The notes under the pieces were generated by a model that saw nothing but the letters and a program-made list of their open reading frames with translations, did not search any database and was not told the DNA's origin. 64,000 nt of DNA from an uncultured Spirochaetota bacterium (GTDB lineage: Bacteria > Spirochaetota > Spirochaetia > SZUA-6 > Fen-1364). Positions 1 through 64,000 of the stretch are shown one piece after another. Each line of letters starts with the position of its first letter. Within the stretch, counting starts at the first letter, position 1. The translations under genes were made by a program, and so were the position numbers. Location of the stretch: positions 160,001-224,000 of the forward strand of contig CAVUXE010000035.1 of assembly GCA_963745235.1 (NCBI GenBank). The letters are read 5' to 3'.

Positions 1-6
1 AGCAGT

Positions 7-78
7 GGCCCCTTCGTCTATCGGTTAGGACATGAGATTCTCAATCTTAAAAGAGGGGTTCGATTCCCCTAGGGGCTA
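7..78 (+). tRNA. tRNA-Glu (anticodon CTC)
   Basis: Cloverleaf: acceptor GGCCCCT/AGGGGCT, anticodon arm TGAGA-TTCTCAA-TCTTA with CTC at 40-42, T-loop GTTCGATTC; CCA not encoded. Confidence 0.96.
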
Positions 79-104
79 AATCGGGAGAGAAGAACCCGAA
101 AGCG

Positions 105-141
105 AAGGGTGGTCGCAGAGAGGCGGCCACCCTTTTCTTTT
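105..141 (+). terminator. Intrinsic terminator after tRNA-Glu
   Basis: AAGGGTGGTCGC-agagag-GCGGCCACCCTT hairpin followed by TTCTTTT. Confidence 0.75.
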
Positions 142-315
142 GCCCGATCTCCATGAGAGGGTGGTATCAGTCCCACGCCGAGGCGATCTTCGGCGAACGC
201 ATACACCGCTACGCACAGGCGCCATCCCCGCTGCGGTTTGGCGGCCGCGATCAACTAATGTTGATTCTGGTCACCGCGACCATTTCGTCGCGACCGGCGC
301 TGCTTGAGGCCGCGC

Positions 316-1275
316 TTAAGTTGCTGCGGCGGCGAAGTCGACGCCGGAAACCTTGACGACGGCCTGCCAGGCGGCTTCCTGGTTGGCGCGATCGTGAAAA
401 TGCGGGTGACGCATCGCCTCAATTGGGCCTGTGAGCTTCTTCGGCGCCGAGGCGAAGAATTGGCCCGAGACGTTGGTTCCGAACTCCGAGGCCTGGAGGT
501 ACCGGCGAGCTGCGGTCTCCGGCGTCTGAGACATGCCGGGGATGAGCTTCACCAGTGGAATCATCAGCCACTTCATGACCGGGCCAGCGTTTCGCACCGC
601 CTTGGTGTCGGGCGCGCTGCCGGGCGAGACGGCGTACACGGCCATGCCGGAGGGTAGCCGGCGGGCCAGCGCCGCGGCCCACCAAGCGACGACGAGCTTC
701 GCGTCGGCATACGCCCGGTTGGGCTGGTACTTCACGTTCGGCCCGCTGCGCACCAGGGCTTCCACCGCGGCGCTTCGGTCACCGTGGTGGTGTTTGGTCG
801 CGAAGGCCGCCACGTCGGTGTAGCTGAACATAGGGACGTCCCCTCGGGCAGGTTCCGCGCCGGCGATAACAATCCGCGCGTTGGGGCTCAGCAGTTTGGC
901 GCGGAGCAACCCGACAGTCAGTTGATGATGGCCGATTAGCGGGGCCTGAGCCGCCTCGACGCCCGCCGCGGTGAGCATGCGCGCCTTGCCACCGACCATC
1001 CCAGCATTGAGCAGTAGGAAATCGATCGGCCGACCTCGCTTAACCAGCTCGGCGAGGGCGGACTGGACGCTGGTCGGTGCGTTCAGATCCAGCTCCAGCG
1101 GCGTGAAGACCTGGGTCTTGGTCTCAGCCGCGAGCTGAGCGGCCGTTTCCTGGACCCGGGCCAGGCTGCGGCCGGTGACGATGACCTGACGGTAGCCCTT
1201 GATGGCGAGCATGCTGGCTGCCGCATAACCGAGCCCGGAGGTGGTGCCGGTGACGATAGCGATCGAATGTTCCAT
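316..1275 (-). CDS. SDR family NAD(P)-dependent oxidoreductase
   Basis: TGTTSGLG Rossmann motif, LLNAG, catalytic YADAK (YxxxK); RBS AAGGAG upstream. Confidence 0.9.
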   Translation of the reverse strand: MEHSIAIVTGTTSGLGYAAASMLAIKGYRQVIVTGRSLARVQETAAQLAAETKTQVFTPLELDLNAPTSVQSALAELVKRGRPIDFLLLNAGMVGGKARMLTAAGVEAAQAPLIGHHQLTVGLLRAKLLSPNARIVIAGAEPARGDVPMFSYTDVAAFATKHHHGDRSAAVEALVRSGPNVKYQPNRAYADAKLVVAWWAAALARRLPSGMAVYAVSPGSAPDTKAVRNAGPVMKWLMIPLVKLIPGMSQTPETAARRYLQASEFGTNVSGQFFASAPKKLTGPIEAMRHPHFHDRANQEAAWQAVVKVSGVDFAAAAT

Positions 1276-1329
1276 GAGCTGCTCCTTGTTGAAGGTCGAG
1301 TCGTGAGGCCCCGCGAGGCCAGGGCCAGC

Positions 1330-1358
1330 TTGCTAATTTCGAACTGTTCGGTTATAAT
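1330..1358 (+). promoter_or_regulatory. sigma70 promoter of tetR with palindromic operator in the spacer
   Basis: TTGCTA-17 bp-TATAAT; perfect inverted repeat CGAAC-T-GTTCG at 1340-1350. Confidence 0.65.
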
Positions 1359-1364
1359 ATATTG

Positions 1365-2030
1365 GTGCGATGGAATTTGTCAAGGAGTTTTGAACTAAAT
1401 GTTTCACAATGCCCCAGGCCCCGTGGACGACCACGTAGCTTCGACGAGAGGGACGCGCTGGAAAAGGCGACTCAGGTGTTTTGGTCGAAAGGTTATGACG
1501 GAGTGACGATCGACGATCTCGTCGCCGGGATGGGCGTGGGACGGCCGAGCCTGTATTCCGTCTTCGGAGACAAGCGGACGTTGTTCTTGCGGGTCCTTAA
1601 GGGGTATGCGGAGAAGAAAGGCGCTCTCGCTGCGAAGGCACTCCTCTCGCCGCGCACTCTTCGCGACTCGGTCGCTGGTTTCCTCAGGCACGCCGTCGAA
1701 AGCGCGACGAAGAAAGGATCCGCTCAGGGGTGTCTTCTCGAGTGCGTCGCGCCGCTTGTGGACGACGCTGAGGTCCGGGAATTCCTGCAGAACGCTGCCG
1801 CAGCCGCCGTGGCGCTGGTGGAAGGTCGTTTCCGGGACGGGATCACCGCTGGAGAAATCCCGTCCGACTTTCCGGTGGCCGTCCGCGCAAGCCTGCTCAT
1901 TGATTTTGCTCGTGGCCTTGCCATGCGTGCGCAGATAGGCGCGCCGCGCAAGACGCTTCTCAGGGATGCCGAGGAAGCGGTCGACTTGATGCTCCTGTCA
2001 CGGCGTGGAAACGCGGTGCCAGAACGTTGA
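1365..2030 (+). CDS. TetR/AcrR family transcriptional regulator
   Basis: RGRPRSFD...FWSKGYDGVTIDDL...SLYSVFGDK HTH and GCLL motif; divergent from the SDR; start uncertain (TTG 1362 or GTG 1365). Confidence 0.9.
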   Translation: MRWNLSRSFELNVSQCPRPRGRPRSFDERDALEKATQVFWSKGYDGVTIDDLVAGMGVGRPSLYSVFGDKRTLFLRVLKGYAEKKGALAAKALLSPRTLRDSVAGFLRHAVESATKKGSAQGCLLECVAPLVDDAEVREFLQNAAAAAVALVEGRFRDGITAGEIPSDFPVAVRASLLIDFARGLAMRAQIGAPRKTLLRDAEEAVDLMLLSRRGNAVPER

Positions 2031-2291
2031 TGCTGGATGGCGTGAAATCGGAGCAAGCAACTTAGCCGCAGGACCGTGCCGTGATTAGAGCTGCGCCATG
2101 CCTCCATTGACGGCGAGTTCCCCGCCGGTATGCTCATTGTCTCCATATGAGGGTCATGCTCATCAGCCATTTGTTGGGCCAGGTGCGGCAACCACCATCA
2201 AACACGCTCTTGGTATCATTAAGGTCTCACGAGGGAACCTGAAGTTCAGGGGAGCACTGTACAGATTTGGTCTTTTCCTAATCCCTGCCCC

Positions 2292-2589
2292 CCCACCTGC
2301 GTCCATTGCGGCTTCGACGGGCGCGGGTTCGACGCCTGGATGCAGTTGACCGTAGACCATCTCAGGCCCCGGAACTCCGGTGGCACGGATGATCCGGACA
2401 ATCTGGTCGTTGCCTGCCATTCCTGCAACTCAGTGACCAGCAGGGATGACCTTCCCACCAGCGGCCACGCGAGAGGACATTCTCGCACAGAAGCGCGCCA
2501 GGGTACGCGAGAGGCGGGCTGTGTTCTATGAGCATTGGTTGAAGACGGTCGCTCCGGGCTTCTTGGACCGCCCCTTGCCAGGAGTCTGA
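2292..2589 (+). pseudogene. HNH endonuclease remnant (no start codon, frameshift at ~2443)
   Basis: Reads TCVHCGFDGRGFDAWMQLTVDHLRPRNSGGTDDPDNLVVACHSCN (CxxC...DH...N...CxxCN), continuing in another frame as MTFPPAATREDILAQKRARVRERR...PGV*. Confidence 0.7.
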
Positions 2590-2761
2590 GCTGTCACGCC
2601 ATCAGCTTTCTCCAATGCGGAGCCGCATCCCGGCGCCAGCATATGCCGGGAGCCGACTGACACATTGTACGTCACGGTTCCCACGGGCTCGCCGGGCCGG
2701 TAGCGCGCCCCCAAGTCGTACTGAACGAAAATTCGCATCTCTGGAACTTCGGGCTTTCCTA

Positions 2762-2774
2762 CCCTAGGGGCTAA
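2762..2774 (+). repeat. 13-bp direct repeat of the tRNA-Glu 3' end (attR-like)
   Basis: CCCTAGGGGCTAA identical to positions 67-79. Confidence 0.7.
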
Positions 2775-2780
2775 CGAACC

Positions 2781-2812
2781 AGAGGGCGTCCTGAAGAGGG
2801 ACGCCCTTTCTG
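2781..2812. terminator. Terminator hairpin directly after the tRNA-end repeat
   Basis: AGGGCGTCC-tgaagag-GGACGCCCT followed by TTCTG; also lies just downstream of brnA on the minus strand. Confidence 0.6.
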
Positions 2813-2856
2813 TCTTGACTGCGACGGTCGCCCTCACCGATCACGGTTGTCGTCTG

Positions 2857-3219
2857 CTACCTCTTGGCCGTGTGCTTCCTTTTCGCCGCGGCCTTTCTGC
2901 CGTTGACCCTGCCTTTTGGGCTTTGCTTGCGGGCCACGGACACGGCCCGACCACCCTCGGGGTACCCCGCTTTGGCCTTCTGCGTGCGAACATAGTAGCG
3001 CAGCACGGCATTGATCCTCGTCTGATAGCCGGGGCCCGGCCGTCTGAACCATTCGTAGACCGCCGGATCAAGACGGATGGTGATCGTGCGGCTCAACTCT
3101 CGCGCCAACTCCTCGGGGCTGGGGAAGTCGTCCTCCACGGTCTCCGAGGCCGCAAGCGCCTCCGCGATCTCCGGCGGTGCATCCGTGTACCTATCGTCTG
3201 AACCGATTCGCTTGTTCAT
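2857..3219 (-). CDS. brnA: BrnA family antitoxin
   Basis: ITIRLDPAVYEWFRR.GPGYQTRINAVLRYY ribbon-helix-helix signature; overlaps the brnT 3' end. Confidence 0.85.
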   Translation of the reverse strand: MNKRIGSDDRYTDAPPEIAEALAASETVEDDFPSPEELARELSRTITIRLDPAVYEWFRRPGPGYQTRINAVLRYYVRTQKAKAGYPEGGRAVSVARKQSPKGRVNGRKAAAKRKHTAKR

Positions 3220-3475
3220 AGATCATCCTTCCCTCACGCCAGTAGCCAGCCCCGATAATCCTCACCGTCTCGCTTCTTCGGGTGAAGCGAACGGTCAACA
3301 CGGCACCGGAGACCTGACCGAGCAGGAAGTATCTCTGCTCCCGTCCGCTACTGTGCTTACGGTCCGCCCTGGTGACCCGCCGGGGATCCAGCCAAGCCCG
3401 CACCGCTTCGGCGAAGCTCACTCCGTGCTTCTGCTGGTTCTCGCGATCCTTGAGCGGGTCCCACTCGAAGTCCAC
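3191..3475 (-). CDS. brnT: BrnT family ribonuclease toxin
   Basis: FEWDPLKDRENQQKHGVSFAEA...EQRY..LG...LTVRFTRR...RIIGA. Confidence 0.9.
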   Translation of the reverse strand: MDFEWDPLKDRENQQKHGVSFAEAVRAWLDPRRVTRADRKHSSGREQRYFLLGQVSGAVLTVRFTRRSETVRIIGAGYWREGRMIYEQANRFRR

Positions 3476-3917
3476 GGTTTAAGGTAGTGCATACATACAA
3501 AATGTCAATACCGGGGCGAACCGATTGGGTACCTATGTGTTGACGAATTCCCTGTCGGAGCTTCGAAGCGCGACTGCCGACGTACAGGATGCCGTCACGG
3601 TTGCGTTTGGCGTCCTCAGCGTTCGCGCGGGATTTGTGAATCGACTGACCTGAGCCTTCGGCCCATCTCGTGTAGTGTTGATGGAGCAGAGTTGCGGGGA
3701 GGATCGGCGCAGTGCGGACAAGGTAGACGGCGTTTTTCCACTGCCGGGAGATCACGGAGACATACCGCCTGAGTTCATCGTCTGCACGGAGTGAAGAAGA
3801 TGGGACGCGTACGAACTCCCACTCAGAAGGTATCTCAAGAAGGAGGACACGCTGCAACTCATCAACCATTCGCGGGAGGGAAGCCTGTAGCGCTTCGCGA
3901 ACGAAGACGGTCATCAC
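3357..3917 (-). pseudogene. Hypothetical protein with GIY-YIG-like motifs, probably 3'-truncated by the brnTA cassette
   Basis: RBS GAGGAG before GTG/ATG; AVYLV...ILYVGS...KLRQGIRQHIG; the tail runs out of frame over brnT. Confidence 0.4.
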
Positions 3918-3978
3918 GTCTCTCCTCAGGAAGGCTAGGCGCTTTTACCCATACATCCTCGGCTCTTGGCCCGGCAGC

Positions 3979-4394
3979 CTATGATGCCCATTTACTGAGA
4001 TGCGCTTCAAGGAACCGTCTAGGGTTGACGATTTCCACATTCCCATATCGCGACACCTTCAATAGTTGCTTGTCTCCTGTAACGACGTACCTGGCAGATC
4101 CGGCGATGGCACACGCGAGGACCTTGTCATCATCGGGATCGCTGCAAACAGGCTCCGGCAAGGGTAGGGCTTCCACTATTCCGCACTCACCGCAACGAGA
4201 TCGAGAATACCAGAAACGTCTACGAGAGGAAACTTTTCCGCCAACTCCTCTGCAACTCTCTGGTACTCATTCAGGATGTCTGTTGAGACCAGCAGGTCGA
4301 TTCTCCCATCGCGCCATGCGCCGAGGATCTCATGGGGAGGGCCGGCGAAGAAGATAGCGGACATGAGTACGTTGGTGTCCAGTACGATCTTCAC
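3979..4394 (-). pseudogene. PIN-domain (VapC-like) toxin split by a 1-nt deletion at ~4177
   Basis: IVLDTNVLMSA (part 1) plus CSDPDDDKVLACA...VTGDKQLL...NPRRF (part 2); adding one A restores ...SAEIVEA...; may be an assembly error. Confidence 0.8.
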
Positions 4395-4654
4395 CTCTGG
4401 GATCTGACCTTGGTGACAGCCGCCCTGATGTCAGATCTCCTGAGCCCAGCCTGCCTTGCTTGCCTGCGCGCGCGGGCGATAAGCTCGTCGAACTCCTCCA
4501 TCTTGGGCGGTGAGATCGTCTTGAGGATTACCGTGTCCTTTTCCCCCACAACCACAAACTGAGATCCGGGCCCTAGCCTCAGACGTTTTCGAATGTACTC
4601 GGGGATAACCACTTGACCTTTTGAAGACATCTTGGTGGTAGCTATTTGCGCCAT
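4391..4654 (-). CDS. AbrB/MazE/SpoVT family antitoxin
   Basis: TTKMSSKGQVVIPEYIRKRLRL.PG motif; 4-nt overlap with the PIN toxin. Confidence 0.88.
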   Translation of the reverse strand: MAQIATTKMSSKGQVVIPEYIRKRLRLGPGSQFVVVGEKDTVILKTISPPKMEEFDELIARARRQARQAGLRRSDIRAAVTKVRSQR

Positions 4655-4787
4655 ATTGGGCTCCTTCAGGTGATCTTACCTGTAAGAACAACGACTTGCG
4701 TCAGGACTGGCAGGCGTACTTTTCGCTTCGGGCTTCAAGGCAGACGTTGATATGATGGCCTGATCGATCGCGATTGTCTCTGCGCTC

Positions 4788-5030
4788 TCAACCGAGCAGG
4801 CTATCTTTCTGGGCGGTATGCTTCGTCTTTTTTGCGGCCTTTCTGACGGCACCGTTCGCCTTGCCCTTGGGGCTTCGCCTGCGGGCCACAGCTGATGATG
4901 GCTCTCGTGGCCCTGCTCTGCGCGCCGCCGGAGACCTGTTCTCCGAAGGTGACACGGTCTGACCGGTCTCCGGGTGCCCAGCTTTGGCCTTCTGCGTGCG
5001 AACATAGTACCGCAGCACGGCATTGATCCG
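4788..5030 (-). pseudogene. Second, 5'-truncated brnA copy
   Basis: 4983-5028 is nearly identical to ~2970-3017 (RINAVLRYYVRTQKAKAG) and has the same basic tail; no cognate brnT. Confidence 0.7.
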
Positions 5031-5175
5031 TCGTGCTGCTGACCATGCCGGCGAGCATTTCCATCTTTCCGGTTTCCTTCATTCGCATCCGCTTTCGCGG
5101 TGTCAAGTCTCTTATCCGCCAACAGCCGGGAGTACATCTGCCTCCCAGAAGCGCACAGTCTCTCGGGCCGAAAGC

Positions 5176-5232
5176 TTGACAGTCCTCGCGGAAGGAACTA
5201 CAGTATATAAGCAGTTGCAATACATAGCAACT
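5176..5232 (+). promoter_or_regulatory. sigma70 promoter and ArsR-type operator
   Basis: TTGACA(5176)-17 bp-TACAGT(5199); inverted repeat AGTTGCAAT-ac-ATAGCAACT at 5213-5232. Confidence 0.7.
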
Positions 5233-5258
5233 TCTAACTTACTTAAGAAGGAAATCGC

Positions 5259-5633
5259 ATGGACGAGGAGATCTTCGAGCTGCACGCGGATGTCTGCCGT
5301 ACGCTTTCCAACCCGAAGCGGTTGAAAATTCTCAACGCCCTGCGGGACGGGGAAATACCAGTCAGCCGGATCCTGGCCAAGATGGGCCGTATCGGCAAGG
5401 CCAACCTCTCCCAGCACTTGGCGGTGATGCGCCAGAAAGGAGTGGTGGCTGCCCGAAGAGAGGGCAACCTCATCTATTACCGGATTTCCAGCCCCAAGAT
5501 CATTCAGGCGTGCGACCTCATGCGAGAGGTGCTTTTCGAGCAGCTTGAGGGGAAGGGCGCGCTCTTCCTGAAATATGCGAAGTGGACGGAGACAAGACTC
5601 GGACGACGCGCCAGGGCGGCTGTTCGCTCGTGA
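5259..5633 (+). CDS. ArsR/SmtB family transcriptional regulator
   Basis: LSNPKRLKILNALR...ANLSQHLAVMRQKGVV..RREG..IYY; two Cys. Confidence 0.92.
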   Translation: MDEEIFELHADVCRTLSNPKRLKILNALRDGEIPVSRILAKMGRIGKANLSQHLAVMRQKGVVAARREGNLIYYRISSPKIIQACDLMREVLFEQLEGKGALFLKYAKWTETRLGRRARAAVRS

Positions 5634-5656
5634 GGGAAAGTCAGGGAGAGGCAAGA

Positions 5657-6373
5657 ATGACGGGAACGAAAGAGCCCTTGGCCGCACAATTCGACCGCAT
5701 GGCTGACGGGTACGATTCCTGGTACCAGACGCCCCTGGGTGCCCGCAGTGATGCCCTCGAGAGGGAAGCGGTTTTCTCTCTCGCAGAAGCAGTACCGGGG
5801 GAATACGCGCTTGATGTCAGCTGCGGGACAGGAAATTATGCCCTTGCTTTGGCGGGCCAGGGAGTCAGGGTTTCTGCCATTGATGCCTCCTCACAGATGC
5901 TGCAGATCGCGCAGTCAAAGGCAGCTCGGCAGGGACTCTCCATCGATTTCAAGCGGGGGACAGCGGAAGATATGCCTTTCGCCAACGACTCCTTCGACCT
6001 CGTGACGGCAGTTCTCCTGTTGGAGTTCGCGCCCTCTCCACGGAAGGTCCTTTCCGAGATGCTGCGGGTCCTTACGCCGGCCGGCCGTCTGGTCATAGGA
6101 GTCCTGGGTAGTCACAGCCTCTGGGCGGCAACCAGACGCGCCAGGAGCCTGTTTGTTCCCTCGATATGGAACGGAGCAACCTTTTTCAGCCCTCGGTCGA
6201 TGGTAGATCTCCTTCGAGAAGCCGGAGCACATTCCATCCGATGGAAAAGCGCCATCTACTTTCCCCCGGTCAGGAATGGCTGGCTGCTGGACCGCTTCCA
6301 GGCGCTGGAGGGCATCGGGCAGAAAGTTTTCCCTGGTCTGGGGGCCTTTTTTGCGGTCAGGGTCGAAAAGTGA
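5657..6373 (+). CDS. Class I SAM-dependent methyltransferase
   Basis: ALDVSCGTG motif I, AEDMPFANDSFDLV, EMLRVL.PAG; ATG 5657 after GGAGAGG. Confidence 0.88.
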   Translation: MTGTKEPLAAQFDRMADGYDSWYQTPLGARSDALEREAVFSLAEAVPGEYALDVSCGTGNYALALAGQGVRVSAIDASSQMLQIAQSKAARQGLSIDFKRGTAEDMPFANDSFDLVTAVLLLEFAPSPRKVLSEMLRVLTPAGRLVIGVLGSHSLWAATRRARSLFVPSIWNGATFFSPRSMVDLLREAGAHSIRWKSAIYFPPVRNGWLLDRFQALEGIGQKVFPGLGAFFAVRVEK

Positions 6374-6382
6374 GGCGACACT

Positions 6383-6784
6383 ATGATGCATGGTGGGATG
6401 ATGTTCTCTCCATGGGGGACTCCCTTCGGCGGATTCTGGTTCCTTCTCATACCGGTGACGATTTTCATCGCCATGGGGATTTTCAGGCTATTGCTTTCCA
6501 CCGGCCGCCGAAGGGAACGGAAGGGGCGGGAACTTCGCAAAATGCCAATACAGGAACAGATCATCAAGCTGGCATATCGGAAAGGCGGCCTCCTTACCGT
6601 GACCGACACAGTTGCCGAGACTGGCCTCTCCTTCAAGAAGGCAGAAAAGGTTCTGAACGGCATGGTGGACTTTTCCCGCGTGAACATGCGTGTCAGTGAC
6701 TCCGGGATCATGGTCTAGGAGTTCGTGGAGATCCTGCACAAGGATCTGGAAACGGCGAAGACTCTCCACGAGATGGGAGTCTGA
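6383..6784 (+). CDS. Small membrane protein with an internal amber codon (TAG 6716-6718); ends at 6718 if the TAG is a true stop
   Basis: MMHGGMM..WG..FGGFW transmembrane start; the frame stays open for 21 more codons (EFVEILHK...) after the TAG. Confidence 0.6.
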
Positions 6785-6816
6785 CGGCTCGTGCTGGTTT
6801 GAAAGTGAGGTCTTGA

Positions 6817-8058
6817 ATGGCAAAGAAAACAGTTCTCATTCTCGGCGGGGGGATGGGAGGAATCAGCGCTGCTTCCGAGCTTCGAAGGCTGCTGCCTCCG
6901 GAACACAAGATAGTCCTGATTGAGAAGGAGGCACAGCACGCGTTTGCTCCTTCTTTCCTCTGGTTGATGAGCGGAGACCGCGCGCCGGGAGACATCGTGC
7001 GGAATGTCCACCGGATGGTCCCTACCGGGGTTGAAGTGATAGTCGACCAGGTGGAAGCAATCGACCTCTCATCCCGCAGCGTGAGGACATCATCACGCGC
7101 GATGTCCTATGATTTCCTGATTGTATCCCTTGGCGCGGAGCTCGCGCCTGAAATGATCCCGGGCCTGGGTGAAGCCGCCTCCACGTTCTACACCTTCGAT
7201 GGCGCCTTGAAGCTCAAGGAGACGCTGCGCGATTTCGCCGGCGGTACCGTGGCCCTCGTCGTGAGCTCCCTCCCGTATAAATGTCCGGGGGCGCCGCATG
7301 AGGGGGCCATGCTGATCGCAGATGTCCTGCACCGCCGCGGCCTTGAAAGCAAGGCGAGCATTCACCTGTTCACCCCCGAGGCGCAGCCGATGCCGGTTGC
7401 CGGACCTGGCCTCGGTGCGTCGGTCAGAGGAATGCTCGAGGAAAGGAAGATCGCCTTCCATCCCCTCAGCAAGCTGCTTTCTGTGGAGGCTTCGAAACGC
7501 GAGCTTCAGTTCGAAGGGCAGCCACCGTTCTCCTACGACCTCCTCGTCGCGGTGCCGCCGCACCGCGGCCACCGCGTAGCCCGTGAAGCCGGGCTTGCGA
7601 ATGAGGCAGGATGGATTCCTGTCGACCGCAATACCCTTGCCACTCGCCACGAGGGGGTCTTCGCCATCGGAGATGCCACTGCGCTTCAGATTCCCGGCCG
7701 CTGGAAGCCCGACGTGCAGATGCTATTGCCCAAAGCCGGTGTATTCGCGCATACGCAAGCCCTCGTGGTCGCGCGGAACATCGCGGCCGAGTTGAACGGC
7801 TCCGCCCAGAGAGTCACGTTCATGGGGGATGGCTACTGTGCACTCGAGTGCGGGCGGGGACGCGCAGGGTTCGCCTTTGGGAACTTCTTGGCCGAACCTC
7901 ATCCAGAGATCGAAATGCGGCGGCCGGGGCGGAGCATGCACCTTGGCAAAGTGCTTTTCGAGAAATACTGGCTCGGGCGAGGTATGAAGCGAAAAGGCTT
8001 GCGTATCGTTGGGAACTTGGCCGCGCGGCTGTTGGGAATGCCGGCGCTGCTGGAATAA
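6817..8058 (+). CDS. FAD-dependent oxidoreductase, sulfide:quinone oxidoreductase / flavocytochrome c flavoprotein family
   Basis: ILGGGMGG FAD motif, PYKCPGAPHE, FAIGD, PKAGVFAH, second conserved Cys in GYCALECG, amphipathic C-terminal helix. Confidence 0.8.
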   Translation: MAKKTVLILGGGMGGISAASELRRLLPPEHKIVLIEKEAQHAFAPSFLWLMSGDRAPGDIVRNVHRMVPTGVEVIVDQVEAIDLSSRSVRTSSRAMSYDFLIVSLGAELAPEMIPGLGEAASTFYTFDGALKLKETLRDFAGGTVALVVSSLPYKCPGAPHEGAMLIADVLHRRGLESKASIHLFTPEAQPMPVAGPGLGASVRGMLEERKIAFHPLSKLLSVEASKRELQFEGQPPFSYDLLVAVPPHRGHRVAREAGLANEAGWIPVDRNTLATRHEGVFAIGDATALQIPGRWKPDVQMLLPKAGVFAHTQALVVARNIAAELNGSAQRVTFMGDGYCALECGRGRAGFAFGNFLAEPHPEIEMRRPGRSMHLGKVLFEKYWLGRGMKRKGLRIVGNLAARLLGMPALLE

Positions 8059-8073
8059 AGGAGGATTTGAAGG

Positions 8074-8430
8074 ATGGCGAAAACTCTCAGCATGATTCTC
8101 TGGACGGCGCCGTACGGGTGCCAGAACACGAGCACCGCCCTCAAGCTTGCACGGGCGGCCACGAAAAAAGGGTATTCCGTCAGGCTCTTCGCATCCGGGG
8201 ATGGCGTTCACAATTTCACCAAGGACCAAAAGGCGAGCGGAGCTCCTCATGCCGAGAGGGAGTTTTCGGAGGCTCTGCAAACGGGCTTGAAGGTTGAGCT
8301 TTGCGGAACCTGCCTCAATTTCCGAGGAATCAAGGCCGAGGATATCGTCTCTGGAGCCGAGCGGAGCACCATGAAGAACCTCTTCTCCATGGTCAAGGAA
8401 AGCGACGTCTGCATCACTCTCTGGACATAA
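8074..8430 (+). CDS. DsrE/TusD-like sulfur relay protein
   Basis: TAPYG, LFASGDGV, LCGTCLNFRG with the conserved acceptor Cys. Confidence 0.82.
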   Translation: MAKTLSMILWTAPYGCQNTSTALKLARAATKKGYSVRLFASGDGVHNFTKDQKASGAPHAEREFSEALQTGLKVELCGTCLNFRGIKAEDIVSGAERSTMKNLFSMVKESDVCITLWT

Positions 8431-8440
8431 GGAAGGGAAA

Positions 8441-8809
8441 ATGACGGATACGGTCTGCCTTATCATCAGGAAAGCACCATACGGGAAAATCAACGCGGCC
8501 GAGGCAGTCAGGCACGTCAACGGCGCCCTGGCAAGCGGTCTTGAACCTTTGGTAATTCTCATGGGCGATGGGGTCTATCTTGCCAGGGATAATCAGCATG
8601 CGGCGAAAGCGGGCTGGACTTCACTTTCGGACGCCCTCAGCCAGGTTCCCACGTCGAAGGGCGGGGAAGGAGCACGCTTCTACGTGCATCAAGAGTCTCT
8701 CGCCGATCGCGGGATTGAGCCCGACGGCCCGATGAAGCAATTCAAGGTTGTTTCCAGCCAGGAAATGGCCGGTTTTGTTGCGAGTTGCCCGAGGATGCTT
8801 CTCTTCTAA
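8441..8809 (+). CDS. DsrF/TusC-like protein
   Basis: RKAPYG...EAVR...LMGDGVY...ESLADRGI. Confidence 0.82.
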   Translation: MTDTVCLIIRKAPYGKINAAEAVRHVNGALASGLEPLVILMGDGVYLARDNQHAAKAGWTSLSDALSQVPTSKGGEGARFYVHQESLADRGIEPDGPMKQFKVVSSQEMAGFVASCPRMLLF

Positions 8810-8822
8810 CAGGAGGTCCAAG

Positions 8823-9146
8823 GTGAAACCGATTCTCATGATTATCTCCAGCTCTCCTGACACGCCGGAAGCCCAGCAGGCGCTGGAATTGGCGCAAAGC
8901 TTGTTGGAGGCAGGAAACGAATTGGGTATCTTCTACCTTCAAGATGGCGTGTACCACGCCACGGGTCCGTGGGGCTCTCACGAGGTTCTCTCAAACGGGA
9001 CGGTGGTTCATTATTGCCTGCGGGAAGATCTGGAAATGAGAGGGTTCAAGGCGGATGATGTGGCTCATCCCGTCATGCTGTCGGACTATGACGATCTTGT
9101 GGACCTCATGATGGAAAGATCCGGGCAGACCCTCGGAGCTTTCTAA
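8823..9146 (+). CDS. DsrH/TusB-like protein
   Basis: YLQDGVY...LREDLEMRG...SDYDDLVDL; GTG after AGGAGG. Confidence 0.8.
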   Translation: MKPILMIISSSPDTPEAQQALELAQSLLEAGNELGIFYLQDGVYHATGPWGSHEVLSNGTVVHYCLREDLEMRGFKADDVAHPVMLSDYDDLVDLMMERSGQTLGAF

Positions 9147-9158
9147 GGGGCGTACGAG

Positions 9159-9319
9159 ATGACAGGCCAGGACGTAACAGGTTCGCGACCCGGTGCATCA
9201 ACGCAGGAGAGAGCTCGACGAGAAAGGCGCCATGCGAAACGCCCCTTTACAGCCGCTCGATCGAGGAGAAGCTTGCCAGCATCGCGGGCGTCGAAGCCGG
9301 CTCGGATACCATTGAATGA
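9159..9319 (+). pseudogene. Heavily deleted remnant of a Cys/Met-metabolism PLP enzyme (Met gamma-lyase / cystathionine gamma-synthase family)
   Basis: Frame from 9182 reads FATRCINAGE...TPLY...SIEEKLASIAGVEAG*; its TGA overlaps the next ATG. Confidence 0.55.
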
Positions 9320-9912
9320 AGCTTCGCCAAAGTGACATGCCTGAGGAAGCGTACTGGGAAACGCTTCTTGATGTGGACGGCATCCTGCAACGCCTTCGTA
9401 TCGGCAAAGAGCTGCAAGACGTTGTCGAGCTGGGCTGCGGCTATGGCACCTTCTCTCTCCCGGTCGCCGCATCAATCTCGGGTGCTCTTCGCGCATTCGA
9501 TATCGATGCGGCCATGGTAGGACGAACACGTCAACGCGCGGAGGAACGCGGGATACGTAATCTCCTCTGCGAGCAGCGCGACGTCTTCCACGACGGTTTT
9601 GGCGTTGACGCAGGTTCGCAGGATGCCTGTCTTCTTTTCAATATCCTTCACTGCGAACAGCCGGCCCGTATCCTGCAGGAAGCCGCCCGCGCCATCAGCG
9701 GGCAAGGGTCCGTGTTCGTCATCCACTGGCGCCACGACCCTGCAACGCCGCGGGGACCATCGCTTGACATCCGCCCTCGACCCGAAGATTGCATCCGATG
9801 GGCAGAAGCAGCGGGCCTTCAGCCGACCGAAAACGGTGCTGTCGACCTGCCGCCTTACCACTATGGACTTGTCCTGAAGAAGCTTACCGAGGTGTCAGGT
9901 CACACAGCATAG
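9316..9912 (+). CDS. Class I SAM-dependent methyltransferase
   Basis: VVELGCGYGTF motif I, LLFNILH, IHWRHD..TPRGP. Confidence 0.85.
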   Translation: MKLRQSDMPEEAYWETLLDVDGILQRLRIGKELQDVVELGCGYGTFSLPVAASISGALRAFDIDAAMVGRTRQRAEERGIRNLLCEQRDVFHDGFGVDAGSQDACLLFNILHCEQPARILQEAARAISGQGSVFVIHWRHDPATPRGPSLDIRPRPEDCIRWAEAAGLQPTENGAVDLPPYHYGLVLKKLTEVSGHTA

Positions 9913-9968
9913 AAGACCGCCTGTGACACAAAGCGTTGCACAGCGAGACCTGGATGTCGTCGCGCTGT

Positions 9969-11627
9969 TCACGTCCCGTTTGATCCCTTCAGCCTCCGAT
10001 AGCGGCGGATCAGCGCGTTGGTGGAGCTGTCGTGCGACAGGGCAGGGTCACTCCTGCTCTCGAGCTCGGGGACGATTTTCTTTGCCAGGACCTTGCCGAG
10101 CTCGACGCCCCACTGGTCGAAGGAGTCAATGCTCCAGATCGTCCCCTGCGTGAATACGCTGTGCTCGTACAGGGAAACCAGGAGCCCCAGTGTCTCCGGC
10201 GTCAACCGTTCGGCCAGGATAGTATTGGTGGGACGATTGCCCTCGAAGACCCGATGCGGCGCAAGAGTGCCGTCCGTTCCCTCGGCCTTGACTTCGTCTT
10301 CCGTCTTGCCGAATGCCAGCGCCTCTGTCTGCGCAAACAGATTTGCCATGAGGAGATCATGCTGGTTGCCCACCGGGTTCAAGGTCTTGCAGAAGCCGAT
10401 GAAATCGCACGGGATCAGCTTTGTCCCCTGATGGACGAGCTGATAGAAGGAGTGCTGGCCATTTGTGCCCGGTTCTCCCCAGTAAATGGGGGCCGTCTGA
10501 TAGCTGACGCCCCTGCCGTCAAGGGTGACATGCTTCCCGTTGCTCTCCATTGTCAGCTGCTGCAGGTACGCCGGGAATCGCTTGAGGTACTGGTCGTAGG
10601 GCAGCAGGGCGACGGTCTGGGCATCGAAGAAGTTGTTGTACCAGACCGTGAGCAGGCCCATGAGGACGGGAAGGTTCTTTTCGAATGGCGCCGCGCGGAA
10701 GTGGTCATCCATGGCACGAAAGCCGGAAAGCATCAACCGGAAGTTTTCCGGTCCGATTGCGATCATGGTCGACAGCCCGATGGCTGAGTCCATTGAGTAG
10801 CGCCCGCCCACCCAGTCCCAGAAGCCGAACATGTTTGCCGTGTCGATGCCGAACTTCGCCACCTCCTCCGCATTGGTGGAAACGGCGACAAAGTGCTTTC
10901 GCACGGCTTCCGCGCCGCCAAGCTTGCGCAGGCTCCACGCCCGGGCGGCATGCGCGTTGGTCAACGTTTCCAGGGTCGTGAAAGTCTTTGAGCAGATGAT
11001 GAACAGGGTCTCTTCAGGATCCAGGTCGCGCACTGTTTCAGAAAAGTCAGTGCCATCAACGTTGGAGACAAAGCGGAAGCTCATGTCCCGCCGGCTGTAG
11101 TGACGGAGGGCCTCGTAGGCCATCACGGGGCCAAGGTCCGACCCGCCTATCCCGATATTGACAACGTTGCGGATGCGCTTCCCCGTGTGTCCGCGCCACG
11201 CTCCGTCGCGCACCTGGTCGGCGAAGTCCGCCATCCCGTCAAGCACTGCCCGCACCTCGGGAACCACGTCCACGCCGTCCACCACAATCCGCTCGCCCTC
11301 CCGCGCCCGCAAGGCGGTGTGAAGGACGGCGCGCTTTTCCGTCACGTTGATCTTCTCTCCGCTGAACATCGCTTCCGTGCGCGCGCGAAGGCCGGACTCC
11401 TCCGCAAGTTGCAGCAGCAGCCGGATGGTCTCATCAGTCACCCGGTTCTTGGAGTAGTCGAGGTAGATACCGGCGGCTTCGACCGTGAAGCGCTCGCCTC
11501 GCCGGGGATCTTCCGCAAAGAGCTCGCGCAGGTGCAGCGTTCGCATCTTCCTGGAGTGCGCTTCCAGCGCCTTCCACGCCGGGCGTTCGGTGAGCGGCTG
11601 TATGGGTGCGGATGAGTTGCGGGTCAC
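9969..11627 (-). CDS. pgi: Glucose-6-phosphate isomerase
   Basis: [48 protein letters not shown]; GTG 11627 after GGAGG. Confidence 0.97.
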
Positions 11628-11816
11628 GGTCACCTCCTCCGGGCCTCCCACCAGGCCCGCTGTCCAGACACAATCTATTGCACAAAAGGTGCCTGCGTCA
11701 AAGCTCGTCAACTGATATTTCAGCCGCCGGCGCCAGCCGTCAGCCGCCCGCCTCCGGCGCTTGCCCGAGGATGTTGCAATTTATGATATTCGGCCCTACA
11801 GAGGAAAGGAGACGCA

Positions 11817-12299
11817 ATGTACAAGACGAAGAACGATCTGCCGGAGAAAGTTCGAGCCGAGATGGTGACGCTTCTGCAGCAGCGGCTCGCTGACTGTATT
11901 GACCTCGTGACACAGGCCAAGCAGGCCCACTGGAACGTCAAGGGACCGAGCTTCATCGCGCTGCATGAGTTGTTCGACGAGGTCTATGCCCACGCGGGTG
12001 ACTCCGCTGACCTGATCGCGGAGCGAATCGTCCAGCTTGGCGCTGTTGCCGAGGGCACCGCGCGTATCGCGGCAAAGCGGTCCGGGCTGGCAGAGTACCC
12101 TCTTGAGATTGCAAACGGCAAAGATCATGTCGAGGCGTTGTCTCGCGCCCTGGCCTACACGGCTGAGAGCATCCGCAGCTCGATCGACCGGGCGGACGAG
12201 ATGGGGGACAAAGGCACGGCCGACATTTTCACGGAGATTGTGAGGAGCCTCGACAAGGACCTGTGGTTTGTCGAGGCGCACCTCCAGGCCGAGCGATAG
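11817..12299 (+). CDS. dps: DNA starvation/stationary-phase protection protein
   Basis: KQAHWNVKGPSFIALHELFDE...DLIAERI...DKDLWF ferroxidase motifs. Confidence 0.95.
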   Translation: MYKTKNDLPEKVRAEMVTLLQQRLADCIDLVTQAKQAHWNVKGPSFIALHELFDEVYAHAGDSADLIAERIVQLGAVAEGTARIAAKRSGLAEYPLEIANGKDHVEALSRALAYTAESIRSSIDRADEMGDKGTADIFTEIVRSLDKDLWFVEAHLQAER

Positions 12300-12403
12300 C
12301 CCCCGGGCAGGCGCCGTGCGGGTTCCCCGAAAATCGCCAGGCCGCGGCAGGGAGTGCAGGCGCCGTGGCGCCTCCGGCGGACCGGGGCGCGCGCTCGCGG
12401 ATC

Positions 12404-13357
12404 TCATTTCTTTCGCCGGGACAGGACCGCGGCCAGGATGATGAGACCCTTGATGATCTGCTGGTAGTAGGATTGGACGTTGTACTGGTTGAGGAGGTTG
12501 TCGATGACTCCCAGGATGAGCACTCCCCAGAACGTCCCGATGGCCCCTCCTCCGCCCCCGCCCAGGATGCCGCCGCCGATGACCACAGCCGCGATGGCAT
12601 CCAGCTCAAAGCCCGCACCGAAGCTGGGCTGCGCAATTCCCAGCCGGGAGGAAAGGAGGACTCCTGCCATCGCCGCGAAGAACCCGCACAGGATGTAGGC
12701 AAGGAGCAGGTGTCCCTTGACGTTGATGCCGGCAAGCCGCACGGCTTCCTCGTTGCCGCCGATGGCAACGACGGCCCTGCCCGGAATTGTCCGGTTCAGG
12801 AAGACCCAGATGACGAAGAAGCAGATCACCATGATGACCGACGCGGTGGGCACGGGGCCAATGAATCCGCCGCCAAGAAGCGCTCGGAACGCAGGGTCCA
12901 CCGGTGTCTGCGGGGTTTCCGAGAAGACGTACGTCACGCCTCGAACCACACCCATGGTCGCAAGGGTGACGATGAAAGGCTGCAGCTTGAACCGCGCGAT
13001 AAAGAAGCCGTTTGCAGTGCCAACTGCTATCCCTGCCACGAGGGCCACCAGGATGGCCGCCGGCATGGGCATCTGTTTCTGGAGGCCCGTGGCCATGATC
13101 CCGCACAGCGCGACGGTGGAGCCCACCGACAGGTCGACGCCTCCGGTGAGGATCACCACCAGCATGCCGATGCTGATGAGGCCGTTGGTGACGATCTGGC
13201 GAGAGATGTTGATGAGGTTCCTGGAGGTGAAGAAGGTCTCAGAGACCAGCGAGCTGATGAGGATCAGCACGACGAAGATCCCGACAAAAGCGAAATCCGA
13301 CCAGCGGATCCTCGCCGTTTCCCGCATCCTGTCGACAAATGGAACCGCAGCCTTCAT
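12404..13357 (-). CDS. Sugar ABC transporter permease (RbsC-like, CUT2)
   Basis: ILTGGVDLSVGS, FIVTLAT, AIGGNEEAVRLAGI, FELDAIAAVVIGG. Confidence 0.93.
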   Translation of the reverse strand: MKAAVPFVDRMRETARIRWSDFAFVGIFVVLILISSLVSETFFTSRNLINISRQIVTNGLISIGMLVVILTGGVDLSVGSTVALCGIMATGLQKQMPMPAAILVALVAGIAVGTANGFFIARFKLQPFIVTLATMGVVRGVTYVFSETPQTPVDPAFRALLGGGFIGPVPTASVIMVICFFVIWVFLNRTIPGRAVVAIGGNEEAVRLAGINVKGHLLLAYILCGFFAAMAGVLLSSRLGIAQPSFGAGFELDAIAAVVIGGGILGGGGGGAIGTFWGVLILGVIDNLLNQYNVQSYYQQIIKGLIILAAVLSRRKK

Positions 13358-14868
13358 GTTTGTCCCCCGCTGTTGATCACGCCTGCCGCGCGCTGGAGCA
13401 GTATTTCCTCGTTCGCTTCTGCGCGGTCCAGGTTTCCTACGAGCCTGCCTTCCCGCATGACGAGAATCCGGTCACTCATTCCCAGGACCTCGGGCATCTC
13501 TGATGAGATGAGCAGCACGCCCACTCCTGTTTCGACCAGGCTGTTGATGAGGTGGTAGATTTCCACCTTCGCGCCGATGTCCACCCCGCGGGTGGGCTCG
13601 TCAAGGAGAAGCACCTTGGGCTGCGAAAGGAGCCACTTGGCAAGCACCACCTTCTGCTGGTTTCCTCCGCTCAACGTCCGCACGGATCTGCCGAGAGCCG
13701 CCGTCCGCACGGCCAGCGCATCCACCTTTTCCTGCACAAGGACCGTCTGCCGCGCGGTGTCCAGGAACATGCCGTGGCCCATGCGGGGAAGGGAGGCAAG
13801 GCTCACGTTGTCGCGGACCGAGCAGCTCATCACCAGGCCGTCCCGCTTGCGGTCCTCCGTCACCAGGGAGACCCCCGCGTTCACCGCGTCCCGGGGGGAC
13901 CGCAGCCGCACGGGCTTCCCCTGGACGCTGATGCGTCCCGAGGTTGCCGGCTCCGCGCCGAAGATGCTCCTCGCAACCGCTGTCCTCCCGCTTCCGACGA
14001 GCCCGAACATGCCAACCACCTCACCGCGGCGCACGGAGAAGGTGACTTTTTGAAACTCTCCCTCCCGGCCCAGGTCCTCGACGCAAAGCACCTCTTCTCC
14101 CGGGGGCACGGAGCGCCGGGGATAGATCTCCTCCACCGACCGTCCCACCATCATCCTGATCAGGTCATCCTGGCTCACGGATACGGTGGGCACCGTGCCC
14201 ACCACCTCGCCGTCACGAAGCACCGTGATGCGGTCAGCGATCTCGAAAACCTCTTCCAGGCGATGGGAGATGTACAGCACGAGCGTGCCCTCCGCCTTCA
14301 GGCGGCGGATGAGGGAGAAAAGAAGGGCCAGCTCGTCCTTGGAGAGCACCGCGGAGGGCTCGTCAAGGATGAGAATCCTCGGCTTCTCCGCCAGCGCCTT
14401 GGCGATCTCCACGACCTGCTGGTGGGATACGCTGAGCCGCGAGACCCGTGTGCGCGCGTCCAGCGCGGTGAACCCCAGGCCGCTGAGGATTGTGCGGGCC
14501 TGGGAGCGCGCCTGGCGCCAGTGGACCCAGAGGCCGCCGCTGTTCGGCAGCCTTCCCATGAGGATGTTCTCCGCGATGGTCAGGTGCGGCACGAGGCTGA
14601 ACTCCTGGTGGACGGCCCGAATGCCCAGCCTGTTCGCCTGGTGGGGAGTGCTCATTGTCACGGGCGCTCCGCCGATCACGATCCTCCCGGAATCCGGAGT
14701 GACTGCTCCCGAGAGGACATTCATCAGGGTCGACTTGCCCGCGCCGTTCTCTCCGACAAGGGCGTGGATCTCCCCGATGGATGCGGACATGCTCACGTCC
14801 CGGAGGGCCACGGTGCCTCCGAATCTTTTGTAGATGCTCTGCATGGACAAGAAGCAATCACTGCTCAT
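13354..14868 (-). CDS. Sugar ABC transporter ATP-binding protein (RbsA-like, two NBDs)
   Basis: GENGAGKST, ILDEP, GLVGSGRT, EDRKRDG, LSGGNQQKV, LDEPTRGVDIGAK. Confidence 0.95.
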   Translation of the reverse strand: MSSDCFLSMQSIYKRFGGTVALRDVSMSASIGEIHALVGENGAGKSTLMNVLSGAVTPDSGRIVIGGAPVTMSTPHQANRLGIRAVHQEFSLVPHLTIAENILMGRLPNSGGLWVHWRQARSQARTILSGLGFTALDARTRVSRLSVSHQQVVEIAKALAEKPRILILDEPSAVLSKDELALLFSLIRRLKAEGTLVLYISHRLEEVFEIADRITVLRDGEVVGTVPTVSVSQDDLIRMMVGRSVEEIYPRRSVPPGEEVLCVEDLGREGEFQKVTFSVRRGEVVGMFGLVGSGRTAVARSIFGAEPATSGRISVQGKPVRLRSPRDAVNAGVSLVTEDRKRDGLVMSCSVRDNVSLASLPRMGHGMFLDTARQTVLVQEKVDALAVRTAALGRSVRTLSGGNQQKVVLAKWLLSQPKVLLLDEPTRGVDIGAKVEIYHLINSLVETGVGVLLISSEMPEVLGMSDRILVMREGRLVGNLDRAEANEEILLQRAAGVINSGGQT

Positions 14869-16313
14869 AGGGGTGGCGCGGGGAATGCATTATGGACAAG
14901 GATCACCTTCTGCTCGGTCATCTCGTCAAGCGTATCATGAAGCCCCTCGCGGCCGTACCCGCTCATCTTGGTCCCGCCGAAGGGAAGGTTCTCCGAGCGG
15001 AGGGCCGAGGACCAGTTCACGATGACCCCTCCCACCTCGAGCCGGTCCGCAATCGTGAGGGCACGGGAGATATCACTCGTGAAGACGGCCGCCTGAAGAC
15101 CGAATGAGCTGTCATTTGCCATGGTCACTGCCTCAGCCTCGGTGGAGAAGGGGACCACGGGAGCGACGGGACCGAACGTCTCTTCCCTGAAGAGCGGAAC
15201 GGAGCTGGGCACGTCCGCGAGCACCGTTGGCGTCACGAAGGATCCGCGTCTCTGCCCGCCGAAGAGCAGCCGAGCGCCGGCTTTCACCGCCTCCACGGTG
15301 GCGGCCTCCACTTTCCGGGCGGCTTCCTCGCTGATCAGGGGGCCTACGTCCGTCTCCTCCCGCAGCTGGTCTCCCACGCAAAGCGTCCTTGCCCTGGCGG
15401 AAAGCCGCTCGCAGAAATCTCCGTAGACCCGTCGATCCACGAAGACCCTCTTCACTGCGCAGCAGATCTGGCCGTTGCCCCGGGCCAGGCGGCCCAGGAC
15501 CACGGCCTCCGCCGCTTTCTCCAGGTCCGCGTCCGCGCAGACGATGGTGGCGTCATTCCCTCCGAGCTCGAGGTGGACCTTCTTCAGCGTTTCCGCGCCG
15601 AGCTGTGCCAGACGGATCCCCACCGCCGTGCTCCCCGTGACCGAGACCATGCGCACCACCGGGCTGCGGGCCAGCAGCTCTCCGACCTGCTCCCCCGGCC
15701 CCGTTACCATCTGGTGAGCTCCGCGGGGAAGACCTGCGTCTTCCAGGATGCCGGCGATTTTCAGGAGAGTGAGGGGGCAGGCGCTGGGAGGTTTCGCAAT
15801 CACGGCGTTGCCGGCGGCAAGGGCGGGAGCGGCCTTGTGCGCATACAGCTCCACCGGATAGTTGAAAGGAACGATGGCAGCGATGACGCCCAGCGGCTGG
15901 CGAACGGTCATGGCGAAATGCCTTTCATTGCCGGGCACCGCGTCCATGGGAATCATGCGGCCGAAGATGCGCCTGCCTTCCTCCGCAAACCCCCGGAAGA
16001 TCCGAGCCGTGACGTCCACCTCGTCCCTGGTCTGGCGGATCGGCTTGCCGTTCTCCCGGGCCAGGAGCGTTGCAAGCTCCTCCCTGCGGTCATGGATGAC
16101 ATCCGCGGCCGCGGCCAGGATGGCGGACCGCTTGTGCGCGGGCAGAGCCCGCATGCGCCCGCTGCCCTCCACCGCCGCCTGCAGGGCGCGCTGCACGTCC
16201 GCCGCCGCGGCAACGGGGACGGTGTCGATGGCTTCCGCGGTCCCGGGGTTGCTGACTGTTTGAGTCTTTCCATCTCCAGCGGCCACCCACTGGCCGTCGA
16301 TGAGCATTTTCAT
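14865..16313 (-). CDS. Aldehyde dehydrogenase
   Basis: PFNYP, TGSTAVG, LELGGND, GQICC (catalytic Cys), EETFGPV, PFGG. Confidence 0.93.
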   Translation of the reverse strand: MKMLIDGQWVAAGDGKTQTVSNPGTAEAIDTVPVAAAADVQRALQAAVEGSGRMRALPAHKRSAILAAAADVIHDRREELATLLARENGKPIRQTRDEVDVTARIFRGFAEEGRRIFGRMIPMDAVPGNERHFAMTVRQPLGVIAAIVPFNYPVELYAHKAAPALAAGNAVIAKPPSACPLTLLKIAGILEDAGLPRGAHQMVTGPGEQVGELLARSPVVRMVSVTGSTAVGIRLAQLGAETLKKVHLELGGNDATIVCADADLEKAAEAVVLGRLARGNGQICCAVKRVFVDRRVYGDFCERLSARARTLCVGDQLREETDVGPLISEEAARKVEAATVEAVKAGARLLFGGQRRGSFVTPTVLADVPSSVPLFREETFGPVAPVVPFSTEAEAVTMANDSSFGLQAAVFTSDISRALTIADRLEVGGVIVNWSSALRSENLPFGGTKMSGYGREGLHDTLDEMTEQKVILVHNAFPAPPL

Positions 16314-16332
16314 GTGTGATCTCCGGAAAGGA

Positions 16333-16360
16333 CCCCGGCCTCTGAGCGCAGAGGCCGGGG
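16333..16360. other. Intercistronic 12-bp stem-loop after the binding-protein gene
   Basis: CCCCGGCCTCTG-agcg-CAGAGGCCGGGG; typical mRNA-stabilising or partial-termination hairpin. Confidence 0.7.
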
Positions 16361-16367
16361 AAAGATG

Positions 16368-17321
16368 CTAAAACACGCTCTCTGGAATGTAGAACCTGGC
16401 CACGTTGTCGATCGTGATCAGAGGCGACGGCAGAACGGTGTCCTTCTCCGACTGCGCGCCCGCCAGGAGAGCCATGAGCCGGGTGAATCCGGCGCGGCCT
16501 ATCTGGTCAGAGCTGTTCAGCCCCGTCGCGGCGTAGTTCGTCTTTTTCATGATCTGTTCCAGTGCAGCCTTCTCGCCGTCCACCCCGCAGATGAAGATCT
16601 GGCTGGTCCGGCCGGCATCACCTATGGCCTTCTGGGCGCCCAGCGCCATGGAGTCATTCTCCGCGAATACGGCGTCAATCTGGTTGTACTTTGCAAGCAA
16701 GTCCTCCATGAGCTTGAACCCGCCGTCTGAGCTCCAGCCGCCGAAGTTGGGCGCCATGACGACCTCTATCTTGCTCTTCTTCACTTCGGAGAGCATGCCG
16801 TTGGTGCGGTCAAGGCCGATGGAGTTGTCGGCAGGCCCCCCGCGCAGCACCACAAGGCGGCCCTTGCCGCCCAGCCGCTTCACGATGTACTCCCCGTCCT
16901 GCTTTCCGATGGCAAGGTTGTCCGGGCCCACCCAGCTCGTGTAGTCCCCGCCTTTGAGCTTGCGGTCGACCAGGACCACGGGCACTCCCGCCTTCTTGAT
17001 TGCGTCCAGAGCCTCTGGAGCCGCCTCGAGCCAGGCGGCGCTTATGATGAGCCCGCTCACGTTCTGCGCAAGCACGTCTTCGACATCCGAGGTCAGCTTC
17101 TGCGCGTCCCCCTTCGCATCAGTGGTGACGAGCTTGATGTTGCCGAAGTGCTCACACTCCTGTTTCACCGCCTGCGACATGCCGATGAAATACGGGCTCG
17201 TGAGCGCCAGGTTCACCATGCCGATCTTGATCTGGCCTTTCCCCTGCGCTGCCGCGGAAGTGGCGGAAAATGCCAGGGCAACCGCGCAAAGAATGAACAC
17301 CAGGAACCGGAGCTTTTTCAT
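16368..17321 (-). CDS. Sugar ABC transporter substrate-binding protein (RbsB-like)
   Basis: Signal peptide MKKLRFLVFILCAVALAFSATSAAA, PVVLVDR, VFAENDSMALGA, GVDG; RBS GGGAGGAG. Confidence 0.93.
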   Translation of the reverse strand: MKKLRFLVFILCAVALAFSATSAAAQGKGQIKIGMVNLALTSPYFIGMSQAVKQECEHFGNIKLVTTDAKGDAQKLTSDVEDVLAQNVSGLIISAAWLEAAPEALDAIKKAGVPVVLVDRKLKGGDYTSWVGPDNLAIGKQDGEYIVKRLGGKGRLVVLRGGPADNSIGLDRTNGMLSEVKKSKIEVVMAPNFGGWSSDGGFKLMEDLLAKYNQIDAVFAENDSMALGAQKAIGDAGRTSQIFICGVDGEKAALEQIMKKTNYAATGLNSSDQIGRAGFTRLMALLAGAQSEKDTVLPSPLITIDNVARFYIPESVF

Positions 17322-17385
17322 ATGTCTCCTCCCTTTCGGTTGAGAGATGGGGCCGGAAGACTTCCAGCCTTGGCCCTCACGAGCA

Positions 17386-17402
17386 TGCATGCTCCGTGCC
17401 AA
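17386..17402 (-). promoter_or_regulatory. sigma54 (-24/-12) promoter of the ABC operon
   Basis: TTGGCACGGAGCATGCA = TGGCAC-N5-ATGC, with exact GG-N10-GC spacing. Confidence 0.8.
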
Positions 17403-17551
17403 GGCGGAGGGTCGACAGAAAGCCGGTCGGTGTGTTTTGCAACTTATTGTATCACAGCAGGTTATGCGACGGAATGGAAGAAGCGTTGACAGCTGCATCC
17501 AGCCGCGGATATAGTGAATGTGTAGAATTTACCCAATTCGCGGGAGTCGGC

Positions 17552-18893
17552 TTGAGTAATAATCACGAGCAGCGCGCCGCATCCAATCTGCTCATTGTGG
17601 ACGACAAGGTGAAGCTTTGCCGGAGCCTTGCCCGCAATTTCGAGCACGTGGGGTTTACCACATCCATTGCCACAACGGGGCAGGAAGCCGTTGCGCGGTT
17701 CTCGGCCGCCCGGATGGACGCGGTGCTTCTGGACATCATGCTCGGGGAGGAAAGCGGCATCGACATCCTCACGAAGCTTCTCGCCGTGGACAAGAATGTC
17801 CCCGTGATCATGATCACCGGCTACGCCTCGGTGGACAGCGCGGTGCAATCTCTGAAGCTCGGCGCGTTCGACTACGTGAAGAAGCCGCTGGACTTCGAGG
17901 AGCTCCTGAAGACCGTGGAGAAAGCGTGCGAGTTCTCCCGCCTGCGGGAGGAGAACAGCAAGCTGCGGTCCCGGCTCAAGGAGCTGTCAGCAACCATCGT
18001 TACCCGGGATGCCCGCATGGGGGCACTGATCCGCAAGGTGGAAAAGCTTGCCGCCACCGACCTTCCGCTGCTGATCTGTGGAGAGAGCGGGACGGGGAAA
18101 GAGGTCCTGGCTGACTACGCGCATTCGGCGTCCGCGCGAAGCGCCGCGGCCATGGTGAAGATCAACTGCGTCGCCTTCCCCGAGACGCTTCTCGACAACG
18201 AGCTCTTCGGCCATGAGAAGGGCGCGTACACGGGGGCGGATTCCGTTTTCAAGGGCCTGTTCGAGAAAGCAGACGGGAGCACCCTCTTTCTTGATGAGAT
18301 CGGCGACATGCCGCTCGGCATCCAGGCCAAAATCCTCAGGACGCTGCAGAACAACGAGATCAGGCGGCTGGGAGGAAATGACACCATTCGAGTGAACGTG
18401 CGCTTCATTGCCGCGACGAACAAGGACCTCGCGGAGCTGATCAGGAAGGGCCAGTTCCGGGAGGACCTTTTCTACCGGCTGAACGCCGCGGTTCTTTCCA
18501 TCCCCTCTCTCAGGGAACGCCGCGACGACATCCCGCTCCTCGTGGAGCATTTCCTTCGCGGCTATCCCGTCGCGCAAGGATGTGACCGCCGAGGTGATGG
18601 AAAAGTTCCTCCCGTACGACTGGCCCGGAAACGTTCGGGAGCTGAAGAACGTGGTCAACTACGCGGCGGCAATGTCCTCGGGAGACAGCATCGGGATCGA
18701 GGACCTTCCGGTGCATTTCCTGGAAGGCACGCGCGCCGCGGCCGGCGGGAATATCCGCGAGGACATGGAGAGGGCCCTCATCCTCAAGGTCCTGCAGAGC
18801 ACCAAGTACAACCGTTCGAAGACCGCCGAGCTCCTGATCATGAGCCGCAAGACCCTCTACACCAAGATGGCGAAGTATGGTCTCAACTCCTGA
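17552..18893 (+). CDS. sigma54-dependent response regulator (NtrC family; REC-AAA+-Fis HTH), frameshifted at ~18570
   Basis: LLIVDD, VLLDIML, GESGTGKE, ELFGHEKGAYTGA, LFLDEIGD, FREDLFYRL; WPGNVREL and the HTH lie in another frame (18582-18893). Confidence 0.9.
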
Positions 18894-20727
18894 GGCGGTT
18901 TCGACGGAGACCGATCTCCTTCGCCTTGCCCACGTGTGCCTGGACTACGGGCAGGTGGAGGCGCTCAAGGATGTCAACCTTGTGCTTCGCGGTTCGACCG
19001 TCCACGCCATCGTAGGTGAGCACGGGGCGGGGAAGTCTTCCCTCGGGATGGTGATCAGCGGCAACGTGCGGCCGCGCCGGGGACACGTGGAGCTGGACAA
19101 CCGGCGCTTCGACTCCCTCACCACCCGCACGGCCCACCGGCTGGGCATCGAGATGGTCTACCAGCAGGTGCAGCTCAACACCTTCTTCACGGTGGCGGAG
19201 AATATCTTCTTCCTGAACAAGTCACTGGCGCGGCGCGGCCTGCTCAGCCAGCGGCGCCTCGCACGCGAGGCCCAGACATTCCTTGACCAGCAAGGCTTCA
19301 ACCTGGACCCGACCGAGGTCGTCAAGAACCTCAACCTCCCCGACCGGGTCCTCATCTCCATCCTTGCGGCTCTGCAGAAACGGCCCCGGCTCCTCATCCT
19401 GGACGAAGCGCTGGAAAAGCTCTCTTCTTCGGATTTGCCGAAAATCATGCGCGCGCTGAACCAGATGAAATCCGAGGGGATGGCAATCCTCTTCATCACG
19501 CACCGCATCGACGACGTGTATGATCTTGCCGACCGGGTGAGCATCGTGAAAAACGGGGAGATCCTGGTGACCGATGATGTCGGACACATCGACAAGATGA
19601 ATCTCCTGCGCCTGACATACACCCAGGTCTACTCCCTGGAAAACGCCGGCAACCGAAAGCGGGAGTTCAACCAGTTCCTCAAGTACAACGAGGCGGTCCT
19701 CCTCAATCTCCCGGTGAACCTCATCGTGGTCGACGGGGAAGAGCGGGTGAAGATCGTGAACGAGCGCTGCAAGGGGTATTTTCACCTTGGGGACGCTCCT
19801 ATCGCCAACCAGCCCCTGGAGAGGCTTCTCGGTGCGGAGAACCAGGAGACCCTCTCGCTCATCCGCGAGGCCTTCCGGTCCGAGGAGGGGAACGCCTTCT
19901 ACCATGTTCCGCTTGCCATCGCGGGGGACGACACCGTGAACAACGTGCGGACGCTTCCGATCTACGACGAGGAGCGGCTCATCGGGAACATCATCATCAT
20001 CGAGGACATCACGGAGTTCGACAAGCTGCAGAAACAGGTCATCCTCTCGGAGAAGCTCGCCTCCGTGGGGCTCCTTGCCGCGGGGGTGGCGCACGAGATC
20101 AACAACCCCCTGGAGATCGTCTACAACTACCTCAAGTACATCAAGTACTCCTTCGATGACGCGAAGCTCCATGAGACGGTGGACGAGCTGCACGAGGAGA
20201 TCACCTACATCGCGGGGATCGTTCGCGACCTCCTGTCCCTCTCCGGCACCGCACAGGTCCAGAGGGAAGGGATCGACATCAACGAGATGATCAGGAGCAC
20301 CGTGGGCCTGCTTCGCCACAGCGCGCACGAGAAGCTCATCACCATGGCATTCGGCTCGCAGGAAAGGGAGCTGACCCTTACGGTCAACCGGAACGAGATC
20401 AAGCAGGTGATCCTCAACCTCGTGAAGAACAGCTTCGAGGCCATGCCGGGCGGCGGGCAGATCAGCATCGAAACCTCGCGGGCGCTGGACGAACGGGGAC
20501 GACCGTGCGCTTCGATCGTGTTCAGCGACACGGGCCCCGGGATACCGGACGCGAACCTCACCAACGTCTTCATCCCTTTCTACTCCACCAGGAAGGGAAA
20601 GGGGGATCACGTCGGGCTTGGTCTTTCCATCTGTTACGGGATCATCAAGCGCCATGACGGGAGCATGAGCGTGAGGAACCTGGAGCGCGCCGGGTGCCGC
20701 TTCACCATACGGCTTCCCCTGCCATGA
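18877..20727 (+). CDS. Hybrid sensor: ABC ATPase domain + PAS + histidine kinase (HisKA-HATPase_c)
   Basis: GEHGAGKSS, MVYQQ, LILDE, FITH; PAS segment ending IEDITE; AHEINNPL, NLVKNS, DTGPGI, PFYST, GLGLSI; one uninterrupted ORF, no hydrophobic segments. Confidence 0.92.
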   Translation: MVSTPEAVSTETDLLRLAHVCLDYGQVEALKDVNLVLRGSTVHAIVGEHGAGKSSLGMVISGNVRPRRGHVELDNRRFDSLTTRTAHRLGIEMVYQQVQLNTFFTVAENIFFLNKSLARRGLLSQRRLAREAQTFLDQQGFNLDPTEVVKNLNLPDRVLISILAALQKRPRLLILDEALEKLSSSDLPKIMRALNQMKSEGMAILFITHRIDDVYDLADRVSIVKNGEILVTDDVGHIDKMNLLRLTYTQVYSLENAGNRKREFNQFLKYNEAVLLNLPVNLIVVDGEERVKIVNERCKGYFHLGDAPIANQPLERLLGAENQETLSLIREAFRSEEGNAFYHVPLAIAGDDTVNNVRTLPIYDEERLIGNIIIIEDITEFDKLQKQVILSEKLASVGLLAAGVAHEINNPLEIVYNYLKYIKYSFDDAKLHETVDELHEEITYIAGIVRDLLSLSGTAQVQREGIDINEMIRSTVGLLRHSAHEKLITMAFGSQERELTLTVNRNEIKQVILNLVKNSFEAMPGGGQISIETSRALDERGRPCASIVFSDTGPGIPDANLTNVFIPFYSTRKGKGDHVGLGLSICYGIIKRHDGSMSVRNLERAGCRFTIRLPLP

Positions 20728-20781
20728 GAGAGGCCGCGGCGCCCGTCAAGGAGGACGCCGCGTCTTCCTCTGTTCTCTCTC

Positions 20782-21654
20782 CTAGCGGAACAGCTGCAGG
20801 ACCGTCTGCGGTTTCGTGTTTGCCTGCGCCAGCATGGCGGTTGAGGACTGCACAAGGATGCGGTCCTTCACGAACTCCACCATCTGCGCCGCCATGTCGG
20901 TGTCCCTGATCAGGCTCTCGGCCGCCTGGAGGTTCTCCGCGCCGACAGCCAGCCCCTTCATGGCGTACTCCAGCCTGTTCTGGTAGGCTCCCAGGTCCGC
21001 CCTCTGCTTGTTGACGAGCCTCAGGGCGTGGTCCAGCACCCCGATGGCCGCGTTGGCGTGATCCGGGGAGGACAGGGAGATGAAGGTGGCGTTGGCCGGT
21101 AGGCCGTTGGCTCCCTGGATCCCCAGCCCCTGGGCGGTCATGGTGCCGATGTACACGCGGGTTCTCTGGTCCATGTTGGCCCCGATCTGCAGCCACATGC
21201 TGCCGGTGACCGCGTTCTCTCCCGTGGAGCGGGCGAAACGGCCGGTGAGCATGTTCATGCCGTTGAACTGGGCGTGGGAGGCGATGCGGTTGACCTCTGC
21301 CACGAGGGCGGAAACCTCCACCTGGATCTGCATACGGTCTTCGTCGGAGTAGATGCCGTTGGAGGCCTGCACCGACAGCTCGCGCAGCCTCTGCATGATG
21401 TCCTGGCTCTCCTGGAGGTAGCCTTCCGCGGTCTGGATGAAGGAGATGCCGTTCTGAGCGTTGTTTTCCGCCTGGCGGAGGCCGCGGATCTGGGAACGCA
21501 TCTTCTCCGAGACTGCCAGCCCGGATGCGTCGTCCCCCGCGCGGTTGATGCGCATGCCGGACGACAACTTCTCCATGTCCTTGTCCCCCTGGATGTTATT
21601 GAAGAACAACTGGCGGTCGGCGAAGAGGGCGCTCATGTTGTGATTGATGACCAT
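20782..21654 (-). CDS. flaB: Flagellin, spirochaete periplasmic flagellar core protein (FlaB class)
   Basis: MVINHNMSA...[31 protein letters not shown]...QIGANMDQR...[12 protein letters not shown]; short 290-aa form. Confidence 0.95.
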
Positions 21655-21677
21655 CGAATCCTCCTTGAACGTACGGG

Positions 21678-21697
21678 CCCGGACGTCCCTGTCCGGG
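21678..21697 (-). promoter_or_regulatory. CsrA-type hairpin in the flaB 5' UTR
   Basis: mRNA CCCGGAC-AGGGAC-GUCCGGG: 7-bp stem with an ANGGAN loop; second GGA in the SD. Confidence 0.7.
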
Positions 21698-21713
21698 GAT
21701 GCACTCTCTTCAA

Positions 21714-21740
21714 TGGTCGGAAGATTTCAGGGATGTATGA
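21714..21740 (-). promoter_or_regulatory. Putative sigma28 promoter of flaB
   Basis: TCAT-N15-TCCGACCA versus consensus TAAA-N15-GCCGATAA. Confidence 0.5.
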
Positions 21741-21806
21741 GCACGAGTGGCTGGTACTTTTGGCCGGGAAACCGTACAATCCTGCCAGCGAGAGAGGAGG
21801 AAAGGG

Positions 21807-22016
21807 ATGAGCGGAAGTAGCGCGGTGGTTGGCGGGATCATTTCGCTGGTGCTGTGCGTTGGTTCGGTTCTGGCAGTGTTCCTGAACAGGGTTAATCATC
21901 CACGTCGTTTCATATTCTTCATCGTTCTTGCTGCCATCTTCCTTGTTGCGGGGATCTTCCTGCTCGTCAGGGGGAAAGCGGGCGGGACGGGGAGCGCGCC
22001 AGCAGCGTCCAAATGA
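21807..22016 (+). CDS. Small two-TM hypothetical membrane protein
   Basis: RBS GGAGG, two hydrophobic helices; ATGA coupling to the next ORF. Confidence 0.65.
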   Translation: MSGSSAVVGGIISLVLCVGSVLAVFLNRVNHPRRFIFFIVLAAIFLVAGIFLLVRGKAGGTGSAPAASK

Positions 22017-22210
22017 TCGCCTGGCTCGGAGACTGGGTCGGCTGGGGCTGGGGGATAGCCCTGGTTGTCTGGCTCCTGGGCACGGCCTTCATACTGTTGT
22101 TTGTCGACAGGCTCTTTCGGAGCCGGCTCCAGACGGCTGTGGCCATGATAGTCTGGACGGTCCTTCTCCTGGCGGCAACGACGCGGATATTCGGGCTGAA
22201 ACCTCCCTGA
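22013..22210 (+). CDS. Small two-TM hypothetical membrane protein
   Basis: Hydrophobic, Trp-rich 65 aa; translationally coupled. Confidence 0.6.
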   Translation: MIAWLGDWVGWGWGIALVVWLLGTAFILLFVDRLFRSRLQTAVAMIVWTVLLLAATTRIFGLKPP

Positions 22211-22218
22211 CAGACAGC

Positions 22219-23805
22219 TCAGGGCGCTGCCGAGTTGCCGTTGACGAAGTTGTTGTAGTAGTACTCCAGTCCGTCCATGAGGGCCTGCCAGGAAGCTTCT
22301 ATTATGTTCTCATCAACGCCGACGGTATCCCATGACTGTTCGCCGTCCGAGGTCGTGATGAAAACCCGCACACGCGCTGCCGTGGCCCGCTCCGGGTCCA
22401 GCACCCTGACGCGATAGTCGGTGAGCTTCAGCTTCTCAAGGAATGGATGCAGGGGCAGCAGGGCGTCCTTCAGAGCCGCGCTCAAGGTGTCCACCGGACC
22501 GTCACCCACGCCGGCCCCCATCAGGAGGTTCCCGTTCACCCGGACGAAGATCCGGCCCACGCTCTTGGGAGGGGTCCCCCCGGCCTTGTAGTTTTCCAGG
22601 TGGTAGTTGCTGAGCTCGAGCAGAGGCGTGTATGTCTTGAGCACCTTCCTGATCACAAGGTCGAAGGAGGCTTCCGCCGCCTCGTACTCGTAGCCAACCT
22701 CCTCCAGACGCTTCAGCTCGTCCAGCAGCCGGGTGACTTCCTCCGAGTTCTTGTCGAAGTCCCCGTACCGGGCCAGCTTCTTGATGATGGTTGCCTTGCC
22801 GGCAAGCTCGGAAAGGAGCACGCGGCGCTCGTTGCCCACCAGGGCGCCGTCGATGTGCTCCATGAGGTGGGGTGCCTTGCTGATGACGTCAGCGTGCTGG
22901 CCGCCCTTGTGTGAGAAGGCCGCTTCCCCCACGTACGGCCAGCGCTTTTCAGGGATGATGTTCGCCTTCTCCGCCACGAAACGCGAGAGCATGGTGAGGT
23001 GCTTCAGGTTTGCGCACGCGGTGGCTTCCCGCTTGAGCTTGAGGCACAGGGTGGGGATCAGGATGCACAGGTTGAGGTTCCCGCATCTCTCCCCCCAGCC
23101 GTTGATGGTTCCCTGGACATGGATGGACCCTTTCTCCACGGCGACCAGCGCGTTCGCGACTGCATTTCCTGTGTCGTCATGAAAATGGACCCCGATGGGC
23201 CCCAGCTCGGCCATCGGCAGCTCATCCAGGATCCGGGCCACCTCGGAGGGCAGGGTGCCGCCGTTGGTGTCGCACAGCACCAGGCAGTCCGCCCCCGCTG
23301 CCCGCCCCGCTCTCAGCACCCGCAGGGCATAGGCGGGGTCATCCTTGTAGCCGTCGAAGAAGTGCTCCAAGTCGAAGAATACCTCCCGCCCCTCCTTCTT
23401 CAACGTGCTGAGGGAGTCCCCAATCATGGCGAGGTTTTCCTCATCCGTGGTCTGGAGGACCTGCTTCACGTGCGCCCGCCACGTCTTTCCGACAACGATG
23501 ACCGTTGGGGTTTCGGCGTTGAGCAGCGCCGTGACCTGCGGGTCCGAGGCGGCTTTTCCGCCCGGCTTGCGCGTCGACCCGAAGGCGACAACGCGCGCGT
23601 GGCGCAGATTTTCCTTTCTCATGCGCTGGAAGAACTCGGCCTCCTTGCGGTTGGAAAGCGGGAACCCGCCCTCGATGTAGTCGATGCCGAACTCGTCCAT
23701 CGTCAATGCGATCTGGACCTTGTCCTCCAGTGTGTAGTTGATTCCCTGGCCCTGCATGCCGTCACGCAGGGTCGTATCATAGATGTGAACGCGGCTGCCG
23801 CTCAT
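22219..23805 (-). CDS. cimA: Citramalate synthase
   Basis: YDTTLRDGMQG, AFGSTR, VVGKTW, EHFFDGYK, CDTNGG, HFHDD, AFSHKGGQH, LeuA-type regulatory domain. Confidence 0.9.
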   Translation of the reverse strand: MSGSRVHIYDTTLRDGMQGQGINYTLEDKVQIALTMDEFGIDYIEGGFPLSNRKEAEFFQRMRKENLRHARVVAFGSTRKPGGKAASDPQVTALLNAETPTVIVVGKTWRAHVKQVLQTTDEENLAMIGDSLSTLKKEGREVFFDLEHFFDGYKDDPAYALRVLRAGRAAGADCLVLCDTNGGTLPSEVARILDELPMAELGPIGVHFHDDTGNAVANALVAVEKGSIHVQGTINGWGERCGNLNLCILIPTLCLKLKREATACANLKHLTMLSRFVAEKANIIPEKRWPYVGEAAFSHKGGQHADVISKAPHLMEHIDGALVGNERRVLLSELAGKATIIKKLARYGDFDKNSEEVTRLLDELKRLEEVGYEYEAAEASFDLVIRKVLKTYTPLLELSNYHLENYKAGGTPPKSVGRIFVRVNGNLLMGAGVGDGPVDTLSAALKDALLPLHPFLEKLKLTDYRVRVLDPERATAARVRVFITTSDGEQSWDTVGVDENIIEASWQALMDGLEYYYNNFVNGNSAAP

Positions 23806-23868
23806 CCCGCGCTCCTTCCGTGTCGTGCCAGAAGGTGTGGCATCCATCCTCCTTGTCGCATGATCTCC

Positions 23869-25413
23869 TCAGACAGCATCATCGCCATTCCCGCTCGCCT
23901 TTCGTGCCGCCAGGTACGCTTTCCAGCGATTGAGCGCGTTGACGTACGCCCGCGCGCTCGCCTCCAGGATGTCCGTCGAAGCTCCCCGTCCCACGAACTT
24001 CTTCCCGTCGATCTCAACGGATGTGCTCACCTCTCCGATTGCCTGCTTGCCGGGCGTGACCGCCTGCACGACATACTCCAGCAGCTTCGTGGTGAGCCCC
24101 AGGGACCTGTCGATTGCGTTGAAGATGGCGTCCACGGGTCCGTCCCCGGTTGCGGCCTCTTCGTAGCGCTCACCCCCGGCCACTATCCGCACGGTCGCCG
24201 TCGGCACGGCAAGGTTTCCCGACTGGATGTTGAAGTAGTCCAGGCTGTAGGTCTCCGTCTCATGGCCCAGCTCGTCGGCCACGATGATGTACAGGTCGTC
24301 GTCGTAGACTTCCTTCTTGCGGTCCGCAATGGTCAGGAACCTCTCATACGCCTTTTTCAGCTCCTCCTCGGTCAACCCGATTCCAAGCTCGCCCAGGCGG
24401 TTTCGAAAACCGTGGAGGCCGGAGTGTCTGCCCAGGACCAGCTGGCTGGCGTCCCGGCCGACGGACTCCGGAGTCATGATCTCGTAGGTTTCCCGGTTCT
24501 TCAGAACGCCGTCCTGGTGGATCCCTGACTCGTGGGCGAACGCGTTCTCTCCCGTGATCGGCTTGTTCCGCGGAATGGGGAATCCGATGGTGTTTGCCAG
24601 GAGGCGCGAGCTGTTGTAGATCTGCTTCGTGTTGACCCCCGTTGTGTAGGGAAGCCGGTCCTTGCGGACCGCGAGGGCCATGACGAACTCCTCCAGGGAC
24701 GCATTCCCCGCCCTCTCCCCGATCCCGTTGATGGTCACCTCCACCTGGCGGGCGCCAGCCTGGACGGCGGAGACGGAATTGGCAACCGCGAGACCCAGGT
24801 CGTTGTGGCAGTGGACGGAGACGATCGCCTTCGCGATGTTCGGCGTCCCCTCGAAAATCCGCCTCAGGAACTCGGAAAACTCGTCCGGCACCGCGTACCC
24901 CACGGTATCCGGGATGTTGATGATGGTGGCCCCGGCATCGATGACCTTCTCTATGATCCTGCACAGGAAAGGGACCTCGGATCGCGTGGCGTCCTCGGGG
25001 GAGAACTCGACCTCTGCAACCTTCCTGCGAGCGTGGCGCACCGCGCTCACGGCCATCTCCACCACGTCGTCCGGGTCCTTCCGCAGCTTGAACTTCATGT
25101 GGATGGCGGAGGTCGCAATGAAGGTGTGGATCCGAGGGTGCGCGGCCTCATGGATGGCCTCCACGGCGCTGTCGATGTCCTTCTCCAGGGCGCGGGCAAG
25201 CCCCGCGATGGTGCAGCTTCTCACCTGGCGCGCAATGAGACGGCACCCTTCGAACTGGTGCGGTGAGGAGATGGGGAAACCCGCCTCGATCACGTCCACC
25301 CCGAGGCGTGCGAGCTGCCGGGCGATCTCCAGCTTCTGCTCCACGCTCATGGAGGCGCCCGGTGACTGCTCGCCGTCGCGCAGCGTCGTGTCGAAAATCT
25401 GTACTCTTTCCAT
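23869..25413 (-). CDS. leuA: 2-isopropylmalate synthase
   Basis: FDTTLRDGEQSPG, HCHNDLG, GERAGN, FAHESGIHQDG, GDGPVDA. Confidence 0.95.
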   Translation of the reverse strand: MERVQIFDTTLRDGEQSPGASMSVEQKLEIARQLARLGVDVIEAGFPISSPHQFEGCRLIARQVRSCTIAGLARALEKDIDSAVEAIHEAAHPRIHTFIATSAIHMKFKLRKDPDDVVEMAVSAVRHARRKVAEVEFSPEDATRSEVPFLCRIIEKVIDAGATIINIPDTVGYAVPDEFSEFLRRIFEGTPNIAKAIVSVHCHNDLGLAVANSVSAVQAGARQVEVTINGIGERAGNASLEEFVMALAVRKDRLPYTTGVNTKQIYNSSRLLANTIGFPIPRNKPITGENAFAHESGIHQDGVLKNRETYEIMTPESVGRDASQLVLGRHSGLHGFRNRLGELGIGLTEEELKKAYERFLTIADRKKEVYDDDLYIIVADELGHETETYSLDYFNIQSGNLAVPTATVRIVAGGERYEEAATGDGPVDAIFNAIDRSLGLTTKLLEYVVQAVTPGKQAIGEVSTSVEIDGKKFVGRGASTDILEASARAYVNALNRWKAYLAARKASGNGDDAV

Positions 25414-25967
25414 TACTCTCTCTCCTTCTTCTGACCTGTTCTCCCGCCCCGTGTGGTGCGCCGCGCCGGCCCCGCGCCCGGCAACGGCGTCTTCCTGCTC
25501 CTCTCCAGGGAGACGAGCCCGCTTCTCGCCATCTCCACGAGCCCGTACGGCGTGAGAAGGGCGATGAAATCGTCGATCTTTTCCGCCGAGCCTGTCAGCT
25601 CCAGTGACATGGTGTCGTGCCCGACGTCCATGACCTGGGCCTTGAAGACATCCGCAACCTGGAATATCTCCCCCCTCTGGGAGGGCTTCGCGCTTACCTT
25701 GACCAGCAGGAGCTCCCGGTGCAGCGCGGGAAGCCCGGTCAGGTCCGTCACGCGGATCACGTCGATGAGACGGTTGAGCTGCTTCTTGATCTGCTCAACG
25801 ATGAGATCATCTCCCTGGCATGCCAGGGTGATCCTCGTGACGGTCGGATCAGCCGTCACGCCGGCAGTGATGCTCTCCAGGTTGTAGCCCCTTCCGGAGA
25901 AGAGCCCCGCGATGCGCGCCAGCACGCCCTGCCTGTTTTCAACGAGCATGGAGACAATATGTTTCAT
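25413..25967 (-). CDS. ilvN: Acetolactate synthase small subunit
   Basis: LVENRQGVLARIAGLFSGRGYNLES ACT domain, EQIKKQLNRLIDV. Confidence 0.95.
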   Translation of the reverse strand: MKHIVSMLVENRQGVLARIAGLFSGRGYNLESITAGVTADPTVTRITLACQGDDLIVEQIKKQLNRLIDVIRVTDLTGLPALHRELLLVKVSAKPSQRGEIFQVADVFKAQVMDVGHDTMSLELTGSAEKIDDFIALLTPYGLVEMARSGLVSLERSRKTPLPGAGPARRTTRGGRTGQKKERE

Positions 25968-25976
25968 GTGTCTGTC

Positions 25977-27701
25977 CTATGCATTCATCATCTCGTCAAT
26001 GCCGGCGCCGGCGGGAACCATGGGCCACACATTTGCTTCCCGCGAAATGTGGAAGTCCAGGAACACGGGCCTGTCAGTCACCCTGGCCGCTTCCTCCAGG
26101 GCAGGGCGGATTTCCTCCGGCAGCGTAACCCTGATTCCTACGGCGCCGTACGCCTGCGCGAGCTTCACGAAATCCGGCGCGTACGGCGGGCAGGCTTTCC
26201 CCGGGTCCGCGCAGTCCGGCGGGCAGTCCACCGCGCGGTCGAGGCAGACCCCGGAGTAGCGCCGCGCGTAGAACGCCTCCTGCCACTGGCGCACCATCCC
26301 GAGATAGCCGTTGTTGAGGATGGCCACGATCACGGGCAGCTTTTCCGCAACCGCCGTGCCGAGCTCCTGGATGTTCATCTGGATGGAGCCGTCACCCGCG
26401 ATGTCGATCACCCGCTTCCCCGGGTTGCCCAGCTGCGCGCCGATTGCCGCGGGGAAGCCGTAGCCCATGGTTCCGAGCCCGCCGGAGGTGAGGAACGTGC
26501 GCGCTTCATGGAAGGTGTAGTACTGCGCGGTCCACATCTGGTTCTGGCCGACCTCCGTCGTGATGACAGCGTCCGGGAACGCTGCGGCTATGGAGCGAAT
26601 GACATGGCTGGGAGAGAGACCGCCGTTGCCGGGGACCTCCGCCAGGGGGTGCGTACGCATCCATTCCTCTGTCTGCGCCTGCCAGTCGCTGATCGAAGGC
26701 GCCGTCACGACGGGAAGGAAGTCTTCCAGGAAGAGTCCTGCGTCCCCGACAATGGGCACCTCCACCTGCACGTTGCGCGAGATGGAGGAGGGGTCGATGT
26801 CCACGTGCACCACCGTGGCGTGCGGGGCGAACTGTTTCAGGTTTCCCGTGGCCCGGTCATCGAAACGGGAGCCGATGGCAAAGAGGAGGTCGCAATTCTG
26901 GACCGCGATGTTGGCCGCGTAGGTGCCGTGCATTCCCAGCATCCCCAGGAACCGTGGATGATCGCTGGGGAGCGTGCCGATCCCCATGAGTGATGCGACA
27001 ACCGGAACCCCCGTGCGGGCAATCAGCTCACGAAACTGCCCGGAGGCGCCGGAGATGTTAATGCCGCCCCCCGCGTAGAAAAGGGGCCGCTTTGCCTCAG
27101 CCAGCACCTGCGCCGCCCTTCGGATCTGCAGGGGATGGCCGCGGTACACGGGATTGTACCCCCGAATGGACACGGACTCCGGGATGGGCTCCGCGGATGC
27201 CTCGGTCAGAACGTCCTTGGGAATGTCCACCAGCACGGGGCCGGGGCGGCCCGTTCGGGCGATGTGGAATGCCTCCCGGAGGATGCGCCCGAGGTCCTTC
27301 CTGTTGCTCACCAGGTAGTTGTGCTTGGTGACCGACCGGGAGATGCCCACGATGTCAGCCTCCTGGAACGCGTCGTTTCCAATCATGTTGCGGGAGACCT
27401 GCCCGGTGATGACCACGAGGGGAACGGAGTCGAAGTTCGCGGTTGCAAGGCCGGTGACCGTGTTCGTTGCTCCCGGACCGCTTGTCACCAGGCAGACTCC
27501 GACTTTTCCCGTGGAGCGGGCGTACCCGTCCGCCGCGTGCACCGCGCCCTGCTCGTGACGGGTGAGGACCAGCCTGATTTCCCTTTCTCCATACAGGGCG
27601 TCGAATGCCGGTATGACGACCCCCCCGGGGAAACCGAAGAGGACCTCCACCTTCTCCGTTTTGAGGGTCTCTACGAGAAGCGAGGCGCCGCTGCGTTTCA
27701 T
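25977..27701 (-). CDS. ilvB: Acetolactate synthase large subunit
   Basis: FGFPGG, RHEQGA, TSGPGATN, GMLGMHG, GDGSIQMN...NNGYLGMVRQWQ. Confidence 0.96.
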   Translation of the reverse strand: MKRSGASLLVETLKTEKVEVLFGFPGGVVIPAFDALYGEREIRLVLTRHEQGAVHAADGYARSTGKVGVCLVTSGPGATNTVTGLATANFDSVPLVVITGQVSRNMIGNDAFQEADIVGISRSVTKHNYLVSNRKDLGRILREAFHIARTGRPGPVLVDIPKDVLTEASAEPIPESVSIRGYNPVYRGHPLQIRRAAQVLAEAKRPLFYAGGGINISGASGQFRELIARTGVPVVASLMGIGTLPSDHPRFLGMLGMHGTYAANIAVQNCDLLFAIGSRFDDRATGNLKQFAPHATVVHVDIDPSSISRNVQVEVPIVGDAGLFLEDFLPVVTAPSISDWQAQTEEWMRTHPLAEVPGNGGLSPSHVIRSIAAAFPDAVITTEVGQNQMWTAQYYTFHEARTFLTSGGLGTMGYGFPAAIGAQLGNPGKRVIDIAGDGSIQMNIQELGTAVAEKLPVIVAILNNGYLGMVRQWQEAFYARRYSGVCLDRAVDCPPDCADPGKACPPYAPDFVKLAQAYGAVGIRVTLPEEIRPALEEAARVTDRPVFLDFHISREANVWPMVPAGAGIDEMMNA

Positions 27702-29377
27702 GACTTGCCTCGAACGGCCCCCTGCGATGCAGGGCCAACGCTTGCCGCGTAAGCATCAAGGAAGGAGCTCCCCGTCGACCTCACGGGGGGGCGGAACGCC
27801 GCCATCCTTCTCTGCCATTCTTTCGGGTCGATAAGAAGGTCGAGAGTTTTCCCGGGGATGTCAACGCGAATCCTGTCTCCGTCTTTCACAATGCCGAGGG
27901 GGCCGCCGGCGGCTGCCTCAGGGGTCACGTGACCGATGGAGGCCCCGCGGCTCGCTCCCGAGAACCTTCCGTCCGTGATCAAGGCCACCTCCTTGTCCAG
28001 CCCTATTCCCGCAATGGCCGATGTGGGTGAAAGCATCTCCCGCATGCCGGGTCCGCCCCGCGGACCTTCGTAGCGGATCACAACGACGTCGCCGGCACGT
28101 ATCTTTCCTCCCAGGATCGCCTCCTGCGCGCGCTCCTCGCAGTCGAAAACTCTCGCCGGTCCTTCGTGCACGAGCATGGAGGGGTCCACGGCCGCCTTCT
28201 TGACCACACATCCCTCGGGCGCGAGGTTGCCCTTCAGCACGGCAAGCCCTCCCTCGGCATGGTAGGGCTTTTCAGGCCGCGCAATGAAAGTTCCATCGGG
28301 TTCGGGCGCTTTTTCAAAAGACGCGGAGAGCGGCCTGCCGGACACCGTGACGGCCCGGTCATTGAGGCTGCCCATTTTCGCGAGCGTCTTCAGCACAGCC
28401 GGAATCCCGCCGGCCGAGTGCAGTTGCTCCATGTAATGGGGGCCGGAGGGCGCAAGCGAGCACAGGTGGGGGACCTGCGCGCTGATCCTGTCAAAGTCAT
28501 CCAGGGTGAGCTTCACCCCGGCGCAGGCCGCAATGGCGGGGAGGTGCAGCGCGGTGTTCGTGGACCCGCCAAGCGCCATGTCCAGCGCAACAGCGTTGAG
28601 GAACGCGTCCCGGGTCAGGATTTTCCGCGGACGAAGGTCTTCCACTACGGCCCTGACAGCCGCGCGCCCGGCCTCCCGCGCCAGCCGGCACCTGTCCGCG
28701 TAAACGGCCGGAATGGTCCCGTTTCCAGGGAGGGCAATTCCAAGCGCCTCCGCGAGGCAGTTCATGGAGTTTGCCGTGAAAAGCCCGGCGCAGGACCCGG
28801 TACCAGGGCACGCGCCGCACTCCAGGTCCTCGAGCTCCTGATCTCCCATTTTCCCGACGCCGTGCCTGCCCACGGCTTCGAAGACAGCTTCGAGCCCGAC
28901 CGGCCGACCCTCGAACCTGCCCGCCAGCATGGGCCCGCCGGAAACAAGGACAGAAGGGATGTCCAGCCGGGCAGCGGCCATCAGCATGCCGGGGACGATC
29001 TTGTCGCAGCTTGCCACCAGGACGAGGCCGTCCAGCCCGTGCGCCTGGGCGACGATCTCCACGGAGTCCGCAATCAGGTCCCTGCTGGGAAGCGAGTACT
29101 TCATCCCGGCGTGTCCCATGGCAAGGCCGTCACATACGCCGATGGTGCCGAACTCGCAGGCGATTCCGCCCTCGGACCAGATGCCTTCTTTCACGTGCTC
29201 CGCGACCTTGCGCAGGTCCCGGTGGCCCGGGATGAGCTCGCTGAAAGAGTTGGCGATGCCGATGACCGGCTTGCCGGCTGACGAGCGGTCCCATCCGAGG
29301 GCATGGAGGAGGCTCCTGTGCGGCGCGCGGGCCACCCCGTCCTGCACCGTCCCGCTTCTTCGATCCTTTGTTTCCAT
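27698..29377 (-). CDS. ilvD: Dihydroxy-acid dehydratase
   Basis: VCDGLAMGH.GMKYSL.SR, CDKIVPG, CAGLFTANSM, GGPGMREM, TDGRFSG. Confidence 0.96.
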   Translation of the reverse strand: METKDRRSGTVQDGVARAPHRSLLHALGWDRSSAGKPVIGIANSFSELIPGHRDLRKVAEHVKEGIWSEGGIACEFGTIGVCDGLAMGHAGMKYSLPSRDLIADSVEIVAQAHGLDGLVLVASCDKIVPGMLMAAARLDIPSVLVSGGPMLAGRFEGRPVGLEAVFEAVGRHGVGKMGDQELEDLECGACPGTGSCAGLFTANSMNCLAEALGIALPGNGTIPAVYADRCRLAREAGRAAVRAVVEDLRPRKILTRDAFLNAVALDMALGGSTNTALHLPAIAACAGVKLTLDDFDRISAQVPHLCSLAPSGPHYMEQLHSAGGIPAVLKTLAKMGSLNDRAVTVSGRPLSASFEKAPEPDGTFIARPEKPYHAEGGLAVLKGNLAPEGCVVKKAAVDPSMLVHEGPARVFDCEERAQEAILGGKIRAGDVVVIRYEGPRGGPGMREMLSPTSAIAGIGLDKEVALITDGRFSGASRGASIGHVTPEAAAGGPLGIVKDGDRIRVDIPGKTLDLLIDPKEWQRRMAAFRPPVRSTGSSFLDAYAASVGPASQGAVRGKS

Positions 29378-29398
29378 GTATCCTTCTCCCTGTTGCCG

Positions 29399-29436
29399 AA
29401 AATAAAAAGGGCCGTTCCCCCGAAGGAGAACGGCCC
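29399..29436 (-). terminator. Attenuator terminator of the ilv-leu operon
   Basis: GGGCCGTTCTCC-TTCG-GGGGAACGGCCC followed by TTTTTATTTT. Confidence 0.85.
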
Positions 29437-29465
29437 GCTGAATACGCCTTTCTGGCGTCAGCGAT

Positions 29466-29567
29466 CTACCCCTCGGGGCGTCCGATTCTCCTTGCAAGGA
29501 GAAGGCTAATAAGGATGAGTCCACCGGAAATGAGGGAAGATATGGCGTGCTGACTTTCAACGCTCAT
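29466..29567 (-). CDS. ilv/leu attenuation leader peptide (33 aa; absent from the ORF track)
   Basis: MSVESQHAISSLISGGLILISLLLARRIGRPEG*, with a Leu/Ile run, upstream of the terminator; TTGACA at 29602-29607. Confidence 0.8.
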   Translation of the reverse strand: MSVESQHAISSLISGGLILISLLLARRIGRPEG

Positions 29568-29610
29568 GGTGAACAAATATATAGTGCGGCGGGGGTGCTG
29601 CTGTCAAGTA

Positions 29611-31099
29611 TCAGAAGGTGTTTTTCCGGTCTTCGAACGATTTCTGGAGGCGCTCGAGGACCTTCATGAACCTTTCCTCCGAATCGATCCCGAACTCGCC
29701 CAGGACCGGCTTCTCCAGCTGCTCGAAGGTCACGTACCTTCGCTCCATGTCGCTCATGGCGCTGGCCAGGTAGACGCAGAAGACGACTTCCTTGTACTGA
29801 ACGGGCACGCTGAGCGGATCGTGATGGTGCTTGATGCCGAAGACAAGCTGTTCGGGGAAGTTCCATTTGCGCGCAATGAGCGCGCCGATCTCCGCGTGGT
29901 TCAGCCCGAAGGAAAAACGCTCCAGGATCCGCGGCGGGATGTCCTTCTCCTTGCAGAACCTCGTCATCTGCTCCATGGCCTCCGGGTGGAGGTACGTGAC
30001 GATGATCTGGCCCAGGTCATGGAGGATGCCGGAGACGTACGCGTCGTCCAGCAGGTCGCTCTTCGGTCTGAAGCTTCGCGCCAGGAGGAACGCGTAGAAA
30101 GCGACCTTGAAGGAGTGGTCCCACAGGGGTTTCATCTCCGCGTACTGCTCGCGGAGGATCTTCATGGCTCCATAGGAGTAGAGCAGGTTCCTCAGTCCCT
30201 TCATCCCGACGATCTTCACTCCCTGGAGGATGTTGTTCACTCTCTGGGGAAGCATGTAGTAGGCGGAGTTCACCAGCTTCAGCAGGTCCGCGGTGAGAGC
30301 GGGGTCCATGGCAATGCGGGCGGAAATCCTGGTGACCGTTGCCTTGGGATCTTCCGTGAGCCTGATCAACTCCATCACGACCTCGGGGAAATGGGGCAGG
30401 GAGTCGACGTCCCGCACGATGGCCTGCGTCAGCACGTTGATCTTTTCCAGCTGGACCTTGCTCATGGGGATGAGAACGGAGGCGATGGTCATCCCGTCCC
30501 GCGCCTCGATGGAGAAAGCCTCTTCCCCCAGTCCGAGTCTCTTGAGAAATTGCAGGAGGATCAGGATTCCCAGGCCAGCTCCCTCCCGGGAATCGAGGGG
30601 CGCGGCAAGGGCCTCCACGAAGGAATGGTACGCTCGCGCTCGAGCAATGCGGTCGTAGATGCGCGCCTGCTCGCTGGTCGTCAGCTCCGCGGAGTTTCGC
30701 ACGGAAATGGCCAGGTTTCCGCCCGTGGTATGAAAGGTGACGCTGATGAAAAGCTGCCGCCTGCGCAGCCGCTCCAGCCAGTGCTCCAGGTGCAGCGTCA
30801 TCTCCGCGCGGAAGCCTCTCATGCCCCTCTCGTAGTCTTCGTCGCGGGTGATGTCCAGGCCCTTCTCCTCGAAATAGAGGCGCTTCGTGTTCGCCTTCTG
30901 CGCATTTGACGATGAGCTCTTTCAGGCAATAGGAGAGTGGCTCGAGGATCCGCTCCTGTCCGAGCTCGGCAAGGTATATTTCCAGGATCCTGTCCAGCAG
31001 CGCATGGGAATCGTGGGGGAGGCTGGTGAGCTTGAAGGTCAGGGGAACGGATCTGAGCGCAGCCCTCTGGATTTCCGCGATGTCGATCCGCGGGGCCAT
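29611..31099 (-). CDS. HDOD domain protein with an N-terminal GHKL/HATPase-like domain, frameshifted at ~30906
   Basis: KELIV[N]AQKAN and GAGLG motifs; LPHFP, DPALTADLLKLVNSAYY, LHDLG, W.FP...HH; removing one A from AAA restores the frame. Confidence 0.82.
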
Positions 31100-32904
31100 C
31101 AGGAGACCGTGCCGCGCAGTCGCTTCGGGGTCCGTGCCCTCTCGGGCGGGTCGACTCTTGCGGGGCGTTCCAGGAAGGCATCCAGCATCTGGATCCTTTT
31201 GAACGTCTCCCGGTTCGAAACGAAGACGTCCACGACGTCCGGATCGAAATGCGTGCCTCTCTCCGAGACGATGACCCTGACGGCCTCTTCGTGGGGGAGC
31301 GTCCCCTTGTAGCTGCGTTTGCTGGTGAGGGCATCGTAGACATCCGCCAGGGCCACGATGCGCGCGGAGAGCGGGATGTCTTCTCCCGCGAGGCCGTCCG
31401 GATATCCTGACCCGTCCCACCGCTCATGGTGGGACAAGGCGATCTCCTTCCCGATGGAAAGGAAAGACTCCCGTTTGAGCTCGCGGTCCACCGCCCTCAA
31501 CGCCTCGCCGCCCAGGCGGGCGTGCATCTTGATCTTTTCGAACTCCTCAGGGGACAGCCGCCCTGTCTTCCTCAGGACCGCCTCATCGAGCCCCATTTTC
31601 CCGACATCATGCAGCACGGAAGACAGGCAGAGATCTTCGATGTAGTCCGGAGTGATGTAGTCCGCGTACGGGGGCAAAATGGCCAGCCCGGTGGCGAGGA
31701 CCCGGGTGTATTCCCGGATCCTCTCCAGGTGCCTGCTGTTGTCCAGGTCGCGGTATTCGGTGAGCCGCGCGAACCCGAGGACGGCTCCGGACTGCGTCTC
31801 ACGGATCTGCTGGAAGGACTCCTGCAGCTTCCTTTCCAGCCGCACGCGCTCGGTGAGATCCCGCTCCATGATCGCGTAGGCGATGGTTTCCCCCGTGGTT
31901 GTGGTGAGCGCGGAATACGAGGCGTACGTGAACTTGACGCTTCCGTCCCGGCACTTTCGAGGCACGTCGGTTTCCACGAAACGCCCTTTGTTCGTGTCCA
32001 CATTGGGCAGGATCTCCGCGAGGGTCGGCGCGCCTTTCAGGACCTGGAAGACCCCGCTGAAGCTCTTGCCGATGATCTCGGCCCACGGATAGCCGTACAG
32101 CTTCTCCGCGTAGTAGTTGCAATTGAGGATGGTTCCCAGGGGATCAACGATGATGACGGAGGAGAGGATCGTGTCGAAAAGGACGATGTAGTTGCGTTCC
32201 GAGATCTTGAGCCTTGCCTCCAGGTTCTTGACGTGGGTCACATCCTTGAAGTGCGTGGTGTATCCCAGGGCCATGCCGCGGTCGTCCCGGAGGACCCAGG
32301 AGGTGTCCAGCACGCGCAGCGATTTGCGGGACCGGGTCCGCAGGTGCGTTTCCAGGTTGGACACGCAGTCCGCTTCTGCCAGCCTCAGGATCTTGTCTTC
32401 CAGCTCTGCCGCATGTGGATACAGTGATGCGACGTTGGGAAGCTTGTCCTCCGTCTTCCATTCGAGCATCCGGTAGAATGCCGGGTTCGCGCACGTGATG
32501 GTGCCGCCGAGGTCAGCGGTAAAGAGCGGATCATGGATGTTGTGGAACATCTGGCGCAAAGCCAGGGAATCACGCCCCGGAGAGACGCGCGCCCCGTCCT
32601 GGACTGCCCTGAGGCGCACCAGGGTGTAGTGACCGCGGGCGCTTTCAACGATGAGTGAAGAAACAACGAAGCGGTGCGGCGCGCCGTTCCGGTCCTCCAC
32701 CATGGTTTCCCTTTCCCGCCCGGGTCCGGCGGATTCCAGGTGGAGACGCTGGAGAAAATCGTTCTCCCGCGCCAATATGTCGTTCGAGCGCAGCCCCGTG
32801 GTCTTCAGGAATACTTCATTGAAGAAAACTATCTTCCCGTCTTCGTTGAGGATGAGAAAGCCGTCAGCGAACTCTTCGATTATCTTCAGAAGCAATTCCG
32901 TCAC
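31099..32904 (-). CDS. Multi-PAS HD-GYP phosphodiesterase
   Basis: Three PAS-like repeats; EYRD, HLERI, LHDVGK, HHERWDGSGYP, ADVYDAL.SKRSYK. Confidence 0.92.
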   Translation of the reverse strand: MTELLLKIIEEFADGFLILNEDGKIVFFNEVFLKTTGLRSNDILARENDFLQRLHLESAGPGRERETMVEDRNGAPHRFVVSSLIVESARGHYTLVRLRAVQDGARVSPGRDSLALRQMFHNIHDPLFTADLGGTITCANPAFYRMLEWKTEDKLPNVASLYPHAAELEDKILRLAEADCVSNLETHLRTRSRKSLRVLDTSWVLRDDRGMALGYTTHFKDVTHVKNLEARLKISERNYIVLFDTILSSVIIVDPLGTILNCNYYAEKLYGYPWAEIIGKSFSGVFQVLKGAPTLAEILPNVDTNKGRFVETDVPRKCRDGSVKFTYASYSALTTTTGETIAYAIMERDLTERVRLERKLQESFQQIRETQSGAVLGFARLTEYRDLDNSRHLERIREYTRVLATGLAILPPYADYITPDYIEDLCLSSVLHDVGKMGLDEAVLRKTGRLSPEEFEKIKMHARLGGEALRAVDRELKRESFLSIGKEIALSHHERWDGSGYPDGLAGEDIPLSARIVALADVYDALTSKRSYKGTLPHEEAVRVIVSERGTHFDPDVVDVFVSNRETFKRIQMLDAFLERPARVDPPERARTPKRLRGTVS

Positions 32905-33044
32905 TCGAAGACCCCTTCACCTCGTCGGACACCTATCAACGGTACCACCCCAACTTCGCGCTGTCAACGCGAGCCGTTATTGTACGACAATGCGATTTAC
33001 ACCGGCGGCAGTTTCTCTCTATACTACGCTCCCAGGAGTCGTGG

Positions 33045-34940
33045 ATGAAGAAACTCCCCTTGTACGTCCTGCTTCTTCTTGCTCCTATCCTGCCCCTCTT
33101 GGGTGAGGATCTCGGCACGACCTGGCTCAAGGGGCAGGATGACAGCGGCAACCCGTGGGTGGAAAGCGCCGGTGTGTTGCCGCCGCGGCCCAGCGGGATC
33201 ATCGTTGGTCCCGCGGCAGAGCCGGCGTCCATTCTCTTCGACGGGCAGATGGTGCAGTCGGGAGGCCCGCTGCTGCCTCGCGCGGCGCCTGGCGCGCTAC
33301 CATGGCTACGCCCTTCCTGAAGTCTCCGACGGCACGCATACCGTGAGGGTGATCTTGCGGCGTCCGGATGAGCCGTCCGTCCCGCCGCTTCTGGCCGTGG
33401 TTGCACAGGAAGGCCTCGCGGCTCGCGCGGCGCTCCTGAACCTGCCCCTGGAAGCCGCTCCCGATATTCGCGGGATTGCTTTCCGTCCTTCTTGCCGTCC
33501 AGTTCGCCATCCTGGGCCTGCGCCAGCGGTCCCGCGAAACCCTCTTCCTTGCCGCCGCGCTGCTGGCCAGCGCGGCAAGCTGCCTCGTCACCGGTTTCTT
33601 TGCCACCTTCATGGACCGGGCGATGGTGGGAAAGGCGGAGCTGATCTCCCTTTTCGTCATGTGCTGCTTCCTGACACTCGCGTTCCTGGAGCTGCTGAAA
33701 TCTTTCCGGCTCCGCCTGTTTTTTCCTTTCGTCATTCCGCCGTTCCTCGCGGTGTTCGTGGTCGGCGCGGCAGCCACGTCGTCCCTCGCTTTCTACGCCG
33801 GGTCTGGCCGAGCGCGCGCTCCTGTGCGCATCGTTCGTCGCCCTTGCGCTCCTGTGCCTGCGCAGCGTCCTGAGAGCCGGCTTTCGGAGGGCAATCCAGC
33901 CCATGGCTCTTTCCGCGGTCCTGGCGTTGTCCTTTGCCGGCAGCGCGCTGGTTGACTTCTTCTTCCCCGGCTGGGGAACCCTCGGGTTCCTGCCGGGGCT
34001 CGCGGTGGCGCTGTTCGAGGGCAACCTGCTCATCAGCGAGCTGTCCCGGACGCAGGAGATGTACGGCCAGGCGAGCACGGAGCTCATAGACCGCATCGAG
34101 AGCGACTGGGAGATGATCGAACGGATCCGCGAAGGGAAGGAGCTCCTGGAAAAGCGCAACATCGACATTACCCGGCTGTCGGTCAAGCTCCTGGAGAGCG
34201 CGCAGAAGCAATCCTTCACCATCGGCGGCCTGATCGTGTCCCTGGAGGACGCCGGCACGGGTGAGGCCCAGGTTGTCACCAAGGAGAAAGAGATCCTGGG
34301 CCATACGGAGCAGGTGGACGGGCTCATCACGAGCTTCAACGCCCAGATTCACGAGACGCTGGCGGAAATGGAGGCGCTGTCACAGAGGTCCAACGTCATC
34401 CGCAAGGCCGTCAGCCAGATCATTGGAATCGCGGAAAAGACCCACATGCTTTCCCTGAACGCTTCCATAGAGGCGGCAAAGGCCGGGGCAGCGGGAAAGG
34501 GCTTCTCCGTGGTCGCGCAGGAAATCCGCAAGCTCGCGGACCTCACCAGGACCGTCTCAGATCACGTCACTGCCGTCATCAAGGACACCAACCGCGGAGT
34601 GGAGTCCGGAGTCGTCAGGATCAAGGGGTTGGGAACCGGGTTCTCAGAGATCATGAAGCGAAGCGAAGAAATCCGCACCATGATAGCGCAGAACTCCAGC
34701 GCCCTGGAAGACGTCACCCGCGCCCACAAGGAGATCCAGGACGGGCTGGCCGGTGTGGACACCCTCATCAGGTCCATCCTGGAGGTGTCGCACGACCTGC
34801 GGATGATGACCGACCGCCTGGCAAGCGCGTTCTCCTGGTTCGGCCAGACCCTCAAGCTGCGGGAGGAGCCGGCCCCCGGGGGCGAACCGGCGCGGGCGCT
34901 CAGCCCCGCCGTCGTTCCGGACGTGGACCCTTCACCGTGA
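33045..34940 (+). CDS. Methyl-accepting chemotaxis protein with periplasmic and multi-TM input, three frameshifts
   Basis: [37 protein letters not shown] hairpin tip; the N-terminal part is spread over frames with shifts at ~33292, ~33460 and ~33800. Confidence 0.8.
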
Positions 34941-35375
34941 CGGCACGCCGCCTGTCGGGGCCGGGCCTGCCAGGCAGAGCCACTCCGCTTCGACTGCAAG
35001 CTCATCTCCCACCCAGCTCTTGCCCGCCTGGCGGATCACGGACGTGCCCACCCGAAGGTTGGAGATGACCATGCGGACCTCGTCCCCCGGCCTGACCTGG
35101 CGGCGGAACTTCGCCTTTTCAACCGTGGCAAGCACGAAAAGAGACGAGCCGCTTGACGGGTTCGCCGCGCGAACGCCCGCTCCTCCGCACTGCGCCAGGG
35201 CCTCAATGAGGATGACACCGGGAACAACGGGGTACCCCGGGAAGTGTCCGGGGAAGAAGAACTCGGTTTCCAGGAAGCGCTTGTACCCCACAATCTCGTC
35301 CTTGTCGGACTTCTCGAGCCGATCGACGAACAGGAAAGGTTCCCGATGAGGGAGGAGTTGTTTCATGTCGGTCAT
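34932..35375 (-). CDS. fabZ: 3-hydroxyacyl-ACP dehydratase
   Basis: [43 protein letters not shown]. Confidence 0.93.
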
Positions 35376-35524
35376 GACGGGGACAGTAGCACGGACGGGA
35401 CCGCCTGGAAAGCTGGCTGAAGGGTATCCATGCCGCTGAATTGACAGGGCAGGAGGGCTGATGGTAATTTCCGACTAATTTTGTAATGGATCAGCGGCTA
35501 AACGTTTTCACGGGGGGATAATCA

Positions 35525-35971
35525 ATGGAATTGAATGAGCTGTACGCCCTGATGGAAAAATTCGAGAAGAGCGGGCTGTCGGAGCTCGTCTTCAAGCGCA
35601 ACGGAGACGAGATCTGCCTGAAAAAGAACCTGACGGCTCCCGCCCCGTCGGTCGTTCATGTTCCCGTGACCCCTGCCCCGCATGAAGTTCGCCCGCCCGC
35701 CCCGGAAACGGCGGCCCAGAAGGCGCCGGACACGGAGATCATCACCGCTCCCCTGGTCGGGACCTTCTACCGCGCGGCCGCGCCGGACGCACCCCCTTTC
35801 GTCGAGATCGGTGACACGGTGAAGAAGGGCAAGACACTCTGCATCCTGGAGGCAATGAAGCTGATGAACGAGTTCCAGGCGGAGTTCGACCTGGAGATCG
35901 TCAACATCATGGTGGAGAACGGACGCATGGTGGAATACGGCGCACCGCTGTTCGAGGTAAGGAGGGTATGA
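35525..35971 (+). CDS. accB: Acetyl-CoA carboxylase biotin carboxyl carrier protein
   Basis: APLVGTFYRA, EAMKLMN biotinylation motif. Confidence 0.95.
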   Translation: MELNELYALMEKFEKSGLSELVFKRNGDEICLKKNLTAPAPSVVHVPVTPAPHEVRPPAPETAAQKAPDTEIITAPLVGTFYRAAAPDAPPFVEIGDTVKKGKTLCILEAMKLMNEFQAEFDLEIVNIMVENGRMVEYGAPLFEVRRV

Positions 35972-37293
35972 TCCAGAGCCTCCTCATTGCCAACCGGGGG
36001 GAGATCGCCGTTCGTGTCATCAGGTGCTCCCGGCAGATGGGGGTGCGAAGCGTGATCGCCTATTCCCAGGCTGACCGGGATTCGCTTCCCGTGAGGATGG
36101 CTGATGACCGTGTCTGCATAGGCCCTCCGCCCGCCCGGGAGAGCTATCTCAACGTGCGCAATCTCGTGACGGCCGCCGTGCTCTCCCACTGTGACGCGGT
36201 CCATCCCGGCGTCGGGTTTCTCGCGGAGAACGCAGACTTCGCCCGGGAGGTTCGTGACGCCGGGCTCATCTTCGTGGGTCCTGACCCGGAGGTGATCGAG
36301 CTGCTCGGGGACAAGATCCGGGCCAAGCGCTCCGCTCGTGACGAGGGGATCCCCGTGATCCCCGGCAGCGACGGCTCGGTGGAGAACGCCGCGGAAGCCC
36401 TTTCCGCTGCGAACGCAATCGGCTATCCGGTGATCGTGAAGGCGGCCGCCGGCGGTGGAGGGAAGGGGATGCGCATTGTGCGCTCCGGTGGCGAGCTGGG
36501 TGAAATCCTGGCGATTGCATCCCATGAGGCGGAAAAGGCGTTCTCCGACGGGACCATGTACCTGGAGAAGTACCTCGAGAACCCCCGTCACGTCGAGATC
36601 CAGATCATCGCGGACCGCAAGGGGAACGTGGTCCACCTGGGAGAGAGGGACTGCACGGTCCAGCAGAACCACCAGAAGCTCGTGGAGGAGAGCCCGTCCA
36701 TGGCGGTTGACCCGGCCCTGCGGACCCGCATGGGAAACGATGCGGTTCGGCTGTTGTCGACCGTCGGATACACGGGGGCGGGGACGGTGGAGTTCCTTGT
36801 CCAGGATGGCAAGCACTACTTCATGGAAGTCAACGCGCGGGTCCAGGTGGAGCACCCGGTTTCGGAGACCGTGACGGGAGTCGACATCATCCGCCAGCAG
36901 ATCCTCGCGGCGAGCGACCAGCCCCTGGAGGTCACCCAGGAGGACGTGCACCTGTCCGGGTACGCCATGGAGTGCCGCATAAACGCGCGCTCCGCCGGGA
37001 AAGTCACCCGCCTGCACCTGCCGGGCGGCTTCGGCGTGCGAATTGACACGTTCCTCTTTGCCGGCTACACCGTCCCCCCCTGGTATGACCACCTGGTCGC
37101 GAAGCTCATCGTGTCGGGACACAACCGTCGGGAGGGAATCAAGGGGATGGAGAGCGCCCTGGCGGAGCTTGTCATCGAAGGGATTGCAACCAACATCGAA
37201 GCGCAGAAGAAAATCATTGCCCACCCGGCCTTCCGAAAGGGCGACTATGGAACGGGATTTCTCGCGGAGGTGCAGAAGGAGGGCATTCTGTGA
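35968..37293 (+). CDS. accC: Biotin carboxylase
   Basis: LIANRGEIA, HPGVGFLAEN, KAAAGGGGKGMR, MEVNARVQVEHPV. Confidence 0.95.
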   Translation: MIQSLLIANRGEIAVRVIRCSRQMGVRSVIAYSQADRDSLPVRMADDRVCIGPPPARESYLNVRNLVTAAVLSHCDAVHPGVGFLAENADFAREVRDAGLIFVGPDPEVIELLGDKIRAKRSARDEGIPVIPGSDGSVENAAEALSAANAIGYPVIVKAAAGGGGKGMRIVRSGGELGEILAIASHEAEKAFSDGTMYLEKYLENPRHVEIQIIADRKGNVVHLGERDCTVQQNHQKLVEESPSMAVDPALRTRMGNDAVRLLSTVGYTGAGTVEFLVQDGKHYFMEVNARVQVEHPVSETVTGVDIIRQQILAASDQPLEVTQEDVHLSGYAMECRINARSAGKVTRLHLPGGFGVRIDTFLFAGYTVPPWYDHLVAKLIVSGHNRREGIKGMESALAELVIEGIATNIEAQKKIIAHPAFRKGDYGTGFLAEVQKEGIL

Positions 37294-38162
37294 TCAGATT
37301 CAACAGGATAGAGGAGTGGATCCGCGGGCGCACGGAGCACACCGTGCAGAAAAAGCGCGACGAACGGCAGTTCATCGACGCGAAGAACTCGTGCCCGTCC
37401 TGCCAGCACCCCCTCAACCCCGCGGAATTGGAAGCAACCCTGTACGTCTGCCCGCACTGTGGTCATCATTTCCGCCTCACCGCGTGGGAGCGCATCCGTC
37501 ACACCGCGGACGAGGGCGTGTTCCAGGAGTTTTCTTCTGACCTCGAGTCCACCAACCCGCTGCAGTTCCCCGAATACGAGGAGAAGCTGGCCGCGGCATC
37601 GCGGAAGACAGGGGTGAAGGAAGCGGTGGTCACCGGGTTGTGCAAGGTGGGGGGCCGGGAGGTCGTGCTCGCGGTGATGGACTTCCGCTTCATTGGAGGC
37701 AGCATGGGCTCCGTGGTCGGGGAGAAGATCATGCGGGCCATGCTGGTGGGCGCGGAAAAGAGAGTCCCCGTCATCGCTTTCACGGCGTCCGGTGGCGCCC
37801 GCATGCAGGAGGGGATCCTTTCCCTCATGCAAATGGCCAAGACCGCCGTGGCCACGCAGGCCCTGGAGAAGAGCCGGTGCCCCTACTTCGTCGTTCTCAC
37901 GGATCCCACCACGGCAGGGGTGCTCGCCTCCTTCGCCATGCTGGGGGACGTCATCATGGCGGAGCCGGGCGCGCTCATGCGGTTTGCCGGCGCGCGGGTC
38001 GTGGCGGGGACCATCCGGGAGAAAGTGCCGGAGAACTTTCCCCTTTCCCAGTATCACTTCGAAAAAGGATTCATTGACCGCATCGTGCCCCGCGGGGAGC
38101 TGAAGAAGACACTTGGCTTCCTGCTTGCCACCCATGCGGTCCCGCAGGGAGGAAGGGGATGA
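37290..38162 (+). CDS. accD: Acetyl-CoA carboxylase carboxyltransferase beta subunit
   Basis: CPSC...CPHC zinc ribbon, GGSMGSVVGEKI, SGGARMQEG. Confidence 0.95.
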   Translation: MIRFNRIEEWIRGRTEHTVQKKRDERQFIDAKNSCPSCQHPLNPAELEATLYVCPHCGHHFRLTAWERIRHTADEGVFQEFSSDLESTNPLQFPEYEEKLAAASRKTGVKEAVVTGLCKVGGREVVLAVMDFRFIGGSMGSVVGEKIMRAMLVGAEKRVPVIAFTASGGARMQEGILSLMQMAKTAVATQALEKSRCPYFVVLTDPTTAGVLASFAMLGDVIMAEPGALMRFAGARVVAGTIREKVPENFPLSQYHFEKGFIDRIVPRGELKKTLGFLLATHAVPQGGRG

Positions 38163-39136
38163 TCGACAACCAGATCCGTGAGAAGCTCGCGGAGATCAGG
38201 GCGCTGGCGGACAAGTCGAACCTGGACATCTCTCGGGAGCTGGGTGTCCTGGAAGCAAAGCTGCGCGTCCCCGCTGCCCCCGCGGCGGCTCCCAACGAAG
38301 CGTGGAAGCGGGTGGAGCTGGCGCGGCACCCCGAGAGGCCGACGACGCTCCAGTACGCTGAAAAGATCTTCGATGAGTTCCTGGAGCTGCATGGAGACCG
38401 CACATTCGGAGACGATCCCGCCATGGTGGGCGGCATCGCCATCCTGTCCGGCCGGCCGGTGACGTTCTTCGGCCACCAGAAGGGCCGCAACATGAAGGAC
38501 AACATCAAGCGGAACTTCGGGATGGCCCACCCCGAGGGGTACCGGAAGGCGCTGCGGCTGGCAAAGCAGGCCGCGAAGTTCGACAGGCCCATCATCACGT
38601 TCATCGACACCCCGGGAGCCTATCCCGGGGTCTCCGGCGAGGACCGGGGGATCAGCCAGGCCATTGCGACCAACATGAAGGAGTTCGCCGAGCTGCCCGT
38701 TCCCATAATAGCAACGGTGCTGGGGGAGGGCGGGTCCGGCGGGGCAATCGGAATTGGCCTGGCGGACATCGTGCTCATGATGGAGAACGCCTACTATTCC
38801 GTCATCACACCCGAAGGGTGCGCCTCCATACTGCTCCGTGATTCCAGCAAGGCGCCGCTCTCCGCGCAGCTTTTGCGCCTGACGCCGAAGGACCTCCTGG
38901 ATTTCCGGGTCATAGACCGAATCGTCAAGGAGCCGCCCGGGGGCGCGCACAAGGACCTCGACTCGGCCGCCGCCACCCTGAAGTCCGACATCCTCAAGGC
39001 GCTCGGGGTCGTCTCTCGACGGAGCGTCGAGTCCATGCTCTCCCAGCGGCACGAACGGTTTCTCAGCCTGGGGGTTTTCCAGGAGCAGGAGGCGCGGAGG
39101 AAGGGGTTCCTCCAGCGTCTGAGGGAGTTCTTCTAA
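38159..39136 (+). CDS. accA: Acetyl-CoA carboxylase carboxyltransferase alpha subunit
   Basis: ARHPERP, ELHGDR, PEGYRKALR, DTPGAYPG, GEGGSGGA. Confidence 0.95.
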   Translation: MIDNQIREKLAEIRALADKSNLDISRELGVLEAKLRVPAAPAAAPNEAWKRVELARHPERPTTLQYAEKIFDEFLELHGDRTFGDDPAMVGGIAILSGRPVTFFGHQKGRNMKDNIKRNFGMAHPEGYRKALRLAKQAAKFDRPIITFIDTPGAYPGVSGEDRGISQAIATNMKEFAELPVPIIATVLGEGGSGGAIGIGLADIVLMMENAYYSVITPEGCASILLRDSSKAPLSAQLLRLTPKDLLDFRVIDRIVKEPPGGAHKDLDSAAATLKSDILKALGVVSRRSVESMLSQRHERFLSLGVFQEQEARRKGFLQRLREFF

Positions 39137-39162
39137 AGGTTTCCCGCGTCGGCGGGCCTCTC

Positions 39163-40362
39163 CTAGTTGATGATTCCGAGCTTCCTGCCCGCATCTGCGG
39201 CCACGGCAAGGATCCTGTCCAGCTCATCATCCGTGTGGATGGCCATGTAGGAAGTGCGGATCAGCGAGCTGTCAGGCGGAACAGCGGGAGGCAGCACCGG
39301 GTTGGTGAACACTCCGCCGTCGAACAAAGCGCGCCAGAAAAGCAGCGTCTTTTCAAACTCCCCGATGAGGAGGGGCACAATCGGGGTCTCCGCGGTCCCG
39401 ACGTTGAAACCCAGGGCCTTGAACCCATTCACCATCTTGTGCCCGATTGTCTGCAGGCGCCGTACCCTCTCCGGCTCCTTCTCCATGATGTCCAGGCATG
39501 CGCTTACCGAGGCGATCGTGGCGGGGGGCATGCTGGCGCTGAAGATCAGTGGCCGGGCAAAATGCTTGATGTAGTCTATCACCTCGTCATCCCCGGCGAC
39601 GAAGCCTCCCAGGGATCCGAATGACTTTGAGAACGTGCACATGACCACGTCGGCGTGGCCCGTGACGCCGTAATGCTCCTCCGTGCCCCGCCCGGTCTGT
39701 CCCAGGACGCCAATTGCATGCGCTTCGTCCAGGTACAGGCGCGCGCCGTATTTCTTGCAGAGCTCCCGCATGGCCGGAAGCTTTACGATGTCACCTTCCA
39801 TGCTGAAGACGCCGTCCGTGACGACAAGCTTGGGGGCGTCCAGCGCCTCCTGGGACAGGAACTTCTCCAGGCTCGTCATGTCGTTGTGCGAGTATCTGTG
39901 CACCCGCACTTTGCCTCGCATCCCCGAGGAAAGGAATATGCCGTCCATGATGGAGGCGTGGTTCACCTTGTCGGAAAATACGTGCTCGTCTCTCGCCAGG
40001 AGGGCAGAGATGGCCCCCAGGTTGGTCTGGTAGCCCGTGGTGAAGCACAGGGCCCGCTGCCTGCCCACGAACCTGGCCAGGTGGTCCTCCAGCTCTTCGT
40101 GCAGCGCGAGGGTGCCGTTGAGAAACCTCGATCCCGAGCAGCTCGTTCCCCACTTTTTTGTTGCCGCGATGGCGGCTTCTTTCACGCGCCCGTCCCACGA
40201 GAGGCCCAGGTAATTGTTGGAACCCGCCATGATGAGCTCTTTGCCCTCCATGATCACCCGCGTTCCCCGACTTTCCTGAATTGGCTTGAAGTATGGGTAA
40301 ATGCCCTTTTCCTGTGCCTCCCGCGCCTCACCCCACGAGTAGCATTTCTCAAATATGTCCAA
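39163..40362 (-). CDS. PLP-dependent alpha-oxoamine synthase, serine palmitoyltransferase-like
   Basis: GIYPYF, GSNNYLGL, GSRFLNGT, NHASI, DGVFSMEGD, DEAH, TFSKSFG, IFSAS; TTG start after GGGAGG. Confidence 0.85.
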   Translation of the reverse strand: MDIFEKCYSWGEAREAQEKGIYPYFKPIQESRGTRVIMEGKELIMAGSNNYLGLSWDGRVKEAAIAATKKWGTSCSGSRFLNGTLALHEELEDHLARFVGRQRALCFTTGYQTNLGAISALLARDEHVFSDKVNHASIMDGIFLSSGMRGKVRVHRYSHNDMTSLEKFLSQEALDAPKLVVTDGVFSMEGDIVKLPAMRELCKKYGARLYLDEAHAIGVLGQTGRGTEEHYGVTGHADVVMCTFSKSFGSLGGFVAGDDEVIDYIKHFARPLIFSASMPPATIASVSACLDIMEKEPERVRRLQTIGHKMVNGFKALGFNVGTAETPIVPLLIGEFEKTLLFWRALFDGGVFTNPVLPPAVPPDSSLIRTSYMAIHTDDELDRILAVAADAGRKLGIIN

Positions 40363-40478
40363 GGTGGCCTCCCTTTGGGCGGATTTTGGCTACAGTGATA
40401 CAACGCGAGCGCCCGGCGTGTAAAGGCGTTTTGAGCAGTGTTACTAGCTCTCAGCCGGCGCTTCGGAAGGGCTTGTCT

Positions 40479-41078
40479 TTACATCCTGAGAATTTTGTCA
40501 AAAAGGTCCAGCCTCTCGGCGCTCGTCCAGTCAGTGCCATCGAATCCAACGATCCGCGCGATGAGCCTTCCGGATCGGTCGAGAAGATAGTTCGTTGGAA
40601 TACTGCTGGCGCCGTAGGCGGAGCCGACCGCGACGTCTCCGTCAAGAAGAACGGGGAAGGTCAGGCTGTAGTCTTTTACAAACTGCGCGACAACTGGCTT
40701 TTGCTCCCCCATGTCGACGGCAACGACCGCCAGCCCCTTGCTTTCCAGCTTGTTGTAGAGGGCCTGGATGGAGGGGAGCTCGGCTTTGCACGGCCCGCAC
40801 CACGTGGCCCAGAAGCTGAGAAACACGACCTTGCCCTTGAACGAGCTGAGGCTCCGGCGCGATCCGTCAAGGGATCCCAGCGTGAAATCTTCCGCGGCAG
40901 CGGGTTTTGCAGCAACGGCGAAGCCTGATTTCTTCAGCAGATCCGCAAGGTCTCCGGGCAGCTGAGCCGGCACCGGCCGTGAAGAAGCGCTGTCCTTTCG
41001 GCTGCACGAGAGAAGCACGACAGCTGCAAGCAGGCAGCCCGCGGCCAGCAGGAAAGCCTTCCCCGGTATATGTCTCAT
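40479..41078 (-). CDS. TlpA/ResA-family thiol-disulfide oxidoreductase lipoprotein
   Basis: Lipobox VLLSC; FWATWCGPCKAELP. Confidence 0.9.
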   Translation of the reverse strand: MRHIPGKAFLLAAGCLLAAVVLLSCSRKDSASSRPVPAQLPGDLADLLKKSGFAVAAKPAAAEDFTLGSLDGSRRSLSSFKGKVVFLSFWATWCGPCKAELPSIQALYNKLESKGLAVVAVDMGEQKPVVAQFVKDYSLTFPVLLDGDVAVGSAYGASSIPTNYLLDRSGRLIARIVGFDGTDWTSAERLDLFDKILRM

Positions 41079-41095
41079 GTCTTGAACGTACCGAT

Positions 41096-41785
41096 TCAGG
41101 CCCCGCTGGACAACCGCGAGGCGTGAAGGAGGCTCAGGCAAAGCACGGTCGCGTTGTAGAGACCATGTGCCACGGCTATTACATGCAGGCTGCCTCGTCT
41201 GAGGTACACCCCCGCAAAGAGCACGCCCAAGGCGGCCGAGGTGGCAAGCCCCAGCGGCCCCTGGTAGGCATGCCCCGCGCAGAACAGCAGCGTCGAGAGC
41301 GCGACGGAGAGCGGTACGGGGACGCCCATCTGATCCTGCCGCTTCAACAGGTACGAGCGAAAGAAGAACTCCTCCCTGTAGCCTGCCACGAGCCCGAAAG
41401 CGACGGCCAGCGGAATCTGCGACGGGCCCCCCAGTCGAAAGCGGAACCCGGTGGCGAGGTACCTGGACACGTTGGGCGGGAGGGTCAGCACGAGGGCGGC
41501 AAGCGGAGCGAAAATTGCAAAGCATCCCAGGAGAACAAGAACTATGCGCAGCCCATCAGCTGCCCGGAACGGCGCGAAGCCCCATGATTCCATGGTCGTA
41601 TCCCGGGAAAGGCTTGCTATGTAGACCATGAGACAGAATTGGGGAACGCCCACCACGATGGATTGGACCATGGCGGTGCTGCTGATGGGGCCGCTGGGAG
41701 GAACGACGCCCTGCGACAAATACCCGGGAAGAAAAAAAGCGAGGAAACAGAGAATCATTTCCAGGAGAGACCGCGTCTGCTTCAC
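41096..41785 (-). CDS. CPBP (CAAX/Abi) intramembrane metalloprotease
   Basis: EEFFFRSY, F.AGHAYQG, AHGLYN; multiple TMs. Confidence 0.88.
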   Translation of the reverse strand: MKQTRSLLEMILCFLAFFLPGYLSQGVVPPSGPISSTAMVQSIVVGVPQFCLMVYIASLSRDTTMESWGFAPFRAADGLRIVLVLLGCFAIFAPLAALVLTLPPNVSRYLATGFRFRLGGPSQIPLAVAFGLVAGYREEFFFRSYLLKRQDQMGVPVPLSVALSTLLFCAGHAYQGPLGLATSAALGVLFAGVYLRRGSLHVIAVAHGLYNATVLCLSLLHASRLSSGA

Positions 41786-41850
41786 GATGGTGGCATCCTA
41801 GATTGGTATGGAAATATATGCCCTTTTTCACGATAATAGTAGCTGGAAAT

Positions 41851-42963
41851 ATGGTATTCTCGGTTGTCCTCCTTGCCATTGCATTTCTCGTCGTTCTCAC
41901 ATTGATACTTCTCCGCCGCGCCGGCGGCGGAAAGTTTCCGTGGCTGCAATTCTATCTCAAGGGCAGGGAATCCGGCTTCGAGTTTCGAGAGATCAACCTC
42001 CTGCGCCGGGTAGCGGTGGAGTCGAAGCTCGAAAATCCCACCTCACTTTTCTGGTCAATGAAGCAGCTGGACCGTTCCATGAAGGGAATCATCCTGCGCT
42101 ACCGGTCCCGGTCGCAGGAGCAGGACCCGGAATACAACAGGCTGCTCCAGAAGCTGTTCGAGCTTCGAAAGCGGGTGGAGTTCGATCTGCCCAAGTACAA
42201 GATCGGCATCAAGAGCACCAGGAAGCTCTCGCCAAACCAGTCCCTTCGGATCATGCTCCCCGGGCTTGGTCCCTTCACCTCGGTGGTCGTGGAGAACCTC
42301 AACCGTTATCTCGCCGTTTCCTATCCCCAAGGTCCCAAGCTTCCCGAAGGCTTTTCGTGGAAGAACCAGAAGATCAACGTGTACTTCTGGAGGGCGGAAG
42401 ACGCCGGATATTACTTCCAGACAAAGGTGCTGGAGGACTACCTGGACAGGAAATACCCCATCCTGCACATCCTTCAATCCGACAACCTCGTTCGGACGCA
42501 GAAGCGCAATTCGGTGCGAGTGGAAGCAGACCTGCCGGCCGAGCTCTTCCCCATGAAAACAATTGAGCTTGCCAACGAGACCCTCGAGGAGGGGAAGGGG
42601 CTGCGGTGCAGGATCGTCGACCTTTCCGAGGGCGGCTGCGCGGTGCTCATCGGCGGGAAGGCAAAGGTGGGGCTGCCCTTGAAGCTGCAGTTCGCCCTTG
42701 GAGAAAACTCGCTGGCGATGAACGGCGTGGTCAAAGGGATCAATTTCGACGAGAAGAAAGGCCGCTCGGTCCTCCACGTGCAGGCGGTGCCCCCCAGCCC
42801 GTCAATGAGAAACAGGCTTCTGACCTACGTGTACAATCTCTTCGGAGAACGGGCGGTAGCCGGCCCTCCCCGCAAGGCGGATGCAGGCAACCGTGACGGA
42901 AAACCCGAGGGGATCATGATCAAGGCGACGCCCCCGAACCCCAACCAGTCTCCGGGAAGCTGA
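41851..42963 (+). CDS. Membrane-anchored PilZ-domain (YcgR-like) c-di-GMP receptor
   Basis: N-terminal TM; QKRNSVR (RxxxR) and DLSEGG (DxSxxG). Confidence 0.88.
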   Translation: MVFSVVLLAIAFLVVLTLILLRRAGGGKFPWLQFYLKGRESGFEFREINLLRRVAVESKLENPTSLFWSMKQLDRSMKGIILRYRSRSQEQDPEYNRLLQKLFELRKRVEFDLPKYKIGIKSTRKLSPNQSLRIMLPGLGPFTSVVVENLNRYLAVSYPQGPKLPEGFSWKNQKINVYFWRAEDAGYYFQTKVLEDYLDRKYPILHILQSDNLVRTQKRNSVRVEADLPAELFPMKTIELANETLEEGKGLRCRIVDLSEGGCAVLIGGKAKVGLPLKLQFALGENSLAMNGVVKGINFDEKKGRSVLHVQAVPPSPSMRNRLLTYVYNLFGERAVAGPPRKADAGNRDGKPEGIMIKATPPNPNQSPGS

Positions 42964-43036
42964 AACGCTCCGCGGCTCGATTGCCATTCGCGTCGAGTCC
43001 ATGTACTATCGGCGAATTACGTGGAGGAATGCGGAT

Positions 43037-44226
43037 ATGAAACGTGCCCTCTGGATCCTGGTCGTGCTTTCCATTCCGTTTTTTTCAGCACAGGCCCAGG
43101 AGGCGAGCAAGATACTGGACACCTATCGCCGCAATTTCACCATTGCCAGCCTGGACGTGAAAATCCAGATCCTCCAGGATGCGGCCAGCGGCAGGAACGC
43201 TGCCGACATGGGCCCCCTGTATCGAGCAGGCCCTCGAGTTCGTGACCGACAACGGCAGCCTCATGGCGAGCGATGCGCGCTTCAACCAGCTGGCGGCAAT
43301 TGCCGCCGAGCAGATAGGGGTCGTCAAGTACACCGCTTCCAAGGGCGGCCTCTGGAAGCTCTTCCAGATCGACTCCGACACGCAGACCCTGCAGAACGCC
43401 GCCGTTGCGCTGGGCGTGGTCGGCGCGGGTGATGCTGACACCATCGCCAACCTCAACCACTACGTGGACACTCAGAACAATCTCTTTCGCCGGCGGCAAG
43501 CAACCGGACATGATCGTCCTGGCCGCCTGCATGCAGGCGCTGGGGCACTGGGAGACCCCTCGTCATTCCCGATCCTTTTCAGCGCAATGAACGTCGGGTA
43601 CCCCGACAAGATCACGGCCGTTGCGAAGGACGCTCTGCTTTCCATCAAGGGTGATTTCCAGGCGCTGCTCACGGGCGTGATCAAGGAACGGCCGCTCTCG
43701 GAAAAGAGGCTCGCCCTCCAGATGGCGCTGGACAGCGACAAGCTCACGAGCGACCAGAAAGCTCAGGTCTCGCAGTTCGCCCTGGACATCAGCCTCCACT
43801 CGAGCGCGGCGGACGCGGCGGCCAAGGACGGCTTTCGCGACATGAGGTTCACGGCCGCGCGGGCCCTCGGTGACCGCGCGTGGGCCCCGGCAGCCTCGCT
43901 TCTTGTCGAGCACCTGGACACGACCATCGGTGAGTTCGACAAGGGGCTCGTGGATACGCAACCACCTGCTGGACGCCATCAGCGAGCTGGGCGCCACGGG
44001 AACGCATGATGCCGCCGTCCGGCTGACCCAGTATCTGGTGCTGATCAATTCCTACACGGAAAAGGGGAAGGCCTACGACGAGAAGGTCGTTACCTCGATC
44101 CTCAACGCCCTCGGGGCCCTCGGGGACAAGGTGGCCTTCGACGACCTGATGTACACCCAGTACTTGAACTACCCCACCGGAGTGAAGAAGGCAGCGCGCG
44201 CGGCGCTCGACAAGCTGAAGTGGTAG
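43037..44226 (+). CDS. Exported HEAT-repeat protein, several frameshifts
   Basis: Signal peptide MKRALWILVVLSIPFFSAQA; ALGVVG, ALGDP and ALGALGDK helical repeats; shifts at ~43222, ~43485, ~43545 and ~43955. Confidence 0.7.
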
Positions 44227-44245
44227 GAGCGCGGCGCGGGCCCGC

Positions 44246-45724
44246 ATGCTGAGACGGCACGTCACACCCGCCGTCCTCGCCTTCTGCCTCATGCTGACGT
44301 GCTGCCTGCTTCATAACCTCCTGGCACACCGGGGAACGCTGATCGTCTGCCTCGCGGCGGCCTGTTCCGCGCCGGGGATTGTCCTGCTGCGGACGTCGGC
44401 CCCGGGCACGCGGCGCGCGGGCATTCTCTTCCTTTCGGCCGGCGCGGGTTGCATCCTCGGGCTGTGGTCGGTACAGCGCATGGCTCAGGAGCCGTCCCGT
44501 GCGTACCTTCCGTTCCCGGAAACCGAGGTGTCCTCGTTCACGGGTTTCCTGGTGCGGGACAGCGTTCTTTCAACCCGGGGGGACACGATCCTCCGGCTTT
44601 CCCTGAAGGACGCGGCTTCGCGGACTCGGGGAGTCACGGCGGGGGCCCGGGGGAAAGTGCTGGTCAGGGTACGGGGCGACTATCGTTTTTCCCTTGGGCA
44701 GGAGCTGACTCTCAACGCCGGGCTCGCGCGCCTTGACGCCTCAACGGGTGAAACCTGGACGGCCGTGGGAGACAGAAAAGACCTGCTGCGTCGCGGCTTC
44801 TCTTTCCCACTGTGGTCCCTGAGGGCGGAGGCGAGGGACTGGCTTCACCGGGCCGTCTCCCGCGCCGGCTACCCGGCATCTGCTCTCATGGAAGCGCTCC
44901 TGATCGGCAGCAGGGAGGACGTTCCTCCCGACCTCCATGACGGCTTCAAGCGGACTGGAAGCCTGCACATCCTTGCCCTCTCGGGACTGCACGTCAGCGT
45001 GCTGTACGCGTTGCTGCTGGGGATCCTCGGCTTTCTGCGCGGCAAGGCTTTGAAGCTCCTCATCGCCACCCTGGTTCTCGTGTTCTACCAGGTCCTGGCG
45101 GGGTTCATGCCATCACTCCTGCGGGCCACTATCATGATCATCCTTGCGGGGATCGGCATGCTGCTGGACAGGGACGGAGAACCGCTCAATCTGCTCGCCC
45201 TTTCAGGGATCGCTGTCCTTTTTGCAAGCCCCGGGGAATCCTTCTCTCTTTCGTTTCAGCTTTCCTATCTCGCGCTTTTCGGCATTCTCGCGGTGGGACC
45301 GGTCATCCAGAGACTCCTGCAGGCGCGGATCCCGAAAATCATCCTTGCGCCGCTGGCCATGTCCGTTGGAGCGCAGATTGCCACTTTTCCCCTCGTGGTC
45401 GGCCAATTCGGCGTCTACTATCCTTCGGGGCTCCTGGCGGGGCTCCTCCTTGTTCCGCTCACAACCGCAGTGCTCTGGGGCGCCCTGGGATGGCTCGTGG
45501 TCTTTGTCGTTCCGTGGCCGTTGCTTCACGACCTGGGAGCGCAGGGATTTTCCCTTCTCTACGGGGCGATTGAGAAAGTCGCCGCAACTTTCGGTCAGCT
45601 GCCGGCAATGACGTTGAGCGCTCAGGCCTTGCCATGGTCCATCGCGCTTTCAATAGTATTCATGGGGGCCCTGGCAATCCTGGTGCCGGGCCGCAGAAGG
45701 GCAGAGAAAGCGCGGTTTCCGTGA
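44246..45724 (+). CDS. comEC: ComEC/Rec2 family competence protein (no beta-lactamase domain)
   Basis: FKRTGSLHILALSGLHV, PSLLRATIM, SFQLSYLA. Confidence 0.88.
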   Translation: MLRRHVTPAVLAFCLMLTCCLLHNLLAHRGTLIVCLAAACSAPGIVLLRTSAPGTRRAGILFLSAGAGCILGLWSVQRMAQEPSRAYLPFPETEVSSFTGFLVRDSVLSTRGDTILRLSLKDAASRTRGVTAGARGKVLVRVRGDYRFSLGQELTLNAGLARLDASTGETWTAVGDRKDLLRRGFSFPLWSLRAEARDWLHRAVSRAGYPASALMEALLIGSREDVPPDLHDGFKRTGSLHILALSGLHVSVLYALLLGILGFLRGKALKLLIATLVLVFYQVLAGFMPSLLRATIMIILAGIGMLLDRDGEPLNLLALSGIAVLFASPGESFSLSFQLSYLALFGILAVGPVIQRLLQARIPKIILAPLAMSVGAQIATFPLVVGQFGVYYPSGLLAGLLLVPLTTAVLWGALGWLVVFVVPWPLLHDLGAQGFSLLYGAIEKVAATFGQLPAMTLSAQALPWSIALSIVFMGALAILVPGRRRAEKARFP

Positions 45725-46605
45725 ACCACGATTCGCCCTCCGAGATACGAGCCGAGCTGCAACGGCGCGGCTTGACCCTCAAGAAGCGCTGGGGCCAGAA
45801 CTTCCTCATCAACCGCGGAGCACGGGAATCCCTGATGGGATGGCTTTCGCCGGCGGAAGGAGATCTCGTCTGGGAGATCGGCCCCGGTCTCGGCGCAATG
45901 ACCGAGCTCCTGTTGAAGAAAGGCGCGCGGGCGGTCGTCTTCGAGGTGGACCGCGGATTGTGCAGATACCTGGAGGAGGTCTTCGGCGGGCAAAGCGGGT
46001 TTTCTCTCGTCCCGGGAGATTTCGTAAAGACATGGCGGGAAGCGCTCCACGCGCACGGCGCTCCCGGGCTCCTCCTGGGCAACCTTCCGTATCGCTCAGC
46101 CTCCCTCATGGTGGCTGACATCATCCAGGGCGGATTGCGCCCACGGCGCGTGGTGGTGACGCTGCAGCGAGAGGCCGCGGAGCGGATGTGCTCTCCGCCT
46201 GCCCGCAAGTCCTACTCGTCATTTTCGGTCCTTTGCCAGGCGGTGTTCAAGGTGCGCGCCCTCGGTGATCTCAAGCCGGGGAGCTTCTATCCGGCGCCCG
46301 AGGTCGTTTCCACGGCAGTCGAGCTGACCCCGCGGGAAGACGCTCCGGACGGGACTTCGCTCACGGTCCTGAGCGCCATCACGCGCAGCCTGTTCGCGGC
46401 GCGAAGAAAGACGATCCGCAACAACATGGCTGCCGCATTGCTGCCGGCGGGAATAAGACCTGAGGACGCGTTGAAAGCCTTCGAGAGGGAAGGGGTTGAC
46501 CCGGGGGCCCGCGCGGAGGAGCTTCCTCCTGACACCTTCCTGCGGACGGCGAAGGCGCTCGCGGCCCGCATGTCTCAGGATCTCAGAGAACCTTCAAGTC
46601 CTTGA
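45721..46605 (+). CDS. rsmA: 16S rRNA m6,2A1518/1519 dimethyltransferase
   Basis: KKRWGQNFL, EIGPGLGAMT, GNLPY, FYPAPEV, RRKTIRNN, RAEEL. Confidence 0.95.
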   Translation: MNHDSPSEIRAELQRRGLTLKKRWGQNFLINRGARESLMGWLSPAEGDLVWEIGPGLGAMTELLLKKGARAVVFEVDRGLCRYLEEVFGGQSGFSLVPGDFVKTWREALHAHGAPGLLLGNLPYRSASLMVADIIQGGLRPRRVVVTLQREAAERMCSPPARKSYSSFSVLCQAVFKVRALGDLKPGSFYPAPEVVSTAVELTPREDAPDGTSLTVLSAITRSLFAARRKTIRNNMAAALLPAGIRPEDALKAFEREGVDPGARAEELPPDTFLRTAKALAARMSQDLREPSSP

Positions 46606-47461
46606 GTGTCGCGGCGAGAGCTTCCCGGTTTTTCGGCGTCATCCGGCACATGGGCAGGCGATAGACTTCCGGCATCATCCCCTTCATGGCAAGGGCCGCT
46701 TTGACCGGGATGGGATTCGTCTCGATGAACATGGCCTTGAACAACGGCAGAAGCTCGTAATGCATCCTGCGGGCAGCGTCCCAGTCACCTTTCAGGGCCG
46801 CGCCGACGAACTTCGCCATCCGCTCGGGGACGATGTTGCTGACAACGGAGACCACGCCCTTGCCGCCGAGGGCCATCAGGGGGAAGACCAGGTTGTCGTC
46901 CCCCGACAGCACGGTGAAGTCCGCCGGCTTGCGGGAGATCAGGTCCATCATCTGCGAGATGTCGCCGCTCGCTTCCTTGACCGCGACGATGTTGCGGTGC
47001 TTTGCCAGGTCCAGCATGGTCGGGGTGTCGATGTTCCTCGCCGTGCGGCCCGCGATGTTGTAGACCACCAGCGGGAGGTCCACCGCGTCCGCCACGGCGC
47101 GGAAGTGCAGAAGGATGCCATCGTTTGTCGGCTTGTTGTAATACGGCGTCACCTGCAGCGTGCCATCCGCCCCGGCTTCCTTCGCTTCCCGTGCGTAGTG
47201 AATGGCTTCCTTCGTGTTGTTGGAGCCGGCACCGCCGATGACGGGGACGCGGCCCCGCGCCTGCTCCACGACAACCTGGATGACGCGCCGGCATTCTTCC
47301 CCATCCAGGGTGGGGCTCTCCCCGGTGGTGCCCACGGGCACCAGGCCCTGCACGCCGCCCTCTATCTGGAAGTCAACGAGCCTGCGCAGCGACTTCTCGT
47401 CCACTTTCCCGTCATCCGTCATGGGGGTGACGAGCGCGGTGAAAACGCCTTCCAGCTTCAT
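46583..47461 (-). CDS. dapA: 4-hydroxy-tetrahydrodipicolinate synthase
   Basis: TALVTP, GTTGES, PYYNKP, YNIAGRT, KEASG, ETNPIPVK. Confidence 0.96.
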   Translation of the reverse strand: MKLEGVFTALVTPMTDDGKVDEKSLRRLVDFQIEGGVQGLVPVGTTGESPTLDGEECRRVIQVVVEQARGRVPVIGGAGSNNTKEAIHYAREAKEAGADGTLQVTPYYNKPTNDGILLHFRAVADAVDLPLVVYNIAGRTARNIDTPTMLDLAKHRNIVAVKEASGDISQMMDLISRKPADFTVLSGDDNLVFPLMALGGKGVVSVVSNIVPERMAKFVGAALKGDWDAARRMHYELLPLFKAMFIETNPIPVKAALAMKGMMPEVYRLPMCRMTPKNREALAATLKDLKVL

Positions 47462-48216
47462 GGTGTCTTCCTCCCGAAAATGTCCTGGATGAAATCAGTG
47501 ACTTCGAAGAGGCCCGTCTTCCCCTGGATCCATTCAGCCGCGCGGACGGCCCCAACCGCCAACCCGACCCTGTTCCGCGCCGAATGAGTGAGCTCGATGG
47601 TGTCAAAGGGGGAGTCCAGGAGCACGGTGTGGATGCCCGGGACATCGCCTCCCCGCACGGAGGCAAAATGAAGCTCCTCCGGCCCGGGGGCCCGGTCCAG
47701 CTTGTCCGTGACCAGCCTCTTCTTGCGGGCGTGCGTGGACGTTATGATCTTTGCCAGGCTCAGCGCAGTGCCGGACGGAGAGTCCTTCTTTCTCCTGTGG
47801 TGCACTTCCCAGCCCAGGATGTCGTATTCAGGGAAAGGATTGGAAAGCTCCGTGGCGGCCGCCACGAGCGCGAAGAACAGGTGCGCCCCGATGGAAAAGT
47901 TGCTGCCGTAGACGAGCCCGGTCTTCCCGCCCGAGACGATGGACTTCAGCTCATCCAGCTTCCCGTACCACCCCGTGGTGCCGACCACGGCGCTCACGCC
48001 GAAGCGCGCATAGATGCGGGCGTTTTCCAGGACCGCCTCCGCATGGGAGAACTCGATTGCGGCGTCAACTCCTCGGGCCATTTCCTCCGTCAGAGACGGG
48101 GCATCCGCGGCGTCCTGCTTCGGATCGATTCGCGCCGCAATCTCGTGACCCCGGGAGCGCAGGACGCGCTCCACCTCCTGCCCCATGCTCCCATACCCGA
48201 TGATCGCGACTCTCAT
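47458..48216 (-). CDS. dapB: 4-hydroxy-tetrahydrodipicolinate reductase
   Basis: GYGSMG, GTTGW, NFSIG, EVHHRRKKDSPSGTA. Confidence 0.95.
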   Translation of the reverse strand: MRVAIIGYGSMGQEVERVLRSRGHEIAARIDPKQDAADAPSLTEEMARGVDAAIEFSHAEAVLENARIYARFGVSAVVGTTGWYGKLDELKSIVSGGKTGLVYGSNFSIGAHLFFALVAAATELSNPFPEYDILGWEVHHRRKKDSPSGTALSLAKIITSTHARKKRLVTDKLDRAPGPEELHFASVRGGDVPGIHTVLLDSPFDTIELTHSARNRVGLAVGAVRAAEWIQGKTGLFEVTDFIQDIFGRKTP

Positions 48217-48254
48217 GGTCCGGGCATGATAGTGCGGGGGGCTCGAGAGATCAA

Positions 48255-49259
48255 CTATCCTTTTTGCGATTGGACCAGGGTCACCACGGAGGTGTTGACC
48301 ACGTCGTCCACGGAGCACCCCCGCGAGAGATCGCTCACCGGCTTTGCGAACCCCTGGAGGAAGGGCCCATAGGCCTCCGCGCCGGCAAACCGCTGGACCA
48401 GCTTGTAGCCGATGTTGCCGCTCTGCAGGTCAGGGAAGATCAGCGTGTTGGCCTTGCCGGCAACGGGCGACCCGGGAGCCTTCTTTGCCGCCACCGAGGG
48501 CACCAGGGCCGCGTCTGCCTGCATCTCTCCGTCGACCATCAGGCGGGGATCCTTCTGGCGGACCAAGGCCAGGGCGGATGTCACCTTGTCCACGAGGGCG
48601 TGAGTTGCGCTCCCTTTGGTCGAGAATGAAAGCAGGGCCACCATGGGCTCCGCCTTGAGAAAGGTCCGGCAGGACAGCGCGGAGGACAGGGCGATGTCTG
48701 CAAGCTGCTCCGGCGTGGGGTCAGGCACAACGGCGCAGTCGGCAAAGATCATGTGGCCGTCGATTCCCCACTTCGAGCCGGGCAGGTACATCACGAAACA
48801 GGAGGAGGCGGTCTTGATCCCGGGGCTCGTCTTGACGATGGTGAGGGCCGCGCGGAGGACTTTTGCCGTCTCGCTGTCCGCGCCGGACACCATGGCGTCC
48901 GCTCTTCCCTTGCGCATCATCATGGCCCCCCAGTGTTGGGTGTCGCCCATGAAAACTCTCTCAGCCTCGTCCCGGCTGATCCCCTTGGCCTTGCGCAGCT
49001 CGAAATATTCGTCGACATACCCTGACCGCAGGGACGATGTAGCGGGCTCTTCCACGATCAACCCGGACAGGCTCACGCCCTGCTTCCGGGCCTCTGCTTC
49101 GATCTCCTTCACGGTCCCCAGAAGCGTGACTTCCTTTGCGAAGCCCCCGTCCATGATGAGCCGGGCCGCCTTCAGGGTGCGCGGCTCATAGCCCTCGGGC
49201 AGCACGAGCCTGCGCGGGTCGGATTTCGCCTTCGCGCGCATTTCTTCAATGAAGTTCAT
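48255..49259 (-). CDS. pta: Phosphate acetyltransferase
   Basis: [49 protein letters not shown]. Confidence 0.95.
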
Positions 49260-49329
49260 GGTGGGCTCCTTTATTTTCCGTGTGCCCGACAGTATAACTT
49301 TTTCCCGGAAAACTGCAATAATCGCGTGC

Positions 49330-50064
49330 ATGACCATCGGCGTGTATGGCTTGGGAAGGTTCGGGTATTTCTGGGCAGAGCAGCTGGCGGGCCACGCGTC
49401 CGTGTGCGCGTACTCGCGAGACCCCGCGCGCCTTGTCCCCAGGGGAGTCAGAAGAGTGGGGGAGGACGAGCTCCTCTCTCTCCCCGTGATATCCCTTTGC
49501 GTCGCCATATCTTCCCTGGAAGAGGTCCTGGAAAGGGCTCGGTTGCGCCTTTCACCCGGCGCCCTCGTCATGGACACCTGTTCCGTGAAGAGCTACCCCG
49601 TTGCGTTGATGCAGCGGCTGCTTCCTGACTCGGTATCGGTCCTGGGGACCCACCCGATGTTCGGACCGGATTCGGCAAGGAACGGGATGAACGGCCTTCC
49701 GCTCATCCTGTGTCCCGCGCGCCTGGCCATTTCGGAGACAGAGCGGTGGCGGGCGTTCTTCACGTCCATGGGGCTGGCAGTGTCGGTCATGTCTCCGGAC
49801 GAGCATGACCGGGAGGCTGCGTTCACGCAGGGAGTAGCGCATTACATCGGGCGCGTGCTCTCGGACTTCGGGATCCGCCGCTCTTCCATCGGGACCGTGG
49901 GATTCAACAAGCTCCTGGAGATAGTAGAGCAGACCTGCAACGATCCCTGGCAGCTTTTCCTGGACTTGCAGCGATACAACCCCTACACGAAGGAAATGCG
50001 CTCCCGGCTCTCGAAATCCCTGGCTTCCGTGATGGGGGCAATCGGCGATTCGCAATTGCCTTGA
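49330..50064 (+). CDS. tyrA: Prephenate/arogenate dehydrogenase
   Basis: [31 protein letters not shown]. Confidence 0.85.
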
Positions 50065-50112
50065 CATGTCAGGAGGCGGCAGATAGGCTAGGAGACATGA
50101 ACGGAGACTTGC

Positions 50113-50826
50113 ATGGCTGAGGTCAGGATCAAGGACATTGACGAGCACGAGATAGACACGATCCTCGCGGAGGACATCGATTTCGAGGGGCACCTGACAT
50201 TCAAGAAGCCGCTGATGATAAAGGGAAAGTTCAAGGGGGAAATCAAGTCCACAAGCGCGCTGTACATCGGGGAGAAGGCGTACGTGGAGGCCACAACGGA
50301 GGCAGACGTTGTCTCCGCGAAGGGTAGGCACAAGGGCGACATCCGGGGCCACTCGCGCGTGGAGCTCTTTTCAACGTCGCAGGTGGATGGTGACATCACA
50401 ACTCCGGATTTTGTAGTTGAGAGCGGCTGCAAATTCAATGGAAACTGCAACATGAGCGGTGAGCCCGCCAGGAAAAACGGCGCAGCTGCGCCGGGCACTG
50501 AAGCGCCACGAGCAAACACTGAAGCGCCGAAGGGAAGTGCAGAGCCGCCAAGGGGAAACGCAGAGCCGCCAAGGGGAAGCGCAGAGCCGCCAAGGGGAAG
50601 CGCAGAGCCGCCAAGGGGAAGCGCAGAGCCGCCAAGGGCAGGCAACTCAGCCGCGCCCGGCGCCCAGCCAAGAACCGGCACGGACCCGTCACGCAGCGCT
50701 CCGGAGGCACCCCGAAACCCGGAGGTCCACCGAACGCCCGGAGGGCCGCAGCCTCAGCAACAGAAGCCGCCGTTTCCCCCGGGCGTTTCCGGCGGCCAGG
50801 GCGGCGCGGGGGGCGGACAGAAATGA
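50113..50826 (+). CDS. Bactofilin (polymer-forming cytoskeletal protein) with a Pro-rich repetitive tail
   Basis: DTILAEDIDFEG.L.F...L.IKG...G.I beta-helix repeats ending FNGNCNM; promoter TTGACA(50061)-17 bp-TAGGCT. Confidence 0.88.
   Translation: MAEVRIKDIDEHEIDTILAEDIDFEGHLTFKKPLMIKGKFKGEIKSTSALYIGEKAYVEATTEADVVSAKGRHKGDIRGHSRVELFSTSQVDGDITTPDFVVESGCKFNGNCNMSGEPARKNGAAAPGTEAPRANTEAPKGSAEPPRGNAEPPRGSAEPPRGSAEPPRGSAEPPRAGNSAAPGAQPRTGTDPSRSAPEAPRNPEVHRTPGGPQPQQQKPPFPPGVSGGQGGAGGGQK
50497..50638 (+). repeat. In-frame 21-bp tandem repeat (~7 units, AEPPRGS)
   Basis: GCAGAGCCGCCAAGGGGAAGC at 50539, 50560, 50581, 50602 and 50623 (partial), plus two degenerate upstream copies. Confidence 0.92.
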
Positions 50827-51459
50827 AGTGCCGCGGCATCGTTGTCTTTCTGCTTGCCCGGCCTGCTGTTTTCCGGTGCATCGGCCTTTGCCCAGGACAA
50901 GCCTGATGCGCTGGAGCTCTACAGGGCCAACCGGTACGAGGACGCCATCAAGGTCTGTCAGCAGGAGCTCGCCGAGTCGCCGAAAAGCATAGACTCCCAT
51001 GTCGTCATGGGGTGGTCGTACCTGCGCTTGAAGAGATACCAAGACGCCCTGGACATCGGCCAGAAGGCCCTCGACATCAATCCGAACGACCCGAGGGTCA
51101 TCGAGATCGTGGGGGAGGCGCAGGCGTTTCTTGGCAAGACAACGGACGCCCTCAAGAACCTGGAAGAGTATGTCGCGCTGCGGCCGGACGGTGACCGCAT
51201 TGCCAGAGTCTACTGGCTGATGGGGGAAGTCTACGTCAGCCTCAAGGAGTACCAGAACGCGGACATCGCAATCTCCACGGCGCTGTACTACGAGCAGAAC
51301 AACAGCCAGTGGTGGTCCCGCCTGGGCTGGGACCGCGAGCTGGCAGGGGACTGGAAGTGGGCATCTGATGCCTACGGACATGCCCTGAAGCTTGATCCAA
51401 ACCTCGTGGATGCCCAGAGGGGCAAGGACAGGGTCGACAAGAAGCTCAATGGCGGATGA
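50823..51459 (+). CDS. Exported tetratricopeptide-repeat protein (frameshift at ~50858 within the signal peptide)
   Basis: ATGA overlap with bactofilin; MKCRGIVVFLLA + GLLFSGASAFA after removing one C; TPR helices (ALDINPND, ALKLDPN). Confidence 0.8.
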
Positions 51460-52808
51460 GGATCGGCTTTTGCACCCTCGGGTGCAAGCTCAACCAATAC
51501 GAGACAGAGGCTCTTGCATCGTCCTTCCGCGGACAGGGACATGTCGTCGTATCAGCGGACGATGATGCCGAGGCGTATGTAGTCAACACGTGCACGGTGA
51601 CCGGGCGCGCGGATCACAAGTCCCGCGCGGCGGTGCGCAGTCTCTCACGAAGACATCCGCAATCGCTCCTCATTGTAACAGGCTGCTCTGCCCAACTGGA
51701 AGCGGAAGTCCTTTCCTCGCTGGCTGGGAACATCCTTGTCGTCCCGCAGTCGGCAAAGGGAGAGCTCCTGTCCCTGGCGGAACGCGTCGGGCGGGCGGAG
51801 GACATTCAGGCCGGTCTCTCCCGGCTTCGCGAGGGTTCCAGCCCTGCGCCGCAGGACCCCTTCGCTTTCCGCGTCAGCCGGCTCAGCTTCCATACCCGGG
51901 CCTACCTCAAGGTGCAGGACGGCTGCGACTCCTGGTGTGCGTATTGCCGCGTGCCGCAGGCGCGGGGGCCTTCACGGAGCCTGGACGTCGAAGAGGTGAT
52001 GCGCCGCGCTGCCGAGCTTGAATCCCAGGGGCATCGGGAAGTCGTGATTACGGGAGTCAACATCTCTTCCTACCGCTGCAGGGACGTCCTTCTCCCTCGG
52101 CTCATCCGGGAGCTCCTTGACTCGACGCACCGCTTACGGTTCCGCCTGTCCTCGCTGGAACCTGAGTCCCTCACGGATGAGCTCGCTCGAAGCCTGTCGA
52201 ATGCCAGGGTCTGCGCTCATTTCCATGTGCCTGTGCAGTCCGGATCGGACCGGGTCCTGGCGCGAATGAAGCGCCGCTACCAGGCGGCCCGTGTGCTGGA
52301 CGGTGTGCGGCTGCTTCGCGAGGCGCGAGGCAACCCGTTCATAGCAGCTGACTTCATCACGGGATTCCCTGGCGAGAGCGCGGAAGATCACCTCGAAAGC
52401 GTCCGGCTGATCGAGACTGTCGGGCTGGCGGCGCTGCACGTCTTTCCATTCTCCTCCCGTCCCGGCACGGCGGCGGCCGGGATCCGTCCCCCGGTGCCCC
52501 AGCGCCTCCGCGATGAGCGCGCCCGAGAGCTTGCCGGCATTTCTCGAAACCTTCTGGACAGCTACTCGCGGACATGGATGGGAAGGGAAGTGGAAGTGCT
52601 TGTTGAGGAGTGCGACGGGGAGGCGCCAGCGGGAGAAGGACAGGCCCAAGCCGCACAGGCCCGCTGCCCCGCCCGAGGGGTCTCAGGGAACTACCTCAAG
52701 GTCATGATTGATGACGCGCCGAGGGAGAACCTCAAGGGAAGCATCGTCCGCGCCCGGCTCACCGCTCCCGGGGAAGTCTGCAAAGCCTCGTTTGTCTCTC
52801 CGGCCTGA
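51456..52808 (+). CDS. mtaB: tRNA t6A37 methylthiotransferase (radical SAM)
   Basis: TLGCKLNQYE, NTCTVT, LKVQDGCDSWCAYC, HVFPFSSRPGT. Confidence 0.9.
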   Translation: MRIGFCTLGCKLNQYETEALASSFRGQGHVVVSADDDAEAYVVNTCTVTGRADHKSRAAVRSLSRRHPQSLLIVTGCSAQLEAEVLSSLAGNILVVPQSAKGELLSLAERVGRAEDIQAGLSRLREGSSPAPQDPFAFRVSRLSFHTRAYLKVQDGCDSWCAYCRVPQARGPSRSLDVEEVMRRAAELESQGHREVVITGVNISSYRCRDVLLPRLIRELLDSTHRLRFRLSSLEPESLTDELARSLSNARVCAHFHVPVQSGSDRVLARMKRRYQAARVLDGVRLLREARGNPFIAADFITGFPGESAEDHLESVRLIETVGLAALHVFPFSSRPGTAAAGIRPPVPQRLRDERARELAGISRNLLDSYSRTWMGREVEVLVEECDGEAPAGEGQAQAAQARCPARGVSGNYLKVMIDDAPRENLKGSIVRARLTAPGEVCKASFVSPA

Positions 52809-52913
52809 TCCGGCCTGACCTTTTTTGGCAAATGATCCTGCCCTGAGCTATAATCAAATACGAACAATCATCAAGTGCGTCGGTGTTGTATTGAATGGGA
52901 CGGAGGTCATTGG

Positions 52914-53714
52914 ATGGGGTTCCGCGCGGTGAAAGCATGCACACTCGCTTCCTTTCTGCTCCTGGCGGGTTGCTCCGCGTTTTTCGGGGTCAATCTGCTG
53001 AAGGGCCTGGACAAGGTGCCTGCGCCCAATCCCGCCCAGTACGACTACTTCCAGAACGGCACCGCCGGCCTGATGAAGCTGGATGCGGATCTTTCCTCCC
53101 CGGCGGTCGTCAGCGCCCTGAAGGCTGACCCCGGCGCCACGAGCACCATTGAGAGCGACCTTCAGGCAACGTACACAAATCCCGCGGTGCCGCTTGCTGA
53201 CCAGCAGCTTGCTGCCGCCCTCTACAGCGATGTCAATCTCAAGACGACGTCGGGAGACACGTTCGTCAACAATGTGGTCAACGTTGTCGTCTCGGGAACC
53301 GGCAGCGGCCAGACAATCCAGCAACTCCTTCAGGGAATCGTCCCGCTTGATGTCGCATCTGATCCCGTGGCGTTTGCGGCCATGGTGAACGGCCTCCTCA
53401 ACGCGGCCTCTGCGTATCAGACCCTGGGGGCCACTCTTGTTCCCGCACCCGCCCCTGTGCCGCCGGGAGTGAACATGGGGGATGCGGCCCAGAAGGCCGC
53501 GGTCGCTTACATGATGCAATCCATGGTCTACGAGGTCGGCGGAGGGACCGCCAATGCAACACAACAGATGTACCTCCTGTTGAACAATCAGCCGAACTCG
53601 GTTCCCACCAGCACAATTGATCCGTTCTCGACGCCCATAGCGCCGTACAACGCGACCAACCTTCAGAACATCAAGAACATCTTTTCCTCTGCCGGCGCGA
53701 CAATGCCATCCTGA
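52914..53714 (+). CDS. Hypothetical lipoprotein
   Basis: RBS GGAGG; lipobox LLLAGC; codon usage consistent with the genome. Confidence 0.75.
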   Translation: MGFRAVKACTLASFLLLAGCSAFFGVNLLKGLDKVPAPNPAQYDYFQNGTAGLMKLDADLSSPAVVSALKADPGATSTIESDLQATYTNPAVPLADQQLAAALYSDVNLKTTSGDTFVNNVVNVVVSGTGSGQTIQQLLQGIVPLDVASDPVAFAAMVNGLLNAASAYQTLGATLVPAPAPVPPGVNMGDAAQKAAVAYMMQSMVYEVGGGTANATQQMYLLLNNQPNSVPTSTIDPFSTPIAPYNATNLQNIKNIFSSAGATMPS

Positions 53715-53743
53715 AAGCAAGGGAGCCCACCACGACGTACCGA

Positions 53744-54925
53744 ATGAGGAGCGCAGCGCTTTCCGGGATCATGATCATTCTGTTTGGCTCCGTATCTGCG
53801 TTTGCGGTCCAGATCAACGAGGAGCCCTTTGTTCCTCAGTCCCCTGTGGCGCTGGCCCAGGGAGGCTCCGCCATAGCGAACACCCAGGGATTCAACTCCT
53901 TCTTCTACAACCCTGCAGGTTTCTCACGGGGGAGCGGGGGCTTCACCGTCCTGTCCAGCGACTCGTGGATCTATTCCCGGCCGGACCTCCTCATTTCGCA
54001 GATAGCCCAGAACCTGGCGGGCGCGCAGACACCGACGTCCCTCATCAACTTCATCAATTCGCAGGTCACAACGGGGGGTATCGGAGCAGGCTCCTCCCTG
54101 GGCGTTGGGTACGTGGGGGACGGCTTCGGGTTGGGGGCGGTGTTCATCCTTGACTCTTCGCTCTTCGGGCCGACCCTTCTGGGAGTCACGGGAGACCTCT
54201 CGGCAACCCTCGGGTTCATTGGGGGGCTCTCGATACCGTTCGACCTCGGCGGAGGCATGAAGGTCCACGTCGGAGCGGACATACGCCCCATGATCCGGAT
54301 CCACACCCCCATCGCCAACTCGAACGCACTTTCCATTCTCACCGCGCTGACCTCCGGGGGGGACGTGGGGGCCGCGCTCAGCTCCGCGGCAACCGTCTAC
54401 GGATCAGCCATCGGGCTGGACCTGGGAGCAATCGCTGAGCTGGGCTGGTTCTCAGTCGGGCTGTCCATCAGGGACCTCGGGGGGACGCAGTTCAACTACT
54501 CTTCGAACAGCTTCGGATCCGTCACGGGCAACCTCGCGTCCTTCGGCGGATTCCCGCCGGGAAGCTCCCCGGCCAATACCTACGTCATTCCGATGGATGT
54601 GGGAGTGGGGCTCAGCTTCCACCCTGACCTGGGGCGGACGAACTACTTCTTCGACCCCAGCATCAGCTTCGACATGAGAAACATCATCGGGGCAATCGAC
54701 GGGACCGCTGATTTCTGGACTCTTCTCCACGCGGGCACCGAGATTCGTCTCATGAACGTTTTCACCCTCCGTGGGGGGGTCAACCAGGGATACCTCACCA
54801 TCGGCGGGGGAGTGAAGCTGCTCATCTTCGACTGGAACATGGCAATCTTCACACAGGAGCTCGGCGCTCACCTGGGCGACAGGCCGGAGTCCGGAATGAC
54901 ATTCAGCCTGGACCTGCGGATCTGA
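53744..54925 (+). CDS. Putative outer-membrane beta-barrel (FadL/PorV/TraF-like N-terminus)
   Basis: Signal peptide; ALAQGGS.IA...FFYNPAG; alternating amphipathic strands, LRGGVNQGY, C-terminal FSLDLRI. Confidence 0.7.
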   Translation: MRSAALSGIMIILFGSVSAFAVQINEEPFVPQSPVALAQGGSAIANTQGFNSFFYNPAGFSRGSGGFTVLSSDSWIYSRPDLLISQIAQNLAGAQTPTSLINFINSQVTTGGIGAGSSLGVGYVGDGFGLGAVFILDSSLFGPTLLGVTGDLSATLGFIGGLSIPFDLGGGMKVHVGADIRPMIRIHTPIANSNALSILTALTSGGDVGAALSSAATVYGSAIGLDLGAIAELGWFSVGLSIRDLGGTQFNYSSNSFGSVTGNLASFGGFPPGSSPANTYVIPMDVGVGLSFHPDLGRTNYFFDPSISFDMRNIIGAIDGTADFWTLLHAGTEIRLMNVFTLRGGVNQGYLTIGGGVKLLIFDWNMAIFTQELGAHLGDRPESGMTFSLDLRI

Positions 54926-54973
54926 AGCAAGTCGAGCGGGAAGCGCGCACGGAGTCCGCGCTCGGAGAACGAA

Positions 54974-55002
54974 TTGACAAAGAAAAACCATCCGCGTACA
55001 TT
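54974..55002 (+). promoter_or_regulatory. sigma70 promoter of tRNA-Lys
   Basis: TTGACA-17 bp-TACATT followed by a GC-rich stretch. Confidence 0.75.
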
Positions 55003-55015
55003 ACAACCGCCCCAC

Positions 55016-55088
55016 GGGCCGCTAGCTCAGCTGGTAGAGCAACAGCCTTTTAAGCTGTGGGTCGCCAGTTCGACTCTGGCGCGGCTCA
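55016..55088 (+). tRNA. tRNA-Lys (anticodon TTT)
   Basis: Acceptor GGGCCGC/GCGGCTC, D-arm GCTCAGCTGGTAGAGC, anticodon arm ACAGC-CTTTTAA-GCTGT, T-loop GTTCGACTC. Confidence 0.96.
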
Positions 55089-55299
55089 CTTGTATTTAAT
55101 GTGCTTATATAGAATCGGAGTGCTGTTTACACAAGGGCGATGTCTGGTAGGTTCGTTTCTGGTCAGAAGCCGACCAGAGGTACGTGAAGACCGAGTCCTT
55201 GGATACATCGGATCATAGACTCGCGGTGAGAGAGCTCTGGCGAGACGGATCGCTTCATGCAAGGCACAAAGCTCTTCCTGGAAGACCGCTCGGCCCTGC

Positions 55300-57432
55300 T
55301 TAACGTTCCAACGTTGCTGACCGGCGCGGGGCCTTCAACCTTGCGCTGATTGTGGCAGCGATTTGTGAAGCGCCAAGTCCGAACCGATCCAAAAGCTGCT
55401 GGTAGGTGGCCGAATGTATGAACAGGGGAGTCCTATCCTCGCTCAGCGTATTGGTGGGGACTATCTGCCGGGTGTCTATGCTGTCCCGGCAGGTCATCAG
55501 CAAGCGGCAAAGAGCCGACCAAAGGATGCCGTTGTTCTGCTCCGCTACGACGAGCAGTCTGCCCGACGAGTAAAGCGTCATCAGCTTTTCACGATCTACA
55601 GACGGCATGTCGATCACCCCAACGCAGATCCCTTCGTCTTCGAGAATCTGTGATGCTGCCATGGCCTCATATACTCCACGTCCGCTGGAAATGATAACGG
55701 CCTGGTCTTTTGCGTTCTCCTTCAGGGCATAAGCTTTTCCGTATTCGAAATGAAAATCGTTTGGATATAAAACACAAGACGGCGAGCGCGGAATGCGCAC
55801 GTAATTCAGGCCTCTATTGCCTTCCATGACCCATCTCATCAATCCGAGCAGCATGTTAGGGCAGCTTACGTCGATGACCTTGAGATGAGCGAGCTCCCCG
55901 AAAACCAGGGCATCATCGTTGCCCATATGGGTGGCTCCATTCGTCTTGGTTTCGAAGTTTGGCGCTGTTGCCAGGAAAGTCAAGTCGATGCCGTGGCCCA
56001 TGCTGAGCCACCCCTCGTTTTTGGCGATCGTTTCCTGCCGCTCCTGATAGCCGATGGCAATCCTTCTCATCACTTTCCAATCGAAGAAAGGGCAGAAAGT
56101 GCTGACCCAAACATTGCAGCCTAAAGCTGCGAACGCTTCGCCTATGCTCATCATGTTGGCTTCCGCAATCCCGACGTTGAGCGCCCTCTCCGTGTCGACC
56201 CAGCCGACGCCGGCCTCCAGACCACTGGTAGATGAAAGGTCTGCGTCTATTGAAACCACTCGCGGGTCTCGGGCAAAAGCCTTCATCGCCTGAGTCACGA
56301 TGGTGCTCGCGCTGTATTCCTTCTTGGCATCCAGCACAGGGAGAAGCGAGGGGTCGTACGCGATCCTTTTGTCCCGAGGCGCAGCCTTTCGCGTTCGGAC
56401 CTGGGCAGTGCCAGCCCGAACTACCGGATGCCCATCATGGGTTGCAGAAAGGTCCAGGTTCATTCGTTTTGCCAAGGCCGATATCTCGAGCCGGAGCTCC
56501 TCAGATTCTGGCACTTCGCCTAAGGAAGACCAGAAGCGGACGAACCGAGCCATTCGGTCTTCTCGTCGCAGCTTCTGCGCGGCAAGCTCTTGTTCGGCCA
56601 GTGCATCGGACACTTCCACCTTATGACCGACGAAGAAGCTTGAGAAACTTCCGTACCCCTTGCTGGTCCGGCTGATGATCGCGGTAGGACGGCCGTCACG
56701 CGGTCCGAACTTGAACTTCCGGAGTGCCTCAACTATGGGTGAATACTGGTTCCCGTCCACATCAATGACTCGCCATCCGAAAGAGCCCAACCACCGATCG
56801 ATGTTCCGCATAGGGATGATCAGTTGTCGTGGATTATCCAGCTGCCCTTCGTTGTTGTCGACCAGCACGCAAAGGTTGTCCAGGCGCTTGTGCGCCGAGA
56901 ACATTACTGCCTCCCACGTCAGGCCTTCCTGCAGCTCGCCGTCCCCGACCATGCAATAGACATCAAAGCATGTGCCGCGACGGCCCGCCAGGCTGAAGCC
57001 TTCCGCAACGGAGAGACCCTGGCCGAGAGGGCCTGTCGACACATGAACACCGGGAAGAAGGGGTCCGGGGTGGCCCTTGAGGATGCTTTCGGAAGATCGA
57101 GAGTTTTTCAGCACGGATCGATCGAAGTACCCTAGATCAGCGTAGACGCTGGCCATCGAGGCTACGGCATGACCCTTGCTAAGGACAAATAGATCCTGGT
57201 CGGGGCGGGTGGGGTTGCAGATGTCAACGTCTATGAACCCGCCGTAATACAAGGCTACAAGGGGAACCACTGCCGAAAAGGCTCCCCCCGCGTGAATCCC
57301 CTTGTCCACCGCATCACGCGCCTGTTCCACCATCATGACTCTGATATCGGAATCCTTGATTTCAAGGAGGCGGATGAGAGCTGTTCGGATAACTTCCTGC
57401 CGACTGACGCCGGCACTCATGACAGTGCTCAT
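55300..57432 (-). CDS. Transketolase-family protein (single chain)
   Basis: FVLSKGHA, LKGHP, STGPLGQGLS, GDGELQEG...DNN ThDP motif, VGIAEANM. Confidence 0.88.
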   Translation of the reverse strand: MSTVMSAGVSRQEVIRTALIRLLEIKDSDIRVMMVEQARDAVDKGIHAGGAFSAVVPLVALYYGGFIDVDICNPTRPDQDLFVLSKGHAVASMASVYADLGYFDRSVLKNSRSSESILKGHPGPLLPGVHVSTGPLGQGLSVAEGFSLAGRRGTCFDVYCMVGDGELQEGLTWEAVMFSAHKRLDNLCVLVDNNEGQLDNPRQLIIPMRNIDRWLGSFGWRVIDVDGNQYSPIVEALRKFKFGPRDGRPTAIISRTSKGYGSFSSFFVGHKVEVSDALAEQELAAQKLRREDRMARFVRFWSSLGEVPESEELRLEISALAKRMNLDLSATHDGHPVVRAGTAQVRTRKAAPRDKRIAYDPSLLPVLDAKKEYSASTIVTQAMKAFARDPRVVSIDADLSSTSGLEAGVGWVDTERALNVGIAEANMMSIGEAFAALGCNVWVSTFCPFFDWKVMRRIAIGYQERQETIAKNEGWLSMGHGIDLTFLATAPNFETKTNGATHMGNDDALVFGELAHLKVIDVSCPNMLLGLMRWVMEGNRGLNYVRIPRSPSCVLYPNDFHFEYGKAYALKENAKDQAVIISSGRGVYEAMAASQILEDEGICVGVIDMPSVDREKLMTLYSSGRLLVVAEQNNGILWSALCRLLMTCRDSIDTRQIVPTNTLSEDRTPLFIHSATYQQLLDRFGLGASQIAATISARLKAPRRSATLER

Positions 57433-57579
57433 GCCTGTTTCCTCCAGAGCTCCCATGGATCAGAATCTTGAGTCAGTGGCAACGACATGAGAGACATGCC
57501 GAATTGACCGCTTCAAATGGCTTCGACCCATCCTCTTCATCTATGAGGGGTGTCGTCGCTGAATATTGCTCATCTCCCT

Positions 57580-59478
57580 TTAGAGCCCCAGGAAATGCTT
57601 TTCGCGTTGAACTTGCTCACACCAAGGTCCGACGTTCCACGCGCCGTAAACACCAAGGCCCGCAAGCTCATCTGGACCGGCATACACCGGAACATGCACG
57701 AGCGAAAGACCCGGGTACGCAAAGCCTTCACTGAGGGCGGCTTCAAGCGCTTGACGCGTATATCCACCAAATATGCCTTTTATCCCATCAATTGAGCGAG
57801 CCAAGGATACGTAGTCAACTGCGACCGAGTCGTCCGTGCGGAACTCTTGGCCATATTGGGCCAGCTGCAGTCCAGAAATTGCGGCCATCCTGCGATTGTC
57901 AAACAACACTATCATTCCCCTCAACTTATGCTCTACCGCATCGATGAGAATCTGCGGGCTCATCATGAAGCTACCGTCTCCGGAGAATGCAATTGGATAG
58001 TGCGGGGAGTCTGCAAACGCCGATGCGAGGATCCCGCTCACAGCGAAACCCATGTAGGACGCGCCTGTATCGGTAATTGTTTTGCCCGGGGTCTCATCCT
58101 CGACAATCTGAAAGCCATTTGCTTGAACGTCGCCGGCATCGAAGTATTTTACCGCGTCGTGTTCTTGGGCAAACGCGACAACAGTTTCAATGGCAACAGG
58201 CTGGGTAAGAGTTCTTGTATTCCATTTCGGATCGTGCAGGCCCTGGACCTGATAGCAGCGCTCGCGAAATGAATCCCACTTCTTGCGTTGCGCCGTGCAT
58301 TCCGACAACCAAGAAGAATCGCGACCCGACTTGCTGATTTTGGCTTCCCTCAGAATCTCAAGGAGAGCGGCCAGCACGGATCCCGCGTCGCCGATCAGGG
58401 GTAGGCTCTTGTTGTAATGAGTGGCGTCTTCAAGACGGGTATTAATGGCTATAAAAGCCTTTGCATTCTTCCATGCTGTTCCTGAAGAATCCCACTGACA
58501 GACGGCGCGCGCTCCGATCACTATCACAAGCTCTGCTTTTTCCATTGCCCAGTTGCCAGAAATGGATCCTTTTGCTCCTCCGACTGTCATGTTCCGAATA
58601 TTCGATCCCGGCAAGACTCCGACCACGGACGGTCCATGAACGAAGACCGCGTCTGTTCGCTCGAGGAATTCCTCGAGGAGCTTCGGATCTACGCTATGCG
58701 CGCCATTCCCCGCTTTGACGAGAATGCGATTGTACTTCGTTATCAGTTCAGTGGCTTGCCAATATGAGGATTTGTCGGCTGGGACGAGCTTCGGGGCATG
58801 CGGCGTGTGCGGCAACTCCAGCAGGTTGAACTGCGGTATGATTTGCCCCTGGACGTTCATGGGAAGCAAGAAATAACAGGGACTCGGCTGTTCCGGACTG
58901 AATACCGCATTCGCTCCCCTCCGCAAGGCGGCTGGAAGCGCTTCACCCGTGTGCAAAGAATAGGCGGTGCCCATGACTGACGTCAGCTTTAGAAAAGATA
59001 ACTGTTCATGGCGGGGGATTTGTTGCATGTTAAACCCCTCGTCGTGCGTGGTTTCATCGCCAAAAATGTAGTAGACGCCTAGCCCGTTTGAAAGGGGGAC
59101 CAGGGAACCTGCGAGAGCCTGGAGCGCTCCAGGTCCAATCGATGTGAAAACTGCTGCAGTTTCGCCGTAATCCCAACGCAGGGCAGTGGCTGCATGTGAC
59201 GCCTCCACTTCGCTTCTCACGTTAAACACCTTGACGACTCCCGCCATCTCGTATATTCGAAGCGCTTCGCCAAAATCGGTCGTGCCGTGTCCAAATACAC
59301 CGATATATTTGCTTACATGTTGCACCAGGAGTCCAAGAACAAGGGCCTCGCTAAGGGAAATATCCTGAAATTGCGATAGAGTGCCGAGCTCCAGCGCCTC
59401 TTCAACGCCGCCAGCAGCGGCCACCGCTTCCGCCCGCGCCTTGCGGGCCATGAGCATACTGTTCATCTCTTTAGTCAA
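57580..59478 (-). CDS. ThDP-dependent enzyme, IolD-like
   Basis: GVFGHG, TSIGPGA, LLPMNVQ, GASYMGF, GDGSFMM...DNRRM. Confidence 0.8.
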   Translation of the reverse strand: MTKEMNSMLMARKARAEAVAAAGGVEEALELGTLSQFQDISLSEALVLGLLVQHVSKYIGVFGHGTTDFGEALRIYEMAGVVKVFNVRSEVEASHAATALRWDYGETAAVFTSIGPGALQALAGSLVPLSNGLGVYYIFGDETTHDEGFNMQQIPRHEQLSFLKLTSVMGTAYSLHTGEALPAALRRGANAVFSPEQPSPCYFLLPMNVQGQIIPQFNLLELPHTPHAPKLVPADKSSYWQATELITKYNRILVKAGNGAHSVDPKLLEEFLERTDAVFVHGPSVVGVLPGSNIRNMTVGGAKGSISGNWAMEKAELVIVIGARAVCQWDSSGTAWKNAKAFIAINTRLEDATHYNKSLPLIGDAGSVLAALLEILREAKISKSGRDSSWLSECTAQRKKWDSFRERCYQVQGLHDPKWNTRTLTQPVAIETVVAFAQEHDAVKYFDAGDVQANGFQIVEDETPGKTITDTGASYMGFAVSGILASAFADSPHYPIAFSGDGSFMMSPQILIDAVEHKLRGMIVLFDNRRMAAISGLQLAQYGQEFRTDDSVAVDYVSLARSIDGIKGIFGGYTRQALEAALSEGFAYPGLSLVHVPVYAGPDELAGLGVYGAWNVGPWCEQVQREKHFLGL

Positions 59479-60121
59479 GTTTCCCCGCAGTCGACGCCAG
59501 TCGCGACTTGATTGCCATTACAAGATCCAGGCTCTCGGGAGGTGCGGCTTCGATTATTTCCATGATGCCGGGGAAGCTCAGTGAGGGGTCTACAACTTCG
59601 GCGGGAAGGCTACCGATTATTCTCGCCATTCCAGGGTGGGTGGCTTCGGTAACTCTTTTCAAACGTTCAACAGACTGTTGCTGCGATTCTTTCCTGTTAG
59701 CAGGGTAGCCGTCCCCCCGGTGACCTGAAAACAGCTCTTCAAAGATGAGCTCAAGATTCACGATGCTGCCCCATGAATAGCCTTGATTGAGTGCGAGACT
59801 AATACAGTTGCCAGCGTTGATCCGATTAAAAAGCCACGCATCGAGAGGAGTCGTCATGTGACCGCAAACAACATTGGGATATTGGAGAACAGAGTTCAGA
59901 AAACCCTGGCCAGTTCCGCAGCCGCCGATGACAAAGTCCACATACCGCAAATTCAGAAGAAGTGCACTGAGAAAGCCGGTATGGACGTATGTGAGCTCCG
60001 GGGGCTGGCCATTCCGTCTCATTCCGCAGTTGACTATCTCAAGATTTCGATCAGCGAGAGCCGCCAGTATGTCACTGTTACGGTCGGCAGAGCTCGTTTC
60101 GTTGACGACGGCAACTCTCAT
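59471..60121 (-). CDS. RpiB/LacA/LacB family sugar isomerase (long, DhuI-like subtype)
   Basis: VVNETS, ELTYVHTG, DFVIGGCGTGQG, DAWLF..INAGN, GYP. Confidence 0.85.
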   Translation of the reverse strand: MRVAVVNETSSADRNSDILAALADRNLEIVNCGMRRNGQPPELTYVHTGFLSALLLNLRYVDFVIGGCGTGQGFLNSVLQYPNVVCGHMTTPLDAWLFNRINAGNCISLALNQGYSWGSIVNLELIFEELFSGHRGDGYPANRKESQQQSVERLKRVTEATHPGMARIIGSLPAEVVDPSLSFPGIMEIIEAAPPESLDLVMAIKSRLASTAGKLD

Positions 60122-60159
60122 TGGCAAATCCCTCCAGAATCCCCGGCAGAAATCTGATA

Positions 60160-60194
60160 TTGAGCATGATACAATAGCTTTGTTTTAAAGTCAA
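60160..60194 (-). promoter_or_regulatory. sigma70 promoter with an overlapping dyad operator
   Basis: TTGACT-17 bp-TATCAT on the minus strand; TTGA-N7-ACAA-N5-TTGT-N7-TCAA symmetry. Confidence 0.7.
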
Positions 60195-60338
60195 TAGATA
60201 GCAGGCCAATTCCAGACGGGCGGCCTTTGGCGGAACGGATGGCGAATGGATTGCCCCGATCTCCAACAACGGCCTTGATCGGGAAGAGAAGTCTTGCTAC
60301 CATTCCCCGCGGGCGTTTGCAAAGGAGCAGCACAAGAG

Positions 60339-61148
60339 ATGCGCGCGGCCAAAAGGGCGGGGGTATCACCGAGAGACACCCACATCATTCAATCGCTGGA
60401 TAAGGGGCTGTTCGTGCTCGAGCTCGTAGAGCAGGCAACTCAACCTGTCGGCCTGAATGACCTCAAGCTCAGCCTTGGATGGGACAAGGCTACGATTCAT
60501 CGCATTTTGACAACCCTCGAACGACGCGGGTTCCTGTTGCGGAATCCTGTGACCAAGAAGTACACCCTCGGGTTGAAAGTATATGGACTGTATGACTCGC
60601 TGCTGCGGACCTTCGACATCCACGAAACGACACACGCGTTTCTGATGAAGGTAGCGGAGCACACGGGGGAGGCAACGCACCTCGCCGTCGCGGTTGGAAA
60701 AGAAATTGTGTTCATTGACCGGATTGCAAGCACCGAGGTGCTTTCCGTGAATACCCAGATTGGGGCTCGAGAACCCATGTTTTGTACTGCTCTTGGAAGA
60801 GCTTTGCTGGCCTTCGTTCCTCAAGCGGAGACTGAAAGCTTCCTGCCACGGCCGATCGTGAAATACACCAGCCATACGATAACGAGCGCCGCGGCTTTGA
60901 AGGCGGAGCTCGCGGCGGTGAGAGAAGCCGGGTTCGCAATCGAGAGCGAGGAATATGTTGACGGGATCCGCTGCGTCGCTTCTCCAATTCTCAATCACGA
61001 GCGTATGCCTATTGGCGCAGTCGGGGTTTCGGGGCCCGTGAACCGAATAACGACACAGCGGGCCGCGCGGTTCGGGTCATTTATCCGAAAGGTAGCATTC
61101 CAGATCTCCGAACTTGCGGGATGGGATGGCAGCAACGGCAAGGAATGA
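60339..61148 (+). CDS. IclR family transcriptional regulator
   Basis: IQSLDKGL..LE, KATIHRILTTL, EPMFCTALGRALLA, GIRCVASPI. Confidence 0.93.
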   Translation: MRAAKRAGVSPRDTHIIQSLDKGLFVLELVEQATQPVGLNDLKLSLGWDKATIHRILTTLERRGFLLRNPVTKKYTLGLKVYGLYDSLLRTFDIHETTHAFLMKVAEHTGEATHLAVAVGKEIVFIDRIASTEVLSVNTQIGAREPMFCTALGRALLAFVPQAETESFLPRPIVKYTSHTITSAAALKAELAAVREAGFAIESEEYVDGIRCVASPILNHERMPIGAVGVSGPVNRITTQRAARFGSFIRKVAFQISELAGWDGSNGKE

Positions 61149-61465
61149 CTCGTCGGTGAGTGACTTGTAGAATCCCGGTTCCCAAAGAAACTTTATGGCC
61201 CAATTCCAGGGTCGATCTGCTGAAGAGCCGTGACGATTGGAATGGGGGACCGATTTTTGGCTTCGCTCTCATCCAGACAATCCGATAACGCCGTGGCCTG
61301 ATTTCACGTGTCTCATGCCGGTGACAAGGCGCAAACGAGATTGGCCCCGATAATTTCTCAAGAGGATGCTTGCAATTCATGCTGATCGAGGGAACACGCG
61401 GCGATAAAGGAGAGCTCCTGAGGTTTCATGCAACGTCCTTACGGGAGAGTGCAGCAAAGAAAAGG

Positions 61466-61500
61466 TTGACATAAACACAATACGGATGTAGTATGATCAA
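61466..61500 (+). promoter_or_regulatory. sigma70 promoter with the same dyad operator
   Basis: TTGACA-17 bp-TAGTAT; TTGA-N7-ACAA-N5-ATGT-N7-TCAA. Confidence 0.7.
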
Positions 61501-61574
61501 CGCCACTGGGGTAAACTTTTTCGGAGGGAAGCCATGAAAGTCCTTGCAACGCCCCTGATCGTGAAAGGCCGCCG

Positions 61575-62672
61575 GTGACGGAGTGCAAAGACGTGGATAG
61601 CGTGAGGATTGGCATCATCGGCTGCGGGCGCATCTCCGACCTTCACGCTGCGGGCTACCGCGCCGACCCGCGTGCGATCATAGCGGCGGTCTGTGATGCA
61701 GACGCGGCCAAGGCAAAGTCAAAGGCATGCGAGTGGGGGGCGGCGAAGTGGCACAGTGATTATCGCGCACTTCTCGCGGACCCGCACGTGGACGCAGTGG
61801 ATATCGTCACGCCCCAGCGCTGCCATGAGGCGATGGCCCTCGAAACCCTCGCGGCGGGCAAACATGTTTGCGTTCAGAAGCCCATGACGGTGGACATGGA
61901 CAGCGCGGACCGCATGGTGGCTGCCGCCGCGGCGGCAGGCGGAAAGATATTCAAGCTCTCCGAGAATTACGTATTCTACCCGCCCCTCGTTCTCGCAAAG
62001 CGCATGATCGATGACGGAAAAATCGGCGAACCGACGAGCATGCGGATCAAATTCATCTCCGGCTCGAGCGGCGGATGGGACGTACCCGACTCGGCCTGGG
62101 ACTGGCGAAAGGACGAGCACCGGCGGGGCTACGGAATGCAGACCTTCGACCATGGCCACCACATGTGGTCCGTGGCCTGGTACCTCATGGGGGAAATCGA
62201 ACGGGTCTTCGCGTGGATCGACTCAGTGGATGGCTTTCTCGATTGCCCCGCCGAGATCATGTGGAAGTACGCGGGGGCGCCGAAGTATGGCTCCTGCGAT
62301 TACTCGCATGGAACCGCCCTTCACATCCCATCGCGCTACTACGCGAACGACGAGTGGTTCGAGGTCACCGGAAGCGAGGGCATCCTCATGGTGATGCGCT
62401 GTACGGGAAACGTGCACGGCGGGGCGCCTGTACGCCTCTTCCGGGACGACAGGTGGACCGAGTACACCGACGTGGACTCGGACTGGGCGGCTGGGTTCCG
62501 GGGTTCGACGGCCAATTTCATCTCTGCGATCCTGGGGTCTGAGGCGCCGTCGCTCACCGCAGAGCGCGGCCGCGAAGTACTCAGGATGGACCTCGCGATC
62601 CAGGAATCCGCCCGCGCGCGGAGGGAGGTCGAGCTGGCGGGCTTTCGCGGCGGACCCGCGGCGGCCGTGTAA
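61575..62672 (+). CDS. Gfo/Idh/MocA family oxidoreductase
   Basis: IGIIGCGRIS, DAVDIVTP, GKHVCVQKPM, FDHGHH; start may be a later GTG (61593 or 61602). Confidence 0.9.
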   Translation: MTECKDVDSVRIGIIGCGRISDLHAAGYRADPRAIIAAVCDADAAKAKSKACEWGAAKWHSDYRALLADPHVDAVDIVTPQRCHEAMALETLAAGKHVCVQKPMTVDMDSADRMVAAAAAAGGKIFKLSENYVFYPPLVLAKRMIDDGKIGEPTSMRIKFISGSSGGWDVPDSAWDWRKDEHRRGYGMQTFDHGHHMWSVAWYLMGEIERVFAWIDSVDGFLDCPAEIMWKYAGAPKYGSCDYSHGTALHIPSRYYANDEWFEVTGSEGILMVMRCTGNVHGGAPVRLFRDDRWTEYTDVDSDWAAGFRGSTANFISAILGSEAPSLTAERGREVLRMDLAIQESARARREVELAGFRGGPAAAV

Positions 62673-63042
62673 GCCACCGTGGGAATTGTATTGGGGCCAC
62701 GGTTTCTGTTTTTGAAGTTTTGAGTTGACTGGAGGCAGCAACCGTGTTAAGTTCCAAAGTGGTAAGATAAGTTGACCAATTGGGGCCGCAAGGATCTGGA
62801 CCAAAGGCCGGGCAAGCACTGCGAAAGCGGGCGTCCAACGGGGTGTACCCCCGATATTTCGAAGGCCATCGTTCTGGGGAAATCGAAGGAGCTTGTTTTC
62901 TGGTCTTGGTGGAGAAATGGAGAGAAAACCAGGGGATGGCAAAGGTTTAAGCGGAAAGGAGGTGACGAGTACCCGTTGAATGCGCAGTGTTACTGCGCGA
63001 CAGGAAAACAGGGTCAGGGAGCATTGGTCAAGGAGGCTACTA

Positions 63043-64000
63043 ATGAAAGCGAGGAAACTAATCCCGCTTCTCAGTCTTTTCGTTCTCTTGGTCTGCGCCG
63101 GAGGCCAGATATGGGCGGGAGGCCAGAATGAAAACGCCCCGGGAGCGGCCGCGAAGCCGGTCACGATCAACGTCGCAACCAGCCTCGGCTGGATCACGAC
63201 GGACGGTTTGATGCCCTTCTTGAAGGAGTACCTTGCCAAACAAGGCATCAACGTCGTGGCGGTTCCTGGGCAGGGCGTCGCGTTGCGTGACAAGCAAATG
63301 CTTGCGGCAAGCTCCGGGGACGCGACATACGATGTCTACCTCGCGTGGGACGCCCTCATGCCTCTCCTGCAGAAATACGGCGAACCCCTGGACACGTACC
63401 TCCAGAGCGCTGGCGTGGACGTATCGGGCTTTGAAGCCAAGTTCTATCCGAACGTCGTGGCCAACGCCTCAGCGGACGGCAAATTGTACTGGATTCCCAT
63501 TCACATCAACGCTCAAATCGGCTACGCCCGAAGAGATCTTTTCATGGATCCCAATGAGCAAGCGGCATTCAAGGCCAAGTACGGATACGACCTGCCGCAG
63601 CCGGACAGCACCGGGGTCCTCAACTTCCCGACCAAGAAGGTATTTGTTGATGTGGCTCAGTTCTTCACCCGTGCGGGCAGCGACGGCCAGACTAACCTCT
63701 GGGGTTACGTGATGGCCGGCAAGTGGGACCAGGGCAACACCGTCTTCGAAGAGGAAATGTTCCGAGCGGGACTCGGCTATTTCGACCAGAAGGGGCACTC
63801 GGACTGGGGTCCGGCGGAACCCCAGAATCAGCCGATCGTGAAGGATATTGCAACCTTCGATTACAACTTGATCAACACGTGGAAGGTATGCTCGCCGGGT
63901 GTCCTGGGAATGGAGCTCACCGAGATCGGGCAACTGTTCGCAACGGGCAAGGCGGCCATGTCGTTCACCTGGAACGTCGACAACTGGCCTCTGTACAAGG
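63043..64000 (+). CDS. Carbohydrate ABC transporter solute-binding protein (CUT1), partial, runs off the window
   Basis: RBS AAGGAGG; MKARKLIPLLSLFVLLVCAGGQIWAGGQNE signal; SSGDATYDV, DGKLYWIP, YARRDLF, FATGKAAM; frame open to the window end, so absent from the ORF track. Confidence 0.88.
   Translation, partial: MKARKLIPLLSLFVLLVCAGGQIWAGGQNENAPGAAAKPVTINVATSLGWITTDGLMPFLKEYLAKQGINVVAVPGQGVALRDKQMLAASSGDATYDVYLAWDALMPLLQKYGEPLDTYLQSAGVDVSGFEAKFYPNVVANASADGKLYWIPIHINAQIGYARRDLFMDPNEQAAFKAKYGYDLPQPDSTGVLNFPTKKVFVDVAQFFTRAGSDGQTNLWGYVMAGKWDQGNTVFEEEMFRAGLGYFDQKGHSDWGPAEPQNQPIVKDIATFDYNLINTWKVCSPGVLGMELTEIGQLFATGKAAMSFTWNVDNWPLYK

Follow-up and report, generated by a model that had tools for sequence, protein, structure and literature searches.

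In the Bce-type modules of Firmicutes (BceAB with BceS-BceR), a histidine kinase that lacks its own sensing domain takes its input from an ABC transporter, and the transporter genes are under the control of the kinase-regulator pair, as these modules are outlined in PMC6978683 and PMC10314905. Similarly, in the co-sensor systems DctA/DcuB with DcuS-DcuR and PstSCAB-PhoU with PhoR-PhoB, the transporter sets the state of the kinase, which is described as deregulated when the transporter is missing (summarised in PMC6978683). The control of an ABC importer by a sigma-54 activator is also known wiring, with AauS-AauR, RpoN and the AatJQMP importer as the case presented in PMC7962211.

Here we describe a locus of an uncultured Spirochaetota bacterium, a soil spirochaete, in which an operon of the CUT2 type (12404-17321, minus strand) encodes a binding protein, an aldehyde dehydrogenase, a two-domain ATPase and one permease, and is divergent from the genes of an NtrC/AtoC-type regulator and a soluble kinase with an ABC-ATPase domain (Table 1). 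Positions refer to the window, the whole stretch of 64,000 nucleotides that was analysed. The gene order at the locus is the same in 12 genomes of the genus. The first-pass annotation had recognised a sigma-54 circuit in which an NtrC-type regulator and an ATPase-domain kinase stand divergently beside a CUT2 operon, and the domains and the conserved promoter bear this out. We propose that the circuit as a whole is a two-component sigma-54 switch of an ABC importer for a sugar or sugar-like compound, in which the kinase reads the permease through its ATPase domain, a proposal for which we hold belief and doubt to be evenly matched.

Table 1. Positions of genes, promoters and candidate regulatory sites at the locus
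Feature	Position	Strand	Description
Permease, CUT2-type (RbsC/AraH-like), last gene of operon	12404..13357	-	BPD_transp_2, E 1.2e-47
Transport ATPase, two nucleotide-binding domains	13354..14868	-	Two ABC_tran stretches; AraG/XylG/RbsA-like
Aldehyde dehydrogenase	14865..16313	-	Aldedh, E 1.8e-157
Periplasmic sugar-binding protein, first gene of operon	16368..17321	-	Peripla_BP_4, E 6e-51
Palindrome, 15 bp	17353..17367	-	Consensus CCGGAAnACTTCCGG; between -12 element and ribosome-binding site
Sigma-54 (-24/-12) promoter of transporter operon	17386..17401	-	TGGCACGGAGCATGCA, kept in orthologs
AT-rich, partly conserved spacer between candidate enhancer and promoter	17430..17470		59% AT
Sigma-70-type promoter of regulator-kinase operon	17486..17515	+	TTGACA, 18 nt, TATAGT; 11/12 matches
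17-bp dyad TGnGTA-N5-TACnCA	17519..17535		Candidate activator site (enhancer) and autoregulatory operator
NtrC/AtoC-type response regulator	17552..18893	+	REC, sigma-54 AAA+, lid, HTH_8; frameshifted near 18570 in assembly
Soluble histidine kinase	18877..20727	+	ATPase domain of CUT2-N-half type ~11-248, PAS 265-378, HisKA (H406), HATPase_c
Terminator-like hairpin after kinase gene	20749..20769	+	Nine-pair stem, weak T tail; consensus match only

The importer and the regulator-kinase pair

The importer, which we take to belong to TC 3.A.1.2, has the components of a CUT2 system, namely a Peripla_BP_4 binding protein, a fused two-domain ATPase and a BPD_transp_2 permease. The binding protein begins at an ATG at 17321 with a signal-peptide-like N-terminus; its orthologs are 71-94% identical and its likeness to RbsB is weak. 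Orthologs of the permease are 73-97% identical, and the closest NCBIfam models are those of the ribose and arabinose permeases, both under their cut-offs. With regard to substrate, no NCBIfam equivalog model was at or above its cut-off for the importer parts. The aldehyde dehydrogenase has lactaldehyde dehydrogenase as its top NCBIfam model (488 bits against a cut-off of 650), and its gene is found in every orthologous locus where the contig allows. The presence of only one permease, pointed out in the first-pass annotation, is normal for this transporter class and no anomaly, because ribose-type permeases work as homodimers. The transport ATPase carries GENGAGKST, LSVSHQQ, ILILDE and ISHR in its N-terminal half and GLVGSGRTA, LSGGNQQ, LLLDE and ISSE in its C-terminal half, where the signature LSGGNQQ is present, the Walker A motif is weakened and the H-loop histidine is missing. 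With both ABC_tran halves and their motifs in place, the operon has a full ATPase of its own, and the earlier suggestion that the nucleotide-binding domain of the kinase is surplus to transport holds.

The regulator combines REC, a Sigma54_activat AAA+ domain with a GAFTGA-type loop (here GAYTGA, with GESGTGKE as the other motif) and HTH_8, as expected for the NtrC family, and is nearest to AtoC in NCBIfam. Its gene runs from a TTG at 17552 to a TGA at 18891-18893, and the annotated overlap of the activator and kinase genes is confirmed, 17 nt being shared counting from the kinase ATG. The only RNA evidence at the locus is one 163-nt contig inside this gene.

The kinase consists of soluble domains only (Pfam: ABC_tran 30-179, PAS_4, HisKA 398-456, HATPase_c 505-615), and neither Pfam nor the AF2 model, with a mean pLDDT of 75, gives a membrane helix. 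It has the residues of a HisKA-type kinase, with H406, N514, D551, G553, G555 and G580-G582 invariant in 22 sequences. No NCBIfam family is above cut-off for the protein; within NCBIfam the core (268-615) is closest to AtoS, and residues 14-257 match positions 1-243 of YtfR, AraG, AlsA and XylG. In the tree, 20 kinase ATPase domains form one group (97/96) that joins the CUT2 N-halves (95/83) and is separate from the C-halves (100/100), and a weak signature is common to the transport N-half (LSVSHQQ) and the kinase domain (LNLPDRV). On the evidence of the sequences, the kinase ATPase domain stems from CUT2 ATPases, specifically from their N-terminal half. Walker A, the Q-loop, Walker B with its glutamate and mostly the H-loop are retained: among 76 relatives, G47, G52, K53, Q96, D176 and E177 are present in all, and H209 in 67. 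The LSGGQ signature is never present in these 76 members of the kinase family, its place being taken by the pattern L-[NS]-L-[SPA]-[DE]-[RQ] (LNLPDR in the window). Because it has no LSGGQ, the domain would hardly work as a second motor; more probably it is a conformational reader that binds ATP but is poor at hydrolysing it.

The association of this kinase with CUT2 importers is widespread. ABC_tran, HisKA and HATPase_c occur together in 118 of the best 120 database matches. In 15 of 16 loci the gene immediately before the kinase gene encodes a sigma-54 activator, and CUT2 parts are adjacent in all 16; another 13 loci, taken from 11 other Spirochaetota genomes, give corresponding counts of 13 and 12, which makes 28/29 for each feature among the relatives' loci that were closely examined. 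The first-pass annotation had made co-occurrence with CUT2 operons a point on which its reading could fail, and these counts do not refute it. In one locus, L108, no CUT2 part was found with the queries used.

Promoters and conserved sites between the operons

Sigma-54 promoters combine a GG at -24 with a GC at -12, ten bases separating the two, in surroundings that resemble TGGCAC-N5-TTGCW. The site before the transporter operon follows this arrangement (GG-N10-GC) with one mismatch to the consensus, and its -12 end is 64 nt before the ATG of the binding protein gene. The pattern alone is not above chance, as the window holds 3 one-mismatch matches where 2.02 would be expected, and 30 of 100 shuffles contain 3 or more. 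A site with 9-11 of the 11 specified positions recurs, with a spacer that varies, at the corresponding location in the window and 11/11 orthologous intergenic regions. Among 15 paralogous or distant loci, 10 have a site with at least 10 of 11 immediately ahead of a CUT2 gene (1 is ambiguous and 4 have none). Judged by its conserved position and its presence before other CUT2 genes, the site qualifies as more than a chance match, and the promoter that had been annotated as pointing into the binding protein-dehydrogenase-ATPase-permease operon is retained. With the usual spacing from promoter to start, transcription would be expected to begin near 17375. The genome has rpoN (Sigma54_DBD at 191 bits, contig C9), a gene split over two frames in the assembly, and the gene for an enhancer-binding activator adjoins the transporter operon. 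Activation of this promoter by the phosphorylated NtrC/AtoC-type regulator is well supported.

The palindrome downstream of the -12 element is among the best-kept blocks of the intergenic alignment, and in 3 loci it shows symmetric changes, from CCGG..CCGG to CTGG..CCAG. It is not a genome-wide motif, with one other exact copy in the genome. The predicted 5' end of the mRNA folds into a hairpin (-14 kcal/mol), and the palindrome is a candidate for such a hairpin or for an operator.

The stretch 17430-17470 had been put forward as AT-rich and as the place of an IHF or enhancer site. The first part stands, but no match to the IHF consensus WATCAANNNNTTR with at most one mismatch occurs in 17323-17552, and the best enhancer candidate is the dyad at 17519-17535. 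Its 10 specified positions are all kept in 12/12 orthologous regions. The centre of the dyad lies some 150 bp upstream of where sigma-54 transcription should begin, and the dyad spans the start predicted for the sigma-70 promoter. Across the 12 aligned sequences, both hexamers of that promoter are mostly conserved (TTGACA in every row; TATAGT, TATAAT or TACAGT as the second). We infer that the dyad may be the binding site of the regulator and act as its enhancer. Its conservation over the sigma-70 start suggests negative autoregulation, in which the regulator bound there would damp the promoter of its own operon. Transcription of the regulator-kinase operon from this sigma-70-type promoter is well supported, and the idea of a self-contained positive feedback loop is not supported: the operon has a conserved promoter of its own and is not behind the sigma-54 promoter.

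How the kinase may read its input

With a copy of the ATP-binding domain of its own transporter built in, the soluble kinase probably reads the transporter directly. As synteny, descent and the complex model suggest, the input would be the ATP-binding domain derived from the CUT2 N-half, with no membrane segment; the ATPase domains of the kinase dimer would dock on the coupling helices of the RbsC-like permease dimer, replacing or competing with the transport ATPase; and PAS would relay to the HisKA/HATPase core which state the permease is in, occupied by loaded binding protein or free of it. More specifically, one permease dimer might have two alternative partners: with the ATPase it would import, and with the kinase dimer it would become a transmembrane receptor, in which loaded binding protein closes the two hydrolysis-poor domains of the kinase and turns autophosphorylation on. 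We offer this last scheme tentatively, with somewhat more doubt than confidence.

Models of two permease copies with kinase residues 1-255 scored 0.61, 0.61 and 0.59, against 0.00 for the best of 3 controls, with at least 89% of contacts agreeing between runs and a partner pLDDT of at least 78. Of 157 solved complexes 116 reached the mark applied, as did 2 of 215 mismatched pairs, counts that are only a rough guide here because our own alignments and three chains were used. A search of the PDB by sequence gave 0 matches to a CUT2 permease structure, so the pass is no copy of a solved permease homologue. The modelled interface brings permease residues 189-212 (the GGNEEA coupling region) against the Q-loop and helical subdomain of the kinase, which supports docking of the kinase domain on the permease coupling helix. 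That two NBD-bearing proteins share one permease, as had been suggested, is consistent with a model that passes its controls. In the calibration of the tool, close cousins of true partners pass too, and the pass may reflect only a general likeness of ABC ATPases and their membrane partners. Residues at the predicted interface vary more than those elsewhere in the kinase domain (entropy 2.30 against 1.70 in 76 sequences, 2.17 against 1.59 in 11). This weighs little against docking, because the interface columns of the true transport halves behave in the same way (N 1.85 against 1.49, C 1.65 against 1.46). A cognate-specific likeness between the interfaces of the kinase and its own transport ATPase was not seen, the ranks among 11 being scattered (mean z 0.23 and 0.27), and 0/22 interface positions were clade-specific.

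These conservation tests, which give no positive signal, fit an explanation in which the PAS domain senses the sugar or one of its metabolites in the cytoplasm and the ATPase domain, off the permease, gates the kinase as a nucleotide-dependent module for dimerisation or energy state. Among paralogs beside different sugar loci, no domain diverges more than PAS (16-30% identity in a distant clade, 3/114 positions invariant), as expected if PAS and not the ATPase domain sets ligand specificity, and this counts against reading of the permease. The strict retention of Walker A, Walker B and the Q-loop indicates that nucleotide binding is under selection, and in locus L191 the neighbours of the regulator-kinase pair are genes of arabinose catabolism and one for a LacI-type regulator, and 9 kb around it hold no transporter. 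However, cytoplasmic sensing gives no reason for a CUT2 N-half in particular to serve as the input domain, or for CUT2 importers to be adjacent so regularly, and it has to face a complex model that passes its controls with contact in the canonical groove. The Q-loop glutamine, invariant in all 76 relatives, sits in transporters at the contact with the membrane domain. We therefore consider this explanation unlikely, though the best of those that compete with reading of the permease. Permease reading has a difficulty of its own, in that a tight sigma-54 promoter does not account for how binding protein and permease come to be there before induction; the deregulation of co-sensor kinases that lose their transporter offers a way out.

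Considerably less probable is a pairing of the kinase domain with one of the nucleotide-binding domains of the transport ATPase, and not just with the permease, in which the ATPase would supply LSGGQ to a mixed ATP sandwich and the kinase would report ATPase turnover, that is, flux. In favour of such a pairing, the kinase domain combines motifs of the catalytic side with a missing signature, the transport C-half combines the signature with a weakened Walker A and a missing H-loop histidine, and in locus L196 the operon of the regulator-kinase pair also encodes one canonical domain on its own (LSGGQRQ). But the transport ATPase here is fused and its two halves already complete each other, and HisKA-domain kinases are expected to be homodimers, which would bring two like kinase ATPase domains together.

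In the assembly, the regulator is split, with REC and Sigma54_activat in one frame, AAA_lid_14 and HTH_8 in another, and 19 nt between HFL and KDVT. The contigs of runs X2, X3 and X5, from three studies, have one letter fewer at 18570 and a C at 18572, which puts the regulator in one frame, and alignment and coordinates give one frame for its orthologs in 7 of the 11 loci with that part (L082-L085, L087, L088 and L089). Because the contigs of three other studies are without it, we take the extra base near 18570 to be an assembly error or a strain variant. A genuine frameshift in the activator gene, with the locus a relic of a decaying circuit, as the two-frame regulator and the likewise split rpoN could imply, is highly improbable, given that those contigs are near-identical and lack the base, that the other genes of the locus are all open and the promoter and dyad intact, that similar splits occur in several relatives assembled into few contigs, and that finding two broken regulatory genes in one draft genome (104 contigs, 86% completeness) is a sign of assembly errors.

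If the scheme of one permease dimer with two alternative partners holds, the conformational cycle of an ABC importer would be used directly as a signalling device and each paralogous sugar importer would have its own plug-in kinase, these kinases together making up a system by which Spirochaetota, KSB3 and other phyla sense sugars for sigma-54 control.

Comparison with known systems

We found no literature on this kinase family, and a sigma-54 switch whose soluble kinase probably reads its transporter through an ATPase domain appears to be a design that no study describes. The kinase core and the regulator have AtoS-AtoC as their nearest relatives. The AtoS and AauS kinases sense through membrane or periplasmic parts, and to our knowledge neither carries an ABC ATPase domain. 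The N-half of CUT2 importer ATPases resembles the kinase domain in sequence match, tree grouping and weak signature, but the kinase has one such domain instead of two, fused to PAS, HisKA and HATPase_c, and no partner half to provide LSGGQ. In the Dcu and Pst systems, unlike here, kinase and transporter are separate proteins with no shared domain, and in the Pst system the link to the kinase runs through PhoU.

The locus was also considered as a Bce-type module, and it does not belong to that class, as the kinase has no membrane helix and the permease is of the BPD_transp_2 type; the likeness is one of logic only. BceR is an OmpR-type regulator, whereas the regulator here is a sigma-54 activator. 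In PMC10314905, BceS is a membrane protein that touches the permease BceB through membrane helices, whereas here the kinase is soluble with a fused ATPase domain. The Bce transporter, as PMC6978683 presents it, confers resistance to antimicrobial peptides and drives bacitracin efflux, whereas the transporter of this locus is a binding-protein-dependent CUT2 importer.

The kinase family and its linkage to sugar importers

The histidine kinase that lies divergent to the CUT2 operon belongs to a large family. The best 120 database matches are 49-98% identical to the kinase of the window; two of them are truncated, and the other 118 are full length, with ABC_tran, HisKA and HATPase_c. The kinase of the window matches CUT2 ATPases (their first half) over residues 14-257 and AtoS over residues 268-615. 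We found no NCBIfam model at its cut-off for the kinase and no PDB chain that joins the ATPase-domain part to the AtoS-like kinase part, and profile searches with the kinase alignment, which were swamped by ordinary kinases, returned only 6 full-length relatives in genome contigs and 3 in metagenome contigs.

A match to the kinase is present in 25 of 41 close genomes, including 22 of the 24 within the family, and in a phylum-wide sample in only 12 of 301. At least four clades exist within the genus, about 70-84%, 43-48%, 32% and 30% identical to the kinase of the window, and the source genome (a draft of 104 contigs that totals 5.85 Mb and is 86% complete) holds two further copies on contigs C9 and C28. 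The records of relatives carry the label Spirochaetia, and DNA near-identical to the window occurs in soil, peat and wetland metagenomes.

To assess the linkage of the kinase with its neighbors, we scanned with Pfam the surroundings of 16 kinase genes, drawn from paralogs in the genus, two other spirochaete lineages and one KSB3 bacterium. CUT2 parts adjoin all 16, and a sigma-54 activator gene lies directly upstream of 15, the ORF caller having failed to resolve the sixteenth regulator. Thirteen further loci from 11 other genomes show the regulator upstream in every case and CUT2 parts adjacent in 12. The co-occurrence of homologous kinases with CUT2 operons, whose absence the first-pass annotation would have counted against its reading, is seen in both sets. 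The one clear exception is L191 (G174:C31, 7662-16130), where a LacI-type regulator and araB, araD and araA-like genes stand beside the pair and no ABC transporter is found within 9 kb of it. At L196 (G137:C34, 3332-12015) the pair shares one strand and operon with a binding protein, a permease and one ABC ATPase, a one-domain variant of the motor (a single canonical domain of 265 residues with LSGGQRQ), and GatZ-like and PfkB genes follow downstream. Among the loci examined, none is a clear case of a permease and binding protein lacking a motor ATPase; the contig of locus L197 stops short of where the ATPase would lie. L100 (G023:C2, 9006-15856) has the arrangement twice, with two regulator-kinase pairs of the family set back to back; either pair faces a separate CUT2 operon, and each of these operons has a -24/-12 site of its own.

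Genomes carry several kinase paralogs, each next to its own sugar locus. The accessory genes differ among the loci and include glycoside hydrolases, sugar kinases and dehydrogenases (in the window, the aldehyde dehydrogenase), so that every kinase copy seems to be linked to its own sugar. Among named models, those of the ribose, arabinose and xylose systems come closest to the transporter of the window, all below cut-off. The permease is the last gene of the operon: a frame at 11796-12407 (minus) was rejected as a fifth gene, being unconserved, odd in base composition by codon position, and the antisense shadow of a ferritin-like gene (Dps/ferritin, 11817-12299, plus) that converges on the 3' end of the operon. 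The stretch 11712-12403 has no match in 12 orthologous loci, and the neighborhood therefore varies between species. Directly beyond the kinase gene, and convergent with it, lies a flagellin gene (20782-21654, minus) that is 97% identical in the relative represented by locus L082.

Features of the regulator-kinase and CUT2 locus and of the control region between its two operons (positions in the window)
Feature	Position	Strand	Remarks
Permease	12404-13357	minus	BPD_transp_2
ATPase with two ABC domains	13354-14868	minus	
Aldehyde dehydrogenase	14865-16313	minus	nearest model lactaldehyde dehydrogenase, below cut-off
Binding protein	16368-17321	minus	Peripla_BP_4
15-bp palindrome	17353-17367		conserved block; 5' end of predicted leader
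-24/-12 element	17386-17401		conserved block in alignment, spacer variable
Ribosome-binding site of binding-protein gene			conserved block in alignment
AT-rich stretch			partly conserved block in alignment
Sigma-70 promoter	17486-17515		TTGACA-N18-TATAGT; 11/12 matches, conserved; points at regulator
17-bp dyad	17519-17535		TGnGTA-N5-TACnCA; ten specified positions all kept in 12/12 regions
Response regulator	17552-18893	plus	
Kinase	18877-20727	plus	616 residues; ABC_tran, PAS_4, HisKA, HATPase_c; no membrane segment

The ATPase domain of the kinase and its proposed docking on the permease

In a tree of 51 domains, the 20 that come from kinases form one group (97/96), which clusters with the N-terminal halves (N-halves) of the transport ATPases (95/83), and the C-terminal halves (C-halves) are separate (100/100). 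The pattern suggests that an N-half was captured once, long ago. Walker A (G47, G52, K53), Q96, D176 and E177 are invariant in all 76 members compared and H209 is kept in 67, and the signature position reads L-[NS]-L-[SPA]-[DE]-[RQ]. In the transport ATPase of the window, the N-half has good catalytic motifs and a weak signature (LSVSHQQ), and the C-half has LSGGNQQ, an arginine in Walker A and no H-loop histidine, which is the usual division of labor between such halves. Given this division, both ATP sites of a kinase dimer would have good motifs for binding but lack a proper signature, which suggests that the domain may bind ATP and hydrolyze it poorly.

We modeled the complex of two permease copies with kinase residues 1-255. 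The scores are 0.61, 0.61 and 0.59, against 0.00 for the best of three controls; the runs share at least 89% of their contacts, and the pLDDT of the partner is at least 78. The mark of the tool is reached by 116 of 157 solved complexes and by 2 of 215 mismatched pairs, counts that are only roughly valid here because our own alignments and three chains were used. The modeled interface sets the GGNEEA coupling region of the permease (189-212) in the groove formed by the Q-loop and helical subdomain of the kinase (residues 82-123), the textbook contact of ABC proteins. A sequence search of the PDB found no structure of a CUT2 permease. Since such modeling might dock any ABC domain of this class, what the model shows is a kinase surface still compatible with permease docking, and not binding itself. 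The interface residues of the kinase domain vary more than its remainder, and the same columns are likewise more variable in the true transport halves. At these positions the kinases are no closer to their own ATPase than to others, and we found no clade-specific positions.

The best-supported mechanism is one in which the kinase and the transport ATPase would both use the one permease, as the first-pass annotation had suggested; we put it forward as a proposal with about an even chance of being right. A different reading is that the PAS domain may sense the sugar inside the cell, and PAS is the most divergent domain among the kinase paralogs.

The control region and the reading frame of the regulator

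We aligned the control region (17322-17552) with the orthologous intergenic regions of 11 other loci in the genus. The -24/-12 pattern by itself is not above chance (3 matches in the window vs 2.02 expected); high-scoring sites of this kind precede CUT2 genes in 10 of 15 paralogous or distant kinase loci. Strains differ just beside the -12 element, where two runs have T for C at 17384, and in the spacer, where one run has A for G at 17429; the -24/-12 core does not change. Measured from its center, the dyad is about 150 bp upstream of where the sigma-54 start is expected, and it overlies the expected start of the sigma-70 promoter. We consider this dyad the best candidate for the site of the activator, and its position over the sigma-70 start suggests that the activator would also repress its own regulator-kinase operon. 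A search for a second copy of the dyad gave only a half-site, at the start codon of the regulator.

The palindrome is predicted to fold into a hairpin of -14 kcal/mol, and both of its arms change together in three loci, which would fit either an RNA stem or a symmetric operator. It is specific to the locus. As the site of a global regulator it was rejected, the genome having one other exact copy only, inside pgi; this copy of CCGGAAnnnTTCCGG, at 10737-10751 in the gene for phosphoglucose isomerase, is 6.6 kb away from the locus, and about 0.7 exact matches to CCGGAAnnnTTCCGG are expected in the genome by chance.

The first-pass annotation described a sigma-54 circuit, and its operon, divergent pair, overlap of the kinase gene with the regulator gene (which measures 17 nt) and -24/-12 site are all confirmed. 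From sequence comparison, a sigma-54-dependent circuit that forms part of a conserved module is well supported. An IHF site, which the first-pass annotation had named beside enhancer sites as expected in the AT-rich stretch, did not hold up, as no match to WATCAANNNNTTR with at most one mismatch occurs in the intergenic region; a DNA bend in that stretch is possible. It described the regulator as a REC-AAA+-HTH activator, and as assembled this gene is frameshifted, one frame encoding REC and the sigma-54 AAA+ domain and another the lid and HTH_8.

The break sits between HFL and KDVT, in a linker whose length varies, with 19 nt in the window vs multiples of three in the orthologs. Three runs, each from a different study, gave contigs that elsewhere are almost identical to the window; these have one letter fewer at 18570 and C instead of G at 18572, and in them the regulator is one open frame. 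In our reading the break is either an error of assembly or a rare variant of the strain. In the same assembly rpoN is likewise split over two frames (contig C9, about 13100-14600, locus L081), with the N-terminal and core parts in one, the DNA-binding part in another and the switch near residues RYVLP; like the break in the regulator, this split is probably an error of the assembly, and similar gene splits occur in several relatives assembled into few contigs. From the RNA run X19 a single contig of 163 nt was obtained, covering 18637-18799 within the regulator gene, which does not bear on the promoter.

Comparison with transporter-coupled sensing systems

With six genes and, in a control region of 230 bp, a pair of promoters, a candidate enhancer and a hairpin in the leader, all conserved, the locus is a compact, testable case. 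When the substrate is external and the kinase internal, a membrane sensor is the usual answer. If our proposal is true, signals could cross the membrane by a new route, in which a kinase plugs into an importer through its own copy of the motor domain of that importer; such a kinase would also be a case in nature of one domain reused for transport and signaling. Because the family is large and its several paralogs per genome each lie beside their own sugar locus, it could be of use in matching many sugar-uptake operons of uncultured soil, peat and sediment bacteria to their regulators and inducers.

Our search of the full-text literature, subscription journals apart, turned up no paper about a histidine kinase fused to an ABC ATPase domain, and to our knowledge no kinase of the Bce, DctA-DcuS or Pst-PhoR systems carries a transporter domain. 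We class the locus as transporter-coupled two-component sensing in a variant form. The likeness to the Bce modules, in the passages of PMC6978683 and PMC10314905 that treat them, and to the DctA-DcuS and Pst-PhoR co-sensor systems, in those of PMC6978683, is that the transporter sets the state of the kinase.

Follow-up and report, generated by a model that had tools for sequence, protein, structure and literature searches.

A recurring question is how regulators in the cytoplasm are informed of what a binding-protein-dependent ABC importer encounters on the outside, as in the Pho, Bce and Mal systems, where the known links are made by separate proteins and are hard to dissect. Here we address what a histidine kinase that carries an ABC nucleotide-binding domain (NBD) in its own chain does beside the genes of a sugar importer. 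The kinase gene is located in a stretch of 64,000 nucleotides (the window) from an uncultured Spirochaetota bacterium (GenBank assembly GCA_963745235.1, contig CAVUXE010000035.1, positions 160,001 to 224,000). Our data suggest that the kinase most likely switches on the adjoining sugar transporter genes, and we discuss how the NBD might be involved. The features of the locus are given in Table 1.

Table 1. Features of the kinase locus, with positions counted from the first nucleotide of the window.
Feature	Position	Strand	Basis
CUT2 permease (BPD_transp_2, RbsC/AraH-like)	12404..13357	-	Pfam, NCBIfam
CUT2 ABC ATPase, two NBDs	13354..14868	-	two Pfam ABC_tran stretches; NCBIfam AraG/XylG/RbsA-like; alignment
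Aldehyde dehydrogenase within transporter operon	14865..16313	-	Pfam Aldedh, E 1.8e-157
Periplasmic sugar-binding protein (Peripla_BP_4, RbsB-like)	16368..17321	-	Pfam, NCBIfam, sequence context
Predicted sigma-54 -24/-12 promoter, TGGCACGGAGCATGC	17387..17401	-	pattern search, context, conservation
Sigma-54-dependent NtrC/AtoC-type response regulator (REC, AAA+, Fis-type HTH)	17552..18893	+	Pfam, NCBIfam
One-base surplus splitting the regulator frame	18570..18572	+	contigs of other runs
Histidine kinase NBD-PAS-HisKA-HATPase_c, soluble, 616 aa	18877..20727	+	translation, Pfam, NCBIfam, AF2, homologues
ABC NBD of the kinase, CUT2 NBD1-like, residues 14-251	18916..19629	+	identity to neighbour NBD1, motif frequencies, clade
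Variable hinge (252-262), then conserved N-cap helix (263-277, EF.Q.LKYNEA.L)	19630..19707	+	pLDDT, pairwise identity
PAS domain, residues 277-381	19705..20019	+	Pfam PAS_4, pairwise identity
Kinase core, HisKA/DHp and HATPase_c	20068..20721	+	Pfam, invariant columns

The reading frame of the kinase is uninterrupted over its whole length (ORF and translation), and Pfam places ABC_tran at residues 30-179 (E 3.4e-21), PAS_4 at 277-381 (E 1.1e-6), HisKA at 398-456 (E 2.4e-8; 34.3 bits, cut-off 26.9) and HATPase_c at 505-615 (E 9.6e-22; 78 bits, cut-off 26.4). The AF2 model of the protein has a mean pLDDT of 90.2 and contains no membrane helix, and hydropathy likewise gave no membrane segment, the top 19-residue Kyte-Doolittle mean being 1.39 and positioned within the DHp helix. 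The ABC_tran/PAS/HisKA/HATPase_c architecture is thus real.

A mis-assembly or a frameshift might have merged half an ABC ATPase gene with a kinase gene, and indels do occur in this assembly, e.g. in the regulator frame, which is broken at 18570-18572; moreover, the ATPase and permease genes are in pieces at paralogue loci, and the fourth kinase copy is broken at approximately residue 218. However, of the 120 top homologues listed (identity 49-98%), which come from many sources, 118 have PF00005, PF00512 and PF02518 together in one protein of ~600-640 aa, and among the best 150 representatives of clusters at 50% identity 120 are colinear and full-length over residues ~10-615. Contigs of independent runs also cross the junction without gaps: that of run X2 (19469-19922) runs from the end of the NBD through the hinge and PAS core, with 0 gaps, and that of run X4 (19401-19684) bridges the end of the NBD and the hinge. 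The short homologues examined are fragments of fused genes (P0288 covers residues 29-303 across the junction; P0037 starts at 149, within the NBD). Homologues, cluster colinearity and bridging contigs together refute an artefactual fusion, which we consider next to impossible.

The architecture represents a large family and no rarity of this genome, with at least 120 full-length colinear clusters at 50% identity. By the sources' own names, the family is spread over Spirochaetota, KSB3/Moduliflexus-type bacteria and one Desulfobacterota genus. Some genomes have several copies of the kinase gene, and the present one has four, each beside its own CUT2 transporter. The named members that we looked up carry only the name "ATP-binding cassette domain-containing protein", and other source names among the listed homologues are "histidine kinase", "ATP-binding protein" and JGI domain-type names. 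No description of a kinase with a fused ABC ATPase domain was found in the literature searched.

The NBD of the kinase matches PF00005 with 76.7 bits (cut-off 25 bits). In NCBIfam, residues 14-257 hit models of two-domain CUT2 ATPases, but in their first half only, namely YtfR (positions 1-243 of 492), AraG, AlsA, XylG, MglA and RbsA, with all scores far under the family cut-offs (YtfR, 160.7 bits vs 850). With these scores, and having one NBD and not a tandem chain of ~500 aa, the protein was rejected as a CUT2 ATPase equivalog (RbsA/AraG/XylG/YtfR). Aligned with the neighbouring ATPase, the kinase NBD is 35% identical to NBD1 over 225 aa and 21% identical to NBD2; the signature of the former is LSVSHQ, and the latter has the Walker A motif GSGRT and the signature LSGGNQQ.

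The kinase NBD has Walker A (GEHGAGKSS, residues 47-55), Walker B (LLILDE, 172-177; LILDE, 173-177), a Q-loop (VYQQ, 94-97, with Q96) and an H-loop (FITH, 206-209, with H209). Compared to the ABC consensus, its signature (LNLPDR, 152-157) is degenerate and departs from LSGGQ, and its D-loop at 178-184 is altered from the SALD type (EALEKL, 177-182; region EALEKLS). Among 121 family members, the Walker A residues G47, G52 and K53 are kept in 117-118 (K53 in 117), D176 and E177 of Walker B in 117 and 109, respectively, Q96 in 92 and H209 in 86, while an LSGGQ-type signature is present in 0 of the 121. The commonest residues at signature column 153 are S (27), N (25) and P (20), and at column 155 S (52), A (15) and P (12), with G not among the six commonest at either. 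A quick tree was built from 23 kinase NBDs together with both NBDs of 22 adjacent ATPases and rooted at its midpoint solely for display; here one split, with SH-aLRT support of 99, sets the kinase NBDs apart from NBD1 as well as NBD2 of the neighbours. In the explanation that we favour, the kinase NBD derives from the N-terminal half of a CUT2 ATPase that a single, ancient fusion joined to a PAS-HisKA-HATPase core.

The NBD is followed by the hinge, for which the mean pairwise identity in the family is 0.10 compared to 0.38 for the N-cap helix, and AF2 pLDDT falls to 54-77 around residues 250-260. This variability and low model confidence do not suggest a rigid link, as an argument against a mechanical relay. 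Of the folded domains, the PAS varies most across the family (mean pairwise identity 0.22 vs 0.30 for the NBD and 0.41 for the DHp). Its variable core fits a ligand-specific PAS sensor equally well. The kinase core has the H-box in the DHp (H406, in HEINNPL) and the N, G1, F and G2 boxes of a class I (HisKA) histidine kinase (N514/N518, DTGPGI 551-556 and GLGLS 580-584), and H406, N518, D551, G553, G555, G580 and G582 are invariant in the 121 family sequences. Residues 268-615 match positions 267-608 of AtoS (NF008468) in NCBIfam, but the scores for AtoS (208.7 bits vs a cut-off of 646) and ZraS (136.7 vs 479) led us to reject the kinase as an AtoS/ZraS/NtrB equivalog.

An earlier sequence-only reading of the locus had proposed the order ABC NBD, PAS and intact kinase core in a single 616-aa frame, the lack of a transmembrane part, the likeness to the N-terminal half of RbsA/MglA, and intact Walker A/B motifs and Q- and H-loops beside an eroded signature and D-loop. 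All these points agree with the data above, and every motif quoted is present in the translation. The architecture search and the junction check that it had named both favour a genuine fusion, and its statement that no kinase of this type is known to have been characterised is in keeping with the literature searched.

The reading had missed that the kinase gene lies second in an operon, behind the gene for a sigma-54 NtrC-type regulator. The two genes overlap by 17 nt, from the kinase ATG to the regulator stop codon (TGA, 18891-18893); the regulator start is uncertain (ATG 17474 or TTG 17552). Pfam identifies Response_reg and Sigma54_activat, with the HTH tail in another frame, and NCBIfam gives AtoC/NtrC (362.1 bits vs a cut-off of 714). 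The surplus base is missing in one contig from each of four runs (four studies), and the regulators of related loci have a single frame; what looks like a frameshift is an indel of one base in this assembly.

On the opposite strand, the true start of the binding protein is ATG 17321, with GGGAGGAG before it, and the protein has a signal peptide. The top NCBIfam match of the aldehyde dehydrogenase is lactaldehyde dehydrogenase (487.8 bits, below the 650-bit cut-off). The predicted -24/-12 element lies ~65 nt upstream of the binding-protein start. Such an element is present in 20 of 22 equivalent intergenic regions (2.59 in shuffles), and in 17 of the 22 it agrees at nine or more of 10 positions (0.37 in shuffles); the corresponding numbers for shifted real sequence are 5/43 and 0/43. 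All 20 elements face the transporter genes. With rpoN also present in the genome (Sigma54_DBD, 191.1 bits), the NtrC-type regulator, the -24/-12 element and the sigma factor of a putative sigma-54 two-component regulon were all found, and the predicted promoter, which the reading had also missed, would drive the transporter operon.

Synteny with CUT2 operons, which the reading had suggested as a check, was seen in 9/9 and 16/17 loci, such that in 25 of 26 related loci the regulator-kinase pair adjoins CUT2 transporter genes; some of these loci belong to kin genomes, and hence they are not independent. At locus L114 no transporter gene is present within ~9 kb, an observation that goes against the explanation favoured below. 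Taken together, the regulator and the kinase very probably represent a dedicated two-component switch for the CUT2 operon, which is transcribed divergently from them. Since each of the four copies has its own CUT2 transporter, the signal should be transporter-specific and not a general energy signal.

The sequence-only reading had also proposed that the NBD docks on the neighbouring permease. A complex model of two permease copies and kinase residues 1-256 gave an ipSAE of 0.67 (runs 0.67, 0.64 and 0.68), compared to 0.00 for the best of three controls. It thereby passes a mark that 58 of 80 solved complexes attained, as did 2 of 110 mismatched pairs; since we supplied our own alignments and modelled three chains in one job, these counts apply only approximately. 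At least 93% of the contacts recur between runs, with a partner pLDDT of at least 80, and permease residues 185-211 (the coupling loop, ~185-211) and 268-269 contact NBD residue 63 and residues 82-123 (Q-loop and helical subdomain) in the textbook geometry of an NBD and a coupling helix. The conservation of these contact positions in the kinase family is 0.269 vs 0.443 for the rest of the domain (0.377 vs 0.519 in a 22-sequence subset), and for the equivalent positions in true NBD1s 0.540 vs 0.622, a somewhat smaller drop; of 5000 random position sets, all (kinase family) and a fraction of 0.95 (NBD1s) score at least as high as the contact set. The proposal thus finds support in the modelling with the permease dimer, which the reading had also named, but not in the conservation of the contacts. 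Because similar ABC importer complexes have already been solved, the pass may reflect likeness to, or memorisation of, these structures; with contacts that are not specially conserved, docking on the coupling loops is something we infer, and we hold it as possible with clear reserve.

Nearly every locus encodes a complete ATPase for the transporter itself, and the kinase NBD would therefore not be needed for transport but be an extra, competing or exchanging partner. In the explanation that we favour, which combines the dedicated switch with NBD input and docking-based sensing and which we put forward tentatively, as a serious candidate not quite to be called probable, the NBDs of a kinase dimer would dock on the permease dimer at its coupling loops, replacing or exchanging with the ATPase. 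A sugar-loaded binding protein on the outside would favour ATP-dependent closure of the two NBDs; given the degenerate LSGGQ signature, hydrolysis should be slow and the closed state should persist for long. The movement would be relayed via the N-cap helix and the PAS domain to the DHp bundle, upon which the kinase would autophosphorylate, the regulator would be phosphorylated and the transporter operon induced. A further version, which we regard as somewhat doubtful, is that the importer is reused as a receptor, composed of binding protein, permease dimer and kinase dimer with the NBD1-derived domains in place of the ATPase, such that external sugar is sensed through the membrane via ATP-dependent closure of the NBDs and read out directly as histidine phosphorylation, without transport. 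If true, this would be a bacterial "transceptor" with its motor swapped for a kinase, and the paralogues would provide one receptor per sugar transporter.

Alternatively, the PAS domain might be the actual sensor and bind, on the cytoplasmic side, the sugar taken up or a catabolite, with the NBD as an ATP-dependent dimerisation or gating module that never touches the permease. That the PAS is the most variable folded domain is what one would expect if paralogues recognise different ligands; the transporters retain their own ATPase, the modelled groove contacts are not specially conserved, and conservation of Walker A/B means only that ATP binding matters and implies no membrane partner. On the other hand, this leaves the long retention of a transporter-derived NBD beside a CUT2 transporter without a reason, ATP is already bound by the HATPase_c domain, and the complex model passes (0.67 vs 0.00 for the best control), with the caveat of its likeness to solved structures. 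To our knowledge, free sugars are not commonly bound by cytoplasmic PAS domains, and we consider this explanation unlikely.

Still more improbable, in our view, is that the NBD acts as a brake on or pairs with the ATPase, or reads ATP/ADP, and so reports occupancy or energy and not external sugar. The NBD1 character, with canonical Walker A/B and a degenerate signature, would suit a domain that is without what LSGGNQQ of NBD2 supplies, and ATP/ADP sensing had been offered in the reading as its alternative. Yet the halves of the true ATPase are already paired in one polypeptide, and a general energy sensor need not multiply into four paralogues with different CUT2 transporters; their one-to-one pairing argues against a generic ATP/ADP sensor alone.

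If a link between importer and kinase exists, it is contained within one soluble polypeptide that folds well as judged from its AF2 pLDDT, and is directly testable. Knowing its function would allow hundreds of genes to be re-annotated, place the ABC ATPase domain among the input domains of kinases and mark sigma-54 as the route by which sugar transporters are induced in these lineages.

In comparison with known proteins, the NBD resembles the first NBD of the CUT2 ATPases (RbsA, AraG, XylG, MglA and YtfR), with a similarly relaxed signature and a D-loop that likewise ends in LS, but these have two NBDs whereas the kinase has one, in a clade of its own. The PAS-HisKA-HATPase core matches AtoS and the regulator AtoC/NtrC; they differ from the AtoS/AtoC and NtrB/NtrC pairs in scores below the equivalog cut-offs and in an unlike input domain, and AtoS is a membrane protein. 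The MalK/MetN-type ATPases likewise carry a dimer-forming regulatory domain C-terminal to an NBD, and they too tie an ABC ATPase to gene regulation, e.g. by sequestration of MalT by MalK. Foldseek places the PAS where these ATPases have their C-terminal regulatory domains (MetN, 6cvl_D; 2it1_A; ~390-400 aligned columns), a placement in favour of docking, but the high rmsd of 10-13 A means that the relative domain placement is not the same. Moreover, the C-terminal domain of the MalK/MetN type regulates the ATPase (trans-inhibition) or binds a regulator, whereas in our protein a complete kinase makes up the C-terminal portion and the signal would run from NBD to kinase.

In transporter-coupled ("co-sensing") two-component systems in the wide sense, a kinase contacts a transporter and the output depends on the state of the transporter. 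BceS is a membrane kinase with two transmembrane helices and a minimal extracellular loop that contacts the permease BceB; it is without a sensor of its own and receives its signal from the cognate ABC transporter encoded nearby, the operon of which is the target, while the BceA ATPase is a separate protein and the Bce regulator is of the OmpR type. Our locus resembles such "flux-sensing" modules of Bacillus subtilis (see bioRxiv 10.1101/2020.02.28.969956) in the pairing of a kinase with an ABC transporter and in having the transporter operon as the regulated target, here predicted. It differs in its soluble kinase, in-chain NBD, binding-protein-dependent importer and sigma-54-dependent regulator, and an intramembrane-sensing kinase of the BceS type was rejected, as the protein has neither a hydrophobic segment nor a membrane helix in the AF2 model.

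In Escherichia coli, the PAS-containing and membrane-anchored kinase PhoR is thought to read the state of the ATPase of an ABC importer, with PhoU as mediator and PstB as the working transporter ATPase. An NBD and a PAS would be neighbours here too, but the NBD is a dedicated, extra one that is covalently joined to the PAS, and Pfam revealed no PhoU-like gene in the locus. Finally, the XylFII-LytS-YesN system of Firmicutes is a three-component xylose sensor in which a membrane kinase operates with a binding-protein-like periplasmic sensor; it resembles the present pair in that a two-component system is dedicated to turning on a CUT2 sugar ABC transporter, and differs from it in that our kinase is without a membrane or an extracytoplasmic part.

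The kinase gene (18877-20727, plus strand) is open throughout and encodes 616 aa with four Pfam domains, all above the curated cut-offs (see the table). According to NCBIfam, residues 14-257 correspond to the first half only of the two-domain CUT2 ATPases YtfR, AraG, AlsA, XylG, LsrA, MglA and RbsA, and residues 268-615 match AtoS-type kinases, with all scores far under the equivalog cut-offs. The motifs of the nucleotide-binding domain (NBD) quoted in the sequence-only reading were each found in the translation where that reading had placed them. No hydrophobic segment was detected: the highest 19-residue Kyte-Doolittle mean is just 1.39, in agreement with the earlier claim that the protein has no transmembrane or periplasmic part. 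A confident AlphaFold2 model based on an alignment of 121 family members (mean pLDDT 90.2, pTM 0.68) resolves the NBD, a weakly predicted hinge, an N-cap helix, a PAS core, a single long helix leading into the DHp, and the catalytic domain. For the C-terminal 360 residues of the model Foldseek identified the PAS-kinase chimeras 8a52 and 4gcz, and for the N-terminal 400 residues ATPases having C-terminal regulatory domains (MetN 6cvl_D, 2it1_A and 9j4r_B); no solved chain covering both halves was found by Foldseek, and a PDB sequence search returned transporter NBDs only. The protein is a bona fide HisKA-class kinase.

Features of the kinase and of the neighbouring transporter locus (nucleotide positions for genes and promoter, residue numbers for the kinase)
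Feature	Position	Strand	Remark
Glucose-6-phosphate isomerase (PGI)	9969-11711	minus	beyond the 203-aa ORF
CUT2 permease	12404-13357	minus	
Complete two-NBD CUT2 ATPase	13354-14868	minus	
Aldehyde dehydrogenase	14865-16313	minus	between binding-protein and ATPase genes
Periplasmic binding protein	16368-17321	minus	
Sigma-54 type element TGGCACGGAGCATGC	17401-17387	minus	about 65 nt upstream of binding-protein start
ABC_tran	residues 30-179		Pfam, E 3.4e-21
PAS_4	residues 277-381		Pfam
HisKA	residues 398-456		Pfam
HATPase_c	residues 505-615		Pfam
NBD	residues 13-251		AlphaFold2 model
Hinge, weakly predicted	residues about 250-260		AlphaFold2 model
N-cap helix	residues 257-276		AlphaFold2 model
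PAS core	residues 281-377		AlphaFold2 model
Single long helix into DHp	residues 379-425 and 429-456		AlphaFold2 model
Catalytic domain	residues 464-614		AlphaFold2 model
Walker A	G47		kept in 118/121 family members
Walker A	G52		kept in 117/121
Walker A	K53		kept in 117/121
Q-loop	Q96		kept in 92/121
Walker B	D176		kept in 117/121
Walker B	E177		kept in 109/121
H-loop	H209		kept in 86/121

The fusion of NBD and kinase is real and not an artefact. In the homologue search 8000 candidates were scored and 4163 had E ≤ 0.001; among the best 120 of these 4163, 118 (49-98% identity) combine PF00005, PF00512 and PF02518 on a single polypeptide of about 595-641 aa. The two exceptions, P0018 and P0037, are shorter pieces, the latter beginning at kinase residue 149, within the NBD. 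When representatives at 50% identity were used, 120 of the 150 best matches were single and colinear over residues about 10-615 (26-52% identity), and 27 of the remaining 30 were shorter pieces. A search restricted to proteins shorter than 338 aa gave 40 matches at E ≤ 1e-20; the best of these, P0288, follows the kinase from residue 29 to 303, through the NBD-PAS junction, and then runs out of frame. As judged from these alignments P0288 and P0037 each represent part of a fused gene. Moreover, contigs from public sequencing runs of other studies pass the junction without a gap (run X2, record 15, 19469-19922; run X4, record 29, 19401-19684). Run X1, which may be the sample of origin, was not counted as independent; none of its contigs bridges 19587-19620 and several bins are thinly covered, gaps to which no weight was given. 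Mis-assembly is ruled out by the homologues having the same chain together with the contigs of the other runs. A natural split into two genes is likewise rejected: in a further kinase copy of the same genome (contig C75) the reading frame shifts at about residue 218, within the NBD, and P0288 and P0037 are fragments of the fused type.

The NBD of the kinase is closer to NBD1 of the neighbouring ATPase (35% identity over 225 aa) than to NBD2 (21%). The signature of this NBD1 (LSVSHQ) is already relaxed and its D-loop ends in LS, whereas NBD2 has a canonical LSGGNQQ but a degenerate Walker A (GSGRT); the kinase domain has thus inherited NBD1 character. The Walker residues are kept in most of the 121 family members, and an LSGGQ-like signature and a SALD-like D-loop are both absent from all 121. 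Given what is established for ABC ATPases, the motif pattern predicts that ATP binding by the kinase NBD is under selection and that hydrolysis would be slow in a homodimeric sandwich. In a quick-search tree with SH-aLRT support only, a single split (SH-aLRT 99) separates the 23 kinase NBDs from the NBD1s and NBD2s (22 of each) of the neighbouring ATPases, and sister kinase pairs mirror sister ATPase pairs; the kinases of loci L121 and L122, whose NBD match starts past query residue 30, were kept outside the tree. The single split and the mirrored pairs speak for a single origin, in which an ancient fusion was then inherited together with the transporter, and against repeated capture of NBDs by kinases.

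A sigma-54-dependent response regulator gene of the NtrC/AtoC type, likewise on the plus strand, immediately precedes the kinase gene. Its REC and AAA+ domains share one frame, which extends to about 18565. The Fis-type HTH tail lies in another, whose stop (TGA, 18891-18893) falls within the kinase gene, so that the two genes overlap by 17 nt. The window carries one base more at 18570-18572 than do contigs of four public runs from four studies (one contig per run), and regulators at related loci are in a single frame; the break is for these reasons attributed to this assembly or strain and not to the system, the surplus base probably being an assembly indel. The assembly has further breaks, among them the frame change in the C75 kinase, with the ATPase and permease genes in pieces at two of the paralogue loci (L085 on contig C9 and L086 on contig C28), which suggests that it is prone to indels; it is 85.7% complete with 5.9% contamination. 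Beyond the kinase stop, a convergent flagellin gene (20782-21654, minus strand; Flagellin_N and Flagellin_C) is present at a distance of 55 nt.

The transporter operon runs in the opposite direction. The binding-protein ORF as listed is too long, and its true start is the ATG at 17321, which is preceded by GGGAGGAG and followed by a signal peptide. NCBIfam, used to name the sugar, gave the transporter proteins matches under the cut-offs only. The best match of the aldehyde dehydrogenase is lactaldehyde dehydrogenase, also under cut-off, and the gene may hint at the sugar handled, e.g. a deoxy-sugar. A 203-aa ORF (11796-12407, minus strand) overlapping the permease stop is Arg- and Pro-rich and was matched by neither Pfam nor NCBIfam; in DNA of 62% G+C it may be spurious, leaving about 0.7 kb between the permease and PGI genes without explanation. 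The PGI ORF as listed begins at a TTG about 84 residues ahead of the Pfam domain, and its true start is probably further downstream.

The sequence-only reading had proposed synteny with CUT2 operons as a check, and the association was recovered: the regulator-kinase pair adjoins CUT2 transporter genes at 9/9 loci (six other genomes and the three paralogue loci of the window's genome) and at 16/17 additional loci in 13 genomes of the phylum, counts that overstate independence because several of the genomes are kin. At L114 there is no transporter within about 9 kb, and at L122 the sequence ends before the regulator. At two loci (L116, 5748-7614; L122, 2653-8844) the adjoining transporter ATPase is a single NBD of about 250 aa and not the fused two-NBD type, with two sets of this kind in tandem at L122. 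With two mismatches allowed, sigma-54 matches in the whole window are no commoner than chance (51 observed vs 64 expected), and the single match upstream of the binding-protein gene thus proves nothing alone. The evidence comes from its conservation: we scanned 22 regions between a regulator gene and the adjoining transporter gene for a GG-N10-GC element with ten consensus positions. At least eight positions were matched in 20/22 regions and at least nine in 17/22; shuffled versions of the regions gave means of 2.59 and 0.37, and same-length stretches shifted 2.5 kb gave 5/43 and 0/43, respectively. All 20 elements are oriented like the transporter genes, and rpoN is present in the window's genome. 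On this comparative genomic evidence it is very likely that the regulator-kinase pair controls the adjoining transporter operon via sigma-54; the kinase would transfer phosphate to the neighbouring regulator, which would then activate the operon. A search for inverted or direct repeats as regulator sites gave just one two-copy 10-nt direct repeat, GC(T/C)GCATCCA (17492-17501 and 17576-17585), whose copies start 84 nt apart and lie 90-190 nt ahead of the sigma-54 promoter on its upstream side, possibly a regulator binding site or a chance occurrence.

The family to which the kinase belongs is large and unstudied, and extends beyond this genome. By the names given in the sources, the hosts are Spirochaetia/Spirochaetota MAGs, candidate division KSB3 (Vecturithrix, Moduliflexus) and Desulfomarina. 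In the phylum sample at least 14 of 401 genomes, including the window's own, have a match at E ≤ 1e-55, a lower bound since only three candidates were scored per genome; two complete genomes, each a single contig (G030 and G094), are among the carriers. Among the 80 loci listed in a search of genome contigs with a HisKA peptide pattern, six have full-length relatives (L001-L005 and L027), and the remaining 74, taken for ordinary kinases, were discarded. On one Spirochaetota MAG contig (L027), two regulator and NBD-kinase pairs are arranged back to back (4998-8128, minus strand; 8707-11833, plus strand), both flanked by their own CUT2 ATPase and permease. Near-identical DNA is present in runs of four studies that carry the labels soil and peat metagenome; in the RNA run X20 a fraction of 0.05 of the sampled words was present. 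The window's genome has four kinase copies, each beside a different CUT2 transporter; the three outside the window (L085, L086 and, on contig C75, L087) are also paired with a regulator.

Since no part of the kinase is extracytoplasmic and its four copies each adjoin a different CUT2 transporter, the input must be transporter- or sugar-specific, and both docking and a PAS ligand would fit. As the single most likely mechanism we tentatively favour a replacement of motor by kinase, in which the NBD would bind ATP and dock on the permease of the neighbouring CUT2 transporter, signalling from transporter to kinase. Somewhat less likely is that the PAS domain instead binds a ligand and is the sensor; with a mean pairwise identity of 0.22 the PAS core varies more than any other folded domain, which would suit paralogue-specific ligands, and the hinge from NBD to PAS is variable and of low model confidence. 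Transporter-control or energy models appear improbable, and a generic ATP/ADP sensor acting alone, the alternative that the sequence-only reading had offered, is rejected in view of the four transporter-linked paralogues in one genome.

Docking on the neighbouring permease, the main proposal of that reading, was modelled with two permease copies (alignment of 25) and NBD residues 1-256 (alignment of 121), together with three controls. The ipSAE was 0.67 (runs 0.67, 0.64 and 0.68) and that of the best control 0.00; the mark used is reached by 58/80 solved complexes and 2/110 mismatched pairs, a calibration that holds here only roughly. At least 93% of the contacts were common to the runs and partner pLDDT was at least 80. 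In the model, a conserved permease loop with the pattern T..GR..YA.GGNE..RLSGI (residues 185-211) contacts the Q-loop and helical subdomain of the NBD (82-123) in textbook geometry. The pass may show family likeness only, since solved ABC importer complexes exist. With buried and exposed positions taken together, the modelled contacts are not specially conserved in the kinase family (0.269 vs 0.443 in the rest of the domain), and the contact/rest ratio is 0.73 in a diversity-matched kinase subset vs 0.87 in true NBD1s; surface positions are poorly conserved in both alike, and the comparison leans slightly against docking. Hydrophobic character is kept at contact positions 100, 101, 104, 112, 122 and 123.

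Relatives are named in the sources as "ATP-binding cassette domain-containing protein", "ATP-binding protein", "histidine kinase" or "signal transduction histidine kinase/ABC-type ... ATPase". In line with the earlier statement that no such kinase has been characterised, no published account of an ABC-NBD/HisKA fusion was found in the literature searched by title and abstract start, with subscription journals and supplements outside its scope. The kinase is not a CUT2 ATPase, because it has a single NBD and scores below the cut-offs. BceS-BceAB and PhoR-PhoU-PstB are transporter-coupled two-component systems, and the kinase resembles them in how it would work; in contrast to the BceS and PhoR families it lacks membrane helices and therefore falls outside their structural definition. 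Transporter-linked two-component sensing is known; the covalently attached ABC-ATPase input domain appears to be new, and the family provides a direct experimental handle on transporter-to-kinase signalling.
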